Source: a virus
Virus record (IMG/VR): IMGVR_UViG_3300032397_000001
Direction: 5' to 3' (one strand)
Length of the DNA stretch: 64,000 nucleotides
Shown: positions 1 through 64,000 of the stretch, in pieces
How positions within the stretch are numbered: the first letter of the stretch is position 1
How the letters are laid out: every line of letters starts with the position of its first letter
Notes under the pieces: generated by a model
The model's input: the letters and a program-made list of their open reading frames with translations, nothing else
Told to the model about the DNA's origin: nothing
The model's database searches: none
Program-made: the position numbers and the translations under genes

Positions 1-30
1 TGGGTTACCCCTGCTATACCGGAGGGTCTT

Positions 31-462
31 ATGGAAGTTAATATTCGTGACGCACAAACTAGGCTGCCTGTTCCTGTTGCGGGCATTGAGTCTGAGAATG
101 GTAAATTTCTCCAATCAGCTGTGATGACTTACAGTCCACTTGAGTATACTGTAGTAGCAGACGCTGTATCATCTGAAGAATGGTATTCGCTCGCAGTTAA
201 TGTAGAACGCAAGTCAATAGTTATAATGAGGTGTTCATTTTCAGATAGTGGAGCGAATGCTGTAATCCGATTTGTCCTTTATGATCAGCCTGGGTTAGCT
301 TTGCCATCTGCTACGTTTACAGTGACTGCCTCAGACTTGCAACAGGATGGAAGATATCTAGCGCCTATGCAAACGTTCAATGCATATGGTGCGGTTCAGG
401 TTAAGATTTACATTGACTCAATTTCGGCGGGTGATGTGACCATTCACTTAGCTGCGGTGTAA
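31..462 (+). CDS. hypothetical virion protein
   Basis: 143-aa ORF, GGAGG RBS, beta-rich, coupled to the tail genes. Confidence 0.6.
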   Translation: MEVNIRDAQTRLPVPVAGIESENGKFLQSAVMTYSPLEYTVVADAVSSEEWYSLAVNVERKSIVIMRCSFSDSGANAVIRFVLYDQPGLALPSATFTVTASDLQQDGRYLAPMQTFNAYGAVQVKIYIDSISAGDVTIHLAAV

Positions 463-465
463 GGA

Positions 466-2892
466 ATGGGAATTGTATTACTTGGGTATGTTGAGGGTCG
501 AACCTTTGGTGCATGGCGTGGAAATGACATCAAGGAGGGATATTTCTGGAGTTGCTATCAATGCATAGGTTTTAATGAATATATTGTTCAATACCTTCCT
601 AATATTATTGAGGGATATTTCTGGAGTTGCTATCAATGCATAGGTTTTAATGAATATATTGTTCAATACCTTCCTAATATTATTGAGATGATACCAAACC
701 AGGAAGGTATTCAAGTATCATGTAGGCCCACCTCTTTAGCATCATTGGCAAACTCAATTTTATATACTCCACTTGGAAGTGAATGCATTCACGGATCTTG
801 GAATGTTCTTCATAGTCAAATAAATAAGACTGTAATCATCCCTGTTCCATTAGCTCTTAATGGATTTGAATTTCCAAGATTCATAGGTTCAGGAATTAGT
901 AAACAGCCCTCTCAAGTTTTTAATGTTCCATTAATTGAAGGTGTACTTGTTGAGCAGTTTAATCCTGTTATAATACGAGACTCTGATTTATCATTTACTA
1001 ATGTAATTCCAACGGGATTTGCAGATCGTCCTATAATAGAGTCAAGAGTAAATGATCTTATACTTTCTGTTTCTTTACCTCTCTTTATAACAAGTTCTTT
1101 AGCACATTCTGATATCTCAATGATTCAATATATGTCAGGATCTGTAGGAGAATATATTGTAAAGGTTCGAGTAAATGATCTTATTGAAGGGCTGCAGATT
1201 TCTCAATGGGTTAGTTTTGAAGTATTAGATCATCCTGCAACCTTTATTCACGAGTTGGGTTTAGACATAACCAATTTCACTCTACTATTTTCTTTTACTA
1301 TCCCTTCTGAAATTGAGCCTAGAGTTCCCTTCGGTAAGGAAGATTCTGATCCTGCAATATTATGGTATGACCCTCCGCCAGCACCTATTCCATCTATTTT
1401 ACCGATTCTCAAAGTTATTCAATTTGATATTCTGATTGATGGCATATCATGTAGGAATAGACTTTCCGGTGCAAGTATCACTCAACAAGAGTCTGACATT
1501 TTAACACATGTTGAATTAGTTTTCAAGGATACTACTTTCTTCAGTCAGTGTAGCATTACTGCAGGATCGGGGCCAGGAACCGAACGAATTACTGTTCGAG
1601 TAGGTGAAGATATTACTGATCCTAATAGACATACATTATATAAATTTTTACTTGAGGAAAGATCTGCTTCTGAAGCGGGTTTACAGTTTACTGTTTGGGG
1701 GAGATCGAAGGCAGCTATTCTCACAGAACCATTTAGCCCTACAATTACTAAGACTTATGAGAATATGAATGCGAGTACAATTGTGAGTGATCTTGCAGGA
1801 AGCATTCCAATAGTTTGGGGTATTGATGATCATGTGCATTATGAGTTTAACGTTGATGGTTATCCCTTAGATGCGATCCAACAATTGGCTGAAGTGATAG
1901 GAGGTGTTGTTAGAGCAACGCCTGAAGGAAGTCTTGTAGTTCGTCGAAAGTTTCCAGCACGTCCTAGAGATTTGATAAGAGGTGATATTGTTACTGGAAA
2001 TGTTTTGGATAGGTACTCAGCTATTGTAGAAGCTGATTATTCCGAGGAGCAACCTCAGTATAATGCAGTTGATGTCTTAGGAGGTGGAAAGTATTCATCT
2101 TGGGATTTTTCCATAGAAGCTGAGAATGATTGTATCGAACCAGGAACACCTGCTTTCTTTAAGGTGTATCACTCTCCAGGGATTACTATATATAATCCTA
2201 ACGAATCTGGTGTTGTAGGGTATCAAGTTTGTACTACAATTTCATTGGCTGAAGTTAACAATCTCAATGTAGTGGAAACTATTACAGATGAATATATCGA
2301 TATTATAAATGAAGCTGGAAGTTTGAATCGTGAGTGTTTTAGATTAATTTCTACTGAATGGCATGGGACTCCTAAAGGGTCGCAGTGTATTGAACCTGAT
2401 GATATAGAAATTACGATTACCGGAAAGGATATTTCAGTTCCCAATGTTTTGACAGGCCGTTTAAAGGTAAGCTATGAAACACAATATGACCGATTCAAAA
2501 TTCAGTATGATCAGGAAGCTGATATCCTTATAGGTATATTGGCACCTGAACATGAGGGTATTTATATTCGTGTTATCATGCAAGGGACGCCTGGAGATAA
2601 GTTAGGACCTGAAATTCAAGATGATCTTATAACTAACGAGAATATGGCGGTTCTAAGGGGTCAATCTTTTCTTGATGATATGTACTACCGCAAACATAAG
2701 TGGACGCTTAAGATTCCTTTCTATCTACCTCAAGGTTTATTTGATGGCAGTATTGTTAGAATGGAAGATGACTTTTGGGGGTTAGTAGGTAATGCTATAA
2801 TTAGGCAGGCAGATATTTCCTTTGACCTAGAAGAGGAAGATGTTCATAAGATCTGGCAGAATTTAGAGGTTCATATGTTTTCTTATCCATGA
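466..2892 (+). CDS. tail/baseplate hub-like protein
   Basis: 808 aa; hub-like central part (FTVWGRSKAAIL...IQQLAEVIGGVVRATPEGSLVVRR...YNAVDV); context. Confidence 0.5.
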   Translation: MGIVLLGYVEGRTFGAWRGNDIKEGYFWSCYQCIGFNEYIVQYLPNIIEGYFWSCYQCIGFNEYIVQYLPNIIEMIPNQEGIQVSCRPTSLASLANSILYTPLGSECIHGSWNVLHSQINKTVIIPVPLALNGFEFPRFIGSGISKQPSQVFNVPLIEGVLVEQFNPVIIRDSDLSFTNVIPTGFADRPIIESRVNDLILSVSLPLFITSSLAHSDISMIQYMSGSVGEYIVKVRVNDLIEGLQISQWVSFEVLDHPATFIHELGLDITNFTLLFSFTIPSEIEPRVPFGKEDSDPAILWYDPPPAPIPSILPILKVIQFDILIDGISCRNRLSGASITQQESDILTHVELVFKDTTFFSQCSITAGSGPGTERITVRVGEDITDPNRHTLYKFLLEERSASEAGLQFTVWGRSKAAILTEPFSPTITKTYENMNASTIVSDLAGSIPIVWGIDDHVHYEFNVDGYPLDAIQQLAEVIGGVVRATPEGSLVVRRKFPARPRDLIRGDIVTGNVLDRYSAIVEADYSEEQPQYNAVDVLGGGKYSSWDFSIEAENDCIEPGTPAFFKVYHSPGITIYNPNESGVVGYQVCTTISLAEVNNLNVVETITDEYIDIINEAGSLNRECFRLISTEWHGTPKGSQCIEPDDIEITITGKDISVPNVLTGRLKVSYETQYDRFKIQYDQEADILIGILAPEHEGIYIRVIMQGTPGDKLGPEIQDDLITNENMAVLRGQSFLDDMYYRKHKWTLKIPFYLPQGLFDGSIVRMEDDFWGLVGNAIIRQADISFDLEEEDVHKIWQNLEVHMFSYP
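535..687 (+). repeat. perfect in-frame 75-bp tandem duplication
   Basis: 535-609 = 610-684, encoding EGYFWSCYQCIGFNEYIVQYLPNII twice. Confidence 0.95.
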
Positions 2893-2899
2893 GGTTGTT

Positions 2900-3130
2900 A
2901 TGATACAACTCAGTCCGTTAAAGAAGCAACTCAGTAAAGGAAAAGTAATTGGGATGACTGCAGGGCGGTATCTTGTTCAGGTAGGGCAGGGAACCGTTAT
3001 GGCTTACAGTAAATCCAAATATATTGTAGGTGATTCAGTTGTACTAGCACTCATGGATAAAACGTTTCAAATCATATCTGACCACCGAATGGTGTCTAGA
3101 CAAATAAAGGAGGTTTACATCGATGGCTGA
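2900..3130 (+). CDS. small OB-fold-like tail protein
   Basis: 76 aa, GKVIG...YLV...YIVGDSVV pattern; GAGG RBS. Confidence 0.5.
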   Translation: MIQLSPLKKQLSKGKVIGMTAGRYLVQVGQGTVMAYSKSKYIVGDSVVLALMDKTFQIISDHRMVSRQIKEVYIDG

Positions 3131-3713
3131 TCAAAAAGAAGTTGTCAAAGGCAATATAACTGTAACATTTTCATACAAATGTTTATCGACGTCGAGCATC
3201 TCTATTGAGCTTGATGACAAAAAGAATAATGACAAGACTTGTTTCTTATTTGGTGAAACAGTCTACTTTAAGGTATATACAATACCCTCGGATATGAATC
3301 TGGCAATTTTTTCCAGTGCAGGCAGCGTTGACTTGTCTGGCAGTCAGACAACCGAAACCGTTCGAGGTACTGTTCAGGAGTTTATTGATGAAATCACTGC
3401 AACAGTAAACAAACCTATCATTGACGGTCCGAACAATGTACTTTGGTTTGGAAATGATTGGGGTCCTCTGGTCAAGGTTGATGAAGGCTCATTCAAAGCA
3501 TCGGGTGCAGAAAACCTTGATGATCCAGATAATGCACGAGTAAATCTCGAACATATAGCTTGCTGCATCTTCAATTATGGAACTTCATATAGATCTGGTT
3601 CCCTGTCCAATGTTGGTGAAAACCTTAATGATAATATTTCAGATCTTGAAGTATCTGTGATTGTGTATGTGGTGGAAACGACTGAGGGTGGTATAGTAAA
3701 TCCTTACGTGTAG
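3123..3713 (+). CDS. tail tip protein, paralog of 3723-4583
   Basis: N-term ELDDKKNNDKTCFLFGETVYFKVY aligns with QLDDVKNVGKTSFAPGDIAYIRVY of the next gene. Confidence 0.6.
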   Translation: MADQKEVVKGNITVTFSYKCLSTSSISIELDDKKNNDKTCFLFGETVYFKVYTIPSDMNLAIFSSAGSVDLSGSQTTETVRGTVQEFIDEITATVNKPIIDGPNNVLWFGNDWGPLVKVDEGSFKASGAENLDDPDNARVNLEHIACCIFNYGTSYRSGSLSNVGENLNDNISDLEVSVIVYVVETTEGGIVNPYV

Positions 3714-3722
3714 GATAAGTTT

Positions 3723-4583
3723 ATGGCTCAAAGTGAACTTGCAAAAGCAACGTTAACAGTAACGTATAAAGAGGTCTGTGAAGCCACTAATAAAGGTTTC
3801 ACACTTCAACTGGATGACGTTAAGAATGTTGGTAAAACGTCATTCGCTCCAGGTGATATTGCTTACATTCGAGTTTATCCGGGAGGGTTCAGACCGGATC
3901 GATACATCACAATGGGTAATTCGACGTCTGTAGGTTCCGGAGTAGATGAGATTGATGATGAGTGTGTAACGTTTGTGCGGTCTGATAGTGGATCAAAGCA
4001 GTACTATAGTGAAAGATGTTCCTTCGAATGGTTGGGTAGATATCGAATTGTTGATAATCGTGATAGTAAAAATATTTATAAAGATTCTGATTCTGATTCT
4101 AAGGGAGGATCATCAAGTTCTGGGTTCTCTACGGAGTTCGTTAAGGTAAGGTTTGACGGGTGGGATATTTATGTGTCTGAAGTAGTTTCGGGAATAATGA
4201 AATTGACTTATGATGCTCTATATGATCTTTGGTCTTTAACATGTAGTGAAGAAGCTACAGTTCTGGTAGAAGCTGAGTTGCTCGGGCACCCCAAATTTGG
4301 TGATATGTATGGAAGTATTATTGTTGACTTTACTGCAGAAACAACAATTCGAGATTGCTTCATTACGGTAAAGGATGCTTGTACTGGATCTATTGTTGCG
4401 GGGGCATCTATAGGATTAGGTACACCTGGAGGAGTAAAAAGCTTTGTTACTGATGCTGCAGGGCGTGCTCATGTAGGCCAATTGATGACAGGTGCCTCCT
4501 ATCCTATTGATGTGTCTGCATATGGATATCAAAGCTCGAATGCTGATCGCTTAGCTAATGACTCTATCACAATTCAAGGTTAA
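3723..4583 (+). CDS. tail tip protein with C-terminal Cna-B/carboxypeptidase-regulatory-like domain
   Basis: ITVKDACTGSIVAGASI...TDAAGRA...YPIDVSAYGY motif. Confidence 0.55.
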   Translation: MAQSELAKATLTVTYKEVCEATNKGFTLQLDDVKNVGKTSFAPGDIAYIRVYPGGFRPDRYITMGNSTSVGSGVDEIDDECVTFVRSDSGSKQYYSERCSFEWLGRYRIVDNRDSKNIYKDSDSDSKGGSSSSGFSTEFVKVRFDGWDIYVSEVVSGIMKLTYDALYDLWSLTCSEEATVLVEAELLGHPKFGDMYGSIIVDFTAETTIRDCFITVKDACTGSIVAGASIGLGTPGGVKSFVTDAAGRAHVGQLMTGASYPIDVSAYGYQSSNADRLANDSITIQG

Positions 4584-4588
4584 AATAT

Positions 4589-6715
4589 ATGTCTGATGCT
4601 TGTGTTCAGCAAAGTCTTAGTTCTGTAGACTTAACTGTTTATCTCGAGAGGGACAGCTTTTGGTCAAATGGTGTTATGGACGGTCGCTTCAAATGCAAGA
4701 CGTCCATTGAGGAAACCTATCCAGAGAAGGAGAAAGAACAGGAGCGGGTTCCTTTCTCTATGGCAATAATGAGTGAAACTATAAGTTTCAACAATAGTGA
4801 TACTGCGCACTTAAGTGCAATCTATTTAGGTCCTGCAAATAAAAGAGGAGCTCCATATCGGTGGTTATTTAATATACAAGAGTATGAAACGAAGACAGAG
4901 TGGTATAAAGATAAAGAGGCTTCAACATTTCCTCCTGTTTGGAAACATCGATTTACGAAAACTTTAAAGCTCGCGCCTAGTGTAACTCTTTCTGAAGGTA
5001 GCAATGAAGTAAAATTAGATTCGCCTTCGACTGGACGTTTGCAGGTAATGTACAAGTATGATACTTCTCCTGCATACGTTGCAAAGAGAGCCAAACGTGC
5101 AACAGCAGATCCTGTAGAAATTAGCGTCCCCCTAAACGCTAAAGGATACGATGCGACAGCCAATGAGTTTGAAGTATTTTTGGTTCCTAATGATAAGGAC
5201 GAGATTGGATGTTTGCTGTGTAATCCGCTTACTAGTGGTCCAAAGAAACCTTGGAAGGATAAAAGCTCTTCTTATGAATTGGCAGATGAACTTGCAGCTC
5301 ATCTGAATTGGGCCAGAGCTACTCATCCTGAATTATGTCCTGGCGGTTCTGCTCTTGAAGTTGAATACTACTTAATGCAGAGTGCTCAACACTATGCTGG
5401 TGTAATCAATATGCAGAATCCGATTAGTGGATGGACACAAGAAGGAACGATCACAGGATATCATTCCGAGGATGGAGGAAATTTTGAAGCCCGAATCGGT
5501 ATATGGTATTATCAAGAAGAATATTACTGTGTCAAAGGAGAATCCGTCGCAATCATAACTGAGATCATTCCTGTAAATCAAAGTTTTACACAATTGGCTG
5601 GAGAAGCATTAGCTAACAAATTAACTGAATTTTGGGGCGGGGCTGATCATACAATATATAATCCGATGTTTGATAGGCTTGGTTGTGGTATCGTTGAATC
5701 AACAGTTGCACCATTTAATTTTGTTATTATTGGCCCATATCAAATAAAGCGTACAATCGTAGTTGCTCACTTTGTAGGATTCCCAGGCGTTGACGTTCCA
5801 ACTACTTATGAACTCATTCCTGAAATAAGAGATCCATGTTCTCTAGACTGTACAAAGAAGATTGAATGGTATCAAGACTTCTACGAAACAGAAGAATACG
5901 TTTTTGACGAAGGAATGAAGACTGTTAAGCATCCTTTGGAGAATCTTGTGATCCCTTTAAAGCAAATTCCTTTCATCTGTGGAATGAGAAAGATTGTTTT
6001 GATTGCTGAAGAGAGTGGAGTAAAGGGTGAATATATTCCTCCCTTCGGTAGTTTACAGCCAGTCCCATTAGATGGTTCGATGCAGGTTCTTGGAGTTGAA
6101 GAATTGGAATTTCGTTTAAATCTATCTAATATCGCACCGCCTCTTATTCCTGGGGAGTGGATTGCTTTTGTAGCAGAAGTGGGTATACTTAATCCGCCTT
6201 GGAGTGAGTGTAATTATATCGTGATTGCTGAGGGATGGTTTGAAACTAAATGCCTCACTTCAGGATTCGTTATTGGAAGTGGGCTAATTGAACAACAGCA
6301 AGACACTGATGATGAAGGCAATCCAAAATTAGATTCTCATCGTAAACCCATTATGAAACTCGTTGTTATTGAAGGTGGTGAAGATTACGCTCTGGATACA
6401 AGGTGGATTGGTGATGAGCGTATGAGTTGGTATTTACAATTTAAGATGGAGAAGTTTTGGATACGCCCCAGTGATTACGCCCGATATAGTTTAGGACAAA
6501 GGGTTTTCATTTACAAAAATGGATTTACTCCTGTGAATGAAGGGTCAGGAGTAGCTTTAAAATTAGAAGCTGGATGTCGTTCTCATTCCATTCAGCAGAC
6601 TATGGAAACGGAAAATCGACTGGAACCGTTGTCTTTCAGTGATGTATCATATGAACTCGATATAGAGAAGGACATAGTTGTTCCTGAGAAACTTGCAACG
6701 GTTATAGGATGGTAA
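4589..6715 (+). CDS. virion protein with a degenerate CAP/SCP domain
   Basis: HLNWAR...LMQSAQHYA...HS...FEARI...GESVA...HTIYNPMFDRLGCG. Confidence 0.55.
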   Translation: MSDACVQQSLSSVDLTVYLERDSFWSNGVMDGRFKCKTSIEETYPEKEKEQERVPFSMAIMSETISFNNSDTAHLSAIYLGPANKRGAPYRWLFNIQEYETKTEWYKDKEASTFPPVWKHRFTKTLKLAPSVTLSEGSNEVKLDSPSTGRLQVMYKYDTSPAYVAKRAKRATADPVEISVPLNAKGYDATANEFEVFLVPNDKDEIGCLLCNPLTSGPKKPWKDKSSSYELADELAAHLNWARATHPELCPGGSALEVEYYLMQSAQHYAGVINMQNPISGWTQEGTITGYHSEDGGNFEARIGIWYYQEEYYCVKGESVAIITEIIPVNQSFTQLAGEALANKLTEFWGGADHTIYNPMFDRLGCGIVESTVAPFNFVIIGPYQIKRTIVVAHFVGFPGVDVPTTYELIPEIRDPCSLDCTKKIEWYQDFYETEEYVFDEGMKTVKHPLENLVIPLKQIPFICGMRKIVLIAEESGVKGEYIPPFGSLQPVPLDGSMQVLGVEELEFRLNLSNIAPPLIPGEWIAFVAEVGILNPPWSECNYIVIAEGWFETKCLTSGFVIGSGLIEQQQDTDDEGNPKLDSHRKPIMKLVVIEGGEDYALDTRWIGDERMSWYLQFKMEKFWIRPSDYARYSLGQRVFIYKNGFTPVNEGSGVALKLEAGCRSHSIQQTMETENRLEPLSFSDVSYELDIEKDIVVPEKLATVIGW

Positions 6716-6716
6716 G

Positions 6717-9695
6717 ATGCCTCGAATAGAGCACAGAGACGTTTTGTTTTCTGTATCGTCGAGATATTTTTGGGCTCGGATAGATGAAATCAATTCTGAT
6801 GATGACACAGCTGATATTGTTCTAGTTGATTCGAATTCTGAAGACATGTTAGATCCTGAGACAGGAGATCCAATTCTGATTGAAGATGTTCCTATATTTT
6901 TCCATTGTGATCCTGATCCTATTCAACGACCTAATCTCGCGTTAGAAGGAGGTTCAGCAGCGTTTGATATTGACGATATTGTTTACTGTAGGAAGTCTCA
7001 AGGCTCATTTATCAAACCTTTTGTCATTGCTAATTCAGTCTTAAAGAGTTGTGAACCTCCAGGGTTAATCATTGCAACTCCTTCTGGCTTGATTCACATG
7101 GATCCTATTTCAGCTAATCCTCCTGCTGATTATTTCAGGCAAGACTTCTATATGCGTTGGATAGGCAACAACCGAAAGCATCCTTTAGTTCAGAGAACAG
7201 TGGGAGAATTCTTCTTAGATACACCATGTATTACAATGGATGGTAATGTTGATAAGTGGGCCTATGAAAACAATAAAAGACGTGTAGCAATAGGTGAAGA
7301 AGCTAAGCATGAAGGATTTGCTAAAGCATTCGCCCAAATCAATATGACTACATATAACATGCAGCATCCCATTTTAACTTGTGATCCGAAAACATGGTCA
7401 AGTACCGCTGGAATTTTCGAGCAACACCAAGCTATCTATTATATGAAAGACTATGCAATCCTGTTTGACAAAATGTTTGATCTTGCAGGAGCAAGTGACG
7501 GCTGGGGGAGACTTGGCATCACTTACGGTAAAACGCAACCTATAGATCGCTCTGATGATGACCCTGAAACCGCTGCATTAAGCTTCCCCATTGTTTTCCC
7601 AGGCACTAATTATGGAGAGAGAGCACAGACACCTAACCCAATTATTAGTGGTAGTGCTAGATTTTTCAAGTGGGTAAACGACGAGAGAAAGAACTTTCAT
7701 TTAATTCACGAGCTTAATATAAATTCTGATTTGAACGCCTGTGCACAATCGTATGCTTCTTATTGTGCAACGAATATGTGTCTCGCACATGATTGTGATG
7801 GACGAACTCCTGGTGAGAGAGTAAGTGATTATATTGATCCTTGGCATCTCGTAGGAGAAGTTGTTGTTGCAATTCCTGGTCAAGATCCTCCTTTATCTCT
7901 CAACGATGTAATCGATGCTATGTGGATTGGATGGACAGAAAGTGAACTTCATTATGCTGGGCTAATGAACCCTCAAATGAATCACATTGGATTTGGGTAT
8001 GCGTTCAATGCTGGTTGGGGTGCTAATGGTATGTATATAGGTGTTGCCTTAATGCTTAAGAAGATAAGCAAAGGCACATGTGAAAGAGCATACGCGGCAC
8101 CTTCATATGAAGGTGACAGATCACCTAATCCGTATCCAATTAATCTAACAGCTTTTTCCCCGCTAGTTACTGAAGCGCATCCACCTAGGTTAAGCCTCCT
8201 GTATGGTGGTGACTCAATCATTAATAGTTACAAAGCCTTCAGTGCATTTAGTAGGAGACCTAGTTCAACTTACTTATATGGAATCAATATTGAAGCAGAC
8301 AGAGTATTATATGACCCAGATGATCCAGCTCAGACGTACATCTTAAGGATGTATGGATCATGTTGTGAAATTAGTCCATCGAGCTTTGCCCTAACTCCAG
8401 GCAATTCCAATCAACAGTTCAGTGATACTGAGTACTATTACAATGATTTGATACTTTGGGCATTAGGAACATATATGTGGTTTCCTGGATATATACCAAT
8501 TCCAACCTATCCACCTCCATGGTGGCAAACCCCTCCCATTCCCAGAACATTAATTCCTGAAGGAAGGGAATACTTTGAATATCATCCCAGCGGAAGTTCA
8601 TTCGTTAAGTTTGATATACGAGGGCATACTCCACAAGAGCTTTACGTTGATGATAACCTTGTTGATTCTGGATTCGATCCTCTTGATCCTCCAATCATAG
8701 AAGGAGATGGTTCTCTCATCACGAGAACTCTATTTAGAAACTCAGCCAGAGTTGCCATTAAATCTCTTACTAGTATTCAACCTTTATCTGTATTCCGAAC
8801 TTGCACAACAAATTATACAGCTGTACTTTACTCCAAAAGTGAAACAAATCTTATCTCCTCAATCAATCAAGTGTGCCATAGCAATCGACTCTTAGCCTAT
8901 TATTTTGAAACTGTTATAACTACTTATCTCGCTCTCATTTGCAACGATTCAGTTGTTGATAGAGTTCAATTGCAATCATTCCCTTCACATAATTTAAACG
9001 ATGACACAGCACCTTCATGCGGAGGAGGCATCCCCAAAACCATTTCATGGCGAGCAGATAGTATTCAAGAGAATTTCATTTTTCTTTTTGATGGTTGCAT
9101 TTCTGATATAACAATATCATATGTCAATCCTGATGATAATGTATTATACTCTTATGCATATGAAGACATCGAACTTGGTCCTTGTCCTGTAGCATTCAAG
9201 AATATAGAGCGTTATCAGGGCTTAGTAGAGATTGCTTTTGGTCAGCCAGCTCCCATTCGCAACGTCAATTGTACTTCCAGAGTATCTTCCAAATCTGAAC
9301 CCGCTGAGCCTTGGAGCTATACTTTTTATTGGTCCTTCATTCATTACAATGAGTACGAAGAATTTATTATCCCTCATTCCTTAAATGGTTTTGTATCCTT
9401 ATCTCATTCAATTTCTATGTCTGAAGATGGAACCTATATTTTAGTATCAAACACTCCTATGGATGTAACTTTAATTCCATATATAAATTCAATCCCAGGC
9501 GACCCTAATTTTTGTGATGACGTTTACTCTTATATCATCTCGACAGATCCATCTGAATGGACAATTGACTTTCCTGACAAAGAACGTCCTAAATCAGTGG
9601 TTCAATTATTTAATAACAATCTAGAACCTTTAACTGATCCTATCTTAACAGGTCAAACATCCAAAGGGATGGGAGAGTATTGTATAGTAAATTAA
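6717..9695 (+). CDS. large tail/baseplate protein: N-terminal OB-like domain, CAP/SCP domain, long C-terminal region
   Basis: WVNDERK...LNACAQSYA...HDCDGRTPGERV...VGEVV...WTESELHYAGLMNPQMNHIGFG is a clear CAP signature. Confidence 0.65.
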   Translation: MPRIEHRDVLFSVSSRYFWARIDEINSDDDTADIVLVDSNSEDMLDPETGDPILIEDVPIFFHCDPDPIQRPNLALEGGSAAFDIDDIVYCRKSQGSFIKPFVIANSVLKSCEPPGLIIATPSGLIHMDPISANPPADYFRQDFYMRWIGNNRKHPLVQRTVGEFFLDTPCITMDGNVDKWAYENNKRRVAIGEEAKHEGFAKAFAQINMTTYNMQHPILTCDPKTWSSTAGIFEQHQAIYYMKDYAILFDKMFDLAGASDGWGRLGITYGKTQPIDRSDDDPETAALSFPIVFPGTNYGERAQTPNPIISGSARFFKWVNDERKNFHLIHELNINSDLNACAQSYASYCATNMCLAHDCDGRTPGERVSDYIDPWHLVGEVVVAIPGQDPPLSLNDVIDAMWIGWTESELHYAGLMNPQMNHIGFGYAFNAGWGANGMYIGVALMLKKISKGTCERAYAAPSYEGDRSPNPYPINLTAFSPLVTEAHPPRLSLLYGGDSIINSYKAFSAFSRRPSSTYLYGINIEADRVLYDPDDPAQTYILRMYGSCCEISPSSFALTPGNSNQQFSDTEYYYNDLILWALGTYMWFPGYIPIPTYPPPWWQTPPIPRTLIPEGREYFEYHPSGSSFVKFDIRGHTPQELYVDDNLVDSGFDPLDPPIIEGDGSLITRTLFRNSARVAIKSLTSIQPLSVFRTCTTNYTAVLYSKSETNLISSINQVCHSNRLLAYYFETVITTYLALICNDSVVDRVQLQSFPSHNLNDDTAPSCGGGIPKTISWRADSIQENFIFLFDGCISDITISYVNPDDNVLYSYAYEDIELGPCPVAFKNIERYQGLVEIAFGQPAPIRNVNCTSRVSSKSEPAEPWSYTFYWSFIHYNEYEEFIIPHSLNGFVSLSHSISMSEDGTYILVSNTPMDVTLIPYINSIPGDPNFCDDVYSYIISTDPSEWTIDFPDKERPKSVVQLFNNNLEPLTDPILTGQTSKGMGEYCIVN

Positions 9696-9741
9696 ATTAA
9701 ATATAGCTTGTTGATTAAGGAGTTGTCTAGCTAACAACCTT

Positions 9742-10119
9742 ATAAATACCTCATATTTCCTTCCTATACACACACAGCATAAATACCTCATAAATACCTC
9801 ATAAATACCTTAACTTTCTCCACTTATTTAGGCTAACGCTAACGCTAACGCTATAAATACCTCTTATTTAGTTAAGCTAACGCTAACGCTATAAATACCT
9901 CTTATTTAGTTAAGCTAAGGCTAAAGCTAAAGCTAACGTTAAAGCTAAGCTAACGCTATAAATACCTCTTATTTAGTTAAGCTAACGTTAAAGCTAAAGC
10001 TAAAGCTAACGTTAAAGCTAAAGCTAAAGCTAACGCTAAATAAATACCTCTTATTTAGTTAAGCTAACGCTAACGTTAACGCTAAAGCTAAAGCTAAATA
10101 AATACCTCATAAATACCTC
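9742..10119 (+). repeat. left short-repeat array: 10x ATAAATACCT interspersed with GCTAA(A/C) hexamers
   Basis: copies at 9742, 9779, 9790, 9801, 9853, 9891, 9958, 10040, 10098, 10109; four lie in a 28-bp unit containing the dyad TAAATA-N5-TATTTA. Confidence 0.95.
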
Positions 10120-10171
10120 TTATTATGGCTAAAAAGCTGTTTGGGAATGTAAATATTGGGCGCCAAATGAT

Positions 10172-10198
10172 GGCCTCCCGCTGGGGGGGAGCGGGGCC
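10172..10198. other. GC-rich hairpin with a G7 loop in AT-rich non-coding DNA
   Basis: GGCCTCCCGCT-GGGGGGG-AGCGGGGCC. Confidence 0.6.
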
Positions 10199-10396
10199 GT
10201 AAAGTCTATGTTTTATATAGAAATTTCTAGAATCTTTTAGTCTAGAGTTTGAGGTAAATAGGCGCTATTTGAGGTATGTATATTATATGTGATTATGCGA
10301 ATATCGATATATAGGAGGTATTTATCATTGAAAATATCATCATTATGAGTAATAGAGAAGGGTACTTTGTTTATTAACTACGAAAGGAGAAGTGCT

Positions 10397-10657
10397 ATGG
10401 AGAAAGAAGAGTTAGATCCTAATCTCAGTTTAACGAAAGGAGAATCTATGAAAGAAGACATTCAGATTCAAGAACAGTTCGTTAACCAGTACAAGGTAAC
10501 ACTCGATGAGTACAAGCAGCGGGATGGCTTTTCAGAAATCTGGATCTGTGTTCGAGAGTTATCATCATTCGGAAGATGGATTCCTTCAAGAGATTACGTC
10601 GCTGTCAAGTTCAGGAGATGGCTTGCTGATGGGTTAAGGTTGAGAAACATCTATTAA
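10397..10657 (+). CDS. hypothetical early protein
   Basis: AAAGGAG RBS before ATG 10397. Confidence 0.7.
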   Translation: MEKEELDPNLSLTKGESMKEDIQIQEQFVNQYKVTLDEYKQRDGFSEIWICVRELSSFGRWIPSRDYVAVKFRRWLADGLRLRNIY

Positions 10658-10692
10658 CAATGACCACAACCAGAGAAGAATGGAGGTACAAG

Positions 10693-10986
10693 ATGAACAA
10701 ATTAAAACTTATCGATTCAATGAGGCAATCAATCGAGGGAATGGTTAACAAACTTATCGAGGAGTATGGTGACAATTCAGGGCTCTTCGACGTGATTATT
10801 CGTCGTCAACATGTCAAAGGTTGTAAAGATGTCGAAGAAGGAATTGATGTCTTTGTATCTGTTGAGGTTGGTCGTGAATTCGTTGAGCTAGTTGATGACT
10901 CATGGGCCGTTGAAGAGGAATGGTACAATCAAATACCATACAAACATAAAAGTGCTTACAATCTGTGGAGAAAGTTACTGTGGTAG
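10693..10986 (+). CDS. hypothetical early protein
   Basis: GGAGGT RBS before ATG 10693. Confidence 0.7.
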   Translation: MNKLKLIDSMRQSIEGMVNKLIEEYGDNSGLFDVIIRRQHVKGCKDVEEGIDVFVSVEVGREFVELVDDSWAVEEEWYNQIPYKHKSAYNLWRKLLW

Positions 10987-11003
10987 AAATGACTAAACTT
11001 TTT

Positions 11004-11153
11004 AACATTCAATGGAGGTGATTAAAAATGGCAATCAAAGATGAGCTTCTCGAAATCAATGAGATTCTGCAGCAGTGGTTAGAAGGAGGCATGACAGAAG
11101 AGGAAGCAATGAGGCATATTATCGTTGTTGTGGCTAAGCAATTGACTTCAATG
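11004..11153 (+). repeat. 150-bp exact direct repeat, copy 1 (copy 2 at 12503-12652)
   Basis: base-for-base identity; partial copies at about 12439-12502 and 12658-12716. Confidence 0.95.
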
Positions 11154-11213
11154 AAGGAAGATGTCTCTCCTGTGATAGGGCAATACGTGATCTGGAGCAA
11201 GAAATTTGAGTGA
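11028..11213 (+). CDS. hypothetical 61-aa protein
   Basis: GGAGGTGA RBS. Confidence 0.7.
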   Translation: MAIKDELLEINEILQQWLEGGMTEEEAMRHIIVVVAKQLTSMKEDVSPVIGQYVIWSKKFE

Positions 11214-11225
11214 TTAATGTCAATA

Positions 11226-11260
11226 CGAGATCTAAGCTTTACTGTTTAGGTCTCGTGTTT
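11226..11260 (+). terminator. putative terminator hairpin
   Basis: ACGAGATCTAAGC-tttact-GTTTAGGTCTCGT followed by a short T run. Confidence 0.5.
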
Positions 11261-11365
11261 ACTCTTAATCAGTGGTAACCGTTGTCTTTATAGGAGGGAA
11301 TAGTTATGAAAGAATATTACTGGTCAGCAGATACTTGATCTATTTCAGTAAGGGAGGGTATAATC

Positions 11366-11746
11366 ATGAGAAAGATTGTATTTGCAGTATCGTGTACATT
11401 CCTAATCGGTATCAACTTAACTCATTGTCATCAGTGTACGGTTTCTCGCGTGATAGATGGTGATACTATTGAATGTGCTGAATTCATTCGGCATATTAGA
11501 CTTGAAGGAATTGATACTCCTGAAGTAGGTGATCAACATGGCCTTATAGTTAAGGAGGTACTTGAAACATTCATTCTCGGAAAGGAGGTGACATTTAGGT
11601 ATAATCATTGTGATCACTATGGTCGTATTGTAGGTACTGTTTATGAAGGAGGTGATAACATTAACAAAGCAATGCTTAGATGTATCTATGTGAAACCATT
11701 TAGGTGGAAAGATCAATCACGTAATCAACAATGTGAGATTGAATGA
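11366..11746 (+). CDS. thermonuclease (staphylococcal nuclease-like), possibly C-terminally shortened
   Basis: VSRVIDGDTI, IRLEGIDTPE and DHYGRIVG motifs; hydrophobic N-terminus. Confidence 0.85.
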   Translation: MRKIVFAVSCTFLIGINLTHCHQCTVSRVIDGDTIECAEFIRHIRLEGIDTPEVGDQHGLIVKEVLETFILGKEVTFRYNHCDHYGRIVGTVYEGGDNINKAMLRCIYVKPFRWKDQSRNQQCEIE

Positions 11747-11763
11747 AAGGAGGTTATTATAAA

Positions 11764-12060
11764 ATGTCAGAAGAAGCATTGAAAGAGTTTGAGAGAGTAC
11801 GACAAGAAATGCGCAATCCAGAACAACAGTCGATTGAACTTGACTGTGCTCCTGGGTATCCTCGCCCAGGAGATCTCATCGATGGAGTAATTGAAGGGTT
11901 AGGTCTCGAAAAGAAGGAGACATGCTCTAAAGTATTTGGTAATTGGAAATGGGTTTATCCAGAGGTTCCTGCAGAGAAGTGGAAAGAGATTCGAGAAGTA
12001 CTCAAGGAAAGAATTTCAAAGCTCTATAATAGTGGGGTAATTCGCTATGGTAGTTGGTAG
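11764..12060 (+). CDS. hypothetical protein
   Basis: AAAGGAGGT RBS, ATG 11764. Confidence 0.7.
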   Translation: MSEEALKEFERVRQEMRNPEQQSIELDCAPGYPRPGDLIDGVIEGLGLEKKETCSKVFGNWKWVYPEVPAEKWKEIREVLKERISKLYNSGVIRYGSW

Positions 12061-12096
12061 TAACGATTCATCCAGAGAAGAATGGAGGTGATTAAG

Positions 12097-12315
12097 ATGC
12101 TATTTGGTCCATGCGTTGGTGGTAAGTGTCCATATTACAGTAGAGCATTGAAGAAATGTAAACTCGGAAAGGCTAACCCTACAACAGAAAAGAGAACTCT
12201 CGAAGTTGTTGAGTTAATGGGCTGGTCTTACATCTGTATGCGGAACCCTTGGAAGAAAGAGGCCTTGTTTCAAATCTCACAGAAGAAAGGAGAGAGTGAG
12301 GTTGCAAGTTCTTGA
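12097..12315 (+). CDS. Cys-rich hypothetical protein
   Basis: GGAGGTGA RBS. Confidence 0.65.
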   Translation: MLFGPCVGGKCPYYSRALKKCKLGKANPTTEKRTLEVVELMGWSYICMRNPWKKEALFQISQKKGESEVASS

Positions 12316-12526
12316 TAATGAGTTATTTCCCGGAAGGAGAAAGCCAAGATGAAAAAAGATTGTTGGCATCCAGAAGACGTTCCTCTGTGGAGAAAGGTAT
12401 GGTTGTTAATCCGTTACGCAATCAAGAATCGTTGTAGAAAGGAGGTATGACAGAAGAGGAAGCAATGAGGCATATTAGCGTTGTTGTGACTAAGCAATTG
12501 ACAACATTCAATGGAGGTGATTAAAA

Positions 12527-12688
12527 ATGGCAATCAAAGATGAGCTTCTCGAAATCAATGAGATTCTGCAGCAGTGGTTAGAAGGAGGCATGACAGAAGA
12601 GGAAGCAATGAGGCATATTATCGTTGTTGTGGCTAAGCAATTGACTTCAATGTTGGTGGTGATTAAAAATGGCAATCAAAATCAATGA
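12527..12688 (+). CDS. duplicate of gene 11028 with a different C-terminus
   Basis: first 42 codons identical to 11028. Confidence 0.55.
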   Translation: MAIKDELLEINEILQQWLEGGMTEEEAMRHIIVVVAKQLTSMLVVIKNGNQNQ

Positions 12689-12817
12689 GAATCTGCAGCA
12701 GTGGTTAGAAGGAGGTGAAATGAGAATCGTTGTAGTTGTCTTCGGTTCATTAGTGTCTATGGCTATCTTTGCGTTAATGGTTTACATCGCTCATCAGATT
12801 CATTAGGAGGATTCACA

Positions 12818-13018
12818 ATGGAGATTAACAGAGAACTCGACAACTTCAAACAGCTGCTTGAGACTCGTAATCAGATCCTTCAAGACAAAATTCATCTTCT
12901 TGAGAAGGAGAGACTCTTCCTTCAAGCTGCGAAGGAGTCGGTCTTGAATTTCGGTCTTGTGGATCTCCTCGATATCAACTGGTCTAAAATGAGATATTTC
13001 GTTCGACGTGGTGGCTAG
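12818..13018 (+). CDS. small coiled-coil protein
   Basis: AGGAGG RBS, heptad pattern. Confidence 0.65.
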   Translation: MEINRELDNFKQLLETRNQILQDKIHLLEKERLFLQAAKESVLNFGLVDLLDINWSKMRYFVRRGG

Positions 13019-13035
13019 AACACCTAGGACCAGTC

Positions 13036-13080
13036 GAGTCACCTCTGATCCTTGAGTCACCTCTGATCCTTGAGTCACCT
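13036..13080 (+). repeat. 18-bp tandem repeat x2.5
   Basis: GAGTCACCTCTGATCCTT. Confidence 0.9.
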
Positions 13081-13140
13081 TACATCTAATACTAAAGTTA
13101 GTAGTTTATGCTTTGTGTGATTCTTGTGAAAGGAGGTGAT

Positions 13141-13197
13141 ATGGTTATCTATATTATACTCATACTCTTTGTGTGGGTATACTGGGGCAGGTGGTGA
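13141..13197 (+). CDS. 18-aa hydrophobic peptide MVIYIILILFVWVYWGRW
   Basis: AAAGGAGGTGA RBS immediately upstream. Confidence 0.5.
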   Translation: MVIYIILILFVWVYWGRW

Positions 13198-13236
13198 GGG
13201 GGCTTAACGCCACTATAGAGAGGAGGTGAAAACAGA

Positions 13237-13581
13237 ATGGCAGAAGACCTCAACGCAATGTTCGCAGCTGCCGAGAAGGCGGTGGCCAACGGCCTTGACA
13301 AGTACGCAGGTACAGGTCAGGGTTTGAGAGGCATCATCTTCACGGCGATGGATGAGTTCAGGAAAGCGAACAAGAGCAAGACGTACAGACGCGCTGCTCT
13401 TGTACGATACCTCCTGACTCTGAAACCTGTTCAGGCCGGGCTGATTGCGACTGCAGAGCGTGTCATTGGCTTCGGTAAGCAAGACGCGATGCAGAGACTA
13501 AATAACCATCTCGGCCAGTGGTCCAAAAAGCGAGGCTGCAAGGAAGGCGGCGCTCGCGGAACGACCACAGTAACCCTGTAA
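13237..13581 (+). CDS. basic 114-aa putative DNA-binding protein (paralog family with 25222, 29570, 52513)
   Basis: GAGGAGGTGA RBS, GC-rich codons, own terminator. Confidence 0.75.
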   Translation: MAEDLNAMFAAAEKAVANGLDKYAGTGQGLRGIIFTAMDEFRKANKSKTYRRAALVRYLLTLKPVQAGLIATAERVIGFGKQDAMQRLNNHLGQWSKKRGCKEGGARGTTTVTL

Positions 13582-13586
13582 CAGCT

Positions 13587-13622
13587 AGAGGAGGTAGGGC
13601 TTGTCCTTGCCTCCTCTTTTTC
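13587..13622 (+). terminator. rho-independent terminator
   Basis: AGAGGAGGTAGGG-cttgt-CCTTGCCTCCTCT followed by a T tract. Confidence 0.85.
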
Positions 13623-13840
13623 TGCTTAACCAAAACATTTTTTTGTTTACCTCAAACCTATACACACACAGCTTACATGTCTCCTCGGTCCACTCCGCTC
13701 GGCGTCGTTACCTTTCCTGTTTGACTCAGCCTACGCGCCCCGCGGAACTTACTGGGGATTGTACGTTAAAAAGTTTAGTCATTGTATTTCCCATATTGTG
13801 AGATTAGTTTTCAGGTAGGGGCCGGCCCTAAAAACTTAGC

Positions 13841-13853
13841 TAACTATTTGATT
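13841..13853 (-). promoter_or_regulatory. IHF consensus site
   Basis: TAACTATTTGATT is the reverse complement of WATCAANNNNTTR. Confidence 0.45.
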
Positions 13854-14038
13854 TTATTATGTTTTTTGAAGAATGTGACTTGAGCAACTAATAGGGAATA
13901 ATTGTTCTAAAATAATCGTTAAGCACTATAAAAGTAGACAAGTTATATTCATGTCATTCCTAATGCTGTTCGCTAATTCATGTCATAGGCCAATAAAGAT
14001 TTTCTTTGAGCCCGTGACTATTATATTATGAACAAATA

Positions 14039-14087
14039 CAAACTGATACAAAACTCTAAAACAAACTGATACAAAACTCTAAAACAA
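14039..14087 (+). repeat. 23-bp tandem repeat x2
   Basis: CAAACTGATACAAAACTCTAAAA. Confidence 0.9.
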
Positions 14088-14240
14088 GCTAATACGTTCA
14101 ATGTGTTATAATGAGATAAAGTAAGCCCAAAGTTATTCTGTAACAAGTTTAGTCTTAATTCGTTTTAGTGATAAGTTTATTTGTTCCTTGATCCAAAGTT
14201 ATTCTGATGCGCTAAGTGCTACCAGATATATAGTATGCTG

Positions 14241-14478
14241 AGTGTCAATCGTTAGCTGAGAGTCAATCGTAAGTGTCAATCGTTAGCTGAGTGTCAATCG
14301 TAAGTGTCAATCGTTAGCTGAGAGTCAATCGTAAGTGTCAATCGTAAGTGTCAATCGTAAGTGTCAATCGTAAGTGTCAATCGTAAGTGTCAATCGTAAG
14401 TGTCAATCGTTAGCTGAGTGTCAATCGTAAGTGCCAATCGTTAGCTGAGTGTCAATCGTAAGTGTCAATCGTTAGCTG
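14241..14478 (+). repeat. 16-unit iteron-like array, core AGTGTCAATCGT, in 13-bp and 18-bp units
   Basis: 10 units ending in A plus 6 ending in TAGCTG give 238 bp. Confidence 0.95.
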
Positions 14479-14586
14479 GGGGCCCCCCCGGGAAGAGATA
14501 ATGAACGCGTAGCCGGGCTGGACCGGGCCGGGTAGGGTGCATTGAAATTAACTATTTCCAAAAGTAACTATTTCCGGAAATCGTGA

Positions 14587-15152
14587 TAGGGATAGGGCTA
14601 ATAGTTATAGTTATAGTTATAGTTTAAAGCTAAGGATAGGGCTAATAGTTATAGTTATAGTTATAGTTTAAAGCTAAGGCTAGGGCTAATAGTTATAGTT
14701 ATAGTTATAGTTATAGTTTAAAGCTAAGGCTAGGGCTAATAGTTATAGTTATAGTTTAAAGCTAAGGCTAGGGCTAATAGTTATAGTTATAGTTATAGTT
14801 TAAAGCTAAGGCTAGGGCTAATAGTTATAGTTATAGTTTAAAGCTAAGGCTAGGGCTAATAGTTATAGTTATAGTTATAGTTTAAGGCTAAGGCTAGGGC
14901 TAATAGTTATAGTTATAGTTTAAAGCTAAGGCTAGGGCTAATAGTTATAGTTATAGTTATAGTTTAAGGCTAAGGCTAGGGCTAAGTTAAGCTAAAGCTA
15001 AGGCTAGGGCTAATAGTTATAGTTATAGTTTAAAGCTAAGGCTAGGGCTAATAGTTATAGTTAAGTTAAGTTAAGCTAAGCTAAGTTAAGTTAAGTTAAA
15101 GCTAATTTAGGCTAAGTTAAGTTAGGCTAAGTTAAGCTAATTTAGGCTAAAG
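14587..15152 (+). repeat. right short-repeat array, about 12x GCTAAGGCTAGGGCTAAT(AGTTAT)nAGTTTAAA
   Basis: GGGCTAA recurs 12 times, mostly at 38/44/50-bp spacing (variable number of AGTTAT hexamers). Confidence 0.95.
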
Positions 15153-15174
15153 CCAAACCAATATCGAGGTCAGA

Positions 15175-15522
15175 ATGAAAAATCTCATATGCTTTAGTCT
15201 TGTCATTATAAGCTTACTGCTATCGAGTACAGCTTACTCCACCCAGGCGACATTTACTTGGAACGCCAATTCAGAAAGTGATCTATCAGGTTACAAACTA
15301 TATCAGAGTGATGTTAGTGGAAAATATATTAAAGGTAACTATCTTACAACTATCTACGCTCCCAGCACAACGTGTACTATCAATGTCCCTGAACTATCTC
15401 TGCACAAGATGATCTATTGGGTATTAACTGCTTTTGATGTTGCTGGAAACGAGAGCAGTTTTTCGAGTGAAGTAAATAGAGTGATTCCAACAGATCCTGG
15501 AGAACCCATTGTGTTTCATTAA
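15175..15522 (+). CDS. secreted fibronectin type III domain protein
   Basis: signal peptide; TWNANSESDLSGYKLY...YWVLTAFDVAGNESSFSSEV. Confidence 0.85.
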   Translation: MKNLICFSLVIISLLLSSTAYSTQATFTWNANSESDLSGYKLYQSDVSGKYIKGNYLTTIYAPSTTCTINVPELSLHKMIYWVLTAFDVAGNESSFSSEVNRVIPTDPGEPIVFH

Positions 15523-15589
15523 ACGTTTGAGAAGAATCTATTTTGGCTGGAGAATTGGTATTCCACGATTGAATGAAAGGAGTGTCACT

Positions 15590-15910
15590 ATGCCCCTAGA
15601 AGTCACATGCACCAACGAACAGAAGGTTCCCATAGGTATCAGCCCTGTCACAGAAGCTGGAAAACCCGTTCTATTGGATGGGCCAGTTGTAGTCACCGTA
15701 ATAAGTGGAGATGGATCTGTCGAGATGATCGATGAAAGCAATTTCTACGTTGCTTCTGGAGATGCTCTAGCTGACTCAACATTCCTTGTTGAGGGGGATG
15801 CTGATCTCGGCGCTGGAGTGATCTCGATTGCAGACACAATCATCTTACACGTGGAACATGCGAACGCAAAGAGTCTCGGCATGGTTGTTGGTGTGGCTGT
15901 GTTGAAGTAA
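15590..15910 (+). CDS. small Ig-like/beta-sandwich protein
   Basis: AAAGGAG RBS, start MPLEVT. Confidence 0.6.
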   Translation: MPLEVTCTNEQKVPIGISPVTEAGKPVLLDGPVVVTVISGDGSVEMIDESNFYVASGDALADSTFLVEGDADLGAGVISIADTIILHVEHANAKSLGMVVGVAVLK

Positions 15911-15933
15911 ACGAATGAAAGGAGGAGATCATT

Positions 15934-16020
15934 ATGGCGAAGAAGAAACCAGTTCCACCTCCGAAGGGTAAGGGTGGCAAACCACTACCGAAGGGTGGCA
16001 AACCAGTTCCCAAGAAGTGA
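15934..16020 (+). CDS. 28-aa Lys/Pro/Gly-rich basic peptide
   Basis: AAAGGAGGAG RBS; MAKKKPVPPPKGKGGKPLPKGGKPVPKK; downstream hairpin. Confidence 0.65.
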   Translation: MAKKKPVPPPKGKGGKPLPKGGKPVPKK

Positions 16021-16031
16021 ACCTCTTGATT

Positions 16032-16066
16032 GAAGTGAGCTAAGCTGTAATGGTTTAGCTCACTTC
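16032..16066 (+). terminator. 14-bp stem hairpin (terminator or mRNA stabiliser)
   Basis: GAAGTGAGCTAAGC / GTTTAGCTCACTTC; weak U tract. Confidence 0.55.
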
Positions 16067-16079
16067 CTCATCCTTCCTT

Positions 16080-16265
16080 ATGGTTAAGTTTAAAGACAAA
16101 GAATTCGACGCGATACTAGAACGCTTCAATGAAGTCTTGAGAAGCAAGGCTGCGATTAACCATCCCGCTGTAAGAGAGGTTTTTATTCTTCTGAGGCATG
16201 TTCGAAATAATGACCTCATGGTTGAGATATCAAGTGTTTGTGAAGAGCAAATAATCCCTGTTTAA
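16080..16265 (+). CDS. hypothetical protein
   Basis: 61-aa ORF, weak RBS. Confidence 0.45.
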   Translation: MVKFKDKEFDAILERFNEVLRSKAAINHPAVREVFILLRHVRNNDLMVEISSVCEEQIIPV

Positions 16266-16303
16266 TTAGTGCCCCTTGAAATTTTCATGGAGGAAAAGAT
16301 ATA

Positions 16304-16555
16304 ATGAATTTCGTCGTTAAAGCATTCACGGAACAAAATGGTGATCCTTCTTCGATGCGACTTATTGCTGCATTCATTATCTTTGTGATAATGTTCAACT
16401 GGACGTTCTATAATGTTTCACAACAACAATTGGCCCCTCTGAATTGGGAAAGCGTAATGGCTGTCCTAGGCACACTTTTCGTTAAGGCATACCAAAAGGG
16501 TAAAGAGAATGGTAAAGACACCGAAATACCAAAGGTAATTGGAAGTGACAGATAA
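16304..16555 (+). CDS. holin-like two-TM protein
   Basis: SSMRL followed by two hydrophobic helices and a charged C-terminus; near the endopeptidase. Confidence 0.6.
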   Translation: MNFVVKAFTEQNGDPSSMRLIAAFIIFVIMFNWTFYNVSQQQLAPLNWESVMAVLGTLFVKAYQKGKENGKDTEIPKVIGSDR

Positions 16556-16917
16556 CTTTCAAGATGAAAAGATCTCCTTCAAGCTAGAACTTTGCTACTC
16601 GAATTGAGGTTAGTGCCAGAATTAAGTATGTCAAGCTTGCTAGCAGAGATTCGCAAATATCAAGAGACTGCGTAAAATAGTGAGTATAAGGGTCTTGTAT
16701 TATCAAACCAATTAACTGTCGCACGTTTACAAGTAGCGTTTTTACTTTACATGTTCTAATTCTCAAAAAAGAGAAAGAGTTATATGGTGTTATAGGAGTA
16801 TCCCCAATACGATATTAATTGGCTTCAACGTCAAGAGGTTGAATATAGTAATGATCATCAAGGTTGAATATCCGTTGGTAGAGAACATTCATGAGTGTTG
16901 TGTTGGGAGATATATAG

Positions 16918-17277
16918 ATGAAGATCGCAATGTTGTTTGTTCTAGCGTTTGTCTGTGAATCGATAGTTCAGATTATTGGCTCTTCGGAATTGTTCGTAGG
17001 CTTCAGAACATTCTTCAAAGAGCCAAGCAAGCTTTATGATCTCGTAAACTGTAAGTATTGCCACAGTGTATGGGTTGCTTTTATCATTATTCTGGCTTAT
17101 GGTCTTGTTTTGGAAATGTTGATTAGTTGGTGGTCATTGTTCTGGCTTATTATCGGAACATTCTTTGTTCATAGATTGTCTAACTGGTATCATTTGCTAT
17201 ATGATATTGTTGAGAGTTATAAGGTTAGCAGAGACTTCGAACTCTACCCTCCTTCTAGAGAGGTGATAGATGACTAA
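16918..17277 (+). CDS. DUF1360-like membrane protein
   Basis: DLVNCKYCHSVWVA motif with flanking TM segments. Confidence 0.65.
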   Translation: MKIAMLFVLAFVCESIVQIIGSSELFVGFRTFFKEPSKLYDLVNCKYCHSVWVAFIIILAYGLVLEMLISWWSLFWLIIGTFFVHRLSNWYHLLYDIVESYKVSRDFELYPPSREVIDD

Positions 17278-17383
17278 ACCAAACGTGTGTGTTGACTTCT
17301 AAAGATTGGCAACGTTAGCATCATATACTGGGGAAAAGGCTTGGTAAACAATGGTAGCTACGAAGTCGGGAGGGTAGAGTGAG

Positions 17384-17824
17384 ATGAATGACACGACGAT
17401 CAGTTTGTTGAGGGAAAACTTTCTTCATTATGCATGGTCCTTTATTGGAACGTTTTACAGTTGGGGTGGTGATGATCCAGCAGCATTCGATTGTTCTGGC
17501 TTTGCAGGTGAGTGCACACAATCTATTGGATTGACTCCTAGGGGAATGCGTCTTCGTGCACGAGACTTGTATGATCTTTTCAAAGAGTATGAAGTTCTTA
17601 CACTATATGGTGGTTGTCTTATGTTTAGATTTGATAATGGTGTAGCTGCTCATGTTGAGATTTGTATCAATAGGTTTCAAACAATAGCTGCTAGTGGAGG
17701 TGGGAGCAAGACTCTTACCAAAGAAGATGCAGTTAGAGACAATGCGTTCATTAAGGTAAGGCCGATTCAGAAAGGCTCCAATTACAAGTATGTTGATCCC
17801 TTCAAATCATTGTCGGAGATATGA
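17384..17824 (+). CDS. NlpC/P60 peptidoglycan endopeptidase (putative endolysin)
   Basis: GTFYSWGG, FDCSGF and HVEI catalytic motifs. Confidence 0.85.
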   Translation: MNDTTISLLRENFLHYAWSFIGTFYSWGGDDPAAFDCSGFAGECTQSIGLTPRGMRLRARDLYDLFKEYEVLTLYGGCLMFRFDNGVAAHVEICINRFQTIAASGGGSKTLTKEDAVRDNAFIKVRPIQKGSNYKYVDPFKSLSEI

Positions 17825-18051
17825 AGATGGAAGAGATTGAGTTTATTGAGAGTCTTGGTAAGCTCAAGATTAAAGACGGTGACATTATTGTTGTCAAGCT
17901 TGGTAAGTTTCTTTCAAGTGAACAGCTTCGTCGTATACAGAAGAATGTTAAAGGTCTTTTACCTAAAGGACTCGAGAATGTAAAGGTCATGGTTTTAGAT
18001 CGAGGTACTGATATTGGAATTATACGAAAGAAACAATGCGAGGTAATTTAA
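17821..18051 (+). CDS. hypothetical protein
   Basis: ATGA overlap with the previous gene. Confidence 0.6.
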   Translation: MKMEEIEFIESLGKLKIKDGDIIVVKLGKFLSSEQLRRIQKNVKGLLPKGLENVKVMVLDRGTDIGIIRKKQCEVI

Positions 18052-18388
18052 GATGTTAGAAGTCTCCAAATAATGTGATGTTGAAGGTACCTGACTTTAT
18101 TCCCTTGCCTAAAGGGAAATAGAAGGAACTTTCACTTAGATGAAGAAACAGGACTTGCAGCAGATTGGGAAAATTTGGTCAAATATACTTATAGCAAGCT
18201 GTAAGAAGTTTAGTGTTGAAGAACAAGTCAAGATGCTAAAGCTGCTTAGAGAGAAAATTGATTCTCGTTTGAAGGAATTAGAAGATGATGAATCCTGATT
18301 TGGATGCAGCTCGAGGAATTGTGTATGGAACGATTGCTGGTTTTGTTTGTTGGGGAATTATACTTCTACTTTATTACGTGTTAACACT

Positions 18389-19201
18389 ATGAGTATATTG
18401 AATTATGGGATCTGTACGGTTTGTGGGCATAGAACACTTTTCAAGGAGTGTGATGAATCCTATTCTCGAGAAGCTTGTTTCTGTCATTACTGTAATAGTA
18501 CTTCTCGTAATAGACATGTAGCTTTCATTTTGAGTCGACTTTTTAATGTTGATTGCATAGCAAATCTTCCTCGAGGGATACCCATTTTCGAAGCTCAGGC
18601 TTGGGGATCAATTCACGACAATTTGAAACATCGTTCAGATTATATTTGTAGTGAATACTTTCCTCATCTCAAATCAGGTCAGTTCAATGAGAAAGGTATT
18701 AGGTGTGAGAATCTTCAAGATCTTTCCTTTGCGAATGAAACGTTCCAAGTTGTTATTACGCAAGACGTCCTAGAATATGTGCAGGATCTTATCCAAGCGT
18801 TCATAGAAATCTATAGGGTATTGCAGAATGGTGGGGTTCATGTTTTCACTGTTCCTTGTGTAGGGGAAACGAAGACTAGAGAAGGTCAGCCTGATGTTTA
18901 TCGTGATGATCCTGTAGGTGGTGCGGGGTTGGTTTATACAGACTTTGGATTGGATCTTGTGAACCTCCTGAATAAAGCAGTCTATAGGGAAACGGAAGTT
19001 CGACCTGCCATGTCACTCGAATCTAGCACTCGAAGTATCGACCCACTCAGAGAGGGAAGATTCGAAACCGTTATTCATTTTGGAGATAATGTTAATCTAA
19101 TTCATCAGGTTAAAGATTCATGGCTTTACAAGAATACTGCTTTCTTAAGTATTAAGAGAGGAAGTAATGCCAATAGTTCACGAAGAATTACAGTTCGATA
19201 A
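18389..19201 (+). CDS. class I SAM-dependent methyltransferase with N-terminal Zn ribbon
   Basis: CxxC...CxxC; ENLQDLSFANETFQVVITQDVLEYV...EIYRVLQNGG. Confidence 0.8.
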   Translation: MSILNYGICTVCGHRTLFKECDESYSREACFCHYCNSTSRNRHVAFILSRLFNVDCIANLPRGIPIFEAQAWGSIHDNLKHRSDYICSEYFPHLKSGQFNEKGIRCENLQDLSFANETFQVVITQDVLEYVQDLIQAFIEIYRVLQNGGVHVFTVPCVGETKTREGQPDVYRDDPVGGAGLVYTDFGLDLVNLLNKAVYRETEVRPAMSLESSTRSIDPLREGRFETVIHFGDNVNLIHQVKDSWLYKNTAFLSIKRGSNANSSRRITVR

Positions 19202-19361
19202 AATCAAACATGAAACAGACAAAGCGTATATCATTGTATGTGACACCAATGAATTCGTAGTTCCTAAGAGTCTTGTTCAAGATTTAGATGTTGAGGAAGG
19301 ACTAATTACTTTACCTGAATGGTTCATTGAACAGGAAGGTATGGATGAATACGTTTTGTAA
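19167..19361 (+). CDS. small conserved phage protein
   Basis: HETDKAY...VPKSLV...LPEW pattern. Confidence 0.65.
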   Translation: MPIVHEELQFDKIKHETDKAYIIVCDTNEFVVPKSLVQDLDVEEGLITLPEWFIEQEGMDEYVL

Positions 19362-19378
19362 CTTTGTAACCTCGACTT

Positions 19379-19460
19379 GGAGTGAGGCAGAAGTCGGGCA
19401 CCTTCCCGGCCTTCCCCAGGGCCGTCCCGTCCTCCACATTCTGCCTCACTCCTTTCTTTA
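19379..19460. ncRNA. candidate structured RNA or attenuator
   Basis: perfect 14-bp stem GGAGTGAGGCAGAA/TTCTGCCTCACTCC enclosing a second GC stem. Confidence 0.4.
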
Positions 19461-19471
19461 GTTAGATAAAA

Positions 19472-20011
19472 ATGAAAAGTGATGATTCTAGTAATGATGT
19501 TAAGATAATTCAGGATATCAAAATCGTTCAACAAATCGTTAAAGACGTCTTACATTCACGTTCTGGCGAAGGTGTAACACTCAACGTTGTAAACATTGGG
19601 CAAATTTTACATTCCTACTCTCAGCGTAATCTCGCCTTACCAGATCTTCAATATCTTCCTCCTAAGGAACTCGATTTAAGAAAATTTGTCGACGCTCTCC
19701 CTGAACCTCGACTTGACAGTTTAATTAGAATAGCTTATGAGATTGCACTCAAGTCTTTCGAATATCAGAAAGATGCAGCATGTTGGTTAGGAATCTCTGA
19801 ACGTACAATGTCTTATCAAAGAATGAGATTAGGACTTGACAAAGAACCTCTCAAGCTTGAAGAGAAGATTATTGACGCTGAGATTATTGAAAGTGCTCCT
19901 TTAGATAAAGATCAATCAGGTAAAGAAAAACCTGTTAATCCAGAGAAGAAAAAGGTTGGCTGGCCTAAGGGTAGGCCTCGTGGCCCCCGTAAGACAAACA
20001 ACGGTCAATAA
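19472..20011 (+). CDS. Fis-type HTH protein with C-terminal AT-hook
   Basis: ALKSFEYQKDAACWLGISERTMSYQRMRLGL; KKKVGWPKGRPRGPRK. Confidence 0.7.
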   Translation: MKSDDSSNDVKIIQDIKIVQQIVKDVLHSRSGEGVTLNVVNIGQILHSYSQRNLALPDLQYLPPKELDLRKFVDALPEPRLDSLIRIAYEIALKSFEYQKDAACWLGISERTMSYQRMRLGLDKEPLKLEEKIIDAEIIESAPLDKDQSGKEKPVNPEKKKVGWPKGRPRGPRKTNNGQ

Positions 20012-20061
20012 TATATCATAGGAGGTGATTCTGTTATGGGCTAGTTTAAGGGAGGCCTTAT

Positions 20062-20421
20062 ATGATGCAAGCGCTCGGAGTCCACTGGATTGTGGATTTT
20101 TGGGGTTGTGATTTTGCTTCATTGAATAATGTACCCCTTGTTGAGAAAGCGCTAGTAAGTGCAGCAACGCAGTCGGGCGCTACAATCTTAGCATATAAGT
20201 TTTGTCAATTTGAGCCACAGGGTGTTTCAGGTGCAGTTATTATTTCGGAGAGTCATTTTTCGATTCATACTTGGCCTGAGTATGGATACGCTGCAGTAGA
20301 TTTATTTACTTGCGGAACCAAAGTCAAAATGTCTGTTGCGTTGGATGTCATAAAGAAATCTTTGAATCCCAGTGTTCCCGTGCAGGTGTTTGAGGTCCAC
20401 AGGGGTGTCAAAGTTGAATAG
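20062..20421 (+). CDS. speD: S-adenosylmethionine decarboxylase proenzyme
   Basis: FEPQGVSG, ISESHFSIHTWPEYGYAAVDLFTCG. Confidence 0.92.
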   Translation: MMQALGVHWIVDFWGCDFASLNNVPLVEKALVSAATQSGATILAYKFCQFEPQGVSGAVIISESHFSIHTWPEYGYAAVDLFTCGTKVKMSVALDVIKKSLNPSVPVQVFEVHRGVKVE

Positions 20422-20439
20422 TATTTGGGGGCCTCTTGA

Positions 20440-20730
20440 GAAAAGAGAACATCAGGTAAATACTTTAAGGGTACTGTGTATGAGAAGAAAATTATCCAGC
20501 TATATGGAGATTCGGCTAGGTTTGATTTTCGAGACTTTTATGATTTACTAGATTTCGTTTTCGTGGATGGGGCACACTCATACGAATATGCGAAGTTTGA
20601 TTCTGAGACAGCGTTTAAGCTTATTGATTCCAGGGGGTTTATTTTATGGCATGACTATGGAAGTTGGCCTAGAGTAATAACTGCTTTAGAGGAATTATAT
20701 AATAAAGGATTGGACCTTAGACATAGTTAG
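20440..20730 (+). pseudogene. C-terminal fragment of a Methyltransf_24-type methyltransferase
   Basis: QLYGDSARFDF, DFVFVDGAHSYEY and ILWHDY present; SAM-binding motif I missing; in-frame TGA at 20437. Confidence 0.7.
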
Positions 20731-20766
20731 TCTTTTTTGATTGTATGAAACGCTTGTGAGGATAAA

Positions 20767-21405
20767 ATGGAGTTTAAGGAGATCTTTTCAAATTGGAATG
20801 ATGTGATTCGAGATCACTATCCTATAGATCGTAGAATGTCGATTATGCGTGGCGTTGATGGAATGAGTTCGGAGAACGTTAGATTCCTTATAAATGAGAT
20901 TGTTCGTAGATACGCAAAGGTATATGTTGAAGCGGGTATCTATAGAGGTGGAAGTCTTTTAAGTGCAGCTTTATATAATGAAGTGATGTGCATTGGATTT
21001 GATAACTTTTCAGGATTCAATGATGATGGGGCTAATCATCAGAAGCTCAACAAGAATCTGTCCTCTCTTAAAGATCATTATAAGAACTCACAGATAATCA
21101 TTCATGAAGTTGACTATCGGAGGATTCCAGAATTTGTTCGGGACCTAAAGGTAGATGTTTACTATTATGATGCTGCTCATGAATATGAACATCAGTTACG
21201 TGGTTTGGAATTAATGCTTCCTTTCCTATCTGAAAGGTGCTTCCTTCTTGTGGATGATATAAACTGGTCTCGGGTTAATGAGGCTACTGAGGAGTTTCTC
21301 GAGAGGCACGTTGGCTTTGAAACATTATTCAAAGTGTTTACTGAAGATAATGCCCAACCAACTTGGTGGAATGGCTTTCAGGTAATCGGAAGAAATATAG
21401 AATGA
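20767..21405 (+). CDS. class I methyltransferase (Methyltransf_24-like)
   Basis: YVEAGIYRGGS, DVYYYDAAH, LVDDINW, WWNG. Confidence 0.8.
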   Translation: MEFKEIFSNWNDVIRDHYPIDRRMSIMRGVDGMSSENVRFLINEIVRRYAKVYVEAGIYRGGSLLSAALYNEVMCIGFDNFSGFNDDGANHQKLNKNLSSLKDHYKNSQIIIHEVDYRRIPEFVRDLKVDVYYYDAAHEYEHQLRGLELMLPFLSERCFLLVDDINWSRVNEATEEFLERHVGFETLFKVFTEDNAQPTWWNGFQVIGRNIE

Positions 21406-22139
21406 TAATGTCAGTTATTAATACTGTAATCTCTATATTGACTCACACCAATAATGGCATTCGGAGGCCGCTTATAAGAGAGTCTTTGTTGTCTTTCTTC
21501 AAGTATACAAATCTTGATGGATCAGCAGTTTTCATTGATGATCATGGGTCTAATGATGAATGGCAAAAGGAGTTAATGAATTCATTTCACAAGATTCCAA
21601 ATGTTACGATTCGTCTTCACAGAGAGAACGTTAATGCGGGAACAAATCGTTTCTTTGATATCCCACTCGCGTGTGAAGAGAATCCTGAGGCGCACTACTT
21701 AGTATTACTTGACGATGATCTTCTTTATCAGCATGGATGGTTACAGTTTGCACAACATTTATTAGATACCTTGCCTAATGCAGGTGTTGTTGGTCTGTGC
21801 CGTCATAGAGCTCACGCTGTACAGTGGGCATACTCATATCCAGAAGACCCAAGATATACAATCTTTGATACATTTGACACTCCAGGCGGCATGATAATAA
21901 TGTCTGTAGATACATACCGTAAAACTAAGGGGTGGCCCCCTTTAGGGAGTGGTAGTGACTCAATATTTATGGGAACAATCCGCATGAATCTGGAGAAGAA
22001 GCTTTATGCAATATCACCCCCGATTCTGCGTCATGTTGGGTACGTAAGTGATGATGGGAAACCTGTACGGTTTGATAATCTGTTGAGGGAGGAGAATAAA
22101 ACGTTTATTCCTTTACTGGGAAAAAAGCAGAATGAATAG
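21402..22139 (+). CDS. glycosyltransferase family 2 (GT-A)
   Basis: FIDDHGS, YLVLLDDD, late HVG. Confidence 0.75.
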   Translation: MIMSVINTVISILTHTNNGIRRPLIRESLLSFFKYTNLDGSAVFIDDHGSNDEWQKELMNSFHKIPNVTIRLHRENVNAGTNRFFDIPLACEENPEAHYLVLLDDDLLYQHGWLQFAQHLLDTLPNAGVVGLCRHRAHAVQWAYSYPEDPRYTIFDTFDTPGGMIIMSVDTYRKTKGWPPLGSGSDSIFMGTIRMNLEKKLYAISPPILRHVGYVSDDGKPVRFDNLLREENKTFIPLLGKKQNE

Positions 22140-22704
22140 TTATAAGTTATTATTGTCAATGGTTAACTTCCGTGTAAAGAGACATCTCGATATTGGTACT
22201 TGTACCAAAGATAATTGGGCATCTGTAATTCCATCTGAAACAAGGTTATCCTGTGAAGCAGCTCCGAAGTTTATAGCCAATTGTCCAACTCCATGCTTCT
22301 ATGGGGAAGCTTTACAGTTAAATGATTTTTTGAGTTCGAAGTCATTTGACTTGATTACTGCTTTGGATTTCATAGAGCATAATTTAAAGGAGAATGGTTA
22401 TAAGATAATTACTATGTTGGAGAACTTGTGTAGAGGAAGACTTATATTCTTTACTCCTCTCGGAGATTGGTGTGTTTATTCAACCGACGATAAATATCAA
22501 TGTCACCTTTCTGGTTGGCATCCTTCTGAGTTTATATCATTAGGATATTCATGTTGGGTTTTTCCCAATTTTCATAAAGAGTCTGTAGGGCTTGAATCAG
22601 CCTTCTTTGCGATCAAGGATTTCGATAGTCAGATTCCAAGTGTAGTGGATAGTATATTTACTTCAGATGATTCTATGTTTAAGGAAAATCATTGGGAGAA
22701 GTAA
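22132..22704 (+). CDS. class I methyltransferase
   Basis: HLDIGTC, FDLITALDFIEH, HLSGW. Confidence 0.75.
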   Translation: MNSYKLLLSMVNFRVKRHLDIGTCTKDNWASVIPSETRLSCEAAPKFIANCPTPCFYGEALQLNDFLSSKSFDLITALDFIEHNLKENGYKIITMLENLCRGRLIFFTPLGDWCVYSTDDKYQCHLSGWHPSEFISLGYSCWVFPNFHKESVGLESAFFAIKDFDSQIPSVVDSIFTSDDSMFKENHWEK

Positions 22705-23450
22705 TGTCTAAACTAAACTTCTTTCAACCTGTCTATAATTTAGAAGGACAGAGATTAAGTCCTGTAGGTTCGTGGGATGAAATATTTTTGTGGAATAGTG
22801 CTTGCTGGGATAGATCTATACCTAAAGATTGTACGAGATTGACATATTTAGATGTTGGTTGTTGTGAAGGATTGTATCTTCTTTATTTCGAATTAAGTAA
22901 AGGAGACGCATTCGGTCTAGACTTTTTCGGGACTGGAGTCTGTTCTTTCTCTCCTCAGGAGCTTGGTAAGCTTTATGACTTTGAACAATTCAAGTACATT
23001 AGGGATATGTATAAAGCACAGTATGTTGCTCAGGTCGGAGGAATCCTTGATGGCAAGATAATTCCAAAACCAGATAGAAAGTTTAATATAGTATCATGTA
23101 TGAATACAATTGAATATGTAGACAAGTATGAATCTGTAATAGATGAACTGTTTAAGTTAGCGGAGGACAGAGTTATAATCTGTACTGAGACGTCTCTTGA
23201 CAAGCCTACCTACTATGCTAGTTATATGAATGCTCGATGTATCAACGTAGACGAGTTAATGGCACATATGTCAAGATGGCCTCTCACTGTATGGACTCTC
23301 AAGTTGTATCCTCCCAATGATGTTCCTCATTATGAAGTCTTCATTGTTGCAACGAATCCAAAGTCACTTTTACCCCCTATAGATTCGAGTGCCGTTGCTT
23401 ATAGTTTTGGTGTAACAGTATGTCAGCAGAACCGTGGGAGAAAGATATGA
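22704..23450 (+). CDS. class I methyltransferase
   Basis: YLDVGCCEG, FNIVSCMNTIEYV. Confidence 0.7.
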   Translation: MSKLNFFQPVYNLEGQRLSPVGSWDEIFLWNSACWDRSIPKDCTRLTYLDVGCCEGLYLLYFELSKGDAFGLDFFGTGVCSFSPQELGKLYDFEQFKYIRDMYKAQYVAQVGGILDGKIIPKPDRKFNIVSCMNTIEYVDKYESVIDELFKLAEDRVIICTETSLDKPTYYASYMNARCINVDELMAHMSRWPLTVWTLKLYPPNDVPHYEVFIVATNPKSLLPPIDSSAVAYSFGVTVCQQNRGRKI

Positions 23451-23532
23451 GTCATTTTATACATTAGATCTTTCAGAGTTTCCTAAATATGTATTCGAGA
23501 ACTTAGATAAGTTTAGAGAGTTATTAGCATGA
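23447..23532 (+). pseudogene. deletion remnant: C-terminus resembling GT17-type glycosyltransferases
   Basis: frame 23452-23532 reads SFYTLDLSEFPKYVFENLDKFRELLA* and is ATGA-coupled to the next gene, but is out of frame with ATG 23447. Confidence 0.4.
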
Positions 23533-24329
23533 GTGTATTAGGTGGTTCCATCTTTGTACATAATGCTGTCAAGTTTGATTACTGTCTTCGAGAGGCAATT
23601 GAGAGTCTTTGTTATACCTGCGATCATGTTGTTGCTCTCGATGCTGGAAGTCAAGACGGCACTTTCGAGATTATGCAAGAGTGTCAAAAGAAGTTTTCTA
23701 ATTTACGAGTTTTCAATCATGGAAGTTGGGAATGCGCTCCTGATAAACACAGGTTAAGTATCCTTGCGAACCAAGCAAAAGATTTATTACCTTCTGAGTG
23801 TGATTGGCATTTCATGTTGCAAGCAGACGAAGTAATTCATGAGAATGCAAGAGATGTAATTAAACGTGTAACCTCTTCGGAAAAAAACTCTAAGGGTTTT
23901 TGGTGTAGGCGATTTAATTTGTGGGGTGACTTTGATCATTATGTTGGTCTTCAGAGTAAATATCGTCCTTGTGGTGATTATCCTTGTCGTCTTGCTATAA
24001 GATCAAGTAAGGCGGTTGGAGACGCAGAATCACTAGATTTGTTTTCGAGTGCGAATCGTGAGTTTGTTGATCAAATTGTAATCTTTCATTACGGCCTTGT
24101 ACGTAATCCTGTCATTATATGTGATAAGATTATTGATATGCAAAGTTGGTTCTTTGGCTTTGGAGGACAACCTGATCCACGTGTAGTGAAGAATAAGGCT
24201 GAGTATGGAATGTTTCAACCCTTTGATACGATACCGCAAAGCGAGCTTTGTAAAATTCCTGTTTCTCATCCCGTGTTTATGGAAGAGTGGTTAAAAGAAA
24301 GGCGCCCAAAGTGGCCCTTTAAGGTTTAA
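23529..24329 (+). CDS. glycosyltransferase family 2
   Basis: FVHNAVKFDY, LDAGSQDGT, WHFMLQADE, IFHYG. Confidence 0.85.
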   Translation: MSVLGGSIFVHNAVKFDYCLREAIESLCYTCDHVVALDAGSQDGTFEIMQECQKKFSNLRVFNHGSWECAPDKHRLSILANQAKDLLPSECDWHFMLQADEVIHENARDVIKRVTSSEKNSKGFWCRRFNLWGDFDHYVGLQSKYRPCGDYPCRLAIRSSKAVGDAESLDLFSSANREFVDQIVIFHYGLVRNPVIICDKIIDMQSWFFGFGGQPDPRVVKNKAEYGMFQPFDTIPQSELCKIPVSHPVFMEEWLKERRPKWPFKV

Positions 24330-24406
24330 GAGTGCCCCGTTAATTTTATTAGGAGGTGTATTACAATAAGAGAAAGTCACAACCAACCAACAGAAGGAGA
24401 CAAGTC

Positions 24407-24862
24407 ATGAAGAAGAGATTTCTCTTATTTCTCATCTGTGCCGCGGTCGTCTTTACACCCTTGGTTTTTGCTGCTCCAGGAGATTGGGTTGATATTGGGA
24501 CAGTCAATATCAACTCAACAGATGTCACCGCTTCTGTGGTGGTGAACAAACAGTATCAAGTTTCAGTGATTGGTACAGGAGCTCCTGGCCTCGATAGTGC
24601 GAGATCTGATCCAAGTCAAGCTCTTTCTATTGTGCCAACTGCTACGTCAGATGTAGTTATCAATCTGTTGAAAGGTCAAGGATTGGATGTTGTAAAGATT
24701 GGGGCTGCTGTGAAGTATACTTGGACAGCCAGCACGTATGATGTTTTCAAAGATGATGGAACCAAAGTTACTTATCCTGTTCCGTCATATAAGGTTTCAT
24801 TGCGTGAGGTTGTTCGAATCAGTCAATGTTCTACTCCAGGTGGACCGACTAGAGTACCGTAG
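24407..24862 (+). CDS. secreted hypothetical protein
   Basis: AAGGAG RBS; signal peptide MKKRFLLFLICAAVVFTPLVFA. Confidence 0.7.
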   Translation: MKKRFLLFLICAAVVFTPLVFAAPGDWVDIGTVNINSTDVTASVVVNKQYQVSVIGTGAPGLDSARSDPSQALSIVPTATSDVVINLLKGQGLDVVKIGAAVKYTWTASTYDVFKDDGTKVTYPVPSYKVSLREVVRISQCSTPGGPTRVP

Positions 24863-25008
24863 AGTCTAGTTCGGGTCGTTGCTGAGTTCGCTCATGAAGA
24901 GCTCTCAGAGAGCCTTTTGTTTCTCTGTCTGCATATTCTCTGCCTTAAAAGATTCTTTTTTAGGTCTTGAATTTCTTATAAAATTCTTGAATGAGACTTA
25001 AAGGAGCT

Positions 25009-25044
25009 TTCTTTAGACTTCTTTAGACTTCTTTAGACTTCTTT
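25009..25044 (+). repeat. 10-bp tandem repeat x3.5
   Basis: TTCTTTAGAC. Confidence 0.85.
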
Positions 25045-25090
25045 GTATTTCTGTGCCTTACTTGTTCCTAATTAGATTTTTAAATGCCAC

Positions 25091-25119
25091 TTTAAAAGTA
25101 CTGAAAAACCATATATAAT
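25091..25119 (+). promoter_or_regulatory. sigma70-type promoter
   Basis: TTTAAA-17-TATAAT; flanks shared with the 52438 promoter. Confidence 0.65.
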
Positions 25120-25221
25120 AAAATAAAAAGCAAAAATAATATAGTCCTATGTTCCTAAAAAACCAAAAAAACCGGTACAGACAAACCAAACACAGATTGT
25201 CATAAAATTAAGGAACCTGCT

Positions 25222-26007
25222 ATGAACGAAATGTTTGAGGTCAAAGACAAGGTATATGGAGCCGAACCAAGACCAATAATAAAGGTTTTTCATCGAAAGA
25301 AACGTTGGCGAATCATAGATGAAAAAAGATGTATGGAAGTACGATCTCCTAACTTATCAGGCCTTGAGATTTATGCAACTAAGGGTACCGGAAAGAGAGA
25401 TGAGATTACAGGTAAAACCCTAGAGGAGCTCTTCAGTTTCTTACCTACTAACTCTTGCCTACCTAACGGATCCAACCCCACAGAAAGCGTTCTTGCCCAA
25501 GCCGAAGATCTAAATATTGAGGATATTCTTGCCTTCCTTGAGGGTAAGCAGAAAGCGTATTATTACGAGGATGAAGAGATCGTTAATATCCTTAAGATGA
25601 ATGGGTATGACGATCCAAAGAATGTCGAAACACATGACACATTACAAGAACTGTATGAGCAGGATATGCTCAAGATGTATTTAGAGGGTCAGGGTTTCAA
25701 GATGCCGGAACAGATCGAGACTAAAGTAAAGAGACCTGAAACGTTACGAGATGCATGTTTTGAACATTTAGATAAGGCTGGTCGATATGGTTTCGAACAT
25801 GAGCAGGGTATCTCGCTTAAAGATCTAGGAATGTATCTTGTTAATCAGGAAGATGTTGTTCCGTTCATCAAAGGAATGGTATCGCTACACCTTGTCAGAG
25901 AGATCGTTTCGATTATTCATCAATGGTCAACATGTCGTGGTGTCGAAAGCAAGGACGGATACTTCGATTTACCCGGAGCTAAATGGATGGGATTAGCAAC
26001 AAAATGA
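25222..26007 (+). CDS. hypothetical protein; C-terminal domain paralogous to 13237
   Basis: LRDACFEHLD...YLVNQEDV...QWSTCRG. Confidence 0.65.
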   Translation: MNEMFEVKDKVYGAEPRPIIKVFHRKKRWRIIDEKRCMEVRSPNLSGLEIYATKGTGKRDEITGKTLEELFSFLPTNSCLPNGSNPTESVLAQAEDLNIEDILAFLEGKQKAYYYEDEEIVNILKMNGYDDPKNVETHDTLQELYEQDMLKMYLEGQGFKMPEQIETKVKRPETLRDACFEHLDKAGRYGFEHEQGISLKDLGMYLVNQEDVVPFIKGMVSLHLVREIVSIIHQWSTCRGVESKDGYFDLPGAKWMGLATK

Positions 26008-26137
26008 TTCGCGAATGTGAGAATTGTGGTCGAGAATACAATCCCAAGCTGGTTGTTCCGTTCATCATCTGAGGATCGTGTAGAGATTAAGAAGCTGTTC
26101 CTTGAGAGACATTCGATCACGACAAAGGGTAAATTGA

Positions 26138-26542
26138 ATGGGTTCGTTAGAGAATGTATATGAAGTAGTAGTAAAGCAAGAGGGTTCAGTAATTGAACAC
26201 TGGAAACCAACCACTACTCAACGTTATGAAGAGAGAATATGGAAGTCGGAATTAGGTGGGTGGACAAAGTCTGAGTTTTTTATTGGGTGTATGATTGAAG
26301 GGTTTCAGAAAATCCCTTCATGTACTGTGGAAGTTAAGGTACAGAAGGCTGTAAAGAAGGTTACTATCAGGTGGGGTAAAATGGTGCTTGCAAGGTGGGC
26401 ACCTCATTCAACGTGGAAAGATATGTGGACAAATTTTGGTAATCCTGGAATGATTAAATCTACAAAGTCTATAAGAGAAATGATTGAACAGTGGGGAAAA
26501 TCTGTACCAACAGAGTGCACAATAGAGGTAGAGGAAGGATGA
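26138..26542 (+). CDS. hypothetical protein
   Basis: 134-aa ORF, start uncertain. Confidence 0.55.
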   Translation: MGSLENVYEVVVKQEGSVIEHWKPTTTQRYEERIWKSELGGWTKSEFFIGCMIEGFQKIPSCTVEVKVQKAVKKVTIRWGKMVLARWAPHSTWKDMWTNFGNPGMIKSTKSIREMIEQWGKSVPTECTIEVEEG

Positions 26543-27201
26543 AGAGGCCAACTAATTTTGTTGAAGCTATTTCGCTTGCATCAAAGTTTTTCTCGTTGTC
26601 ATTACCAACCACAGAGGATGAGTTAAAGAAGGCTTTTAGATCAGCAAGTAAAGTTCTTCATCCTGATGTAGGAGGTGATGAAGAACTTTTCAAATCTATG
26701 AAGGAAGCTTACGAGAAGATTTTAGATGTCGCTGAAAACTTTGGCTGTGTTTTTTCTGATGGAGATGACTTTAAGTTAGAAACTACAATTGAAGGAATAC
26801 CACTGGTTAGTTTGGGACTCGGTCTTGGTCTTATGGTTAATGGTAAGGATTGCTATAGTTGTAATCACCAAGGGTACACGAAGCATTTTGGAGTTTCGTA
26901 TAAAGTGTGCGGCTGTGAAGATGGAATGATCAGGGCTGTATTTCCATGTTCATCATGTAAAGGTACTGGTAAGTTTGAACAGAGGAGTGGGAGGATTATA
27001 GATTGCCGAAGATGTGGAGGCACTGGAAAATTTATTCATCCATATAAGATGGTAATTTGTCCTAAATGTCGCGGTTCGGCAACTATACAATCCTTTAATG
27101 ATGAATGGTATTACAGGAGATGTGGCACCTGTAATGGCACTGGAGAGATAAAGATTTTTAACCCGGTTCTACCTAAGGGTAGATTGATGGGGCTCAAATG
27201 A
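26539..27201 (+). CDS. DnaJ-like protein (J domain plus CxxCxGxG zinc fingers)
   Basis: LKKAFRSASKVLHPDVGG; four CxxCxG motifs. Confidence 0.85.
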   Translation: MKRPTNFVEAISLASKFFSLSLPTTEDELKKAFRSASKVLHPDVGGDEELFKSMKEAYEKILDVAENFGCVFSDGDDFKLETTIEGIPLVSLGLGLGLMVNGKDCYSCNHQGYTKHFGVSYKVCGCEDGMIRAVFPCSSCKGTGKFEQRSGRIIDCRRCGGTGKFIHPYKMVICPKCRGSATIQSFNDEWYYRRCGTCNGTGEIKIFNPVLPKGRLMGLK

Positions 27202-27246
27202 AGACATATAGATTTCAAGTCGGGAATAGCCGTAAGGAGAAGAGTT

Positions 27247-29505
27247 ATGAATGATGAAGATAAGGATAAAGATCCAGGAGTATGCGTTTTTTGTGGAGCA
27301 CCATTTGTTTGGGTGAGACCAGGAAAAGTGCAGGAGACTTGTGATTGCTTCTTACCAGTAGAAGGAGTAACACAGGGGCAACATAAACAGTTATTACAGG
27401 AGCACGCGAAACTAATTGTTTACCGAGATCACTGGGAGACATCTTACGATGTCGCTACAGTACGAGCATTCAACGCTGAGAAGCAGGTTACTACTATCGA
27501 CTTGAAGGTGAAGAAGCTGATGGAAGAAAATACGGAACTCAAGCGCCAGTTAGATGAGAAGTATGAACAACTCAACATCCAAGCACACAATGAGAGAGTG
27601 TTGAATCAGGGTAGAGAATGAAATGAGTGATCCACATTTACCTGTTGACGAGTGGGGTGATACTCTCAGAGAATGTACTAAGCACCCTGGGTGTCAGTAT
27701 ACTGTGGATTCGGAGTGTGAAAAATGTATGGAATCAGAACTATCAAAGATAGACTTCATTAAGATAGAGGATTGTTGTTGTGGACATAATGAAGGGCATC
27801 CATGGAAATGCCATTGTGTATTCTGTTGTATCTGTGGTAAGTATCTCAGAGAAGATCCTCATGGGGATGATGAATTTGATGTATGTCCTGAATGTTATGA
27901 AGGAGAAATAGGACGATGATGGGTGAAGGAACCATATGGCCAGAACGGAATGTTATTTTCGCTTGGCTTGAAAAACATGGCATCGGTGAAAACGTAGTAT
28001 CGCACCAACAGGCGATTGAATTATCAGAAGCTATAACTACTTGTCGCTTGAAGATTCAGGCTGATCTCACTAGAGAGCGAGACAATAGGGGTACATACGG
28101 GAGGATTATAGATGAAATAATAAAACCGAATTGGGCTGAGGAATCAGGAAAAGCTAGAACACATGAATATTATGATGTGTGCTACTTGAATGCGCTTGGG
28201 TATTGGCCTAATCACAAAGTTCCAGAATGGACTAAAGAAATTGTGGTTAGAATGGGTTATTCACTTACCAACTTTTGTATTATAGAGTATGCATTCCTTA
28301 AAGAGATTGCAGAATTACGACAATGTCTACTGTTGAAAGATCAGTAAAGGAGGGACAAACGATGCAGATAACAGTATGTAATATATGTAATAGTGAAATC
28401 AAACATGATGCTGGGATGAGAGATGGTAAATTCCTTATACAGGCAAAGACCAAAGAAGCTGGAATGCTTAAGGTGGAGATTTCTTGTGATAAGAAATCCA
28501 ACTGTGATATTCATCGGGATTGTCTAGCCGAGATGGTTAACAAGATTATTAGGGGCGGTTATAACAACACAGAGGAGACTTAAGAGATGCAAGTGAAAAA
28601 TTTAGAAGGACTTGTAGACGGAATCATTCGAGAGGAATATGGTGGGTGTCATCCGAGTCGAGATCAGGTTTGTCATTTGAAGGCTAAGGTAGAAGATCAC
28701 GTCGTCAAAGTTTTCGTTGTAGGGAAGTGGAGAACCATTCGATATTATAGCCCCAACAAAAAGATTCCCTCTGAAAAGATTGTAGCGGAATGTATTCATA
28801 CTGTTCGTGTGAATACAGGGGGAACTTTTGAAGGGAAAGATATCGTTCTAGATTGGGAATGAAAGGAGAAGAGAAATGCAAGTAGCCCCTGATTGGAGCA
28901 TGGTTGGAACAGTAGAAAAAATTGAACACGAACTCGTTGGTTTCAAATTTGAAGGTCCGGGTATTTACTTTATAAAGACTGATACACTTTTGATTGTGCC
29001 AAGACCCACAACCGGATCACGTACCGTAGAAAACATTTGGCATCTGAAACAACCCGAAGGTACGGTCTACGAAGTATATGTATACAACACTCCTGAAACA
29101 ATCTTCAAGGCGATAGGACGAGCACCCATAAGACAGGATGATAGAGACTAAGGAGCAAAGATGATGAGTTATAAGTATCACGCACCTCTAGATCTTGAAT
29201 GTCCAGAGGTAGTGAAATTCAATAGATGATCCAATAACAATAGAGTCAGGTTAAGGAAGAACTAGATGAGATTTAGAGTTAAGTGTCTGCAGATCAAGAC
29301 GGAGGCGTTCTATACTTTCAACGACACTGAATTTGGAGATTGTATTCAAAAGGCGATCGAGATAAGTATAAAGCTTCCGAAATATGAATTCATTTTAGAA
29401 GGTGTTCGATATGATCATTGGGAGCGATCTTTCCCACTTGTCAAATTCAAAGATGGTAAGAGAGTATGGTCAGATCACAAACTTCTCTTACAATGTATGG
29501 AGTAA
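27247..29505 (+). other. run of about 7 small hypothetical genes (27247, 27623, 27916, 28362, 28587, 28876, 29266), several Cys-rich
   Basis: coupled ORFs with RBSs. Confidence 0.65.
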
Positions 29506-29521
29506 TCGAATGGGAAGAAAT

Positions 29522-29583
29522 GAAAAGAGGAGGTGATTAACGTGGCAAAGAAAAGAGGAGGTGATTAACGTGGCAAAGAAAAG
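29522..29583 (+). repeat. 28-bp tandem duplication of RBS plus start codon
   Basis: GAAAAGAGGAGGTGATTAACGTGGCAAA x2. Confidence 0.95.
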
Positions 29584-29884
29584 CTTCCGTAGATTCTGCA
29601 TCGAACATCTTGATTGTGTACCGTTGGAGTATGCGGGAAAGTCGATTCAGAGATCGTCTCTGATCATTTACTTGCTGGCTCAGCTTGACATCCAAACGCT
29701 CATTATGTATTTGGGCTATGGTGTTGACACTTCGAAGCAGGTATTAGGATCGGTGGTTGATTTCTGGGTGAGGCGTAGAATGTTCGAGACCATCAGAGCT
29801 TCTACTGGAAAGATAATTGTTACTTTTCCAGTTGTCATCAAGAAGCTCGATTCAGATGATCTCGACGAGGTAGTCAACGCTTAG
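29570..29884 (+). CDS. putative DNA-binding protein, paralog of 13237
   Basis: FRRFCIEHLD...IQRSSLIIYLL; GTG start after GGAGGTGA. Confidence 0.65.
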   Translation: MAKKSFRRFCIEHLDCVPLEYAGKSIQRSSLIIYLLAQLDIQTLIMYLGYGVDTSKQVLGSVVDFWVRRRMFETIRASTGKIIVTFPVVIKKLDSDDLDEVVNA

Positions 29885-30026
29885 ATTGTCATAAGATGAA
29901 AAGACGCAGAACAAAATTCCAGAAGTTGGTTGTTGGGATTACCCAAATGTATGGACTTCCCGAAGATATTGTAGCAAGGGTTTTACTGCAATTGTTTATT
30001 GAGAGAAGACTGGGCTGGAGACAACT

Positions 30027-30936
30027 ATGATCCATGGAGCAAAGCCTGTATATCGAGATAAACTGGTTGCTCAATTCAAACTTCCAAATGGGAAATTAGT
30101 CCGTCAAGGGTTACGTGTTCCCAAAGATTGCCCCTTAACGAAAGAGGAGCGACGAATATATATCAAGCTTGGTGCTGTAAAGTTGGTCAAAGCTCTTATG
30201 AAAGGGAGGGGTTTAAGTCTTCAGGAGAGTGTCGACCTTCTTGAGGCAAGTAGGTGAGGGAGAAGGCCATGCGAGGAAAGGCTGAGCGTCGAGAACAGCG
30301 GATCCGGTTGAAGGGCCATGGGCTGGCGGAGGATCTCGTCAGTTATTACAACGTCCTCATACAGTCGCCGGTCTGGGGCTCGTGGCGTGGGACGTACCTA
30401 GAGGCCCGGATGAATACCATGCGTGACCAGGCCGCAAAGGAGGACCAAAATGATATGTAAGGAGTGTGGAGAGTATTGGACACCTCCCATCGGGTGGTAT
30501 CTGATACATCCGGTCGAAGAGTCTATCTGTGCCTCATGTCTTTTGATACTTCAACCGCCCTACGGGGCAAGGAAAGGAGAACCACATGGAATGCAGAGAG
30601 TGCGGTAGAGACATTGACGAGCGAATCGGGGAGTGCCGGTGGACGGATTGTCATCCGTCTACGCTCTGCTGTAGAGCGGACATTTCCAACGCCACCGAGA
30701 AGGGGCACGACTCCGATTGTGGCGGAGACCCTCAGGCGGGTTGGCTTGTCTGCCCAACCTGTCGCAGGATTTGGACTTATCGGGCCGGATCAACTCCCCG
30801 CCGGACAGAGGAGTTTGAGAGACTGCCTGATGGGCAGACCGCAAAGATTCGAAGGAGAGTCGAGGATGCTCTCCGTAAGAATCCCAATGGGGTGATCCGG
30901 GTAGCGGCTCTGCTCGGAGTCTCACTCGCCGAGTAG
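30027..30936 (+). other. small hypothetical genes (30027, 30254, 30450, 30586), GC-richer from about 30250
   Basis: coupled ORFs; 30586 has Zn-finger CxxC motifs. Confidence 0.6.
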
Positions 30937-31089
30937 CCCACCGGATCGGACTACGACGAGTGGGGATACTCAGACCTTTCCGAGATCGAGACAGTCAGAA
31001 ACCGCATGGGCCTTGAAATGGAGCGTGATCTGTACTTTAAGCCGTGTCCTGTCAGCACTTGCATCGCAAAGTCAGCAAGCAATCGATGA
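30937..31089 (+). pseudogene. DUF2958-like C-terminal fragment
   Basis: DEWGYSDLSEIETVRNRMGLEMERDLYFKP; no start; in frame behind TAG 30934; ATGA-coupled to 31086. Confidence 0.6.
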
Positions 31090-31400
31090 ACGAAACCAAG
31101 CAAGAAATAAACAAAGAGACACTTCCTGTTAAGGAAGTGAAGTACATATTTATCGAGATAGCACCTGACAATCAGGAAATTACAGGATTCAACATTTTTG
31201 ATAGTGAGCGAGATCTTCTGAAGTTCTTGAAGAGATATCTTATTAACATTAATGTTCCTGGAGTAAGACGATTGACAACTCTGAAAGATATCTTCGATCA
31301 TTGTGATTGGTTTACATGGGGTGGCAATGATCGTCGAATGATTTTTGTAGGTAAGATTGAAGACGGCAAATTTCAGGGGTTGCCTTTAGAAGAGGGGTAA
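31086..31400 (+). CDS. hypothetical protein
   Basis: ORF starting MNETKQ. Confidence 0.6.
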   Translation: MNETKQEINKETLPVKEVKYIFIEIAPDNQEITGFNIFDSERDLLKFLKRYLININVPGVRRLTTLKDIFDHCDWFTWGGNDRRMIFVGKIEDGKFQGLPLEEG

Positions 31401-31407
31401 GATAATA

Positions 31408-31683
31408 ATGTGGCTTCAATTCTGGAAGAAGGCGTCAAGCGGTGCCATCCATATTTTTAATCATTATGTATGGTGTGATGAGGCAACTAAGGAGAGTATT
31501 AAGGAGAGACTAGAAATGTGGGCTGAGTCTATGCCAGGTGGCTCAGAGCATAGATGTAAATTTGGTTATATGATACTGAAGCGTCCTCCTCCAAGGAAAT
31601 GGATTGAAGATGAGATTAAGAGAGTACGAGATCGTATAAAGGAAGATCAAAAACATTTGAGTTTTTTGTTGGGGATAAAGTAA
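31408..31683 (+). CDS. hypothetical protein
   Basis: GAGGGG RBS. Confidence 0.6.
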   Translation: MWLQFWKKASSGAIHIFNHYVWCDEATKESIKERLEMWAESMPGGSEHRCKFGYMILKRPPPRKWIEDEIKRVRDRIKEDQKHLSFLLGIK

Positions 31684-32411
31684 TGAAGATTCTTTCTGTA
31701 GATTGGGATTATTTCTTCCCTAACCTTTTAGGTTATGATTGGGGCCATAGAGAAGGTGATGTACGCTTTCAAGAACTTCTTTGGTTTTTTCGAGTTTATA
31801 ATCGTAACATGTTAACTGGCAAGTTTGCAATAGATGAGGTTCAACCCAGTCGAAGGCGCCTATATAAATTTTGGGAAAGAGTTTGCACTCATGCGCCTAA
31901 AGAGCTTGTCATTGTAGATAGCCATCAGGAAATTTATGATTTATGTATGTTTCATGAAGTGTATAATTTTGACGCTCATCATGACTTGTATGATGAAGGC
32001 AAATTATCATGCGAGAACTGGGCTCGTCTAGCGCTTATCAATAATCATATAACTAAATATGTTCTTATTTATCCTCCGTGGCATAGAAAGCTTGAAAGTA
32101 ATGATAAGCATCTTTTGGATTTGAAAGGTGTTGAAGTCTTCAATAGAATACCAAGAGGTTTTCCACATAAGTTTGATCGTGTATTTATTTGTAGGTCATC
32201 AGCATGGACCCCCCCATGGTGTGATAAGAGCTGGTTGAGATTTATAGGATACTGGCAGATATTTCCTGATCTTTGGAATACTCGCTTAACTTGTGATTTC
32301 GTTCAGAAGAAGCGTAATGTCGATTTTGAGCATGCTAAGCGGTTAAAAGAAGAAATAGCCAAGCTTACCAGGAGAGATACAGATGGAACTGACAAAGGAA
32401 ATGTTGGATAA
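31683..32411 (+). CDS. UPF0489/arginase-like metallohydrolase-fold protein
   Basis: LSVDWDYFF, DSH, NFDAHHD, CENW, CRSSAWTPP. Confidence 0.6.
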   Translation: MKILSVDWDYFFPNLLGYDWGHREGDVRFQELLWFFRVYNRNMLTGKFAIDEVQPSRRRLYKFWERVCTHAPKELVIVDSHQEIYDLCMFHEVYNFDAHHDLYDEGKLSCENWARLALINNHITKYVLIYPPWHRKLESNDKHLLDLKGVEVFNRIPRGFPHKFDRVFICRSSAWTPPWCDKSWLRFIGYWQIFPDLWNTRLTCDFVQKKRNVDFEHAKRLKEEIAKLTRRDTDGTDKGNVG

Positions 32412-32874
32412 GTTTTTGCATAATATCATGTATTCTGTAAGAGATGTACTAAGCGATGCTGGAAGTATATCTTCTCATTGTATACTGATCATGGAAAATG
32501 GAGATACAGGAATTGTGTATTTTGATTTTTGTGGTGATAACGAAAAAATAGCAACATATAGAGCACTCAAACAGATAATGATAGAACAGAAGCCAATCAT
32601 AGTAGTTTTTATAACTGAAGTATGGGTGGCACGGGCCTATGAAGGAGAGCAGGTAACATTGCCGCCACGAGATGATCCTAACAAAATGGAAGCTGTAATG
32701 TGTACAGGCGTAAGTGATGGGTACTTCGAGTTGTTGATACAAAATTTTGAGAGAACCAAAGATGGCAAACCAGTTGTGACTAAAGAGCCTTACTTTCTTG
32801 ATCAGTTTATACCTCGTGATTTAGCAGTCCTTTTTGATGGTTTCTATAAGTTACCAGGAGTATCAGGTAACTGA
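32383..32874 (+). CDS. conserved hypothetical phage protein
   Basis: VFITEVW...PRDDPNKMEAV pattern. Confidence 0.65.
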   Translation: MELTKEMLDKFLHNIMYSVRDVLSDAGSISSHCILIMENGDTGIVYFDFCGDNEKIATYRALKQIMIEQKPIIVVFITEVWVARAYEGEQVTLPPRDDPNKMEAVMCTGVSDGYFELLIQNFERTKDGKPVVTKEPYFLDQFIPRDLAVLFDGFYKLPGVSGN

Positions 32875-32884
32875 GGAGGGGATA

Positions 32885-33073
32885 ATGTTGACAGAAAAAC
32901 AGAAAGAAGAGATAAAGGAGTTAGTCACAAGAAAGGAGTTATCTGCAAGCACCAAACTTTATATATGTCTTCTGAGGTATTAGGAGGATATATTCCTCGT
33001 TGAAGGGGAGAATCTTTTAGATGAAGACTGGAACTGGGTAAAGAGGCAACTAATAATGGAAAAGATGATTTAA
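32885..33073 (+). pseudogene. 62-codon frame interrupted by one TAG (32981)
   Basis: GAGGAGG RBS; the frame fills the gap exactly up to the next RBS. Confidence 0.45.
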
Positions 33074-33084
33074 GGAGAACGAAA

Positions 33085-33798
33085 ATGTCAGAAGAATTCA
33101 AGAAAGCGTTTGTCACAACGCCGGGTGCTGTGGGTACCTTAGAGAGTGATATTACCTCTGAGGCTCTTTATCCCCTTGGTTTACCTGTCAAGGCAAAATC
33201 GTCTGCGGGTGGCCGAACTCTGGTAATAGAGCCAAAGGGATCTCAAGTTATCTTTAAGGATGAAGACTTGAGGTACATTCTAGATCCATATCAATTAACA
33301 ACTCATCAACAACGTAAAGTTCTTGAAGATCATCTTTGGAATGAGCAGTGGGGATTTCACACTCGGGATCCTGAATTCACGGATTGGATTCTTCCCAAGC
33401 TTATAGATGAGTTTGGATCAGATTCTTTCTGTGATTGGGAAGTAGATGGGCTATCATCGAAAATGATTAAAGTGGTTGTTGAGATGGCGCGTGATCTTAT
33501 GAACGATAACTTTAATGTGAATCTGCAGAGACTTATGAATGCTGTGGTAGATATCACGTTAATGATTTTAGCTGAATCTGAATTTGCGGATGATGATCAA
33601 ATGGAACAGGCTGCTCGTGATACTACATATTATATCTTTGAGATGTTAACCACACATAGATATGTCCCTTCAGGTGTCAACTGGTATGATCCCAACGAAG
33701 CCGAAAAGAAAATTCGAGATCAGGAAAGGATTGAGAAATTTGAAGATGATAGGTTATTTGAAGATGATGAGTTATTTGAGGAGGAAGGGGAGGCTTGA
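33085..33798 (+). CDS. acidic hypothetical protein
   Basis: 237 aa, AAGGAG RBS, acidic tail. Confidence 0.7.
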   Translation: MSEEFKKAFVTTPGAVGTLESDITSEALYPLGLPVKAKSSAGGRTLVIEPKGSQVIFKDEDLRYILDPYQLTTHQQRKVLEDHLWNEQWGFHTRDPEFTDWILPKLIDEFGSDSFCDWEVDGLSSKMIKVVVEMARDLMNDNFNVNLQRLMNAVVDITLMILAESEFADDDQMEQAARDTTYYIFEMLTTHRYVPSGVNWYDPNEAEKKIRDQERIEKFEDDRLFEDDELFEEEGEA

Positions 33799-34152
33799 AT
33801 GGTAATAGGAATAGTTGGAACTCGACGTAGAGATAGTTCGGGCGACTATGACTTAGTCGAGCAAGCATTTCTACAGGTTTACAAGCTAGGGGATGAGATT
33901 GTTTCTGGTGGTTGTCATTCTGGAGCTGATCGATTTGCTGAAATGATAGCTCGTAGGTTTGACATACCGATCACGATTTATTATGCTGACTGGATTCATA
34001 AAGGGAGTTCAGCAGGATTCCAACGTAATAGTTTGATTGCTCGGGACGCCGATATCTTAATAGCTTGTGCATCATCTGATCGTATAGGCGGCACTGAAGA
34101 TACAATCCGAAAGTTTCAGAAAGCAGGAAAGACTCAACTTGTCTTAGTTTAA
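33799..34152 (+). CDS. SLOG-superfamily (DprA/YspA-like) nucleotide-binding protein
   Basis: IGIVGTR, IVSGGCHSGADRFAE, AGFQRNSLIA, GGTEDTI. Confidence 0.8.
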   Translation: MVIGIVGTRRRDSSGDYDLVEQAFLQVYKLGDEIVSGGCHSGADRFAEMIARRFDIPITIYYADWIHKGSSAGFQRNSLIARDADILIACASSDRIGGTEDTIRKFQKAGKTQLVLV

Positions 34153-34164
34153 GGAAAATGAGCA

Positions 34165-37100
34165 ATGTTTGATTTAAAATTGATTCTTGAGTCAGCAAAG
34201 GATACCAAAGATCCATCAGAGTTATCCAACATACAAGTAGTTGCGCTTTTACTGGATATGATTATCTGTGACTATTTAGGCTTTTTAAGAGAGTCACAAA
34301 AAAATATGCCGGAGGATGAAATAGATAAAGGTTTACCTGAAACCCTTATCCGAGCATCTGTTATTGTTGCGAAAAGGTTTAAATTCACAACGCAATCTAT
34401 AATAGCATTTTTTGATCATGCTGTTGGGGACATCTCTGATTGTCTTTGAGGAATCTTAGAATGTCTGATAAGATTCAATTGACAACCGCTGATGGTGAAT
34501 GTATAGGTATATCAGAAATCTTACAAATACAGAAAGGTCTTGAAATACGCAAAGGAGTGATTGAACCGACGATTAGTGAGTTACGCAAGTCAATCCCTAA
34601 AGCTGGAAGAAAGGGGGGTAAAATACGACTTTGGGATGATGGTTGTAAGAATGGGCGAGTGAGATATTTATCAGACAAGGAGATTAGAGAAATGGAACCG
34701 CAATTAGGTGAATCAACAGGGGCAACATCTCGGGTAATTCAGGTTAGTAGGTCTGACAGAAGTGAGATGAGACTGAATGCGTTATACAATTTTGTAAAGA
34801 AATTCATTGATGAGTCGGGCTTCTATTCACATTCAGAACACGGAAGGAAGAATCATCAACTCGTTGCGCAGTACCTTGAGGGTACAATTAGTGGAAAGAT
34901 AGAGTCATACGTAGAAGGCCCTGTTTACAAAGATCTTGAGAGACTTGTGTCTCGTAAGTGGTTGGAAGTCAAAGGAGAGGCAAAGAGTAAAACCTTAGTG
35001 TATTATCTTGGAACTCCTGACGATCCTGGTGAGCCTTTATCAGAGGTTGAGGTTCGTGAAAAAGAACCGCCTGTTTGGAATAGAGTCACTAATTTAGGAC
35101 AGCTTGAGAGAATCAGTGAAAAGGGGTCTGACCTGAGCAAGATCATTATGGAGTTCGGTGAACTCAAGATTACTGTTGAGTTCATCAAGAGAGAGTAAAA
35201 GAGGTGAACTAAGATGTTAACTAATGAAGAAGCGTCCAGAGAAAATGTAACTGTCGGTGATTTCTGTTCTAACAATGGATTCTTCATCTATGAAAACGAT
35301 GAATGTCTGGTTATTGCGAGTCGACCAGATTGGGTGCGAAGTCCTTTGAGTAGACAGAAATTATATATCAAAGATATGCACGCATTAAAAGAACCTCGCA
35401 AATGTCCAATGTGCCAATTCGAATCGAGACACGGTATTATAACGTTGCAATCAAATCCAGACAATATAGGATTTGTTCTTGTTTGTAGAAGCTGCAAACA
35501 GTTCGTGTGGCTAAGAGCAATCAAGGAGTCCACATCATGACCCGAGAAGAGGTGGAATTAGCCTTGAAGATTCAGCGGTGGATGGATAATAGACCTGAGG
35601 ATTTACCTGAACAATTGCTGGATGCTCTAGTAGACGCGGTAGACTCTTATATTAGAGAAGGGATATCTGTACTCCCAGCAGACCAGCAGGAGATGATCTT
35701 TGATGAAGATGTGATCAAAGTACTGGAAGTATGACTCAAGGAAAATTCAGAGGGGATAAGTGGACAACACAAAAGGAGGAAGTACTATGAAGGCAACAGT
35801 AAAGGCTAGGTACGAAAAAGACAGCAGGCGGTATCACCGGTACTCGATTGTGTCCAACAGTGAAGGAGTGGTAGGTACCTTGTATCTGCTCAAGAGTTCT
35901 ATAGGTACTCCTATAGAAATTTCAGTAACCATTTCGACGGAGGAGAAGAGCGATGCCGACCACTTACCTGGAGGGAGTTCGTAAGAATTCACCTTACCTT
36001 CGAGACTGTAACGATGTTAATGTTCTTGAACTGAAAGGCTCTCTTGCAGATCTAAAGGAGGCTGCGATTACTATCTTTCATGCTTGGCGTAAAGCTGATC
36101 AAGCACATCGGAAAGAATTCTTTTTGGATCTTATCAATGAGGTGTGCCGGTATGCTATCATTGAGTATGATTGGAAACCTAAGAATGTCAATGACGAAAT
36201 TGCAAAGGTTATGTTTGAATCCATCGGTCAAGCACTCAAGAGAGCTTCAGGGTGGTAGAAAGAAAGTCTGTAAAGGAGTATAAGGAAATTGCTCGCCAGA
36301 TTTATGTGCAGTATATATTGACATATGGGCAGAGAAATTTTCTTAACGTGTCAAGTATATGCGCATATGAAATTGCGCGAGCTGTCAATGGAGTAATCTG
36401 TTCAGCGGAACTTAATATACAATCGGAACATCAAGAGAAGGGTTTTATTGGTTCATACTATTTTGTAGTGGTTCCAGGAATGGGAGAAATTGACCCTTTT
36501 ATAGAGGATATTAAAGCAGATTCAAATATTGCCTTCGCAACTAGAGAGAATATGCATATTGTGAAATACGAAGAATTTATGTTTGAGCTTAAGGGGAGAG
36601 AACATTTTTATTTAGGTGCTAGCAGTTTCTATGTAGACAAGGGAGGATAAATCAATGCCGGAAGAGAAAATGTATTTTTTCATCGCAAGGGTTCCTGATA
36701 CTACTACTCGGATGACGCAAAACAGATACTGCGCCAATGATTGGTTGTGTTATATCTTGTCAACTCTCTTGTTCGTCTTCATTAATTGAAGCCAGAAAGA
36801 TTGGCTCTGGGCAAGTTCAACCAGAATGGAAATATGTTGTTAGCAAGGCCCACACTTTAGATTATGAGTTATCTGATAAGGAAAGAAAAGAAGATGGTGA
36901 GTGAGGTACTCATGAATTGTTCATCTTGTAATAAGGTTATCTCAGAGCAGGAAATGTTCCTCGGGAATGGGGGGCTTTTTTGTCGGAACTGTGCTCTTTT
37001 ACGGCGTCAATTAAATATATCTGATAAGATAGTTAACTGCTTTCTTGATGAGGCGTGTCAAGAGGACTACTCTTTTTCTAATGTGAGGGCATTCAAACAT

Positions 37101-37346
37101 GTTTCACAAATTCATGTAAGTGATCAATTAAAACTTGTCATTGAGAGTTGGGTTAACAAAGGAATGGGTGTCGCAGTCTTTCGATGTGAAGAGAAAGATA
37201 AGCTTCATCGATTAATTTGTTCATATGGTAACTCAGAGGAAGCGTGTGTAAATGTTCCTGTGTTACCTTTGGATACAGAGTTTATTGTAGAGGGTGATGA
37301 ATGTAAATATAGATTAATTGGAGTTGTCTTTCCAAGGAGCCTCTAA
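34165..37346 (+). other. run of about 8 hypothetical genes (34165, 34461, 35214, 35537, 35787, 35953, 36252, 36894)
   Basis: coupled ORFs with RBSs. Confidence 0.65.
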
Positions 37347-37792
37347 TGAGTCAGGAGATAAGTATTTCTTGGAGTCAGTTTGAGGAAGACTGTAAAACAC
37401 TTGCTCGTAAAATCATTTCATGTGAAATGCCTTTTGAGGCAATGGTTGTTCTGACACGTGGAGGGCTATGTGTAGCTGGTGTATTGTCGAATATATTAAG
37501 GATAAAGAATGTTAGCACATTGTGTCTTGAGTCATACAAGAATAAAGGATGGAGTAAATTCAATATTCTTTCGACACCTAACATCGGTCTTCCTGAAAAA
37601 GCCAGTATATTAATTGTAGATGATTTGGTACATACTGGTCGAAGTATGGGGTTTGCAATCAATTATGTATTAGGTCAAGGGTATCAAACTCATTCAGCAG
37701 TCTTGTATAATAAGAATGAGTTTCTCTCCTTCGAGTTTTATGTAAGAAGGTATCCTATTGATACTTGGATTGAGTTTCCGTGGGAAAAATGA
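37346..37792 (+). CDS. type I phosphoribosyltransferase (xanthine/guanine PRT-like)
   Basis: ISWSQF, TRGGL, ILIVDDLVHTGRSM, WIEFPWE. Confidence 0.88.
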   Translation: MSQEISISWSQFEEDCKTLARKIISCEMPFEAMVVLTRGGLCVAGVLSNILRIKNVSTLCLESYKNKGWSKFNILSTPNIGLPEKASILIVDDLVHTGRSMGFAINYVLGQGYQTHSAVLYNKNEFLSFEFYVRRYPIDTWIEFPWEK

Positions 37793-38132
37793 TGAGAAAA
37801 ATTTTAGTGAAAACAGTATATAAGTGTGTTAACTGCCAGAGTTTTCACTCATTCTATAACGGGAAAGTACCTTTGCGTAAATGTTACTACAAAGATGAAA
37901 GAGAGCCGAGAGCTGCGAAGCAAGATAAACTTTAAAGCTCGAGGTGCAATCATGAAGGAGACAAAGTCTGAAGTACAAATTAATGGCTTCTTCCATTGTA
38001 AGTTCTGCGGAAAGTATGCGAGTAAGAAATTCTTCCTTTTTGATGAAGGACATCATAAGGTAGGTATTATCATTTGTAAGTTGTGTGGTAAAGTAACTGA
38101 GATAGGAAAAATGGTAGAGGAGGAGGCACAAA

Positions 38133-38456
38133 GTGGAACCCTTAAAGAACATCCGATTGGTACATGAATCCTGTTCGGCAAAAATGAGAAGTAACTATAG
38201 TCATATTCCACCTGACTTTATAGTAGGAAAGTATGCGAAGTTAGCTTTCAAAGATGATAACGGTATGTATACTGAACATATGTGGATTAAAGTTTTTCAG
38301 TATGATAAAGGGAAAGAACTTTTCTCAGGAGTTTTAGACAATGATCCTGTTATTGTTACTCATATAATATGTGGTGATAAAATTACCTTCTCGATTGATA
38401 AGATTGAGAGTCTACTTGATGGTAACCGTGAGATCAAAGGAGAGAATCATGAGTAA
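38133..38456 (+). CDS. DUF2314-like protein
   Basis: EHMWIKV...GVLDNDPV. Confidence 0.65.
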   Translation: MEPLKNIRLVHESCSAKMRSNYSHIPPDFIVGKYAKLAFKDDNGMYTEHMWIKVFQYDKGKELFSGVLDNDPVIVTHIICGDKITFSIDKIESLLDGNREIKGENHE

Positions 38457-38799
38457 GAATCATGAGGATCAATCACTAGTTGTAAGATTTTATCATATAA
38501 GAGATGATGACAAGAAACCAATTGTCACTGTTTGCGTGGTTTATAGCAAATCATCTGGGCACACTAGAAGAGGGGTAGCTCTTTGTTCATATAAAGATCA
38601 ACCAAATAAACGTATTGGGCGAGATATAGCTTTTGGGAGAGCCTTCGCTTCAACCACACTCACTGATAACTATAAAATCAAAAGAGGTGATATTAGAGAG
38701 GAAGCCAAGAAATTTCTTCTCGAAAATAACATTACATTGAAAAGCGACCATTGTCCAAAACTTACTGATTATGAAATGCGGCTCATTCATAAACCGTGA
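38449..38799 (+). CDS. conserved phage protein flanked by a 19-bp direct repeat
   Basis: GVALCSYKDQPNKRIGRDIAFGRA; AACCGTGAGATCAAAGGAG at 38424 and 38792. Confidence 0.7.
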   Translation: MSKNHEDQSLVVRFYHIRDDDKKPIVTVCVVYSKSSGHTRRGVALCSYKDQPNKRIGRDIAFGRAFASTTLTDNYKIKRGDIREEAKKFLLENNITLKSDHCPKLTDYEMRLIHKP

Positions 38800-38819
38800 G
38801 ATCAAAGGAGGCAAAGATC

Positions 38820-39026
38820 ATGAAGAAGAAGATTGTTAGTACAATCAATCTGACAGAACAGTGGTACAGCCCCAAGATGGTGTCTCGTATGATGCCAGAT
38901 GTGACTCCAGATGATGTCTGTCTTTGGGCTAGAAAGGGCTTTATCGCAGCACAGAAGAAAGGCCGCTGCTGGCGCATTCACAGACAGACAGCCCTTTCGC
39001 TTGCGCGTAATGGACGACCAGTATAA
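38820..39026 (+). CDS. excisionase-like HTH_17 DNA-binding protein
   Basis: PDDVCLWARKGFIAAQKKGRCWRI. Confidence 0.75.
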   Translation: MKKKIVSTINLTEQWYSPKMVSRMMPDVTPDDVCLWARKGFIAAQKKGRCWRIHRQTALSLARNGRPV

Positions 39027-39366
39027 AGGAATAAGGTAATGAGTGCAATGAGTTTAGCTCGTGATGTCTGTAGTCTTACTGCTACAGTAACAATTGCTTG
39101 GATTATAGTGTTAGTTTGGAAGTTCGTTTTATATATTGTTACCTATCAGGAGGATGATTGATGAGTTTACCTGGAGATGTTATTTATCTAGAAGCTGTTA
39201 TGCCGGGTGGAAAAGTGATAATAGGGTCATGGGTGCTTCCAGACAGAAGCCTAACAAATTTTGACGCACAAGCAGATATTGGGTGGCATATCATGCTGTG
39301 CATGTTAGATGGAGCTACTGAGGTCAAAGTTAGAGTGGATAAACCAAAGGAGAAGGAGGAGAAGAC

Positions 39367-39705
39367 ATGAGGGATATGGTGAGGGATTGGATTAAGGACC
39401 AAGAGAATGAGTGCTGCGAATATTTTGAGAAGAGTAAAAATGAAGCCCTCTCAGCCCTCGATGCAGAGCGTGCCGAGCACGCCCAAGTAAAGAAACAACT
39501 CCTTGACCTCAACAGTAGAATTCAAGATGAACTCAATGCTGCCAAATTTTCCCTAAATGATGTTCAGAGTCTAGTCGGGATACAGCAGGAGGAAGTCGCC
39601 AACCTCAAACAGCGCATCGCCGAGCTTGAGGCGCACCCATATCGAGAATATCAACTGCAGCTTGCGAGACTTTTGCATACAGAGGAGAAGGAGGAGAAGC
39701 CATGA
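39367..39705 (+). CDS. mosaic coiled-coil protein, scaffold family 1
   Basis: ALDAERAEHA...EVANLKQRIAELE...EKEEKP. Confidence 0.75.
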   Translation: MRDMVRDWIKDQENECCEYFEKSKNEALSALDAERAEHAQVKKQLLDLNSRIQDELNAAKFSLNDVQSLVGIQQEEVANLKQRIAELEAHPYREYQLQLARLLHTEEKEEKP

Positions 39706-40004
39706 GCGACGTTGTGCGTGACTTCCTCTGGAGCCAGAAGGTGCATGGCTGCTATGGGGCCGTGGATGCCCTTGTCGCCCTCGACGCAGAGCGTGTCGAG
39801 CACGCCAGGCAGGTTGAGGATATCAAGTTCCGCTGCACTTGGCTCCATAGCGATCTTGAGCAGCAGGTTGCCGACCTCAAGAGAGAACTGCGAGATACGA
39901 ACCACACGAACAATATGTGCATCGTCGACCTCCGGCAGCGCATCTCCGAGCTGGAGGCACAAAAATGTGGGTGTGGGTTGCTGGATGAGGAGGAGCAGCC
40001 ATGA
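39702..40004 (+). CDS. mosaic coiled-coil protein, family 1
   Basis: MSDVVRD...ALDAERVEHARQ...QVADL...QRISELE. Confidence 0.75.
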   Translation: MSDVVRDFLWSQKVHGCYGAVDALVALDAERVEHARQVEDIKFRCTWLHSDLEQQVADLKRELRDTNHTNNMCIVDLRQRISELEAQKCGCGLLDEEEQP

Positions 40005-40183
40005 TCGGGAGTATGGTGAAGCATGTCCTGCACAATTATGTCCCATGGCGCAGTCAAAACTCTCTATGGTATGAAGCCCTAGCCGACCTTGAAGCGTTGC
40101 AGGCGAGGGTGAAAGATCAAGAGCAGCGCATCGCCGACCTTGAGGCACAGCTTCAGGACGAGAAGGAGGAGGAGACCCCATGA
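40001..40183 (+). CDS. small protein with the family-1 C-terminal box
   Basis: QRIADLE...EKEEETP. Confidence 0.65.
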   Translation: MIGSMVKHVLHNYVPWRSQNSLWYEALADLEALQARVKDQEQRIADLEAQLQDEKEEETP

Positions 40184-40280
40184 CTTTTCCCGACTCATTT
40201 ATTATTGGCTGGCTACTGGGTGCAATCACCGGGTTGCTTGGAGCCCTACTGTATCTGAGTCTGTAAGGAGGGGAGAAGCC

Positions 40281-40769
40281 ATGAGCGACGTGACGCCTAT
40301 GTGTAAAGGGTGTGAAAAGTTATTTGCTCTGCTGACGGCAGAACGTGCCGAGCACGCAGGGCATATTGTCGATCTGGAACAACATATTAAAGCCCTCGAC
40401 ATTCGGTGGGACAAAAGAGAGTATGCCAAGGAGGTTGCCGACCTCAAAAAGGAACTTACCAGAGTGAGTTGTATGCATTCGGATGCACATGCGAAGGTGA
40501 TCAATTTGGAGAAGCAGGTTGATGACCTTCAGAGGACAATTGACTTTCTGAGGCAGCGCATCCACGAGCTGGATGCCGAACATGCCGAGCAAATTTCCGA
40601 CCTTGCGGAAGGTAACTTGCGTGTACAGCATGTTGCTGCTGTTGAAAATAGTAGGCTGAGACAGGAAGTTGCCTCTCTTCAAGAGCAAAACAACTTCCTT
40701 GTGTTAGAACTTGAGATTATATCTGAGTTAAAACAACAAATTGAAGTAAAAGTAAAACAACTTCCTTAA
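40281..40769 (+). CDS. mosaic coiled-coil protein, family 1 (repeated boxes)
   Basis: MSDV...AERAEHA...EVADL...QRIHELDAEHAEQ. Confidence 0.75.
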   Translation: MSDVTPMCKGCEKLFALLTAERAEHAGHIVDLEQHIKALDIRWDKREYAKEVADLKKELTRVSCMHSDAHAKVINLEKQVDDLQRTIDFLRQRIHELDAEHAEQISDLAEGNLRVQHVAAVENSRLRQEVASLQEQNNFLVLELEIISELKQQIEVKVKQLP

Positions 40770-40840
40770 TGAGTTAGATGAAAAGGGAATCTTCTGGAGA
40801 TATGGAAACTTAGGCTAATAAGGAATAAGGAATAAATAAA

Positions 40841-41252
40841 ATGAGATTGGATATTGTTATAGTTGCTAAAACAAAAGAAGAGTTTGTTGGCGCATTACAG
40901 TCTATGATAGAACAAGTTCAATTATCTAATACTCCATCTAATTCGTCTATGATTACTGAAGATGGAATAGATGTGGATTTTTCATTTACTGATTGTGATG
41001 ATATATATGCTGATATATCTAATTGTAAAGTAATTTTCCCCTCAGATTATTATGAAAGGGTAGCAAAAAATGAACAAGGAGATTAGTTTGAAGAAAGTTG
41101 CAAACTTAGGCTATGGACTTACTATCAAAAAGGATGATCTAGGATATTATTTAATTTTAAATAATGATAATAAAAATGTAATTGTATTGAATGGTCCTTG
41201 GTTAGATTGGGCGAAGAATGAAGAACGGTGGGAAGAACCGGGAACATGGTGA
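40841..41252 (+). other. two very AT-rich small genes (40841-41086, 41070-41252) inserted in the array
   Basis: abrupt composition shift; followed by a 14-bp repeat x3 (41253-41297). Confidence 0.6.
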
Positions 41253-41335
41253 CAGGATAGGTGAATCAGGACAGGTGAATCAGGACAGGTGAATCAGATT
41301 GCGAGACTTTTGCATACAGAGAAGGAGGAGAAGCC

Positions 41336-41884
41336 ATGAAAGACGGCAAGCGCGAGGCAATCTCAAAGGTGTTGGACGTAGCCCGGGAACTCATCGAGCA
41401 GCACCTCGACGAGCACCACGGGCCGCATGTTCATCATGTTGCGCTTGGGATAGGGGTTATGTCAGGGCTTCCGATTGAATATGTTCCCGAGGAATCCGTG
41501 AATTATCCTACTGATCCTGACTACCCTCCCACCAGGCTGAGCGGGACGATGGAGCCTGAGTGGTGTAAACATCTTGTTACGCATACAGAGAATGACAAGC
41601 TTGTGTGCAGTGGGTGTGGTGCAATTGGAAATGACCTGAGCAAGAGCTGTGGTATCGAATGGCCCAAGGTCAAGAATCCGGGGAACAAGATCAAGGTGGG
41701 GTGCGAGTATTGCGCCTATTCCACCGCGTCAGGGTGGCCGACTCGTTGTCTCTGCCGTCGGTATCCTCCTCCGGATCCGAGGGAACCTGGGCCGGATGCA
41801 AAGCTCTCCCGTTGGCCGATAGTGCATATCCAGTCGTGGTGTGGTGAGTTTGATCCTGGAGAAGGTTTCCCGTTCCGCTGGTAA
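41336..41884 (+). CDS. mosaic Zn-finger protein, family 2
   Basis: EQHLDEHHGPH, PTRLSGTMEPE, CRRYPP...WPIV...WCGEF. Confidence 0.7.
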   Translation: MKDGKREAISKVLDVARELIEQHLDEHHGPHVHHVALGIGVMSGLPIEYVPEESVNYPTDPDYPPTRLSGTMEPEWCKHLVTHTENDKLVCSGCGAIGNDLSKSCGIEWPKVKNPGNKIKVGCEYCAYSTASGWPTRCLCRRYPPPDPREPGPDAKLSRWPIVHIQSWCGEFDPGEGFPFRW

Positions 41885-41895
41885 GGAGGAGTGAC

Positions 41896-42372
41896 ATGAG
41901 TTTCGCCCAAGCCTATGTATGCAATCAATGCGGCCTGGCTCAAAGGAAGTACGTTCCTCCTCTCTGGACCACCCCGATAGCTTTTCACCAATGCTGCCCA
42001 CAATGCGGGGCAGGAATAGAGGATATTCGTCTGGCAATAGGAGAATGGAAACAACAAAGAATAGTGCGCGGATTGTGGCCGTTCAGATTTGTTGAATATG
42101 TGGATAGCGTATTTGAAGAAAAACCAGAATGCCGCAGAACCAGCGCCACAGATGTGGACATTACCAGGCATTGCCCCGTCTGCGTAGTTGACGACGATTC
42201 ACCGACGAGGCTAGGCGGGACGATGGAGCCGGAGCATCAGTTTGTCACCAGGGATGATTTCGATCAATTCCGCTCTTGGCTGAGCCAGCAGAGAACCGCA
42301 GAGTGGACTCGGTTGATGGAGCACTCACACGGGGTAAACGGGGAAGTAATCTTCCCGGACATGGAGGAGTGA
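41896..42372 (+). CDS. mosaic protein, family 2
   Basis: Zn ribbon, PTRLGGTMEPE, and a MEHSH box shared with 45929. Confidence 0.7.
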   Translation: MSFAQAYVCNQCGLAQRKYVPPLWTTPIAFHQCCPQCGAGIEDIRLAIGEWKQQRIVRGLWPFRFVEYVDSVFEEKPECRRTSATDVDITRHCPVCVVDDDSPTRLGGTMEPEHQFVTRDDFDQFRSWLSQQRTAEWTRLMEHSHGVNGEVIFPDMEE

Positions 42373-42505
42373 AACGAAATGAAAACCATGCTAGGTGCGT
42401 GCTTCGGATTCGTTTTCGGTTACCTAATTATCTGTCTCATCTTCAATAAGCTGAGAAGGAAGTCGCCAACCTCAAACAGCGCATCGCCGAGCTGGAGGAA
42501 GGACG

Positions 42506-42911
42506 ATGACTGAAAAAAGGAAATTGTGCCCATTGTTAATGATGGGATGGATGGCATGTCCAAAGGATTTCGGCAAAGACGCAGGAGGTATCTGTTGTTG
42601 TAAAAAGGAAAAATGTGCTTGGTGGTATGAGAATTATGCAGGATGCAGTGTTTGGGTAATGGCTAGAGAACTGGATGGGATAGAAGAAAAAACCACATAA
42701 AAGGAGGAGTGACATGGAAGCACTGCTACATTCTGTGGAAAAGACGATGGAGAACTTCACACTGTTCATGAATACCACTGTGACTGGGTTTGAACTCATG
42801 GGGAAAGTCTTTGAAAAGCTACAGAACGAAATCTACATACTGGGATTCTGGTGTCTTGGTATCACGGTTTGGCTGGCTGCACTTTCGTGGCGCTCAAGAA
42901 AGAAGGAGTAG
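42506..42911 (+). other. two small genes (Cys-rich 42506-42700; TM-anchored 42714-42911)
   Basis: GGAGGA RBSs. Confidence 0.6.
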
Positions 42912-42978
42912 TAGTACGGATAGAAGAACCCGAGTGGCTTATGGTCTGGCACGACCGTTTGGTAGGAAGGGGACTAAC

Positions 42979-43527
42979 ATGAGGGAAAGGAAGGGCCGGG
43001 TAATAAGAGTGATGGTTTGTTCTATGGTTGCGGTGATCTTTTCGCTGGTCAGTCTGGCTATCATTCTTTTCACTTTAGGCGACTGCACCGATTCCTCGAC
43101 CGAGGCCTGGCCAGCGGATTTCTGGGTTTCCGGGATCCTCGTCTTCGGTGACGTTCTCCCTGACGAGCAGGATGCCATCACCCGGCTCTCTACTGCCATT
43201 CAGGCTCTTAGCTATTCCATCGACGGCCTCCCCACCGTGATCTTCATTCGCTCACCTGATCAGCATATCCCCAAGATCTGCAAGTGCAGTCACTGCACTG
43301 ACGTATGGTCCGAAGTGCCCGGCGTGATCGGAGTCAAGGAGCGAGTAGCCGGCGAGGGACTGAGCGGCCTTCGGCGCGGAGGGATGATCTTCGTGAGCCG
43401 GATCGGAGACCGGAAGGGAATGCTGGACGAACTCCTGGCGCATGAATTCGCACATTGGCTTTGCGACTGCGGGGATGGAGTGAGGGTTGGTGTGTTGGAA
43501 GGAGAGTTGATTAAGAGGATGTTGTAA
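42979..43527 (+). CDS. membrane-anchored HExxH metallopeptidase-like protein
   Basis: N-terminal TM helix; LLAHEFAH. Confidence 0.55.
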   Translation: MRERKGRVIRVMVCSMVAVIFSLVSLAIILFTLGDCTDSSTEAWPADFWVSGILVFGDVLPDEQDAITRLSTAIQALSYSIDGLPTVIFIRSPDQHIPKICKCSHCTDVWSEVPGVIGVKERVAGEGLSGLRRGGMIFVSRIGDRKGMLDELLAHEFAHWLCDCGDGVRVGVLEGELIKRML

Positions 43528-43683
43528 CTGAAAGGAGTAGTGATATGTTTTTCATCGGAACCGTTCGTCGATTTCTATTTATCGTCGGTAGTCATCGTTG
43601 GAACGCATGGGTGCGAGACTTTACTGCCAGACTTGAAGGATCATGGTTGATAAGAAGTCGGCCACAAAAGAAGGAGTAACATT

Positions 43684-44157
43684 ATGGACTTTGAAAAGGT
43701 AAGCCCCCACGGCTTTATGATCAAGACCTTTGAGAGATATGACCAGCAGCTACGTATTGAATTGGATAGAGATTATTTGCGACGAGACGATATTGACCCT
43801 CCCGGTGATGACGTGATCCGTGAACACCTTATCGAGCACCACCAGTCGCTAATGAAATGGTATGAGAACCATCTAGAGGGTCATGCAGATGCAAAACCAC
43901 CAGACGATCCCTGCCATGGACCGGAGAAGGTGACCTGCTTACACGAAGAGACCTATACCACAAATGACAAACGTGTATGTTTGTTTTGCAGAAAGACTAT
44001 GCACGATTCGCCGCAGCGGTGCGAGTGCAACGACTGTAAAAATATCACATGGGGAGTGAAGAGTAATGGGGTAGAACCTATAAGGTTTTGTCCATTCACT
44101 GGCATGCTAGATGGTCGACCAGCAAGCCGTAAGTTACTGAAGGCCGAGAAGGAATAG
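43684..44157 (+). CDS. mosaic protein, family 2
   Basis: REHLIEHH; C-terminal Zn motifs. Confidence 0.65.
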   Translation: MDFEKVSPHGFMIKTFERYDQQLRIELDRDYLRRDDIDPPGDDVIREHLIEHHQSLMKWYENHLEGHADAKPPDDPCHGPEKVTCLHEETYTTNDKRVCLFCRKTMHDSPQRCECNDCKNITWGVKSNGVEPIRFCPFTGMLDGRPASRKLLKAEKE

Positions 44158-44832
44158 TGAGATGATGTATATCTGCAAGCAAGGTCATATTTTCTCTTCT
44201 AAATCCACTGAGCCTATCTGCCCTACATGCGGTCGCCGCTTGGAGCGAGCGATCTGGGATGACTCCCAGAAGAGGTATATCATGATTCGTCCCTCTAAGA
44301 GGAAGGCTAGGAAGAAGGAGGAGTGAGATATGCGTTGCCCTGAATGTATCAAGCTTGGAATGGTATCTAGAGTTTACTCAGATGGGTGCTCAATGACCCT
44401 CATGGCTATTTTGGAATGGGCACTATTATAACCCGAACAAAACAACTTGCTCCTACCATTGTTCAAATGGCTATGCTTTCTCGGAAGCATCCGGTGGCAG
44501 ATCTCCACCGGATGATGAGAGGTGAGACATGCTATACAGCGGACTTCCACCTAATTTGGTGATTACTCTGGGCATTGTAGCCCTCACTGTCTGTTTTTTC
44601 GGAGCAATAAATGGAGCATTTCTGTTGCTAGACGGGCTTGACCTTCTGAAATGAACGGACGAAGGAGGGGGCGAGATGAAGATGAACAGTTGGCGTTGGT
44701 TCGTTTTAGGATATATAGTAGGGGCCATAGCAGCTACTATTTCAGCCCTATATCTCATCTAGGAGTAGGCGTGTTTACCTTACCTATTGGTGGTTTGCCC
44801 GGCCATTGGAGTTTCCGAAAGGACCAAGTTCG

Positions 44833-45147
44833 ATGAGCGACATAGTGATGAACTATATTAAAGCAAGTAATTGGACACCCCACAAAGAAGATATAATTGT
44901 TGCCCTTAAGGCCGAGCGTGTTGAGCACGCGAGACAGACTGCCAAGCTTGAGGCTAAAGCTCAAATATCTTTCGACGGAGAAAGTAGGATGCTTTCGGTT
45001 GTTGCCGACCTCACCGAGCAACTGGAGGAAGCTACTGATATCATCAAAAAACTGCTTGGTGTAAATCAAGTGAGTGATGAGGAAATGGTTAAAGCTATCG
45101 AGTGGGCAAAGAAGTCTCCAGCAATGAGAAATTCTGTTGAGAAGTAA
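44833..45147 (+). CDS. mosaic coiled-coil protein, family 1
   Basis: MSDIV...ALKAERVEHARQ...VVADL. Confidence 0.7.
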   Translation: MSDIVMNYIKASNWTPHKEDIIVALKAERVEHARQTAKLEAKAQISFDGESRMLSVVADLTEQLEEATDIIKKLLGVNQVSDEEMVKAIEWAKKSPAMRNSVEK

Positions 45148-45148
45148 T

Positions 45149-45589
45149 ATGGGCGGACCAAAAATAAGCGATGGTTTGAGTCGACAACGACGTTGGCAAT
45201 TACGTCGCACTGCAGAAGGATGTTGTCAGACGTGTGGGCTTCCACTAAATAAGCATTCTTATCAATGTGATTCTTGCTCCGAAAAGAGCACGATCCGAGA
45301 AAAGCGGCGTTATAAACAACGAATATCAAATGGGAAATGCCCCTGCTGTGGTAGAGAGCATTCATCATCAACCGTTGTTTGTCCAGAATGTCTTGAAGAT
45401 AAATCTTCAAGAGTAAAGAGACTGAAGTCTGAGGGAAGATGTATCAGATGTGGAGCTATAACAGAAGGTAGATTCAGTTGTAACGCTTGTATTGTTATTG
45501 GGCGTGAGAGAGCTCGAAAGAGAAGAGGTTGTGTAAGACGTAATATTAATGCTATGTCATATCAAATCAGTAAGGAGGGAGTAAAATGA
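45149..45589 (+). CDS. basic protein with three GxCxxCG...CxxC repeats
   Basis: repeated Zn-binding units. Confidence 0.65.
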   Translation: MGGPKISDGLSRQRRWQLRRTAEGCCQTCGLPLNKHSYQCDSCSEKSTIREKRRYKQRISNGKCPCCGREHSSSTVVCPECLEDKSSRVKRLKSEGRCIRCGAITEGRFSCNACIVIGRERARKRRGCVRRNINAMSYQISKEGVK

Positions 45590-45928
45590 AACTGTGGGAT
45601 AGAGTGAGAGGTACAGCTGTCGTAGCAGGAATTCATATTATGAATAAGGTTAGCAAAGAAGTTTATTTCTAAGCCCGCCTGGGGTCAGGTTAACCTTGCA
45701 ACGTTCGGGACGGAGACCTGGCCTATATTCAGCGAACAGGATGAAAAGGGAGAGGATAAAGATGCTACTCTGTGACCACGCTATTGAGTGCGGCCAGCGA
45801 TGTAAGCACGCCATTGCTCACGAGTCTTTCGGTCAGCAGTGCGAGGGGGAGTGGAAGTGCGTACATGTTAAGGCCGATGAGCGAACTCTGTGCAAGCCAC
45901 TCAAGGAGAAGGAGAAGGAGGAGAAGTG

Positions 45929-46453
45929 ATGCACAAGATTGACTGGGAAGGTCTGAAGCGTCTTCATGGAGATAATTGGACTATCGAACTCGTCCGGCAA
46001 CTGGATGAGCGGTTTGCAAAGAGGGAGGAATTTGAGGAACACAGTAAGTGGCTGCTCAGTCAACAAACAGCAGCATGGGATAGGATAATGGATCATAGTC
46101 ACTCGGCGAAAGGAGAACTTGTATTTCCACCGACGGAGCCCATCACGGTTACCCGAAACATGGTGGGGGCCTGCAGTCCCATCGAGGAGGATGAGATCCA
46201 GCCAAACACGGTCTGTGACAGCGAAGTTGGATGTGTAACTTTCCCAGAGGATTGGGTTGTAGACACCGTGACGGCAACGCAGCGGGGTTGCAAGTGCCCG
46301 TTATGCTATTCGGTGGTCCAGCCGAAGGCGGAGTGTAATCATCCATGCCACGTGATTAACCGTTCTGGACTCCACTATGCGGAGGTCACCGGGAAGTGGG
46401 CATACTGTGCTAGATGTGGCCTCTCGCTGGCCGCGAAGGAGGAGAAGACATGA
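45929..46453 (+). CDS. mosaic protein, family 2
   Basis: WDRIMDHSH box; WAYCARCG...KEEKT. Confidence 0.7.
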   Translation: MHKIDWEGLKRLHGDNWTIELVRQLDERFAKREEFEEHSKWLLSQQTAAWDRIMDHSHSAKGELVFPPTEPITVTRNMVGACSPIEEDEIQPNTVCDSEVGCVTFPEDWVVDTVTATQRGCKCPLCYSVVQPKAECNHPCHVINRSGLHYAEVTGKWAYCARCGLSLAAKEEKT

Positions 46454-46737
46454 ACTGGAAAAAAGTAAATGAGTGCTGGAACACTAAGAGTGACATCACC
46501 TATGCGCTTGAGGAGATGCTACGTCAGCACCTGGAGGAGTGCCACAAAGAGATAGTGCAGTTAAAATGCCCAGGCTGCGAGCAGTGGTTCGCAAGTGACA
46601 GGTGGATGAAAAAGCCAGCCAAGCTGTGTGAGTGTACAAATAGAATCTGCGGTAGATCGCAGATCAACGGAGTCTGGGTTAATTGGGACTATTGTCCGAA
46701 GTGCGGAAAGCTGCTGGAGAAGGAGGAGAAGCCATGA
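46450..46737 (+). CDS. mosaic Zn-ribbon protein, family 2
   Basis: RQHLEECH; WDYCPKCGKLLEKEEKP. Confidence 0.7.
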   Translation: MNWKKVNECWNTKSDITYALEEMLRQHLEECHKEIVQLKCPGCEQWFASDRWMKKPAKLCECTNRICGRSQINGVWVNWDYCPKCGKLLEKEEKP

Positions 46738-46872
46738 ACCGTCTAGCAATGATTGATTTTCTAAACACCAGACTTCGATCATTCAAAACCCCTTGGTATC
46801 GATGGGCAATAGATATTACATGGGACAAACTTGAGCGATGGGCAAAAATGCTTGGATGGAAGGAGAAGTGAT

Positions 46873-47265
46873 ATGGACTGGGGCCAGGAGCGTACCGAGT
46901 ACGAGAAGGAGATTGATAACCTAAACCAAGATCGGGCTAACGGGTGTGCATGCCTATTTGTGAATTCTGTTTGCATGTCTCAGTGTTCTTATCACGCCAA
47001 GCAGGTTGTCGACCTACAAGCAAAACTGGAAGCCTGGTATACTTGGTATTCTTTCCCCAAGTGGAGGAGAGACGATAGTCACGCCACGCAGGTTAAGGAT
47101 TTAGAAACACAGATAATCGACTTACGGCGGCAGATACACAAAATAAAAAAAATGTATTCTGCTTTGTCTGGCCCTCGCGCTCATGGACTGGGTTGCGATT
47201 GTGGTGAGCAAGTTAAAAGCGGCTATACTTGTAAACAGTTTTCGGACCTCATGAAGGAGGAGTAA
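46873..47265 (+). CDS. mosaic protein with family-1 boxes
   Basis: HAKQVVDL, HATQVKDL. Confidence 0.65.
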   Translation: MDWGQERTEYEKEIDNLNQDRANGCACLFVNSVCMSQCSYHAKQVVDLQAKLEAWYTWYSFPKWRRDDSHATQVKDLETQIIDLRRQIHKIKKMYSALSGPRAHGLGCDCGEQVKSGYTCKQFSDLMKEE

Positions 47266-47624
47266 TGGATTGGAAGAAGATATATCTGGAGATACAAAGT
47301 AGAGGCTGTCATGAAGATTTTCCTCAAGATTTAATTGATGCGTTGCGGGAGTATAACTGTCAGCACCTAGCCAAGCACCACGGGCCACATCGTCATCGCT
47401 TTGGAGATGGGGTGTGGGTAACTGGAAGTGAGTTGCCTATGGATAAACCGGCAGTTGACGACGACCCTCCGACGAGGTTGAGCGGGACGATGGAGCCGGA
47501 GCGGAGCGAGTGCGACGGCTCATGCCATGACCCAGTTAATTACAATTTCTACCACATCGACAGAGGATGGGAGTTCTGCCCTTGGTGTGGCAAGCCACTC
47601 GACAAGAAGGAGGAGAAGCCATGA
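47265..47624 (+). CDS. mosaic protein, family 2
   Basis: QHLAKHHGPH, PTRLSGTMEPE, WEFCPWCGKPLDKKEEKP. Confidence 0.75.
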   Translation: MDWKKIYLEIQSRGCHEDFPQDLIDALREYNCQHLAKHHGPHRHRFGDGVWVTGSELPMDKPAVDDDPPTRLSGTMEPERSECDGSCHDPVNYNFYHIDRGWEFCPWCGKPLDKKEEKP

Positions 47625-47950
47625 GCGACGTGGTGGGGGAGTTCATCAACAGTGAGGATTGCGAACATCCCTCTGCTTGCTTTACCGAAACTCACATCTG
47701 CACAAAATGCCGAATCATTGCACGACAAGCCCTCGACGCAGAGCGTGTCGAGCACCAGCAATCCTTGGAACTCCTAGATGCAGAATTAAAAAGACAGTCA
47801 GAGGCACTGCATTTCGGAACGTCCCAATTTGTACTCAACAAAAGAGCCGATGAACTCGTAAGGCAGGTAGCCGACCTCCAGCAACGCATCTCCGATCTTA
47901 AGGCGAAGTCATGCCCATACCATGCTCCATGCGAGGAGAGGGATGAATAG
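47621..47950 (+). CDS. mosaic protein, family 1
   Basis: MSDVV...CEHPSACFTE...ALDAERVEH...QVADLQQRISDL. Confidence 0.75.
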   Translation: MSDVVGEFINSEDCEHPSACFTETHICTKCRIIARQALDAERVEHQQSLELLDAELKRQSEALHFGTSQFVLNKRADELVRQVADLQQRISDLKAKSCPYHAPCEERDE

Positions 47951-47992
47951 TGCTCGATTCCGAGAAAATCTATACAAGCAACTGATTACTAC

Positions 47993-48021
47993 TTGACAAT
48001 CTATTAGAAATTCGCTATACT
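47993..48021 (+). promoter_or_regulatory. near-consensus sigma70 promoter
   Basis: TTGACA-17-TATACT. Confidence 0.85.
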
Positions 48022-48043
48022 TTACTCAGGGAGAAAATACAAA

Positions 48044-48358
48044 ATGAGAATCTTTGATGTTGTGAATAAAAATAATTGTGGGTTCTTCTGTATGGCTAAA
48101 GATGAACAAGATGCACTTGCCCTTGCTAAAGAAGTTAAACATCTCAGGACTTCTCCCAAGCGTATAATTGACATAACTGAGAATCTAAAAAACGAGAATG
48201 GAATCTCTGAATTGATGATTGAACAGTATCGTGGAAGGTTATCCAAACAGATAACAGCAATTTCTTTTGATCAACTTTTGGTGTTTCCAGGTATGCACTC
48301 TCCGAGTTGTTGGATGAAATGGGGACAAAGTATTATGGTTGGTGATGGAATCTATTAA
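48044..48358 (+). CDS. hypothetical protein (moron-like, own promoter)
   Basis: GGGAG RBS, AT-rich. Confidence 0.65.
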   Translation: MRIFDVVNKNNCGFFCMAKDEQDALALAKEVKHLRTSPKRIIDITENLKNENGISELMIEQYRGRLSKQITAISFDQLLVFPGMHSPSCWMKWGQSIMVGDGIY

Positions 48359-48571
48359 AAGAGGAGGAGAAGCCATGAATAGAAATACCGAGTGGTTAAT
48401 GGGCTGGCATGATCGAATGTTTGAAAAGTACGGACACCCAAAGGGCGGGATCGACTGGTGCAGAAAGTTGGCTAATTTTATGGACGAGCTTGGCAATGAT
48501 GATCCATCAGATGCGGCGATTAAGGAGGCCATGAAGTGGGAAGCTGAAAACCCAGAGAAGGAGGAGAAGAC

Positions 48572-48835
48572 ATGAAGTATCGCAAGAAACCCATAGTGAT
48601 TGAGGCAATACGATACAATGGAGACAACTTTAATTGCATTCGCCTATTCGTTGGCAATACACCATTACATCGGGTGGGTGATGATAAACTTGGCATCCAA
48701 ACCCTTGAGGGTATAATGATAGCCAACCCAGGCGACTGGATAATCAAGGGGATAAAAGGCGAGTTTTATCCTTGCAAAAATGACATATTTGAGGCTACCT
48801 ATGATCTGTTGGTCGAGAAGGAGGAGGAGCCATGA
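48572..48835 (+). CDS. widespread phage protein (PGDYG-like)
   Basis: KYRKKPIVIEA...IQTLEG...PGDWIIKGIKGEFYPCK, ending in EKEEEP. Confidence 0.8.
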   Translation: MKYRKKPIVIEAIRYNGDNFNCIRLFVGNTPLHRVGDDKLGIQTLEGIMIANPGDWIIKGIKGEFYPCKNDIFEATYDLLVEKEEEP

Positions 48836-49104
48836 GCGACGTGGTGCGTGATGAGTTACAGATAGCGATTGGGCTGGCAACTGGTATCAACAAGCAGCGA
48901 TGGATAAATGTCCTTGCTGCCCTCGACGCAGAGCGGGAGGAGCACGCCCAAGCAGCCGAGTTGCTGAACGCTGAAGTTAAGCGGAAAGCACCAGTTGTAG
49001 AAATGTGCGACTACCGTTGCAAAGTGGACACAGATTACGAGAACTGGATGTATTGCCCAACGTGCGGTAAGTTGCTGCGATATTGGAAAGAAACTACCAG
49101 GTAA
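48832..49104 (+). CDS. hybrid: family-1 N-terminus with family-2 Zn-ribbon C-terminus
   Basis: MSDVVRD...ALDAEREEHAQ...WMYCPTCGK. Confidence 0.75.
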   Translation: MSDVVRDELQIAIGLATGINKQRWINVLAALDAEREEHAQAAELLNAEVKRKAPVVEMCDYRCKVDTDYENWMYCPTCGKLLRYWKETTR

Positions 49105-49142
49105 AGAGTGGTAGAGAAACTTTCAATGAAAACCCTATTGAC

Positions 49143-49170
49143 AAACATCTGGTGGATGTTTTTTTTTTTT
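49143..49170 (+). terminator. rho-independent terminator
   Basis: AAACATC-tggtg-GATGTTT followed by a long T run. Confidence 0.7.
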
Positions 49171-49180
49171 CTGAAAGTAC

Positions 49181-49209
49181 TTGACATCTGTTTGTAAGTA
49201 TGCTATACT
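49181..49209 (+). promoter_or_regulatory. near-consensus sigma70 promoter with extended -10
   Basis: TTGACA-17-TATACT, with TG one base upstream of the -10. Confidence 0.85.
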
Positions 49210-49243
49210 TAGATCATACAACAAACATGAAAGGGGAATTGAA

Positions 49244-49540
49244 ATGAGTACAATTCGTTTTGACTCACCTTTAGTGGAAGGATTGAGAAGAGGGATAGTA
49301 GCAGAGTTAAATTCTCAAGTTCAAAGTGACGATCCTGTAACTGAACGTCAACGTCTTGAAAAGGTTGAGGGTCAAGTATGGGATACTCAAGAACTGTCAA
49401 GAGATTTTGAAGTGTTGAGTTTTCTTGCTCCGTTTGTTGTTGTAATAAGGAAGGTTGATAATGTCAAAGGTACTTTGACCTTTCAACATCGTCCGAGATT
49501 TTATTTTGATTTTGTTGAAGATACATGGAAACCCTCATGA
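49244..49540 (+). CDS. conserved hypothetical protein (moron-like)
   Basis: GQVWDTQELSRDFEVLSFLAPFVVV...FQHRPRFYF. Confidence 0.7.
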   Translation: MSTIRFDSPLVEGLRRGIVAELNSQVQSDDPVTERQRLEKVEGQVWDTQELSRDFEVLSFLAPFVVVIRKVDNVKGTLTFQHRPRFYFDFVEDTWKPS

Positions 49541-49553
49541 AAGGAGGGGTGAG

Positions 49554-49823
49554 ATGAGCGATTTACCAAGAGCCTTTATCAACATGGAAAACTGTGATCA
49601 TCCCGCGGCTTGTTTTACGGAAATACGCATCTGTTGCCATTGTCAGATTGCAGCCCTTGCCGCCCTCGACGCAGAGCGTGAGGGGCGCGCCAAGCAGATA
49701 AGTTTATCCGAGGTCAAGATTTCTAACCTACGTTCCGAGTACGTCGGGGAGATTACTTTTCTCAACCTATGTATATTGGGGCTTGAGAAGCGGTTGCGAA
49801 ACGAGAAGGAGGAAGGACGGTGA
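49554..49823 (+). CDS. mosaic protein, family 1
   Basis: CDHPAACFTE (shared with 47621) plus ALDAERE. Confidence 0.7.
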   Translation: MSDLPRAFINMENCDHPAACFTEIRICCHCQIAALAALDAEREGRAKQISLSEVKISNLRSEYVGEITFLNLCILGLEKRLRNEKEEGR

Positions 49824-49933
49824 TCGGGGATAAGGCGAAACTGGTACTTACGGTCTATGTCCCGTACTTTAGTCAAACTGGGGCGTGGCAGAAGGGGATT
49901 AGAGAACTAGAGTCATGCAAGGAAAGCTGGTAG
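49820..49933 (+). pseudogene. frameshifted paralog of 40001
   Basis: GTG ATC GGG, then a shifted frame KAKLVLTVYVPYFSQ aligning with MVKHVLHNYVPWRSQ. Confidence 0.55.
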
Positions 49934-50038
49934 AGATCAGGCGCCGTGCTGAATCATGTCTGCGCTTTCGTTCCAGGGATGACTCACAGAAGACATTGTA
50001 TGACATCATTGACCTGATCGACAGCTTGGAGGAGTGAG

Positions 50039-50188
50039 CTAAGCGACGTCATTCGTGATGTAATTAAGGCTTGGTCTCCTGAGATAGTTGCCCTCCTCGA
50101 CGTTGAACGTGCCGAGACCGCCAAGGAGGTTGCCGACCTCGAACTGAAGGTACAAAAGAATTACTACTATAGAAAAATTATCTCCCCC
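50039..50188 (+). pseudogene. start-less family-1 cassette
   Basis: CTA in place of ATG before AGCGAC; SDVIRD...ALLDVERAETAKEVADL. Confidence 0.65.
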
Positions 50189-50215
50189 GTGAATCTTTTT
50201 CTTGGAGATGTTAAA

Positions 50216-50713
50216 ATGGAAAATGAGGAGGGAACTTTTCAGTTAGATTGGGATACAATTACGAGTCCTTTGTCAGATGATTTCAGACCATTATTAGAGT
50301 TCCTTAAAAGATATCATAAGCAACTCTGTTTAAAGTTATTAGCCTCAGCAATAATTATAGATAAGCAAGAAATTCTTATTCAGTTAAGAAATTTGAATCA
50401 GCAGGTTGACAATCTCGAAGTGAATATTGGTCGTCTTGGGGAGTATATAGATACTATTAGGAATGATTTACTAACTGAGATGAGGAGAGAATCATGGCTG
50501 AAGAAGAACATTCGAAAGATCAAGAAAGTGTTATACCAAATCTTGCGAACGCCCTTGAGAATCCTGAAGCACCTAAGAAGCGAGAACGATACCAATCACA
50601 ATCAGGATTCATTGCAGTGTCACTCCATAGAGGATATACCGAAATCGGAATCCTGGACTCAAATCTCCAATCAGAAGTCGGAAAGAGCGCCTTCATCTGT
50701 GGAGGATACGTAA
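50216..50713 (+). CDS. hypothetical coiled-coil protein
   Basis: GGAG RBS; overlaps the next gene by 220 nt. Confidence 0.5.
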   Translation: MENEEGTFQLDWDTITSPLSDDFRPLLEFLKRYHKQLCLKLLASAIIIDKQEILIQLRNLNQQVDNLEVNIGRLGEYIDTIRNDLLTEMRRESWLKKNIRKIKKVLYQILRTPLRILKHLRSENDTNHNQDSLQCHSIEDIPKSESWTQISNQKSERAPSSVEDT

Positions 50714-51303
50714 GATACTGTGCAAGCCCTCGACGTGTACCTGAACCCGCATCAGATGTAGATGTGTACTGTAAGGATGAAGAGACGTTTCTACATCTGA
50801 AGGAATTCTTCAAGAGAATTGATTTGAGTGTACGTCATGAGAATGACATCTCTCTCACGTATACGTTGCCCAAAGAGAGTACTCATCCATACTTCTATGC
50901 ACCTGCTGTTCAGTTGATTAAACCTATACGTGAAGGACGTGTTGTAGCGAATGGTTCAATGGTAGAGATTCTCGAGAATTTCGATTTCACTGTCATTCGT
51001 TGTGGTTTAATAGATGAGAATACAGCTATGGTTGATGCGGACTTTCTCCATGATGAGGAACATAAAGAATTACGTTTGAAAACTATCCATTGTCCCATCA
51101 GTAGTACACTTCGTTGTATGAAGTACGCAAGGAAGGGATATTGGTTAAGACCGTTTGAATGTTTGAGACTCTTTCTGGATTGGGAATCACGGTCTGAAGA
51201 TTATCGTAACAAGTTACGCAACTTTCTTGAGAAGTCGGCAATTAATGGTGAATTCACAAAAGAAGAGGTAAATGAGCTCGAGGCTTTAATGAGAATAGAT
51301 TAG
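50494..51303 (+). CDS. nucleotidyltransferase (CCA/poly(A) polymerase head-like)
   Basis: FICGGYVR, SDVDVY, ILENFDFTV. Confidence 0.8.
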   Translation: MAEEEHSKDQESVIPNLANALENPEAPKKRERYQSQSGFIAVSLHRGYTEIGILDSNLQSEVGKSAFICGGYVRYCASPRRVPEPASDVDVYCKDEETFLHLKEFFKRIDLSVRHENDISLTYTLPKESTHPYFYAPAVQLIKPIREGRVVANGSMVEILENFDFTVIRCGLIDENTAMVDADFLHDEEHKELRLKTIHCPISSTLRCMKYARKGYWLRPFECLRLFLDWESRSEDYRNKLRNFLEKSAINGEFTKEEVNELEALMRID

Positions 51304-51315
51304 GAGGGGAAAGAG

Positions 51316-51501
51316 ATGAATCAGATTAAAATGTTAACGGCTAAGGAAGTTGCTCGTATTATAGATTGTTCTCCAGATGATGCTTCTGATTGGGCACGTA
51401 AAGGAAAGATCAAGGCTTTCAAGCATGGCCGATTTTGGTGTTTTCGTTTGAGTGATGTTCAAGCGTTCAAGAAATCATTGGAAGGAGCTCATCATGTCTA
51501 A
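51316..51501 (+). CDS. excisionase-like HTH_17 protein, paralog of 38820
   Basis: LTAKEVARIIDCSPDDASDWARKGKIKAFKHGRFWCF. Confidence 0.8.
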   Translation: MNQIKMLTAKEVARIIDCSPDDASDWARKGKIKAFKHGRFWCFRLSDVQAFKKSLEGAHHV

Positions 51502-51727
51502 GAGGATTGAAACGTTATTGAAAACAGTAGGGACCAATTGCAGTAATTTGATTGAGTCAATAGAAGCCTTGCAAAAAGAAGTTGTTGATGAAATGAATCA
51601 ATTCAGCCTTGTGAATACGAGCCTCAGCACTGAATGTGGAAAGCTGAAGACAGAGAATGATGAGCTTCGATTGAGGTTATCTAAAATACAAGAAGTAATG
51701 AAGTCTTCAGAGCCCAAGATTTCATGA
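51494..51727 (+). CDS. coiled-coil protein
   Basis: AAGGAG RBS, heptads. Confidence 0.6.
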   Translation: MSKRIETLLKTVGTNCSNLIESIEALQKEVVDEMNQFSLVNTSLSTECGKLKTENDELRLRLSKIQEVMKSSEPKIS

Positions 51728-51757
51728 AGGGGTTATAATTCAGGTTAGAAGTGCCCC

Positions 51758-51786
51758 TTGAAAAAAATTTGGAGTTCAGTTAAACT
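51758..51786 (+). promoter_or_regulatory. sigma70-type promoter
   Basis: TTGAAA-17-TAAACT. Confidence 0.5.
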
Positions 51787-51825
51787 ATTATAATTGGAGT
51801 GGTTTTCTGTCTAAGGGTATTTGAG

Positions 51826-52329
51826 ATGTCATTTGTAATTACGGCAACAGATAGAGACTATTGGCGTTTGAGTTCTCAAGGCTTTCCTGCTGTAAGATTC
51901 GCTGATATAATCCGAAATATCGTCACAAGGAAAGGGATTCCATCTGGTGCCTTCTACACCATGTTAGGCAATTTCGAGTTAGCTGCATCGAAAATACTTC
52001 CTTTATCATTAGAAGGAACAGACTTTCGGAGATCTCCTCATCTCTTATCTCCTGAAGATTTGATATACTTGAAACTCGAGTCAGAGGATCCTTACGTTAT
52101 AACAACCACTGAAACTAGAGTTTGTAAGTTGCGTTGGTATGGAATACTGTCAGACCCAGTGTTTGTTTTATTGGACTGTGCGCTTCGGCGTCATGGATTT
52201 CCGGCTCATGAAGTAATAATCTGGGAGGGTGATTTAATCGAGGAGATTAAGAGATGTCTTATTGGTTATGAATTTGTACCCTTTGATAGTTTTATGAAAT
52301 GGGTGAAAGATGTGAAGAAGGTAGCTTAG
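51826..52329 (+). CDS. hypothetical protein
   Basis: ORF followed by a hairpin at about 52360-52392. Confidence 0.6.
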   Translation: MSFVITATDRDYWRLSSQGFPAVRFADIIRNIVTRKGIPSGAFYTMLGNFELAASKILPLSLEGTDFRRSPHLLSPEDLIYLKLESEDPYVITTTETRVCKLRWYGILSDPVFVLLDCALRRHGFPAHEVIIWEGDLIEEIKRCLIGYEFVPFDSFMKWVKDVKKVA

Positions 52330-52437
52330 TTCATATTTTGTTATAAAGTTGGGCAAGCTGGGATAAAAAATCTCTTCAATAGTTTTTATCCCTTCACTGC
52401 TTTCTGCCCAGTACCTCTTAAATTCTTTAAAAGACAC

Positions 52438-52466
52438 TTGAAAAGCCAAAAGAAGTGTTATATAAT
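52438..52466 (+). promoter_or_regulatory. sigma70-type promoter
   Basis: TTGAAA-17-TATAAT. Confidence 0.75.
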
Positions 52467-52512
52467 AAAATAAAAAGACTACTAATTTATTTTGGGTCCG
52501 GGAGTGAAGGCG

Positions 52513-52830
52513 ATGCCCAGAAAGCAGTCTCGGAAGTCTATGAAGTCTATACTGAGAAGTGAAATAGAGAAGAAATTAAAGAATTGTAGTGAGATTCGGC
52601 GATGTTCGTTGAGACGATGTCTTCTAGGTGATCCTAAAATTGTAAGAGAATTGTTACAGCGTATTACGAAAGATGGAACGAAAGCGATACCTATCAATAC
52701 CATCTTACGTAGAATCGATCGTGTATTTTCTGATGCATTAGATTCTATTCCGTATATCGAGTTGAGACATGATAGACACAAAAATATAACGTGGATTGTG
52801 AAAGTGGATGATGAGGATGAAGATCAATGA
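52513..52830 (+). CDS. basic putative DNA-binding protein, distant paralog of 13237
   Basis: LRSEIEKKL...IRRCSLRRCLL. Confidence 0.6.
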   Translation: MPRKQSRKSMKSILRSEIEKKLKNCSEIRRCSLRRCLLGDPKIVRELLQRITKDGTKAIPINTILRRIDRVFSDALDSIPYIELRHDRHKNITWIVKVDDEDEDQ

Positions 52831-53048
52831 CAAACATTGTAGAGGGAGTATCTCCTGCTTTGGCACTGGAGATCAGTAGCAATTTGAATTCCGCAGTTCT
52901 TTTGCTACGAGCTATAGGTATACATGATATAGCATCAGAGGTGAATGAGTTGGTTATAAAGATTAATAAAAGGATCAAGATTGATATGAGTAAGATAGGT
53001 GAGGTTGCAGGAGGGGTTAAGAGTGGTCGATCTGGTAGTAAAAAGTAG
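52827..53048 (+). CDS. hypothetical protein
   Basis: ATGA coupling. Confidence 0.55.
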   Translation: MTNIVEGVSPALALEISSNLNSAVLLLRAIGIHDIASEVNELVIKINKRIKIDMSKIGEVAGGVKSGRSGSKK

Positions 53049-53469
53049 TTTGGAGGTATTAAGAGACTTTAACATTAAACATAAACCCATAGAGTTTATT
53101 TATTCTGGTTCTGATTTTGCTTATGAGTGTCCTGACAAGATTCAATTAAATGTTTCACGTATTCATCAAGTACCAAATCGAACTGTTGAATGGATTTCGC
53201 GTTTCGTTTTCGGTATCATAATTCATGAAGTTGTCTCTCATATTAAAACTACTTTTCCTCCGGCATTTCGAGTTCGTCAGGCGTTAGTAAAGTTTTATTC
53301 AAAAGATGAATGGGAAGCGGAAAATTTACCATTACATTTTCAGATCGCATTATGGGGTGATGAAGAATGTCGTTCGCGACTTAGACAATATGGTTATGGA
53401 GAAAAATTAGAGAAGTTTGAGTCTTTAAGGAGAATTGTGTGTGATCGCATACGATGGAGGTTAAGTTGA
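52999..53469 (+). CDS. hypothetical protein with an HExxxH motif
   Basis: GIIIHEVVSH; start uncertain. Confidence 0.5.
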   Translation: MRLQEGLRVVDLVVKSSLEVLRDFNIKHKPIEFIYSGSDFAYECPDKIQLNVSRIHQVPNRTVEWISRFVFGIIIHEVVSHIKTTFPPAFRVRQALVKFYSKDEWEAENLPLHFQIALWGDEECRSRLRQYGYGEKLEKFESLRRIVCDRIRWRLS

Positions 53470-54347
53470 AAGGTGTAAGACGTTTCGTTGTACATCATAT
53501 TCGTGATGTACAGGAAGCCGCGAAAACTATTGAATTCTTCCGAAAAGATGAATTCCGAGTGATCGGAGTCGAGATACCTCGATCACTAGCAACACAATTG
53601 AAACTTGATGATAATATCATTCATGATATATATCCCGCTTGTATCAACGCTGTTTCTGTTAAGCTAACCTTCAAAAATCTCATCCTCATTTTAAAGCCAG
53701 ATCTAGATTCATTAGCAGCGGTCGCAGTCATAAAGAAGATTGCTTATCGCGAACCCTTCACAGAAGATACTTTAAAGAAAGTTGATTTGATTGCTCGCCA
53801 CGATGCAGGCAATTCAGTTTTAACTGTTGAAGAGCATATTCTAGTTGGTCGCTTGATAACTGCTGTTCAACAAACAAAATTCTTCGAGAAGTGGAAAACA
53901 GTTTACGAATGGCTTGCAGGAAAGCTTGCGCTGGAAGGTTATGATAGTTCAACTAAGTCGTCGAGACAACTTATTTTGGAAAGGCATAATAATATTCTTG
54001 TGGTTGTAAGTTTTGGTTTAGGAGCGTTTTCACGTAAGTTTCTTAGAATGTATCCTTGTGTGATTGCACTTAACCCAAATGCGATACTCATGGGAAACAA
54101 TAAGGGTCGTCGATACTGTATAGGATCTCAATATCAACTAGATGACCTTTGCATGAAGATAAACGAGATTGAAGAGGGGTGGGGTGGTCACGCTAATATA
54201 ATTTGTAGTCCACCAATACGACCATCAAAGTTAGAGTTGAATGAGGTTATCAATTGCGTACAGCGATCAGGATTAGTGGATGAAGCAGTAGTAAAAGAGG
54301 ATTCAATTCCTGTAGAGGAGGATACTTGTGAAGCTGATATTAGCTGA
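53454..54347 (+). CDS. DHH-like phosphoesterase-fold protein (tentative)
   Basis: PDLDSLAA, IARHD, EEGWGG...SP. Confidence 0.4.
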   Translation: MEVKLKGVRRFVVHHIRDVQEAAKTIEFFRKDEFRVIGVEIPRSLATQLKLDDNIIHDIYPACINAVSVKLTFKNLILILKPDLDSLAAVAVIKKIAYREPFTEDTLKKVDLIARHDAGNSVLTVEEHILVGRLITAVQQTKFFEKWKTVYEWLAGKLALEGYDSSTKSSRQLILERHNNILVVVSFGLGAFSRKFLRMYPCVIALNPNAILMGNNKGRRYCIGSQYQLDDLCMKINEIEEGWGGHANIICSPPIRPSKLELNEVINCVQRSGLVDEAVVKEDSIPVEEDTCEADIS

Positions 54348-55029
54348 GACGCCTTATTCAACTTTTCAAGGCGAACAACCTCTATTAGGCCTTCCCATTC
54401 GCATCGTCAGATTTTCTGGATGTAATTTAGCTGGGAAGTGTCCTTTGGATTGTGATACGAAGTATTCGTGGAAGAATAAAGTTGAGGTTTCATTAGACAA
54501 AGTCATAGATCCAGGAAGTTGGCGGGGCTTAATGATCACAGGTGGTGAACCTTTTCTACATAAGGAAGAAATGTTTACGTTAGTTAGGCTGTGGAGTGAT
54601 GAGATTCATTCCCCTATCATTATCGAGACGAATGGAACTCTATTAGAATATATTGATTTGTTTAATTTGGATCGCATTATGAGTCTTCGTTATCTCCACC
54701 AAAATCTCCACCAAAAGATAAACAAGATAAACCTTTCCATTTCACCTAAGACTTTAGAATCATTCCGATTTCTGGAGTATGAGGGCTTCTCATCTATTCA
54801 GACTACATTGAAGGTTGTAGTGGGTTCGAGTTTTCCTCCTCCAGATTGGTATAATTTTATAATGAGAGCTTATCGCAAGCATTTAGCCTCTATTTCATTC
54901 ATGCCTATGGGAGTAACTCCAGAAGAAATTAGAAGTAACTTATCTCATATAGAATTCCTTGCAAGCAAATTGAATATTGATGAATATCTTCTGTCTCCTC
55001 GAATGCATATCTTCTTGAGGATACCGTAA
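54328..55029 (+). CDS. queE: 7-carboxy-7-deazaguanine synthase-like radical SAM protein
   Basis: STFQGE, VRFSGCNL...CDTKYSW, ITGGEPF, IETNGT, ISPK, SPRMH. Confidence 0.8.
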   Translation: MKLILAETPYSTFQGEQPLLGLPIRIVRFSGCNLAGKCPLDCDTKYSWKNKVEVSLDKVIDPGSWRGLMITGGEPFLHKEEMFTLVRLWSDEIHSPIIIETNGTLLEYIDLFNLDRIMSLRYLHQNLHQKINKINLSISPKTLESFRFLEYEGFSSIQTTLKVVVGSSFPPPDWYNFIMRAYRKHLASISFMPMGVTPEEIRSNLSHIEFLASKLNIDEYLLSPRMHIFLRIP

Positions 55030-55184
55030 TGCGCCACGGAATGTGTATTGATAAAGCGATTGATGTTTACTGCCATGTTTTACCCAAAGATAAAAAGAGG
55101 GCGAGGGTGACTTGTCCGAAATGTGGGAGGCGTAGTCCGCCAGGTTCTCCTCCCCCACCATCACGCCCCCTATATCCACTTTAA
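55029..55184 (+). CDS. 51-aa Zn-knuckle/Pro-rich peptide
   Basis: TAATG coupling; VTCPKCGRR. Confidence 0.4.
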   Translation: MRHGMCIDKAIDVYCHVLPKDKKRARVTCPKCGRRSPPGSPPPPSRPLYPL

Positions 55185-55194
55185 GGAGAGAATC

Positions 55195-55533
55195 ATGCGT
55201 AATCGATCTGTTATCGAAAAACAAGATCGAGTTAAGTCTTGACCGCGACCAACTCAAGAGTTATCTACAAAGGAGAATGTTGTGTCAGTCGTTCCGTATC
55301 GTCTCTCAATTTCTTTTAATGTTATGGTATCCGAAGAGGTTGCATCTCTTCTAGAAGGATAGGGTATAAATGCTGATCATGCAATAGATGAATTGAGGGG
55401 GGAAGCATTCATTCAATTACTAAGAAGCCCTGATCACGCAATCAGCATTTCTTTTCCAGAAGACAAATGGAATGATAGACGCTTGTTCATTATGCGTACG
55501 CCATATGAGCCAAGAGTTAAATTAGTAGAATAG
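55195..55533 (+). pseudogene. 112-codon frame interrupted by TGA 55240 and TAG 55360
   Basis: AAGGAG RBSs before ATG 55195 and the in-frame GTG 55282; ends 1 nt before the next ATG. Confidence 0.45.
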
Positions 55534-55534
55534 G

Positions 55535-56377
55535 ATGGAGCCCATGATCATTCTTGTCGATGTTCGCTACATACTTTATCGCAGTCATTTTACTACGGGT
55601 GCTTTGTCTTTTGGTGATGTACCAACAGGGTCGATATTCGGTTTACTTCAAACGTTGAAAACATTCCATGAAGCTTATCAAGACTGCAGGTTTCTTCTAT
55701 GTCATGATGGAGGGATTCCTCAGTTTCGATATGAAGCATGCCCGGAATATAAAGGAAATAGAGACTCAGTTGGTAATGATGTGCGAGATACAATTGATAT
55801 GCAGGAGAGAATAATTCAGAGTAATGCTCCCCTATCTCAATGGGTTATAGCTGGATATGAAGCAGATGATTTGATTGCTTCATTTTGTACGAATTGGAAA
55901 GGAGAGGGTCAGATTGGCATAATCACCAATGATCGTGACTTGTATAGTCTTTTGACTGATAAAGTATTCATTAGGAAGTCCATCTCTGACTCTGAATTTA
56001 CGGTTACATCATTGATTGATGAATATGGTGTACAGCCAGATATTTGGCCTTTGGTGAAAGCATTAGCAGGTGATAAATCTGATAATATTACTGGCCTTAG
56101 GGGTTACAAGGAGAAGCGTGCGAGTAAAGCTATTCGAGAAGGTTCAATAGATTTTAAAGATCCACAGATTCGTGATCTTGTTCAGCGTAATCTTCAAGTA
56201 GTACAATTAGTCAAAACACTTGAAGGATGGCCGGAGCCCCAAGCGATTGATACCCTATCGTGGAATTCATTCTGTAGCGCTTTCGGGATAGTCAAGGTTC
56301 AGTTTGGTGAAAGTATCTTTGATGTTCAAGATAGAATAAAAACTTTACCTCCAGGCTCGTATGATTTCCCAGAATAG
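55535..56377 (+). CDS. 5'-3' exonuclease / flap endonuclease (T4 RNase H, Pol I N-domain family)
   Basis: LVDVRY, PEYKGNR, GYEADDLIA, NDRDL, LAGDKSDNITG. Confidence 0.9.
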   Translation: MEPMIILVDVRYILYRSHFTTGALSFGDVPTGSIFGLLQTLKTFHEAYQDCRFLLCHDGGIPQFRYEACPEYKGNRDSVGNDVRDTIDMQERIIQSNAPLSQWVIAGYEADDLIASFCTNWKGEGQIGIITNDRDLYSLLTDKVFIRKSISDSEFTVTSLIDEYGVQPDIWPLVKALAGDKSDNITGLRGYKEKRASKAIREGSIDFKDPQIRDLVQRNLQVVQLVKTLEGWPEPQAIDTLSWNSFCSAFGIVKVQFGESIFDVQDRIKTLPPGSYDFPE

Positions 56378-56388
56378 GAAAGTTATGT

Positions 56389-57003
56389 ATGAGAGTCGGT
56401 ATATCGGGAGCGCATAGCACAGGTAAAACGACAGTGGCTCGGTCTCTTATTAAAGAGTTTGGCTTCATCGACTATACAGACTTCGTTAAACGATTCTTCA
56501 TACCTAGATATGGAATGCCTGATAAGTCCTTGCTAAGTAGTTGGCGAGCACTAGATGAGTGGTACAACGTTGTAGTAATACATGAAGATAATCTTGTTAT
56601 AGATAGAACTCCTATAGATCATATAATATATGCCCGTGTTTTCGGATGTAGCATGCAAATTTTTGAAGAGCAAGCTTTGCATGCTCTTCAACTGTTAGAT
56701 GTACTTGTTGTATTAAGTCCAGTTGTGTACGTTAAGGATGAAGGTCATCGAGTCTTTGATGAAGAGACTCAAGAGAAATACCAAGCGCATCTTATAGAAC
56801 TTTTCAAAGAAAAACTTGATCCTCGTTTAACATGGCCTCTTGTTGATCAATTTGGTCAATACGGTGACATCAATAAAGTACAGGTGTATTTATTTTCACC
56901 ACAAGATTTAGGTATAATAACAAATCTTTTGACAAAGTTCATCCGTCTGAGAAAGGGGCAAGATGAAGAAGCAACAACAACTGGAAGGGTGGGACGACCT
57001 TGA
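56389..57003 (+). CDS. P-loop nucleotide kinase (AAA_28/dNMP kinase-like)
   Basis: GAHSTGKTT, DRTPID. Confidence 0.75.
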   Translation: MRVGISGAHSTGKTTVARSLIKEFGFIDYTDFVKRFFIPRYGMPDKSLLSSWRALDEWYNVVVIHEDNLVIDRTPIDHIIYARVFGCSMQIFEEQALHALQLLDVLVVLSPVVYVKDEGHRVFDEETQEKYQAHLIELFKEKLDPRLTWPLVDQFGQYGDINKVQVYLFSPQDLGIITNLLTKFIRLRKGQDEEATTTGRVGRP

Positions 57004-59032
57004 AGAAGCTCTTATTTATGATAGATACTCTATAAGAGAACCAAAAACAGGAAAACGCTTAGAGCGTACATTTGATGATGTTGGTAATCGTATTGCAACT
57101 TATTTAACAGATGCAAAACGTAATTTTCCAATCTCAAAAGATCTTGTTGCTGCGTCACTTGCATTTCTCTTACAGCGCAAAGTAATGCTGGCTACTCCAG
57201 CGTTAATGAATTTAGGTAATCCATTCTCCCGCCGCCTTGGTTATTATTCCTGCTACCCTTTAGGGCCCATCCCTGATACCACCAGTGAAATTCTCAAATA
57301 TTTATGTTCATGTGCATCTATCTTTCAGTTTGCAGGAGGTTCTGGTCTTGATTTTTCTCTTTTGCGTGGACGTGATGCCCCTGTAGATAATTTTCAAGGT
57401 TTGAGTTCCGGTGTCTGCGGATTTATCCCCATGTTTGCATCTGTTGCTGGGAGCATTTCTCAAGGTGGTAAACGTAGAGGTGCAATGCTCGGACAATTAG
57501 ATTCTACTCATCCAGACATTTATGAGGTTGTGCAACTCAAACGTACTCGTCGAGATCTAGGATCAATAAACATTTCAGTAAACGTTCAAGATGGATTCTT
57601 CGAAGACAAAGAGCTAGTAAGAGAGATCGCAAAGTCAATGTGGACGTCGGGAGATCCAGGTCTATTATTTCCTTCTGAGATGAGTTCAAATTCACCGTAT
57701 CCTGAGGACATCAAACCTTTAGTTCGATATGTTAATCCCTGTGGAGAATTTTGTTCACCACCTTTCAGTGTTTGTAATCTAGTCACTATTGGTGCACTCG
57801 CTGCAGAATCATATTCAGACTTTGAAGAGTTAGGGTATTATGCAGCGCATTTAGGTAATATGGTTGTTTGGATTACCTTATCTAATAATGGGGAGGGCTT
57901 ACCTTTTGAATCTCCTCATTTCAAGGAGTTTTATAATAGTGTTAAATCATTACGTCCAGTAGGTGTGGGGCTTACAGGTCTTGCTGAGTATTTGCTTTCA
58001 AAAGGCTTCTCTTATACTAATCTAGGCGCGATCCACGAGATCTATGCTGCATTAGCTCGTGGTACTTTGAAGGCTTCTCATGAATGGTTTCAAGCGACAA
58101 AAGAAGAAGCTTTATGGGACGAAAAATATAAAGATAAGCATCTTGCAGAGGTTTCATACGGACGTGATAAATGTGACAAGTTCTGGAATACAACTACTTT
58201 ATGTCAGGCTCCTGCAGGATCTGTATCTCAGTTTTTACGTATGGTGTCAACAGGGATAGAACCATTAGAGTCATTTGAAGTGAATCGTAAATTCAAGAAA
58301 CCTGATGGATCCTTTGGTTCTGTTCATCTCACTTCTCGTGTAAAGAAAAAGGGAGTTGAATTAGGTAAGGTATCTATTGAAGATCAATTGAGCGTTGTTT
58401 CTGTTATTCAAAGTATACTTCATACGTCAGCAAGCAAAACGATAAATGTACCACGTGAAACAACTGTTGAAGAAATTGAGGAACTGATTTACAGAGCACG
58501 ATCATTACGCCTTAAGGGGCTAACAGTTTTCCGTGAAGGTTGTGTATTAGAATCAATAGTTACCGATGCTTCAACTGGAGACGGCCTTGAAGACGTTCGA
58601 GCGGGTAAAACGTTTAAGTGGAAAGCACCTTCGGGCCATCCAAATCTATACATTACAACGAACTTTGATAAAAGGAGTTTGTTGAAGGAAGTATTTATAT
58701 CAATTGGTCAGAGTGGGAGCGAAGTGAATTCTTTGAGCACAGGAATGGGTAGATTAGCCTCTCTTGCACTTCAAGCAGGAGCCAAACCCGATCTGATTGT
58801 AAAAGCGTTGTCAAACAATGACTCAGGGAGTTCTTATTCAAATTCATTAGGACAGCGTGCCGCTTCTATTTGTGAAGCTGTTGCTCGAACTCTATTGGCC
58901 TTGTCGAATCTGAAAGGGGAATCTAATAGTGGAGATGAAATCTTTGATATTTGTCCAACATGTCAACACTTCACTTTAGCTCGTTTGGGTAACTGTAAAC
59001 AATGTAAACGATGTAATTACACAACCTGCTGA
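56963..59032 (+). CDS. nrdJ: class II (B12-dependent) ribonucleotide reductase with C-terminal TSCPD/Zn region
   Basis: ATPALMN, SCY, QGGKRRGA, GDPG, NPCGE, CNL, APAGSVS, SKTIN, KGLTVFR, C-terminal CxxC...CxxC; no beta subunit nearby. Confidence 0.88.
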   Translation: MKKQQQLEGWDDLEEALIYDRYSIREPKTGKRLERTFDDVGNRIATYLTDAKRNFPISKDLVAASLAFLLQRKVMLATPALMNLGNPFSRRLGYYSCYPLGPIPDTTSEILKYLCSCASIFQFAGGSGLDFSLLRGRDAPVDNFQGLSSGVCGFIPMFASVAGSISQGGKRRGAMLGQLDSTHPDIYEVVQLKRTRRDLGSINISVNVQDGFFEDKELVREIAKSMWTSGDPGLLFPSEMSSNSPYPEDIKPLVRYVNPCGEFCSPPFSVCNLVTIGALAAESYSDFEELGYYAAHLGNMVVWITLSNNGEGLPFESPHFKEFYNSVKSLRPVGVGLTGLAEYLLSKGFSYTNLGAIHEIYAALARGTLKASHEWFQATKEEALWDEKYKDKHLAEVSYGRDKCDKFWNTTTLCQAPAGSVSQFLRMVSTGIEPLESFEVNRKFKKPDGSFGSVHLTSRVKKKGVELGKVSIEDQLSVVSVIQSILHTSASKTINVPRETTVEEIEELIYRARSLRLKGLTVFREGCVLESIVTDASTGDGLEDVRAGKTFKWKAPSGHPNLYITTNFDKRSLLKEVFISIGQSGSEVNSLSTGMGRLASLALQAGAKPDLIVKALSNNDSGSSYSNSLGQRAASICEAVARTLLALSNLKGESNSGDEIFDICPTCQHFTLARLGNCKQCKRCNYTTC

Positions 59033-59106
59033 GACTCCCTCCTATACATTTCCGTTCAATAATCTTTTTGAGATAAGGATCCTTCTACTCAAAAATAGGA
59101 GAGGGA

Positions 59107-59517
59107 GTGATGCCAACATATAAAAATGAAACAGTAAATAGTATCGCTTCTGACGGTGTCTTTTTTTTATCTGGTGCTACTCATAGTGTAAAAAGACAAC
59201 TGTCTAATCCTCTACTAACCAAAATTTTGGATGAGCCTTTCGCTAATCATGGGATCCTCGATTATGACGATTTGACATTTACAGGAGTTGAAACTCAGGA
59301 GATCACAGATATCAAAGAATGGGCCCAAAGCCTGGAATTCATGAATGTTGATGGAGGGCCTTTTACTGTTTATATTGACGATGAAGGTAATGTTCCTGGA
59401 CGTGTGTTGAGAGAAGGCGATTACGTTCTGGAAGAAATTACTTTGAAAGCAATCGCTAAGCTAGTAATCATTTCTGATGATGCTGGCACTTTAACAGTTC
59501 GTCAATTGGGAGGTTAG
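59107..59517 (+). CDS. putative virion protein
   Basis: starts a new gene block; beta-rich. Confidence 0.55.
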   Translation: MMPTYKNETVNSIASDGVFFLSGATHSVKRQLSNPLLTKILDEPFANHGILDYDDLTFTGVETQEITDIKEWAQSLEFMNVDGGPFTVYIDDEGNVPGRVLREGDYVLEEITLKAIAKLVIISDDAGTLTVRQLGG

Positions 59518-59518
59518 T

Positions 59519-59884
59519 ATGCAGACATCATCTCATATTTATTATCGTGATCCTTGGCTTAGTAAAGCAAAGAAAAAATTCACTTCGCATGAATGCACCA
59601 CCGACTCTACTTCTTTTGACGTTGACACGTTTTCTGCCAGCGATCTGAATGCTTGTCACTGGTCATATGTGGTTGTGAATGGTGACAACGTACGTAGTGG
59701 CAGTCTCATGGCAGCCTGGAATGGTTTAGTTATTACACTCACTGACCTTTCTACGTACGAGAACGAAGTAGGCAATACTACCGATATTCAGTTTACGGCA
59801 GTATTGTATGATGGAAATGTTATTTTACGTTCTATTCAAACTCTGGTATGGATTATTAAGTACACTAGAGATATGTTGGTATAA
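59519..59884 (+). CDS. putative virion/fibre-associated protein
   Basis: VDTFSASD...WSYVVVNGDNVRSG pattern. Confidence 0.55.
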   Translation: MQTSSHIYYRDPWLSKAKKKFTSHECTTDSTSFDVDTFSASDLNACHWSYVVVNGDNVRSGSLMAAWNGLVITLTDLSTYENEVGNTTDIQFTAVLYDGNVILRSIQTLVWIIKYTRDMLV

Positions 59885-59896
59885 GGAGTTCCTATC

Positions 59897-62800
59897 ATGT
59901 TTCGTAAAACATTTTTTTTACTTCTAGTAGTCTTCTTATCTTTCTTAACAAGCCCGAGCTTAGCTCAGCAACTTCGCGATGTGCGGGTAAGTGGTTATTT
60001 ACGCCTTGGTGATACCGTTGATGCTACGGTGGCTAACCTGCGTTATCATAATGGACATTTTGAAGGTTATTCTGGTAGTGGTTGGGCACAACTTGATGGC
60101 TATTTTGGCCATGGTTCATTGATTGATTTAACTTCTTCCGATGCCCATACACAGTATGCACTTTTAGTTGGACGTTCTGGTGGTCAAACTTTATATGGCA
60201 GTTCTTTAGCTAGTGAGAATTTAACTCTTAATGCTACGTCTAATGCAACTCCTGGCAAAGTTATAGTAAATTCTATAGTTAATGGTACTGTACATATCAA
60301 TCCTAATTTTGGATATCTTAATATAGGCCCTTATTCCGATCTTAGTTCTCCTTCATTTTTATTTATAAATCGTGATGGAGGATTATCTAGTCCATTAATT
60401 CGTAGTTATGTAGCGAGTAGTCAAGGTAATGCGATTGTTTCTCAACGTGCTAGAGGTTCTTTAGCTTCTCCTTCTTCTTCTCTCTCGGGCGATGTTATTT
60501 TTTCCTTTGGTGGAGAAGGTTATAATGGTAGTGCTTGGACGGGAGATAATAGTGCAGTTGAACAATTTGTAGCATCTGGGGATTTTGGATTAAAACAATA
60601 TCCAACTAAAATTTGTATGGCTACTACGGCCCCTGGTGCTACTACTCGATCGATTAATTGGTCTCTTTCTGATTGGGGTCGTGTAGGAATAGGTTCAGAT
60701 CAACAGTCTATCTCTACTTTCTATGTGCGTTCACAGGTTGTTTTTGATTTTGTTTATTATTATAATGGATCAACATTTACTAGTAGAAGTGCTGAAAGTA
60801 AGACTACATTTGGGACACCTTTTATTATCCTTAGTGATAATGATGATTATCTTTATGTTAGTGGTATTGCGACTACAAATGGACAATTTACTACTGTATA
60901 TTTTGATCTTGCTACTATTGGGGCTGGGGTAACTTTAGTTAAAGAATATTGGAATGGTTCTATATGGACGGCCCTTTCTGTTACTGATGGTACTTCTAAC
61001 TTAACACAATCAGGAGCAATTACGTTTACTGCTCCTACTAATTGGGAATTAACTACTGTTAATACATATAATCGTTATTGGGTTAGATTTTCCACAACTT
61101 CTAATCCTGGAGTATCTCCAACTTGTAATTATATGTTGGCTGAGAATGTTCCTCGGTTATATATTCTTGCTAATTATGCTGATGATACTCCTTCATTAAA
61201 GGTTGGTCATAATGCTCAAGTTTCTTTATATTATGGAACAGGTATTAATGAATTCTCAACTGATGGTACTTTGGGTGGTAATTCTGACTTAGCATTGCCT
61301 ACAGAAAAAGCTGTTAAAACTTATGTAGATAGTTCCACAGGAAGTCAGTATCTTTTAGCTAATGGTACTCGTCCGCTTACTGGTGCATGGAATGCTGGAA
61401 ATTATGTTATTACAGCAGGTGGTTTTAGTTTACGTAGTGCAGAAGTAACTTTAGCTAATATTACTTCGCCAGCTGATGGACAGTTTACATTTGCCCCACA
61501 ATCAGCAAATATTGATACTACATTCAATTTTACAGGTACTACCTACTCCGGGATACTCAAATGGATGGAAGATGAAAATGCTTTCGTCTTCGAAGATCAA
61601 GTCCTTATCGGTATAAGTGCTTGGGCTCCACCCGCAATTTCTTTGGTAGTTTCGGATCCGTTTGCGTTTGGAGTTGCAGTTCATGATACCATTGGGATCC
61701 GTGCAGGGTTGAGTGGGGGTAACAATACGCTCCCATCGAGTCTTGGTGGGATTACATGGCTTCAAACCGCAGATCCAACGAAGGACCCAAGGATCCAGTA
61801 CGTTATCGACAACCCGGGGTCCTTCAGTTACGGGCATCTAGAATTCTGGGCAAGACTTGGTACTGGGTTATCCCAGGAGGTCTTCCGGGTTGGTGGTACA
61901 GGAGTTGTTACGTTCACTCCTCCTGCCGATACAGACCTGACTTTCAACTTTATGGGAACGACCAACTCCGGGTTACTCAAGTGGATGGAAGATGAAAATG
62001 CTTTCTACTTTGCAAATAATATGGGTATTGGTACAACTACTCCAACACAATATGCAAGATTACATGTTAAAAGCGATGATCATACACTTATAGTTTGTGA
62101 AGCTCCAACTGGTTATACAGCACAGTTTGAATTAATGAAGGCAGGGGCTAAGGTTTGGTCTATGCTCTCTCCTGCAAATTCGACCGATTTACAATTTGAT
62201 AATACTGCGGTTAGAGCAACCATCACTGCTGCTGGTAATATGGGTATTGGTACAACTACTCCAATACAATATGCAAGATTACATGTTAAAAGCGATGATC
62301 ATACAGTTATAGTTTGTGAAGCTCCAACTGGTTATACAGCGGGGTATCAACTTTTTAAATCTGGTGTAAAAGCATGGTCTATAGAAACTCAGGCAAATTC
62401 GACCGATTTACGATTTTTTAATACTGAGGATAGAGTAACCATCACTGCTGCTGGTAATATGGGTATTGGTACAACTACTCCAATTGCTAATGCAAGATTG
62501 CATGTTAAAAGCGATATTGATACAGTTATAGCTTGTGAAGCTCCAACTGGTTATACAACACAGTTTGAATTAAGGAAGGCAGGGGATAAGGTTTGGTCTG
62601 TATATATTCCTGCAAATTCGACCAATTTACAATTTTATAGTGGGGTAACTACTGCGGTTAGAGCAACCATCACTGCTGCTGGTAATATGGGTATTGGTAC
62701 AACTACTCCTAATTCACCATTAGATGTTGTCGGGACAACGCAAACAGACATCTTGAGAATCGACGACGCTGCCGGAACGACATATATGAGCAGCGGGACT

Positions 62801-62917
62801 GGTACCATCAAAATGGCAAACACGAGGAACGCCGACAACTCGATATGGATACGCATTAACATCAACGGGTCCGACTACTATTTCCCTGCATGGACAACCG
62901 CGTGGCCGCCACCATAA
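59897..62917 (+). CDS. tail-fibre/adhesin-like protein with N-terminal signal peptide and GxMGIGTTTP repeats
   Basis: 1006 aa; INEFSTDGTLGGNSD...PTEKAVKTYVD; NMGIGTTTP x4. Confidence 0.75.
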   Translation: MFRKTFFLLLVVFLSFLTSPSLAQQLRDVRVSGYLRLGDTVDATVANLRYHNGHFEGYSGSGWAQLDGYFGHGSLIDLTSSDAHTQYALLVGRSGGQTLYGSSLASENLTLNATSNATPGKVIVNSIVNGTVHINPNFGYLNIGPYSDLSSPSFLFINRDGGLSSPLIRSYVASSQGNAIVSQRARGSLASPSSSLSGDVIFSFGGEGYNGSAWTGDNSAVEQFVASGDFGLKQYPTKICMATTAPGATTRSINWSLSDWGRVGIGSDQQSISTFYVRSQVVFDFVYYYNGSTFTSRSAESKTTFGTPFIILSDNDDYLYVSGIATTNGQFTTVYFDLATIGAGVTLVKEYWNGSIWTALSVTDGTSNLTQSGAITFTAPTNWELTTVNTYNRYWVRFSTTSNPGVSPTCNYMLAENVPRLYILANYADDTPSLKVGHNAQVSLYYGTGINEFSTDGTLGGNSDLALPTEKAVKTYVDSSTGSQYLLANGTRPLTGAWNAGNYVITAGGFSLRSAEVTLANITSPADGQFTFAPQSANIDTTFNFTGTTYSGILKWMEDENAFVFEDQVLIGISAWAPPAISLVVSDPFAFGVAVHDTIGIRAGLSGGNNTLPSSLGGITWLQTADPTKDPRIQYVIDNPGSFSYGHLEFWARLGTGLSQEVFRVGGTGVVTFTPPADTDLTFNFMGTTNSGLLKWMEDENAFYFANNMGIGTTTPTQYARLHVKSDDHTLIVCEAPTGYTAQFELMKAGAKVWSMLSPANSTDLQFDNTAVRATITAAGNMGIGTTTPIQYARLHVKSDDHTVIVCEAPTGYTAGYQLFKSGVKAWSIETQANSTDLRFFNTEDRVTITAAGNMGIGTTTPIANARLHVKSDIDTVIACEAPTGYTTQFELRKAGDKVWSVYIPANSTNLQFYSGVTTAVRATITAAGNMGIGTTTPNSPLDVVGTTQTDILRIDDAAGTTYMSSGTGTIKMANTRNADNSIWIRININGSDYYFPAWTTAWPPP
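62018..62709 (+). repeat. three tandem intragenic repeats of 219, 219 and 228 bp
   Basis: AATATGGGTATTGGTACAACTACTCC at 62018, 62237, 62456, 62684. Confidence 0.95.
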
Positions 62918-62928
62918 GGAGAAGAGAC

Positions 62929-63177
62929 ATGACAAGATTAGTAATTATCTTTTGTACTCTATTTTGTTTATGGTCGAGTATTGTATTAGCAGAAGATGCA
63001 AATTTACCAAAGCCAGAACCTGAAAAAGTTCCAACAATTCAGGAACTTGATGGGCGTATTCAGCAGCTTGAAGCAGAAATTTATCGATTGCAAGGGTTCA
63101 AGGCCGCATTGGAAATGATAGAAAAACATAAGCAAATACAGCCTGAGGCATCTCCTGATAAAAACAAAAAAAAATAG
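62929..63177 (+). CDS. signal-peptide plus coiled-coil protein (fibre chaperone position)
   Basis: AAGGAG RBS; IQELDGRIQQLEAEI. Confidence 0.7.
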   Translation: MTRLVIIFCTLFCLWSSIVLAEDANLPKPEPEKVPTIQELDGRIQQLEAEIYRLQGFKAALEMIEKHKQIQPEASPDKNKKK

Positions 63178-63504
63178 TTAATCATCACAACAAGAAGGCT
63201 AGATCTTTGTGGAGTTGCAGCTACACTTAAGGTTTCAGGACTAGAAGTAGGGGTTGGACGTTTACAATATATAGGTATTGCTGCAGCCGATTTCGTAGAC
63301 GGAGGAAAAGTAAGTGTCGTACATTCAGGAGCTGCAAGGGGAATTGCTTCAATGACTTTCAATCCTATTTATCTTGTAACAGAAGCCCGAGATGCTATCT
63401 CTGCTATAAATGTTCCAGTTACTTATAGTGGATATATTATTGTAAAAGATTTGAGTACTGATACGCGTATGGCACTTGGAGGCCTTATTGCATTAACTAT
63501 ATAA
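63178..63504 (+). other. start-less 108-codon open frame directly after TAG 63175
   Basis: no stop until TAA 63502; first ATG only at 63352; protein-like composition. Confidence 0.5.
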
Positions 63505-63520
63505 TAAAAGGAATAAGAGC

Positions 63521-64000
63521 ATGCTTCTCAAACCAAAACAAAAAGAGGCTTCTTTCATCAGTTTAGACGAACCTTTTCAGAGTCGTAGAAAAGATAGTAT
63601 CACAGCTATCGCTCTTCTGAATTCGCTGGTAGATAAGGAACTATCCCAAATAATTACAATCTCAAAAGATTTCCAGTCTACAGGAAGTTGGGCATGGATC
63701 GAACTTTATAATGATGGCAATTACCAAATTTTGGAAGTATGGACAAAAGATGAAAGTTGTCAAGAAATGTCTTGTCATTCTCACATTCAACATGAAGTCT
63801 TTATTTTGTTAGAGGGATCAGTAGAAATTCGTTCTCAGGTCGGAAGTCGAACCACTTCAGATCTGTTAGATAGACCATTTTCTTCGTGTTGGGTTGAAGC
63901 TGGGATAACTCACAGTGTTATCCCCAGTTCTCAGGCTCGGTTGCTGATAATATGTGTGCCACCTATTCCAGAGTTCAAGGAGGCTGGAGATTGTAGTGGT
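63521..64000 (+). CDS. cupin-domain protein (runs off the window end)
   Basis: CHSHIQHEVFILLEGSVEI...VEAGITHSV...ARLLIICVPP. Confidence 0.75.
   Translation, partial: MLLKPKQKEASFISLDEPFQSRRKDSITAIALLNSLVDKELSQIITISKDFQSTGSWAWIELYNDGNYQILEVWTKDESCQEMSCHSHIQHEVFILLEGSVEIRSQVGSRTTSDLLDRPFSSCWVEAGITHSVIPSSQARLLIICVPPIPEFKEAGDCSG

Follow-up and report, generated by a model that had tools for sequence, protein, structure and literature searches.

An accessory-gene array that probably samples a construction kit common to several unrelated phages

A shared set of boxes and segments

We analyzed 64,000 nucleotides (the window) of a 169-kb, AT-rich contig from an uncultured phage (IMG/VR record IMGVR_UViG_3300032397_000001), which carries an accessory-gene array at 39350–50713. 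Here, about 15 small genes are assembled from variable segments joined by short conserved DNA boxes. This array is probably the phage's own sample of a construction kit that is common to several unrelated phages, with short-homology recombination acting across the pool. The crossovers bounded by boxes are read from contig comparison and remain putative in that sense. The carrier phages are probably those of one host. All features described below lie on the plus strand.

Boxes are conserved at the DNA level

All five boxes were found where the sequence-only reading had placed them, and they are restricted to 39.3–50.2 kb of the window. Box 2 has eight copies, at 39454, 39777, 47729, 48919 and 49662, with variants at 40329, 44902 and 50093; the copy at 39454–39483 coincides with the crossover point of the P0005 chimera. 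Box 3 has nine copies (39862, 40429, 44996, 47862 and 50124, and also 39590, 40513, 42457 and 47000), and the sequence exemplified at 39862–39878 is the joint repeated on both sides of middle inserts. Six copies of box 4 are found at 39610, 39936 (39936–39958), 40124, 40554, 42477 and 47882. Boxes 5 and 1 together form a linker present in 11–12 copies, for example at 39685–39710, which combines a coding tail, a Shine-Dalgarno sequence and an overlapping stop/start. Box 5 had been described as an EKEEKP junction. It serves as the ribosome-binding site of the next gene, and it also precedes genes outside family A (41336, 45929, 46450, 46734, 48375 and 48572).

When the same number of mismatches was allowed, no match to the linker, box 2 or box 4 and two matches to the short box 3 were found in the backbone (~52 kb). 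Box 2, box 4, the linker and the family B joint (see below) occur on the plus strand only, while box 3 has two reverse matches, both of which overlap forward copies. Codon identity at positions encoding the same residue is 0.74 for box 2, 0.69 for box 3, 0.79 for box 4 and 1.00 for the linker, compared with about 0.3–0.55 expected from codon usage. The proposed conservation of third codon positions is thus borne out, with silent-site codon identity of 68–100% against ~30–55%. The segments between boxes are more AT-rich, as had been suggested, with a GC content of 0.45 compared to 0.65 in the boxes and 0.40 in the backbone. Across the array, in which AT-rich genes are interleaved, GC content is 43–50%, against 38–40% in the backbone.

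Gene content of the array

Family A genes follow a fixed order: a start box and a variable head lead to box 2, after which come the inserts, from none to several, each ending in box 3; box 4, a variable tail and the linker complete the gene. The eight family genes recognized earlier were confirmed, and a profile search raised the count to ten family A frames by adding those at 40001 and 46873. The gene at 39367–39705 (112 aa) shares its N-segment with P0005/P0006 (92% DNA identity) and its C-segment with P0013/P0015 (96%). It is followed by a gene with two middle inserts at 39702–40004 (100 aa) and by a short member lacking box 2 at 40001–40183 (60 aa), whose copy in contig L021 is 94% identical and carries an additional Cys-rich insert. 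In the gene at 40281–40769 (162 aa), the middle inserts are those of P0010/P0012 (97% DNA identity) and the N-segment is that of the L036 tail (95%). The protein encoded at 44833–45147 (104 aa) is identical on 23 contigs, and the family A-related gene at 46873–47265 (130 aa) has box 3 and shared C-segments without box 2. Segments of the gene at 47621–47950 (109 aa) are found in L062 (N-segment, 87%), L050 (middle and C-segment, 94%) and L025 (C-segment). The gene at 48832–49104 (90 aa) has an N-segment in common with P0013, and the N-segment of the gene at 49554–49823 (89 aa) is related to that of 47621 (68% over 106 bp). The copy at 50039–50713, previously called a pseudogene, does lack its ATG, yet its reading frame stays open as far as 50713.

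The sequence-only reading had recognized a single family and overlooked a second, family B, which is Cys/His-rich and has joints of its own. Its grammar parallels that of family A, with Cys/His mini-domains, and one joint is present in three copies (41528, 42202 and 47469, the last spanning 47469–47497). The family B gene at 41336–41884 (182 aa) has joints at 41399 and 41528 and a start common to L029 (86%); that at 41896–42372 (158 aa) has its joint at 42202 and shares its N-part with P0041 in L041 (84%). Within the gene at 45929–46453 (174 aa), the segments 45986–46130 and 46200–46338 recur in L026, L050, L053, L054 and L062. Two further members lie at 46450–46737 (95 aa) and 47265–47624 (119 aa), the latter with an N-segment found in L044 (93%) and L026 and a C-segment found in L021. 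A Cys/His mini-gene at 45741–45929 ends in a linker and is common to L062 (70%), and a phrog_419 gene (48572–48835) lies between two linkers, its L021 homologue being fused to box 1.

The array also contains remnants. The stretch 41295–41345 is a scar of the 39367 gene's tail and linker (89% identical to 39658–39711), and an orphan box 3 and box 4 remnant at 42454–42498, behind a stop codon, is 96% identical to 39587–39631. Two sigma-70-type promoter-like sites, at 47993–48021 (11/12 match, 17-nt spacer) and 49181–49209 (11/12 match, extended -10), are consensus matches only, and the overall number of such sites is at chance level.

A predicted coiled-coil scaffold

Family A proteins are predicted to form a dimeric coiled coil in which inserts tend to preserve the heptad register, in line with the scaffold proposed from the sequence. 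Insert length is a multiple of seven in 21 of 47 cases (p = 5e-7) and 7n+4 in nine of the 47. For the 39702 protein, AlphaFold models helices at residues 3–14 and 20–89, the latter continuous with a pLDDT of 91. The same protein is predicted as a parallel dimer, with a score of 0.59 compared to 0.00 for the best control, runs agreeing to at least 91% and a pLDDT of at least 84. A score at that mark was attained by 20 of 30 solved same-chain pairs and by one of 23 single chains. The dimer prediction may reflect resemblance to generic coiled coils.

Chimeric relatives and bounded indels

Segments of the window recur in other phage contigs at 84–97% identity and in rearranged order. These carriers have a GC content of 38–58% and share next to nothing else with the window backbone. 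The idea that the boxes act as recombination handles gains support from these contigs, which read as chimeras switching at boxes. One case is a three-way chimera in L025 (2735–3004), which matches window 39357–39483 (92%), then 39777–39878 (93%) and then 47863–47949 (86%). Its matched pieces overlap at box 2 and at box 3, and four assemblies contain this protein.

Two comparisons of near-identical genomes place the bounds of an in-frame indel precisely, in both cases at box homologies. Between L022 and L023, whose flanks are 96–98% identical, the difference is a 153-nt insert with an 18-bp box 3 repeat on either side (15/18 identical). L025 and L026 (98–99%) differ by ~490 nt bounded by 11 identical bp, with two genes fused in frame, and each form occurs in at least two assemblies. 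More broadly, 33 segment clusters recur among 65 family proteins, every one in more than one context, with apparent diversity inflated because homologue sets were clustered at 90% or 50%. For two heads and one insert, present or absent, all four combinations exist (P0010, P0019, 40281 and P0049).

Match ends and selection

At the DNA level, match ends lie near a box in 24 of 54 cases, compared with a null of 0.22 (p = 1.4e-4), a figure biased towards boxes because boxes extend alignments. For family A alone, a hand tally gave 20 of 28. The corresponding protein-level test, against a generous null, was weak (0.65 versus 0.56). About half of all match ends, and most of those in family B, lie away from defined boxes, and several off-box ends in family B recur at one spot in independent loci. 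Taken with the comparisons above, conservation extends beyond the protein level, relatives are non-collinear with segment exchange, and breakpoints are related to the boxes.

Pooled dN/dS outside the boxes is 0.26, a sign of purifying rather than diversifying selection on the variable segments. Values of pS range from 0 to ~1, which points to exchange of many ages.

Recombination genes in the window and its relatives

Searches with the window proteins agree with the earlier observation that no recombinase is visible in the window: they detected neither a recombinase nor an integrase or a reverse transcriptase, and the kit genes of the window have no exo/bet-type neighbors upstream. The small partner phages differ in this respect. 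In L063, kit genes directly follow genes for a RecT-like protein (E 1e-17) and an exonuclease, and in L062 they lie between a PD-(D/E)XK exonuclease gene and a Sak4-like gene (E 3e-5). A Rad52-like assignment for the first gene of L053 gained no support from a poor model (pLDDT 43) and an empty fold search.

Searches for function and host

Searches of Pfam, PHROG, Atlas, BFVD and the PDB with the kit proteins returned only generic coiled-coil or zinc-ribbon noise, and the kit proteins had no match to anything known, anti-defence proteins included. The minimal member, P0008, an empty scaffold, had no matching phage record. A precomputed match of the 50494 gene, which adjoins the array, to PF26128 (Gad2) was not reproduced on re-search. 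The 48572 gene had no PDB match or solved relative and so is not Acb4 by sequence.

A scan of viral contigs with box 2 alone returned 16 unrelated high-GC contigs, and scans with three longer patterns and one protein gave no matches. The array is absent from relatives identified by way of the 50494 gene. Four GTDB matches, all in high-GC genomes, appear to be due to chance, and the search thus yielded no host.

Competing explanations

It is unlikely, in our view, that selection alone produced the pattern, with recombination occurring anywhere, survivors keeping frame, heptad register and ribosome-binding site, and the likeness of box DNA reflecting recent common descent of protein motifs. Such a model is stated in PMC3233612, and both the heptad bias and the purifying selection show protein-level constraint. 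Conservation of the linker would be expected anyway, because it is a Shine-Dalgarno sequence, and a 60-nt fusion in L030/L053 and the L036 switch at 46168 lie outside defined boxes, although we left the L036 switch out of the evidence because it is 1.7 kb from the contig end. Against this account, box silent sites are 68–79% identical between genes with unrelated flanks, and the exact indels have short direct homologies at their bounds. Targeting and selection are compatible, and selection probably filters the products of the homologies.

The sequence-only reading had envisaged a library of putative host-interaction or anti-defence proteins built within this phage, with an analogy to antibody framework and CDRs that we judge overstated: the diversity resides in a pool common to several unrelated phages. 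In eight other assemblies of this phage (L031–L035 and L038–L040), the array parts covered show 100% identity to the window, and L037 differs only near its own contig end. This identity, the lack of a recombinase or reverse transcriptase in the window and the purifying selection on the segments speak against a dedicated diversifier. A high-rate, shufflon- or DGR-like system encoded by this phage and yielding a protein library in each population is very unlikely, even given the highly regular grammar, the ~15 kit genes in a single genome and a recombinase search that covered the window of a contig with ~105 kb outside it. The boxes are degenerate direct repeats rather than inverted recombinase sites.

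We also weighed whether chimeras made in assembly or library preparation account for most of the mosaic relatives, with the array no more than a set of decayed paralogues, an explanation that we regard as most improbable. Most relatives are short metagenomic contigs (0.5–8 kb for most carriers), the end of P0018 is what we take to be translated sequencing adapter, and in the L036 tail and L029 the genome background changes along the contig, so that these two may be misjoins. The shared segments nevertheless differ from the window by 3–16% and so are not its own reads. Junction homologies of 11–18 bp are shorter than usual assembler k-mers, and independent assemblies from JGI and ENA contain both alleles of the L025/L026 indel as well as P0005.

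Proposed mechanism and significance

In the preferred reading, that of a kit shared across a phage pool, the boxes are direct homologies of 11–30 bp in a single reading frame and a single heptad phase. A segment would be swapped, deleted or added when two copies, either in the same genome or on co-infecting phages or prophages, undergo general recombination. Because of the common frame and phase, the recombinant would still encode an in-frame, translationally coupled coiled-coil protein, and selection would retain working products. Silent sites would stay uniform because every crossover within a box copies the box too. A homology of 11–18 bp is short for RecA-type recombination; RecT/Sak4-type or host proteins may catalyze the crossovers. 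Kit genes may be expressed early, and their products could be Ea22-like oligomeric adaptors showing small variable domains to host targets.

A more far-reaching reading, which we consider improbable, regards the boxes as a standard for protein assembly that has evolved and works independently of a recombinase, maintained by DNA-level selection for evolvability across a guild of large AT-rich and small GC-rich phages. It includes heterodimers, as co-expressed paralogues on one scaffold could mix. If true, subunit mixing multiplied by gene shuffling would yield a wide range of binders that act in anti-defence or host takeover.

It is a long-standing question whether short conserved homologies target phage mosaic junctions or whether selection only filters them (PMC3233612). 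The kit family bears on it with natural crossovers mapped to a single base at joints of 11–18 bp, and indicates recent movement of sub-gene segments between small GC-rich phages and a 169-kb phage that is AT-rich. With dozens of short segments held by purifying selection on a constant scaffold, the family also lends itself to screening for activity in anti-defence or host binding.

Relation to known systems

Shufflons and diversity-generating retroelements vary protein parts on a constant frame, as the kit does. The kit differs from shufflons in having no inverted sites and no site-specific recombinase in the window, and from retroelements in having no reverse transcriptase among the window proteins and no template/variable repeat pair, that is, no long near-identical repeats, in the array. 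Unlike both, it shows no within-population variation of the array at the assembly level. The PeSL cassettes of T4-type phages are repeated non-coding promoter/stem-loop elements, and recombination between copies leads to indels and replacements (PMC2839356). The features shared with the kit are short repeats, a large phage and a hyperplastic region made up of small ORFans. The kit boxes, in contrast, encode protein, and neither promoter-like site (47993 and 49181) falls within one.

Rad52-like and Sak4 phage recombinases carry out relaxed homologous recombination, which leaves recent mosaics of >90% identity with traces of homology at their flanks (PMC3945230, PMC2896510), and a RecT-like gene adjoins the kit in L063 and a Sak4-like gene in L062. 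Among E. coli phages, that work found no mosaics that linked virulent with temperate ones (PMC3945230). In contrast, near-identical segments occur here in a 169-kb phage of 39% GC and in small phages of 51–58% GC, a contrast by size and GC in which lifestyles are not established. In the model summarized in PMC3233612, short conserved boundary sequences at phage gene borders direct homologous recombination to these sites. The linker belongs to this class, and the kit likewise has short sequences conserved at the DNA level between unrelated modules, with coinciding mosaic breakpoints. Kit joints differ in being mostly intragenic, in frame and in heptad register, and in exchanging segments of 15–50 residues, not whole genes.

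There is also a likeness to Ea22 and the exo-xis region of lambda and Stx phages, with a variable N-part, a central coiled coil, an exchangeable C-terminal domain and small accessory genes (PMC10834534, PMC7093339). Homology between Ea22 and kit proteins was not detected (hhalign probability 1.3%; profile score 8.9 bits, which the best among 200 shuffles also reached), and PF13935 is absent among the 25 matches listed of 113 weak Pfam matches. Kit proteins nonetheless have a variable head, a central coiled coil and a variable tail, and share a common C-terminal tag (the linker peptide, compared with +GE in Ea22). Kit genes in L063 lie just 3' of exonuclease and annealing-protein genes, as lambda ea22 does, and those in L062 lie nearby, whereas those in the window do not. 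The kit differs in its ten paralogues in one genome, several internal joints, variable insert number and second, Cys/His family. Phage gene shuffling is well known, and the kit is an unusually regular, community-wide case of it.

Conserved joints and gene families of the array

Self-comparison of the window recovered every box where the sequence-only reading had placed it within the array (39350–50713, plus strand). Under fixed mismatch limits, boxes 2, 3 and 4 occur in the array 8, 9 and 6 times, respectively, and the linker (boxes 5 and 1 joined) 11 times, whereas under the same limits the backbone contains two copies of box 3 and none of the others. The proposed conservation of silent sites also held: positions encoding the same residue share their codon in 74% of cases in box 2, 69% in box 3, 79% in box 4 and 100% in the linker, against an expected rate of about 30–55%.

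Two gene families, together referred to as the kit, carry such joints. Family A comprises the coiled-coil genes built on the boxes described above; its profile identified ten frames and nothing comparable in the rest of the window. Gene 50039 (genes are named by start coordinate), previously read as a pseudogene, is a family copy whose damage is confined to a missing start codon. Family B (41336, 41896, 45929, 46450 and 47265) has joints of its own and Cys/His mini-domains. Box 5, a coding tail doubling as a Shine–Dalgarno sequence with an overlapping stop/start, also lies upstream of unrelated genes. The backbone gene at 27623–27739 has a homologue in contig L020 that begins with the kit linker and box 1, so the linker can capture genes outside the array. 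Three tandem 14-bp units (41255–41300) immediately precede a remnant of the 39367 tail.

Protein architecture

The 59-residue homologue P0008 represents an empty scaffold, with boxes 2, 3 and 4 in perfect heptads. The lengths of the 47 distinct inserts fall on a multiple of seven residues in 21 cases (p=5e-7), on 7n+4 in nine and on 7n+3 in none. Since frame and phase are common to all joints, recombining any two of them tends to keep a continuous coiled coil, and a crossover between two linkers would leave a coupled operon. In the AlphaFold2 model of 39702, a short helix precedes one of 70 residues (pLDDT 91). Its two-copy prediction scored 0.59, versus 0.00 for the best control, with runs agreeing to at least 91% and pLDDT of at least 84; this mark was reached by 20 of 30 solved pairs of one chain and by 1 of 23 single chains. 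This prediction speaks for a parallel dimer without demonstrating one, and the score may reflect generic coiled-coil likeness.

Chimeric relatives and exchange at the boxes

About 55 more family-A and 14 or so more family-B proteins came up in protein searches, none with an informative name. Comparison with related contigs revealed chimeras, as the sequence-only reading anticipated. P0005, a protein found in four assemblies, combines the 39367 head with the first 39702 insert and the 47621 tail (92%, 93% and 86% identity to window DNA), with the overlaps falling in boxes 2 and 3. Parsing 65 proteins yielded 186 segments in 105 clusters, and each of the 33 recurrent clusters occurs in more than one context; 64 of the 65 architectures are distinct, a count inflated by the clustering of the databases. 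For each of two heads, one common insert is present in one protein and absent from another (P0010, P0019, 40281, P0049); no tree can give this pattern unless exchange or repeated loss is allowed. Of 54 ends of DNA matches linking the window to other phages, 24 lie close to a box (null 0.22, p=1.4e-4); for family A, a hand tally gives 20 of 28. Family-B matches end mostly off the defined boxes, and the recurrence of ends at 45986 and 46130 across independent loci suggests further joints.

Single events were captured between close relatives. Of two assemblies of one phage (L022 and L023, 96–98% identical), one carries an extra 153 nt, inserted in frame with an 18-bp box-3 repeat on either side. 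L025 and L026 (98–99%) are distinguished by an indel of about 490 nt with 11 identical bases at its ends, which fuses two family-B genes in frame; its short form recurs in L029 and its long form in L027 and L028. Relative to L030, L053 lacks 60 nt, fusing a family-B gene to a family-A gene.

Carriers and genomic setting

Carrier contigs range from 38 to 58% GC and, the kit aside, have almost nothing in common with the window backbone. Among them are small phages, in which kit genes are found next to RusA and terminase (L041), within a terminase–portal block (L044), ahead of a replication initiator (L053), flanked by an exonuclease and a Sak4-like gene (L062), or immediately downstream of genes for an exonuclease and a RecT-like annealing protein (L063), a position resembling that of lambda ea22 (PMC10834534). 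In the terminase–portal interval of L044 (2408–5251), a family-B gene has NeuB on one side and a short-chain dehydrogenase on the other, and a CTP transferase is next in line. Shared segments span synonymous divergences from 0 to about 1, which means that exchange has taken place recently as well as long ago. The pooled dN/dS, in which some segments enter more than once, is 0.26. A promoter-like stretch at 47964–48003 matches another AT-rich phage lineage (L025, L026, L029) at 93–96%.

The phage contig containing the window reaches 169,308 bp, with tail-like genes at the window's left end and a 5'–3' exonuclease and ribonucleotide reductase at its right. Most contig names are of the form Ga03152xx, which probably denotes lake-sediment metagenomes. 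GC is 38–40% in the backbone versus 43–50% across 38–50 kb, and 65% in boxes, 45% in variable parts and 40% in the backbone; the high box GC suggests import of the kit into this large phage from GC-rich phages. A small island at 30269–31037, with genes of 57–59% GC, matches L063 at 72% over 30949–31037, suggesting further import from small phages.

Self-comparison also revealed a perfect 150-bp duplication with partial copies amid small genes (11004–11157 and 12439–12715), which is a second shuffled spot; non-coding tandem repeat arrays on either side of a small-gene island (9729–10124 and 14241–15140), possibly termini or an origin; and three internal repeats of ~219 bp (62017–62714) within a 1006-aa gene (59897–62917). 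A family scan that included the cluster of AT-rich genes at 18389–24329 listed, for its pooled proteins as a whole, methyltransferase, glycosyltransferase and SAM decarboxylase families. The 269-aa gene immediately past the array (50494–51303) has relatives at 54–63% in three large AT-rich viral contigs; its precomputed PF26128 Gad2 hit was not reproduced, a re-search of Pfam and PDB giving no match.

Mechanism and function

Chimeras, match ends and indels at boxes support well the proposal that the boxes are recombination handles. We consider it likely that the boxes undergo general short-homology recombination, both inside single genomes and among phages that share a host; the crossovers would be catalyzed by host functions or by annealing proteins of the phages, and selection would filter the products. 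That selection alone explains the junctions appears unlikely. Artefact is the least probable explanation: the homologies, as short as 11–18 bp, lie below usual assembler k-mers, and the P0005 chimera recurs across assemblies.

The array is not a dedicated diversification machine, and we regard a dedicated diversifier as very improbable. The sequence-only reading saw no recombinase, and the window proteins indeed yielded no recombinase, integrase or reverse transcriptase. Its idea of a library generated within this phage is not supported, given this absence and the lack of variation: the 44833 protein is present on 23 contigs, and eight loci from other assemblies match the window at 100% identity wherever they cover it (L037 differs only near its end), in a comparison of assemblies, which hide rare variants. 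In L036, a 154-kb assembly of this phage, the sequence changes at window position 46168 to different kit genes plus a methyltransferase (L036 11337–13037); this switch, 1.7 kb from the contig end, may be a real recombinant or a misjoin.

For the kit proteins, we favour a role as Ea22-like adaptors whose small variable domains would be offered to host targets in the early phase of infection, judging from architecture, gene position, two near-consensus promoters (47993 and 49181) and the neighbour's unreproduced precomputed Gad2 hit. An anti-defence function specifically is a tentative possibility.

Comparison with known systems

A multi-joint, register-preserving kit common to unrelated phages was not described in the literature searched, whose coverage was incomplete. 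By sequence, the kit does not belong to the Ea22 family, and, judged from the window, it is neither a shufflon nor a DGR. It resembles PeSL shuffling at the genome level (PMC2839356) without itself being a PeSL, and in its workings is close to boundary-sequence recombination and the mosaicism of Ea22 (PMC7093339, PMC3233612, PMC3945230).

Follow-up and report, generated by a model that had tools for sequence, protein, structure and literature searches.

Small, co-oriented genes of several families in one region of this viral genome are separated by nearly the same short sequence, which raises the question of whether that sequence marks mobile cassettes, tags the encoded proteins, directs translation or serves recombination. 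In the window analysed here (the whole 64,000-nucleotide stretch), it is probably a portable translational-coupling junction that doubles as a short homology linker for recombination, with no dedicated site-specific machinery.

The junction and its accessory array

The motif GAGAAGGAGGAGAAGMCATGA occurs in five exact copies in the window (39350, 39685, 41319, 46717 and 48555), and in about ten further near copies, all on the plus strand within 39.3-49.9 kb. The preliminary description had given these five positions and variants before the ATGs at 40001, 40180, 40281, 46450, 47621, 48375 and 48832, all of which were recovered; further variants were found at 45912 and 49802. With up to three mismatches to the 21-mer allowed, 11 sites were counted in the window, compared with 0.01 in shuffled sequences (0.00 for the exact 21-mer). 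Every copy lies inside the array listed first below (tails are given up to the stop codon; SD, Shine-Dalgarno sequence).

38820..49933, plus strand: accessory array, about 39 small co-oriented genes over about 11 kb (from composition, gene list, all-vs-all blastp, repeat families and JGI gene calls)
39350..39370, plus strand: exact junction; tail ..KEKEEKT of gene 39161-39370, SD, ATGA start of 39367
39685..39705, plus strand: exact junction; tail ..EEKEEKP of gene 39367-39705, start of 39702 (MSDVV..); common unit runs on to 39716 (ATGAGCGACGTTGTG); upstream end joined to other genes in contigs L098 and L117
39984..40004, plus strand: variant with 3 mismatches; tail ..DEEEQP, start of 40001
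40160..40183, plus strand: variant with a 3-nt insertion, GAGAAGGAGGAGGAGACCCCATGA; tail ..EKEEETP, start of 40180 (a 28-aa membrane peptide)
40264..40284, plus strand: variant TAAGGAGGGGAGAAGCCATGA; upstream TAA stop fused to the SD, start of 40281 (MSDVT..)
41295..41339, plus strand: exact junction (41319-41339) after a 24-nt remnant, start of 41336; the remnant is a 39367-type gene end (..IARLLHTEKEEKP and stop) with no gene body, 45 nt including the junction, matching repeat D9 (90% to 39658-39696), directly after a low-GC two-gene insert and a threefold tandem repeat
41883..41899, plus strand: second junction type AAGGAGGAGTGACATGA (repeat D10), stop inside the spacer; also at 42701-42716, 44315-44332 and 47254-47267, with two more copies in another phage, phage B
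45912..45932, plus strand: variant GAGAAGGAGGAGAAGTGATGC, stop and start overlapping as TGATG; tail ..KEKEKEEK, start of 45929; marks the left boundary of a 242-bp module shared with phage B at 99.2% identity
46433..46453, plus strand: junction with 1 mismatch; tail ..LAAKEEKT, start of 46450
46717..46737, plus strand: exact junction; tail ..CGKLLEKEEKP, start of 46734; 24 nt are shared without mismatch with phage B (L086 2729-2752)
47604..47624, plus strand: junction with 1 mismatch; tail ..DKKEEKP, start of 47621 (MSDVV..); extended to 47635, 31 nt are identical to contig L110
47993..48021, plus strand: strong sigma-70-like promoter match (11/12) between genes in a low-GC insert
48358..48378, plus strand: variant with 3 mismatches, start of 48375; not read as a tail because the upstream low-GC gene 48044-48358 ends at a TAA just ahead
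48555..48575, plus strand: exact junction; tail ..PEKEEKT, start of 48572 (phrog_419 'KYRKKP' protein)
48690..48717, plus strand: third promoter match (11/12), inside gene 48572
48815..48835, plus strand: junction with 1 mismatch; tail ..LLVEKEEEP on the phrog_419 protein, start of 48832 (MSDVV..)
49181..49209, plus strand: strong sigma-70-like promoter match (11/12 with TG) between genes, downstream of a T-run
49802..49823, plus strand: degenerate junction GAGAAGGAGGAAGGACGGTGA; tail ..NEKEEGR, GTG start of 49820

In the 21-mer, an in-frame AAGGAGG is followed after 7 nt by an ATGA in which stop and start overlap. The proposal that tail, stop, ribosome-binding site and start form one unit is therefore correct as anatomy, except that no tail is encoded at 41319 (the gene-end remnant) or 48358. 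Its stated length of 21 bp describes the exact core and not the full extent, because the common unit frequently reaches 24-31 nt with upstream CTGGCC or downstream ATGAGCGACGTGGTG. Twelve of the 39 array gene starts lie within three mismatches of GAAGGAGGAGAAGCCATG, and none of the 78 starts outside the array comes within five, a count that covers the 64-kb window out of a contig of at least 169 kb; within the window, the motif is thus confined to this region, as had been claimed. ATGA overlaps are found at 11 of 38 array boundaries versus 4 of 77 outside it in the window. The site is asymmetric and all-purine, no inverted repeat, hairpin or attC-like structure was found in it, and predicted RNA structure at the junctions did not exceed that of shuffled sequences (z +0.3 to +1.2).

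The array 'kit' genes have a GC content of 0.41-0.58 versus about 0.39 in the backbone, and are assembled from common gene and sub-gene modules (repeat families D1-D20), with paralogues in a coiled-coil MSDVV family, an HHGPH family and zinc-ribbon ends. No strong plus-strand promoter match was detected in 38.8-47.9 kb, the only ones of the array being those at 47993, 48690 and 49181. AAGGAGG, a perfect SD core, is read in frame and gives Lys-Glu-Glu near the C-terminus of the upstream product; a fixed, purine-rich 7-nt spacer and the ATGA overlap follow. As the junction appears to link small genes of a long promoter-poor accessory operon, a terminating ribosome could restart on the next gene, a role that we infer from the anatomy.

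The C-terminal tail

The shared tail had also been suggested to be a functional peptide tag, that is, EKEEK(P/T) would be selected for degradation, localisation or interaction of the array proteins. About ten proteins of differing families do share an acidic/basic C-terminal hexapeptide, and a C-terminal proline before UGA might slow termination; the tail is, however, constrained as DNA and not as peptide. Its glutamate and lysine codons are exclusively GAG (29/29) and AAG (18/18), so that none of the 47 varies synonymously (gene bodies show 153:112 and 132:91), in a comparison that is partly circular because the tails were picked by DNA similarity. Wherever the DNA changes, the peptide changes with it (DEEEQP, EKEEETP, AKEEKT, KKEEKP, EKEEEP, and KEE or KKE before the stop) while the SD core is kept. 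The homologues of the 48572 protein, proposed earlier as a check, lack the tail (0/80 phrog_419 homologues), the phage B homologue of gene 48375 ends in ..NPEEE with another junction type, and the copies at 41319 and 48358 are not translated as tails. A selected tag is consequently very unlikely, and the lysine- and glutamate-rich tail would be a by-product of the in-frame ribosome site.

Gene reassortment at the junction

The same junction occurs in other phage contexts, on metagenome contigs from the same sediments, and seams at the junction are evident in the sequences compared: blocks of 98-100% identity stop there and continue into unrelated genes. Positions 1-284 of L098 are 100% identical to 4470-4753 of L117 and unrelated beyond ATGAGCG, while L099 917-1044 matches L117 5367-5494 at 98% and then diverges. 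Four different genes follow the gene end ..ARLLHTEEKEEKP with its stop. In phage B, window genes 45762, 45929 and 48375 stand in another order with an exact junction between them, the phrog_419 gene of L110 has an MSDVV prefix and a different downstream neighbour, and L115 and L116 differ by the substitution of one cassette. Gene order thus differs between relatives with homology blocks stopping at the junction, as the preliminary description had anticipated. As the same 21-31 nt stand at many boundaries in several co-occurring phages, the junction constitutes a stretch of homology.

In all-vs-all comparisons, 15 of 73 homology block ends fall in junction zones, which make up 3% of positions (binomial p 4e-9; the ends are not independent events, and the contigs compared are related), and 58 of 73 fall outside the strict zones. 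Selection for intact genes would also be expected to place block ends at gene boundaries. In the comparison with the window, junctions account for 8 of the 22 block ends, and the D1/D6 coding repeats, which occupy 6% of the array, for another 8, which indicates that crossovers track homology. Together with short intragenic repeats, the junction would mark places where recombination between phages has swapped, replaced and rearranged whole genes and parts of them. Exact identity reaches at least 23 nt in 80 of 861 junction pairs and at least 31 nt in 12, and the exact 21-nt core is at or below the reported minimal efficient pairing segment of Red-beta (23-27 bp; PMC3945230). Junction homology may itself have caused crossovers, via a phage single-strand-annealing recombinase or template switching, although no recombinase gene was identified in the 64-kb window.

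Alternatively, the motif might be a start-associated translation signal only, its extra bases serving initiation or binding a phage or host factor, and the seams would arise only because selection keeps products with intact genes, the recombination itself having taken place elsewhere or been illegitimate. It does sit at the ribosome-binding place, in one orientation and in the accessory array only, like the start-associated sequences (SAS) of cluster K mycobacteriophages (PMC3203893). A search of 596 Gb of prokaryote genomes gave the exact 21-mer 9 times, each time as a single copy, and about 20 unrelated bacterial contigs, most of them high in GC, have one copy each at an ATGA junction; none was found in IMG/VR, where other phages use a shorter version, GGAGGAGAAGCCATGA. 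On this translation-only reading, its presence in unrelated genomes makes the sequence a recurrent solution. However, the 98-100% identical blocks end inside the junction with both molecules carrying it, intragenic breakpoints in common coding repeats point to homology-guided exchange and not to selection-filtered random joints, and the lineage-specific junctions of other phages, with quite different sequence around their SD, fit copying better than convergence. We consider a purely translational role rather unlikely.

The preliminary description had likened the motif to an integron without attC. That the junction marks where genes were reassorted is supported; as a mechanism, with a dedicated recombinase recognising the 21-bp site, excising cassettes as circles and inserting them at other copies, it is extremely unlikely. 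As in integron attC/attI arrays, promoterless (here promoter-poor), co-oriented, unrelated small genes lie between direct copies of a repeated element. Yet no integrase or recombinase family is on record for 10-64 kb of the window and none was found among the scanned proteins of 1-10 kb, and no IntI was found; there is no attC hairpin or sign of site-specific cuts, no circular contigs were among the matches, and block ends are as many in intragenic coding repeats as at junctions. Breakpoints are also imprecise, sliding several nucleotides in and past the junction (the L110 MSDVV fusion, the 45-nt remnant at 41295 and the fused TAA at 48358).

Recovered DNA copies of the array are invariant, which further argues against such a system: three near-complete copies are 100% identical, and the gene lists of this phage's other contigs agree, with no current polymorphism seen, a point that also counts against the recombination reading preferred here. 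The shuffling is therefore evolutionary and not visibly ongoing. One contig that looks recombinant, L084, may result from chimeric assembly via the common 242-bp module. More generally, the repeats might simply have been inherited as the ends of paralogues that arose by tandem duplication, or might result from chimeras in metagenome assembly: many array genes are paralogous, some junction copies run on into homologous coding sequence, and several assemblies break or switch within the array. Nevertheless, at least six families without detectable similarity, phrog_419 included, are flanked by junctions (in agreement with the earlier remark on unrelated genes), the window arrangement is present in 23 contigs (JGI, ENA and Logan samples) and that of phage B in 15, and repeats of 21-31 nt are much shorter than the final k-mers used by assemblers. 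Either origin is highly improbable.

Comparison with known systems

In ATGA coupling by termination-reinitiation, the SD lies within the upstream reading frame and stop and start overlap by 4 nt, as here; coupled junctions of the ordinary kind are not known to be identical in sequence between unrelated gene pairs or between phages. The modular theory of phage evolution of Susskind and Botstein (1978) reportedly included linker or boundary sequences. In lambdoid phages (e.g., HK620) such sequences are short, conserved and situated at gene boundaries, and homologous exchange at them was proposed to reassort modules; they are generally intergenic and of disputed generality, and are not known to serve at once as coding tail, ribosome-binding site and overlapping start. 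A further difference is that sub-genic coding repeats here act beside the junction.

The promoter-early stem-loop (PeSL) cassettes of T4-type phages are intergenic transcription units with a sigma-70 promoter and a terminator hairpin, and their mini-circles, formed by homologous exchange, have been physically shown (Arbiol et al. 2010, PMC2839356; Comeau et al. 2014, PMC4122927). Like the junction, PeSLs are short, conserved regulatory units that recur among small non-essential genes of hyperplastic regions, where recombination between copies inserts, deletes and replaces genes among related phages, whereas the present junction is a shorter translation unit within the upstream coding frame, without promoter or hairpin, and no circles were seen. 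The cluster K SAS has a 13-bp consensus, GGGATAGGAGCCC, often with an upstream inverted repeat (ESAS), and was proposed to act in translation, a role as recombination seam not being described (Pope et al. 2011, PMC3203893). Like the junction, it is asymmetric, in one orientation, a few bases upstream of the ATG, and contains an SD core plus conserved positions for which 16S pairing gives no explanation; both occur only in the non-structural part of the genome, precede genes of differing families and sometimes include the upstream stop. The unit described here is longer (21-31 nt); it sets the reading frame and the tail as well as the overlap of stop and start, and there is documented reassortment of genes at this site.

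Because related sediment phages swapped genes at exactly this seam, the locus offers a clear natural example of a recombination 'connector', a type of element that had been described before in its general features. On the best reading of these data, the junction works like T4 PeSL, lambdoid boundary sequences and cluster K SAS, and not like an integron.

The junction and its confinement to the accessory-gene array

The window derives from an uncultured sediment phage; its genes all lie on one strand, with RNR and a 5'-3' exonuclease (Pfam) at 55-59 kb. All junction copies lie in an array of about 39 small accessory genes (38.8-49.9 kb, 11 kb), which has a GC content of 0.41-0.58 against about 0.39 in the backbone and is broken by low-GC inserts at 40.8-41.25, 48.04-48.36 and 49.24-49.54 kb. 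Genes are named here by their start coordinates.

39350, 39685, 41319, 46717 and 48555, + strand only: exact copies of the 21-bp junction GAGAAGGAGGAGAAGMCATGA
39350-48835: interval holding all 11 sites with at most 3 mismatches to the junction
40160, 40264 and 49802: looser copies (repeat finder)
41295: 45-nt remnant of a 39367-type gene end that includes the 41319 copy, gene body missing
48358: copy with the TAA of a low-GC upstream gene immediately ahead of it
41262-41297: threefold tandem repeat CAGGACAGGTGAAT, with a low-GC insert (40841-41252) on one side and, on the other, the gene-end remnant that precedes gene 41336

The five exact copies and the variants reported in the preliminary description were thus recovered; dinucleotide shuffles predict no exact copy. 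In the upstream frame the junction reads GAG AAG GAG GAG AAG (C/A)CA TGA (E-K-E-E-K-P/T-stop), AAGGAGG stands 7 bases ahead of the ATG, and the ATG overlaps the upstream TGA, an arrangement (AAGGAGG, 7-nt spacer, ATGA) found at 10 or more boundaries. With the Shine-Dalgarno (SD) sequence inside the upstream ORF at functional spacing and the stop overlapping the start, the unit has the anatomy of a translationally coupled junction; it fits the preliminary description except at 41319 and 48358. The sequence is all-purine and asymmetric and forms neither an inverted repeat nor a hairpin, and in RNA folding the five junction copies with their flanks had no shared fold and did no better than shuffles. 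Extended anti-SD pairing was considered as the cause of the extra conserved bases, but the complement of what we take to be the canonical 16S tail (the host's may differ) covers AAGGAGG only and leaves the other bases without a match.

Confinement to this region, as originally proposed, was borne out within the window, to which the counts apply (the contig carrying it is at least 169 kb long): 12 of the 39 array gene starts are within 3 mismatches of GAAGGAGGAGAAGCCATG, whereas none of the 78 starts outside the array is within 5. ATGA overlaps occur at 11 of 38 array boundaries compared with 4 of 77 elsewhere in the window, and AAGGAGG has 41 + strand sites in the window, with variable spacers outside the array. 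Another repeated gene start, ..GTGGTTAGAAGGAGGCATGACAGAAGAGGAAGCAATGAG, at 11083, 12439, 12582 and 12709, marks a second island of small genes (11-13 kb).

The exact 21-mer is absent from IMG/VR; 596 Gb of species genomes contain it nine times, each as a single copy (about 0.5 estimated from uniform composition), and these nine prokaryotic matches are unrelated and lie in no prophage array, hence they give no clue to the host. A metagenome scan found it in 39 contigs, about 24 of which are unrelated, mostly high-GC bacterial sequences, each with a single copy where two genes meet in an ATGA overlap; the junction sequence is therefore a recurrent solution. The other 15 are phage contigs, each with several junction copies or with kit modules (see below) that are also present in the window; the source is the same sediment project for 14 of them and Hainich groundwater for the remaining one (L100).

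Strong promoter-like sites on the + strand were found only at 47993, 48690 (inside gene 48572) and 49181, none of them at a junction copy, and the array contains no convincing terminators, so most of it looks like one long operon. The intergenic stretch 49105-49215 has a run of 12 T and, downstream of it, a strong TTGACA-17-TATACT promoter whose -10 element is extended by TG; a similar promoter lies at 47993.

The junction-flanked genes belong to at least six mutually unrelated families. Recurrent kit components are a coiled-coil family (MSDVV..ALDAERxEHA..QRIxELEA) with at least 8 copies, a HHGPH..PPTRLSGTMEPE family, CxxCG zinc-ribbon ends, and modules that serve as C-terminus in one gene and N-terminus in another (41896 and 45929). 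Except for gene 48572, a clear member (E 1e-34) of the widespread family phrog_419 ("KYRKKP" protein), the array proteins gave only weak coiled-coil noise with Pfam and PHROGs. Against a phage GenBank collection, megablast of the region gave no match and tblastn of the 1006-aa protein only a weak chaperone-domain match. Directly downstream of the array (50494-51501) are genes for a 269-aa protein with a recorded Gad2 (PF26128) match and a 61-aa HTH_17 protein, which fit an accessory or counter-defence neighbourhood, and the replication/nucleotide module encodes at 54328-55029 a QueE-like radical SAM protein (phrog_2076, E 1e-24) that may point to 7-deazaguanine DNA modification.

Constraint on the shared gene tail

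The shared tail had been suggested to be a functional peptide tag, a reading that is not supported. Among IMG/VR homologues of the phrog_419 protein, none of the 80 best carries the EKEE tail; they end in ..IFEATYExx(x)-stop, so the ..LLVEKEEEP-stop of the window protein was added locally. Codon choice over the final six codons of junction-bearing genes is uniform, with GAG for each of 29 Glu and AAG for each of 18 Lys (gene bodies: GAG:GAA 153:112, AAG:AAA 132:91), a test that is partly circular because the tails were chosen by DNA similarity. The peptide shifts with the DNA (DEEEQP, EKEEETP, AKEEKT, KKEEKP, EKEEEP) while the SD core stays constant. The constraint is on nucleotides, not on the peptide, and this fits an accessible ribosome site held in a single frame by its 7-nt spacer together with the ATGA overlap.

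Seams, block ends and short homology

Within this phage the array is invariant: three near-complete copies (L081-L083) are 100% identical to the window across 19-20.5 kb, with no polymorphism. The protein of gene 41336 has no relative in IMG/VR, a search of 5.8 billion proteins returned only itself, and it occurs in 23 contigs (JGI, ENA, Logan), the local gene order being identical in every one with genes listed.

Related contigs show seams. L098 1-284 equals L117 4470-4753 at 100% and past ATGAGCG has no relation to it; L099 917-1044 equals L117 5367-5494 at 98.4% and diverges past ATGAGC. One gene end, ..YQLQ(L/I)ARLLHTEEKEEKP-stop, is joined to four different genes (window genes 39702 and 41336, L098 and L117). 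The phrog_419 gene of L110 opens with MSDVV-KYRKKP, and its downstream neighbour is a 40001-type gene. Between L115 and L116 a single 65-aa gene has been substituted while its neighbours are unchanged, and in L176 (IMG/VR, same project) the order of the 45762, 45929 and 40001 modules is permuted. In a second sediment phage, phage B (L086-L090), an exact 24-nt junction GGAGAAGGAGGAGAAGCCATGAAC joins homologues of window genes 45762 and 48375, which lie 2.4 kb apart in the window, and the module it shares with the window begins exactly at the ATG of gene 45929.

L084 (14592-16534, the end of 154-kb contig Ga0315273_10000013) matches the window exactly to 46168 and then continues as phage B, parting from phage B contig L086 exactly past a second junction type, CCAAGAGGAGGCCAAG. 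The switch runs through a 242-bp module that is 99.2% identical between the two phages; it may be an assembly chimera via this module and was not counted as evidence of recombination. Phage B also has its own longer tail junction (L086:590-631 and 1083-1125), CGCCCGAACAGAACCC(A/G)AGAAGTA(T/C)AGGAAGGA(A/G)AAG..(A/G)TGA, which encodes ARTEPxKYRKEKx-stop and ends two different genes, and a GC-rich imperfect tandem repeat (L086:4370-4600, GGCAGGGCGAGGC..GAGGATCG units) at the start of an ORF at the contig end.

Homology blocks end at the junction but not there alone: of 22 distinct block ends against the window, junction zones, which occupy 14% of the array, hold 8, D1/D6 coding repeats (6%) another 8, and 6 lie elsewhere. 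The D1/D6 repeats (21-45 nt; QRIAELEA, ALDAERAEHA; e.g., 39587-39631 and 42454-42498) are near-identical across genes and phages, and homology breakpoints inside genes fall at them; shuffling therefore extends to parts of genes. In an all-versus-all comparison of the window array and the 15 phage contigs, 15 of 73 block ends fell in strict junction zones covering 3.0% of positions, an enrichment of about 7-fold (binomial p 4e-9, the ends not being independent events). Such counts are indicative only, since ends are non-independent and selection also favours gene boundaries. That block ends are enriched at intragenic repeats as well speaks for exchange guided by short homology, not just by gene edges.

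Breakpoints also slide, as in the fusion of MSDVV to the phrog_419 gene (L110), the 45-nt remnant (41295) and the TAA abutting the motif (48358). Identity often exceeds 21 nt, reaching 24-31 bases with CTGGCC upstream and ATGAGCGACGTGGTG (MSDVV) downstream, and the exact match through the ATG spans 21 nt or more in 188 of 861 junction pairs, 23 or more in 80, 27 or more in 23 and 31 or more in 12. Minimal efficient pairing segments are quoted as 23-27 bp (Red-beta) and 31-34 bp (RecA) by De Paepe et al. (PMC3945230), who also show that phage recombinases of the Rad52 type generate mosaicism from short, diverged homology; the 21-31 nt of junction identity overlap the range quoted for Red-beta. 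On these sequence comparisons, the junction is likely to act as a homology linker.

The seam itself supplies the ribosome site, the stop and the start, and a gene joined there would automatically be coupled to the operon; the array is an unusually clean natural case of shuffled accessory genes staying expressed, in which exchange among co-occurring phages extends down to sub-gene modules. The design could serve as a template for synthetic operon connectors. A stronger reading, which we regard as quite improbable, is that selection for evolvability keeps the junction as a standard plug across sediment phages on different backbones, a recombination function prefers it, genes and sub-gene modules move as pre-wired cassettes, possibly via circles, and the Pro/Thr-UGA end is tuned to hold the terminating ribosome.

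Comparison with known systems

The junction had been likened to an integron without attC. As an evolutionary pattern, a cassette boundary is supported by the seams, gene orders and block ends; integron-like machinery is not supported. Precomputed Pfam for the called genes at about 10-64 kb contained no integrase or recombinase, nor did three ORFs scanned at 1-10 kb (of five there that reach 100 aa), and across this span no IntI was found beside the array. Neither PHROGs nor Pfam found a recombinase in the replication module (50-59 kb), where PHROGs gave QueE-like, thymidylate kinase-like and unknown-function families and Pfam the 5'-3' exonuclease. The cassette ends have no attC-like hairpin, the boundaries are imprecise, many breakpoints lying inside coding repeats, and none of the 39 motif-bearing contigs is circular (weak evidence on mini-circles). 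The likeness lies in layout alone, i.e., co-oriented, promoter-poor, unrelated genes between repeats, and does not extend to the mechanism.

Boundary or linker sequences of modular phage evolution are the conceptual ancestor; like them, the junction stands at boundaries of non-homologous genes in different phages, here phage B and other sediment contigs, with 98-100% identical blocks ending inside it. Other phages in IMG/VR reuse junctions of this kind. Two unrelated phages, L077 (1566-2148; GCACTAAAGGAGCAAGGCGA then [AG]TGA) and L039 (1115-1872; AATTAGAAACTACGGGGGAGTGATG), have their own, 20-25 nt of tail, SD and start, at three consecutive boundaries each, among them both ends of the phrog_419 gene. 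A shorter one, GGAGGAGAAGCCATGA ("..EEKP-stop"), is reused in L174/L180, L171 and L192; in L174 (7257-7986) and L180 (6579-7308), with GC 0.40, ..GAGGAGAAGCCATGA ("EEKP-stop") stands at three or four boundaries, and these two contigs have no similarity to the window array beyond it.

Nearest in behaviour are the PeSL cassettes of T4-type phages, in which repeated regulatory units flank ORFans and inter-copy recombination shuffles genes (PMC2839356, PMC4122927), and for which mini-circles were demonstrated (PMC2839356). Like them, the junction flanks small ORFan genes in a hyperplastic region and matches indel/replacement breakpoints between related phages; PeSLs, however, are promoter-terminator units, and the junction lacks both the sigma-70-like early promoter and the stem-loop terminator inside the repeat. 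Nearest in anatomy are the start-associated sequences (SAS) of cluster K mycobacteriophages (consensus GGGATAGGAGCCC, at most 2 deviations allowed). These asymmetric repeats are embedded in the RBS and, within the non-structural region, precede genes from different families; a role in translation was proposed for them and none in recombination was described (PMC3203893). The junction resembles them in its single orientation (+), its position directly before the ATG with the SD core 7 nt upstream (SAS: 3-7 bp), and its confinement to the non-structural region at 39.3-49.9 kb before at least six unrelated families, but the sequences differ (GAGAAGGAGGAGAAGMC vs GGGATAGGAGCCC). The phenomenon is already known in concept and under-described, and the junction is a clean, well-documented example; what is new is a coding-embedded linker that fixes frame, tail, stop, SD and start, that is common to several phage contexts and that acts together with sub-genic repeats, extending the PeSL/boundary-sequence idea from transcription units to a translation unit.
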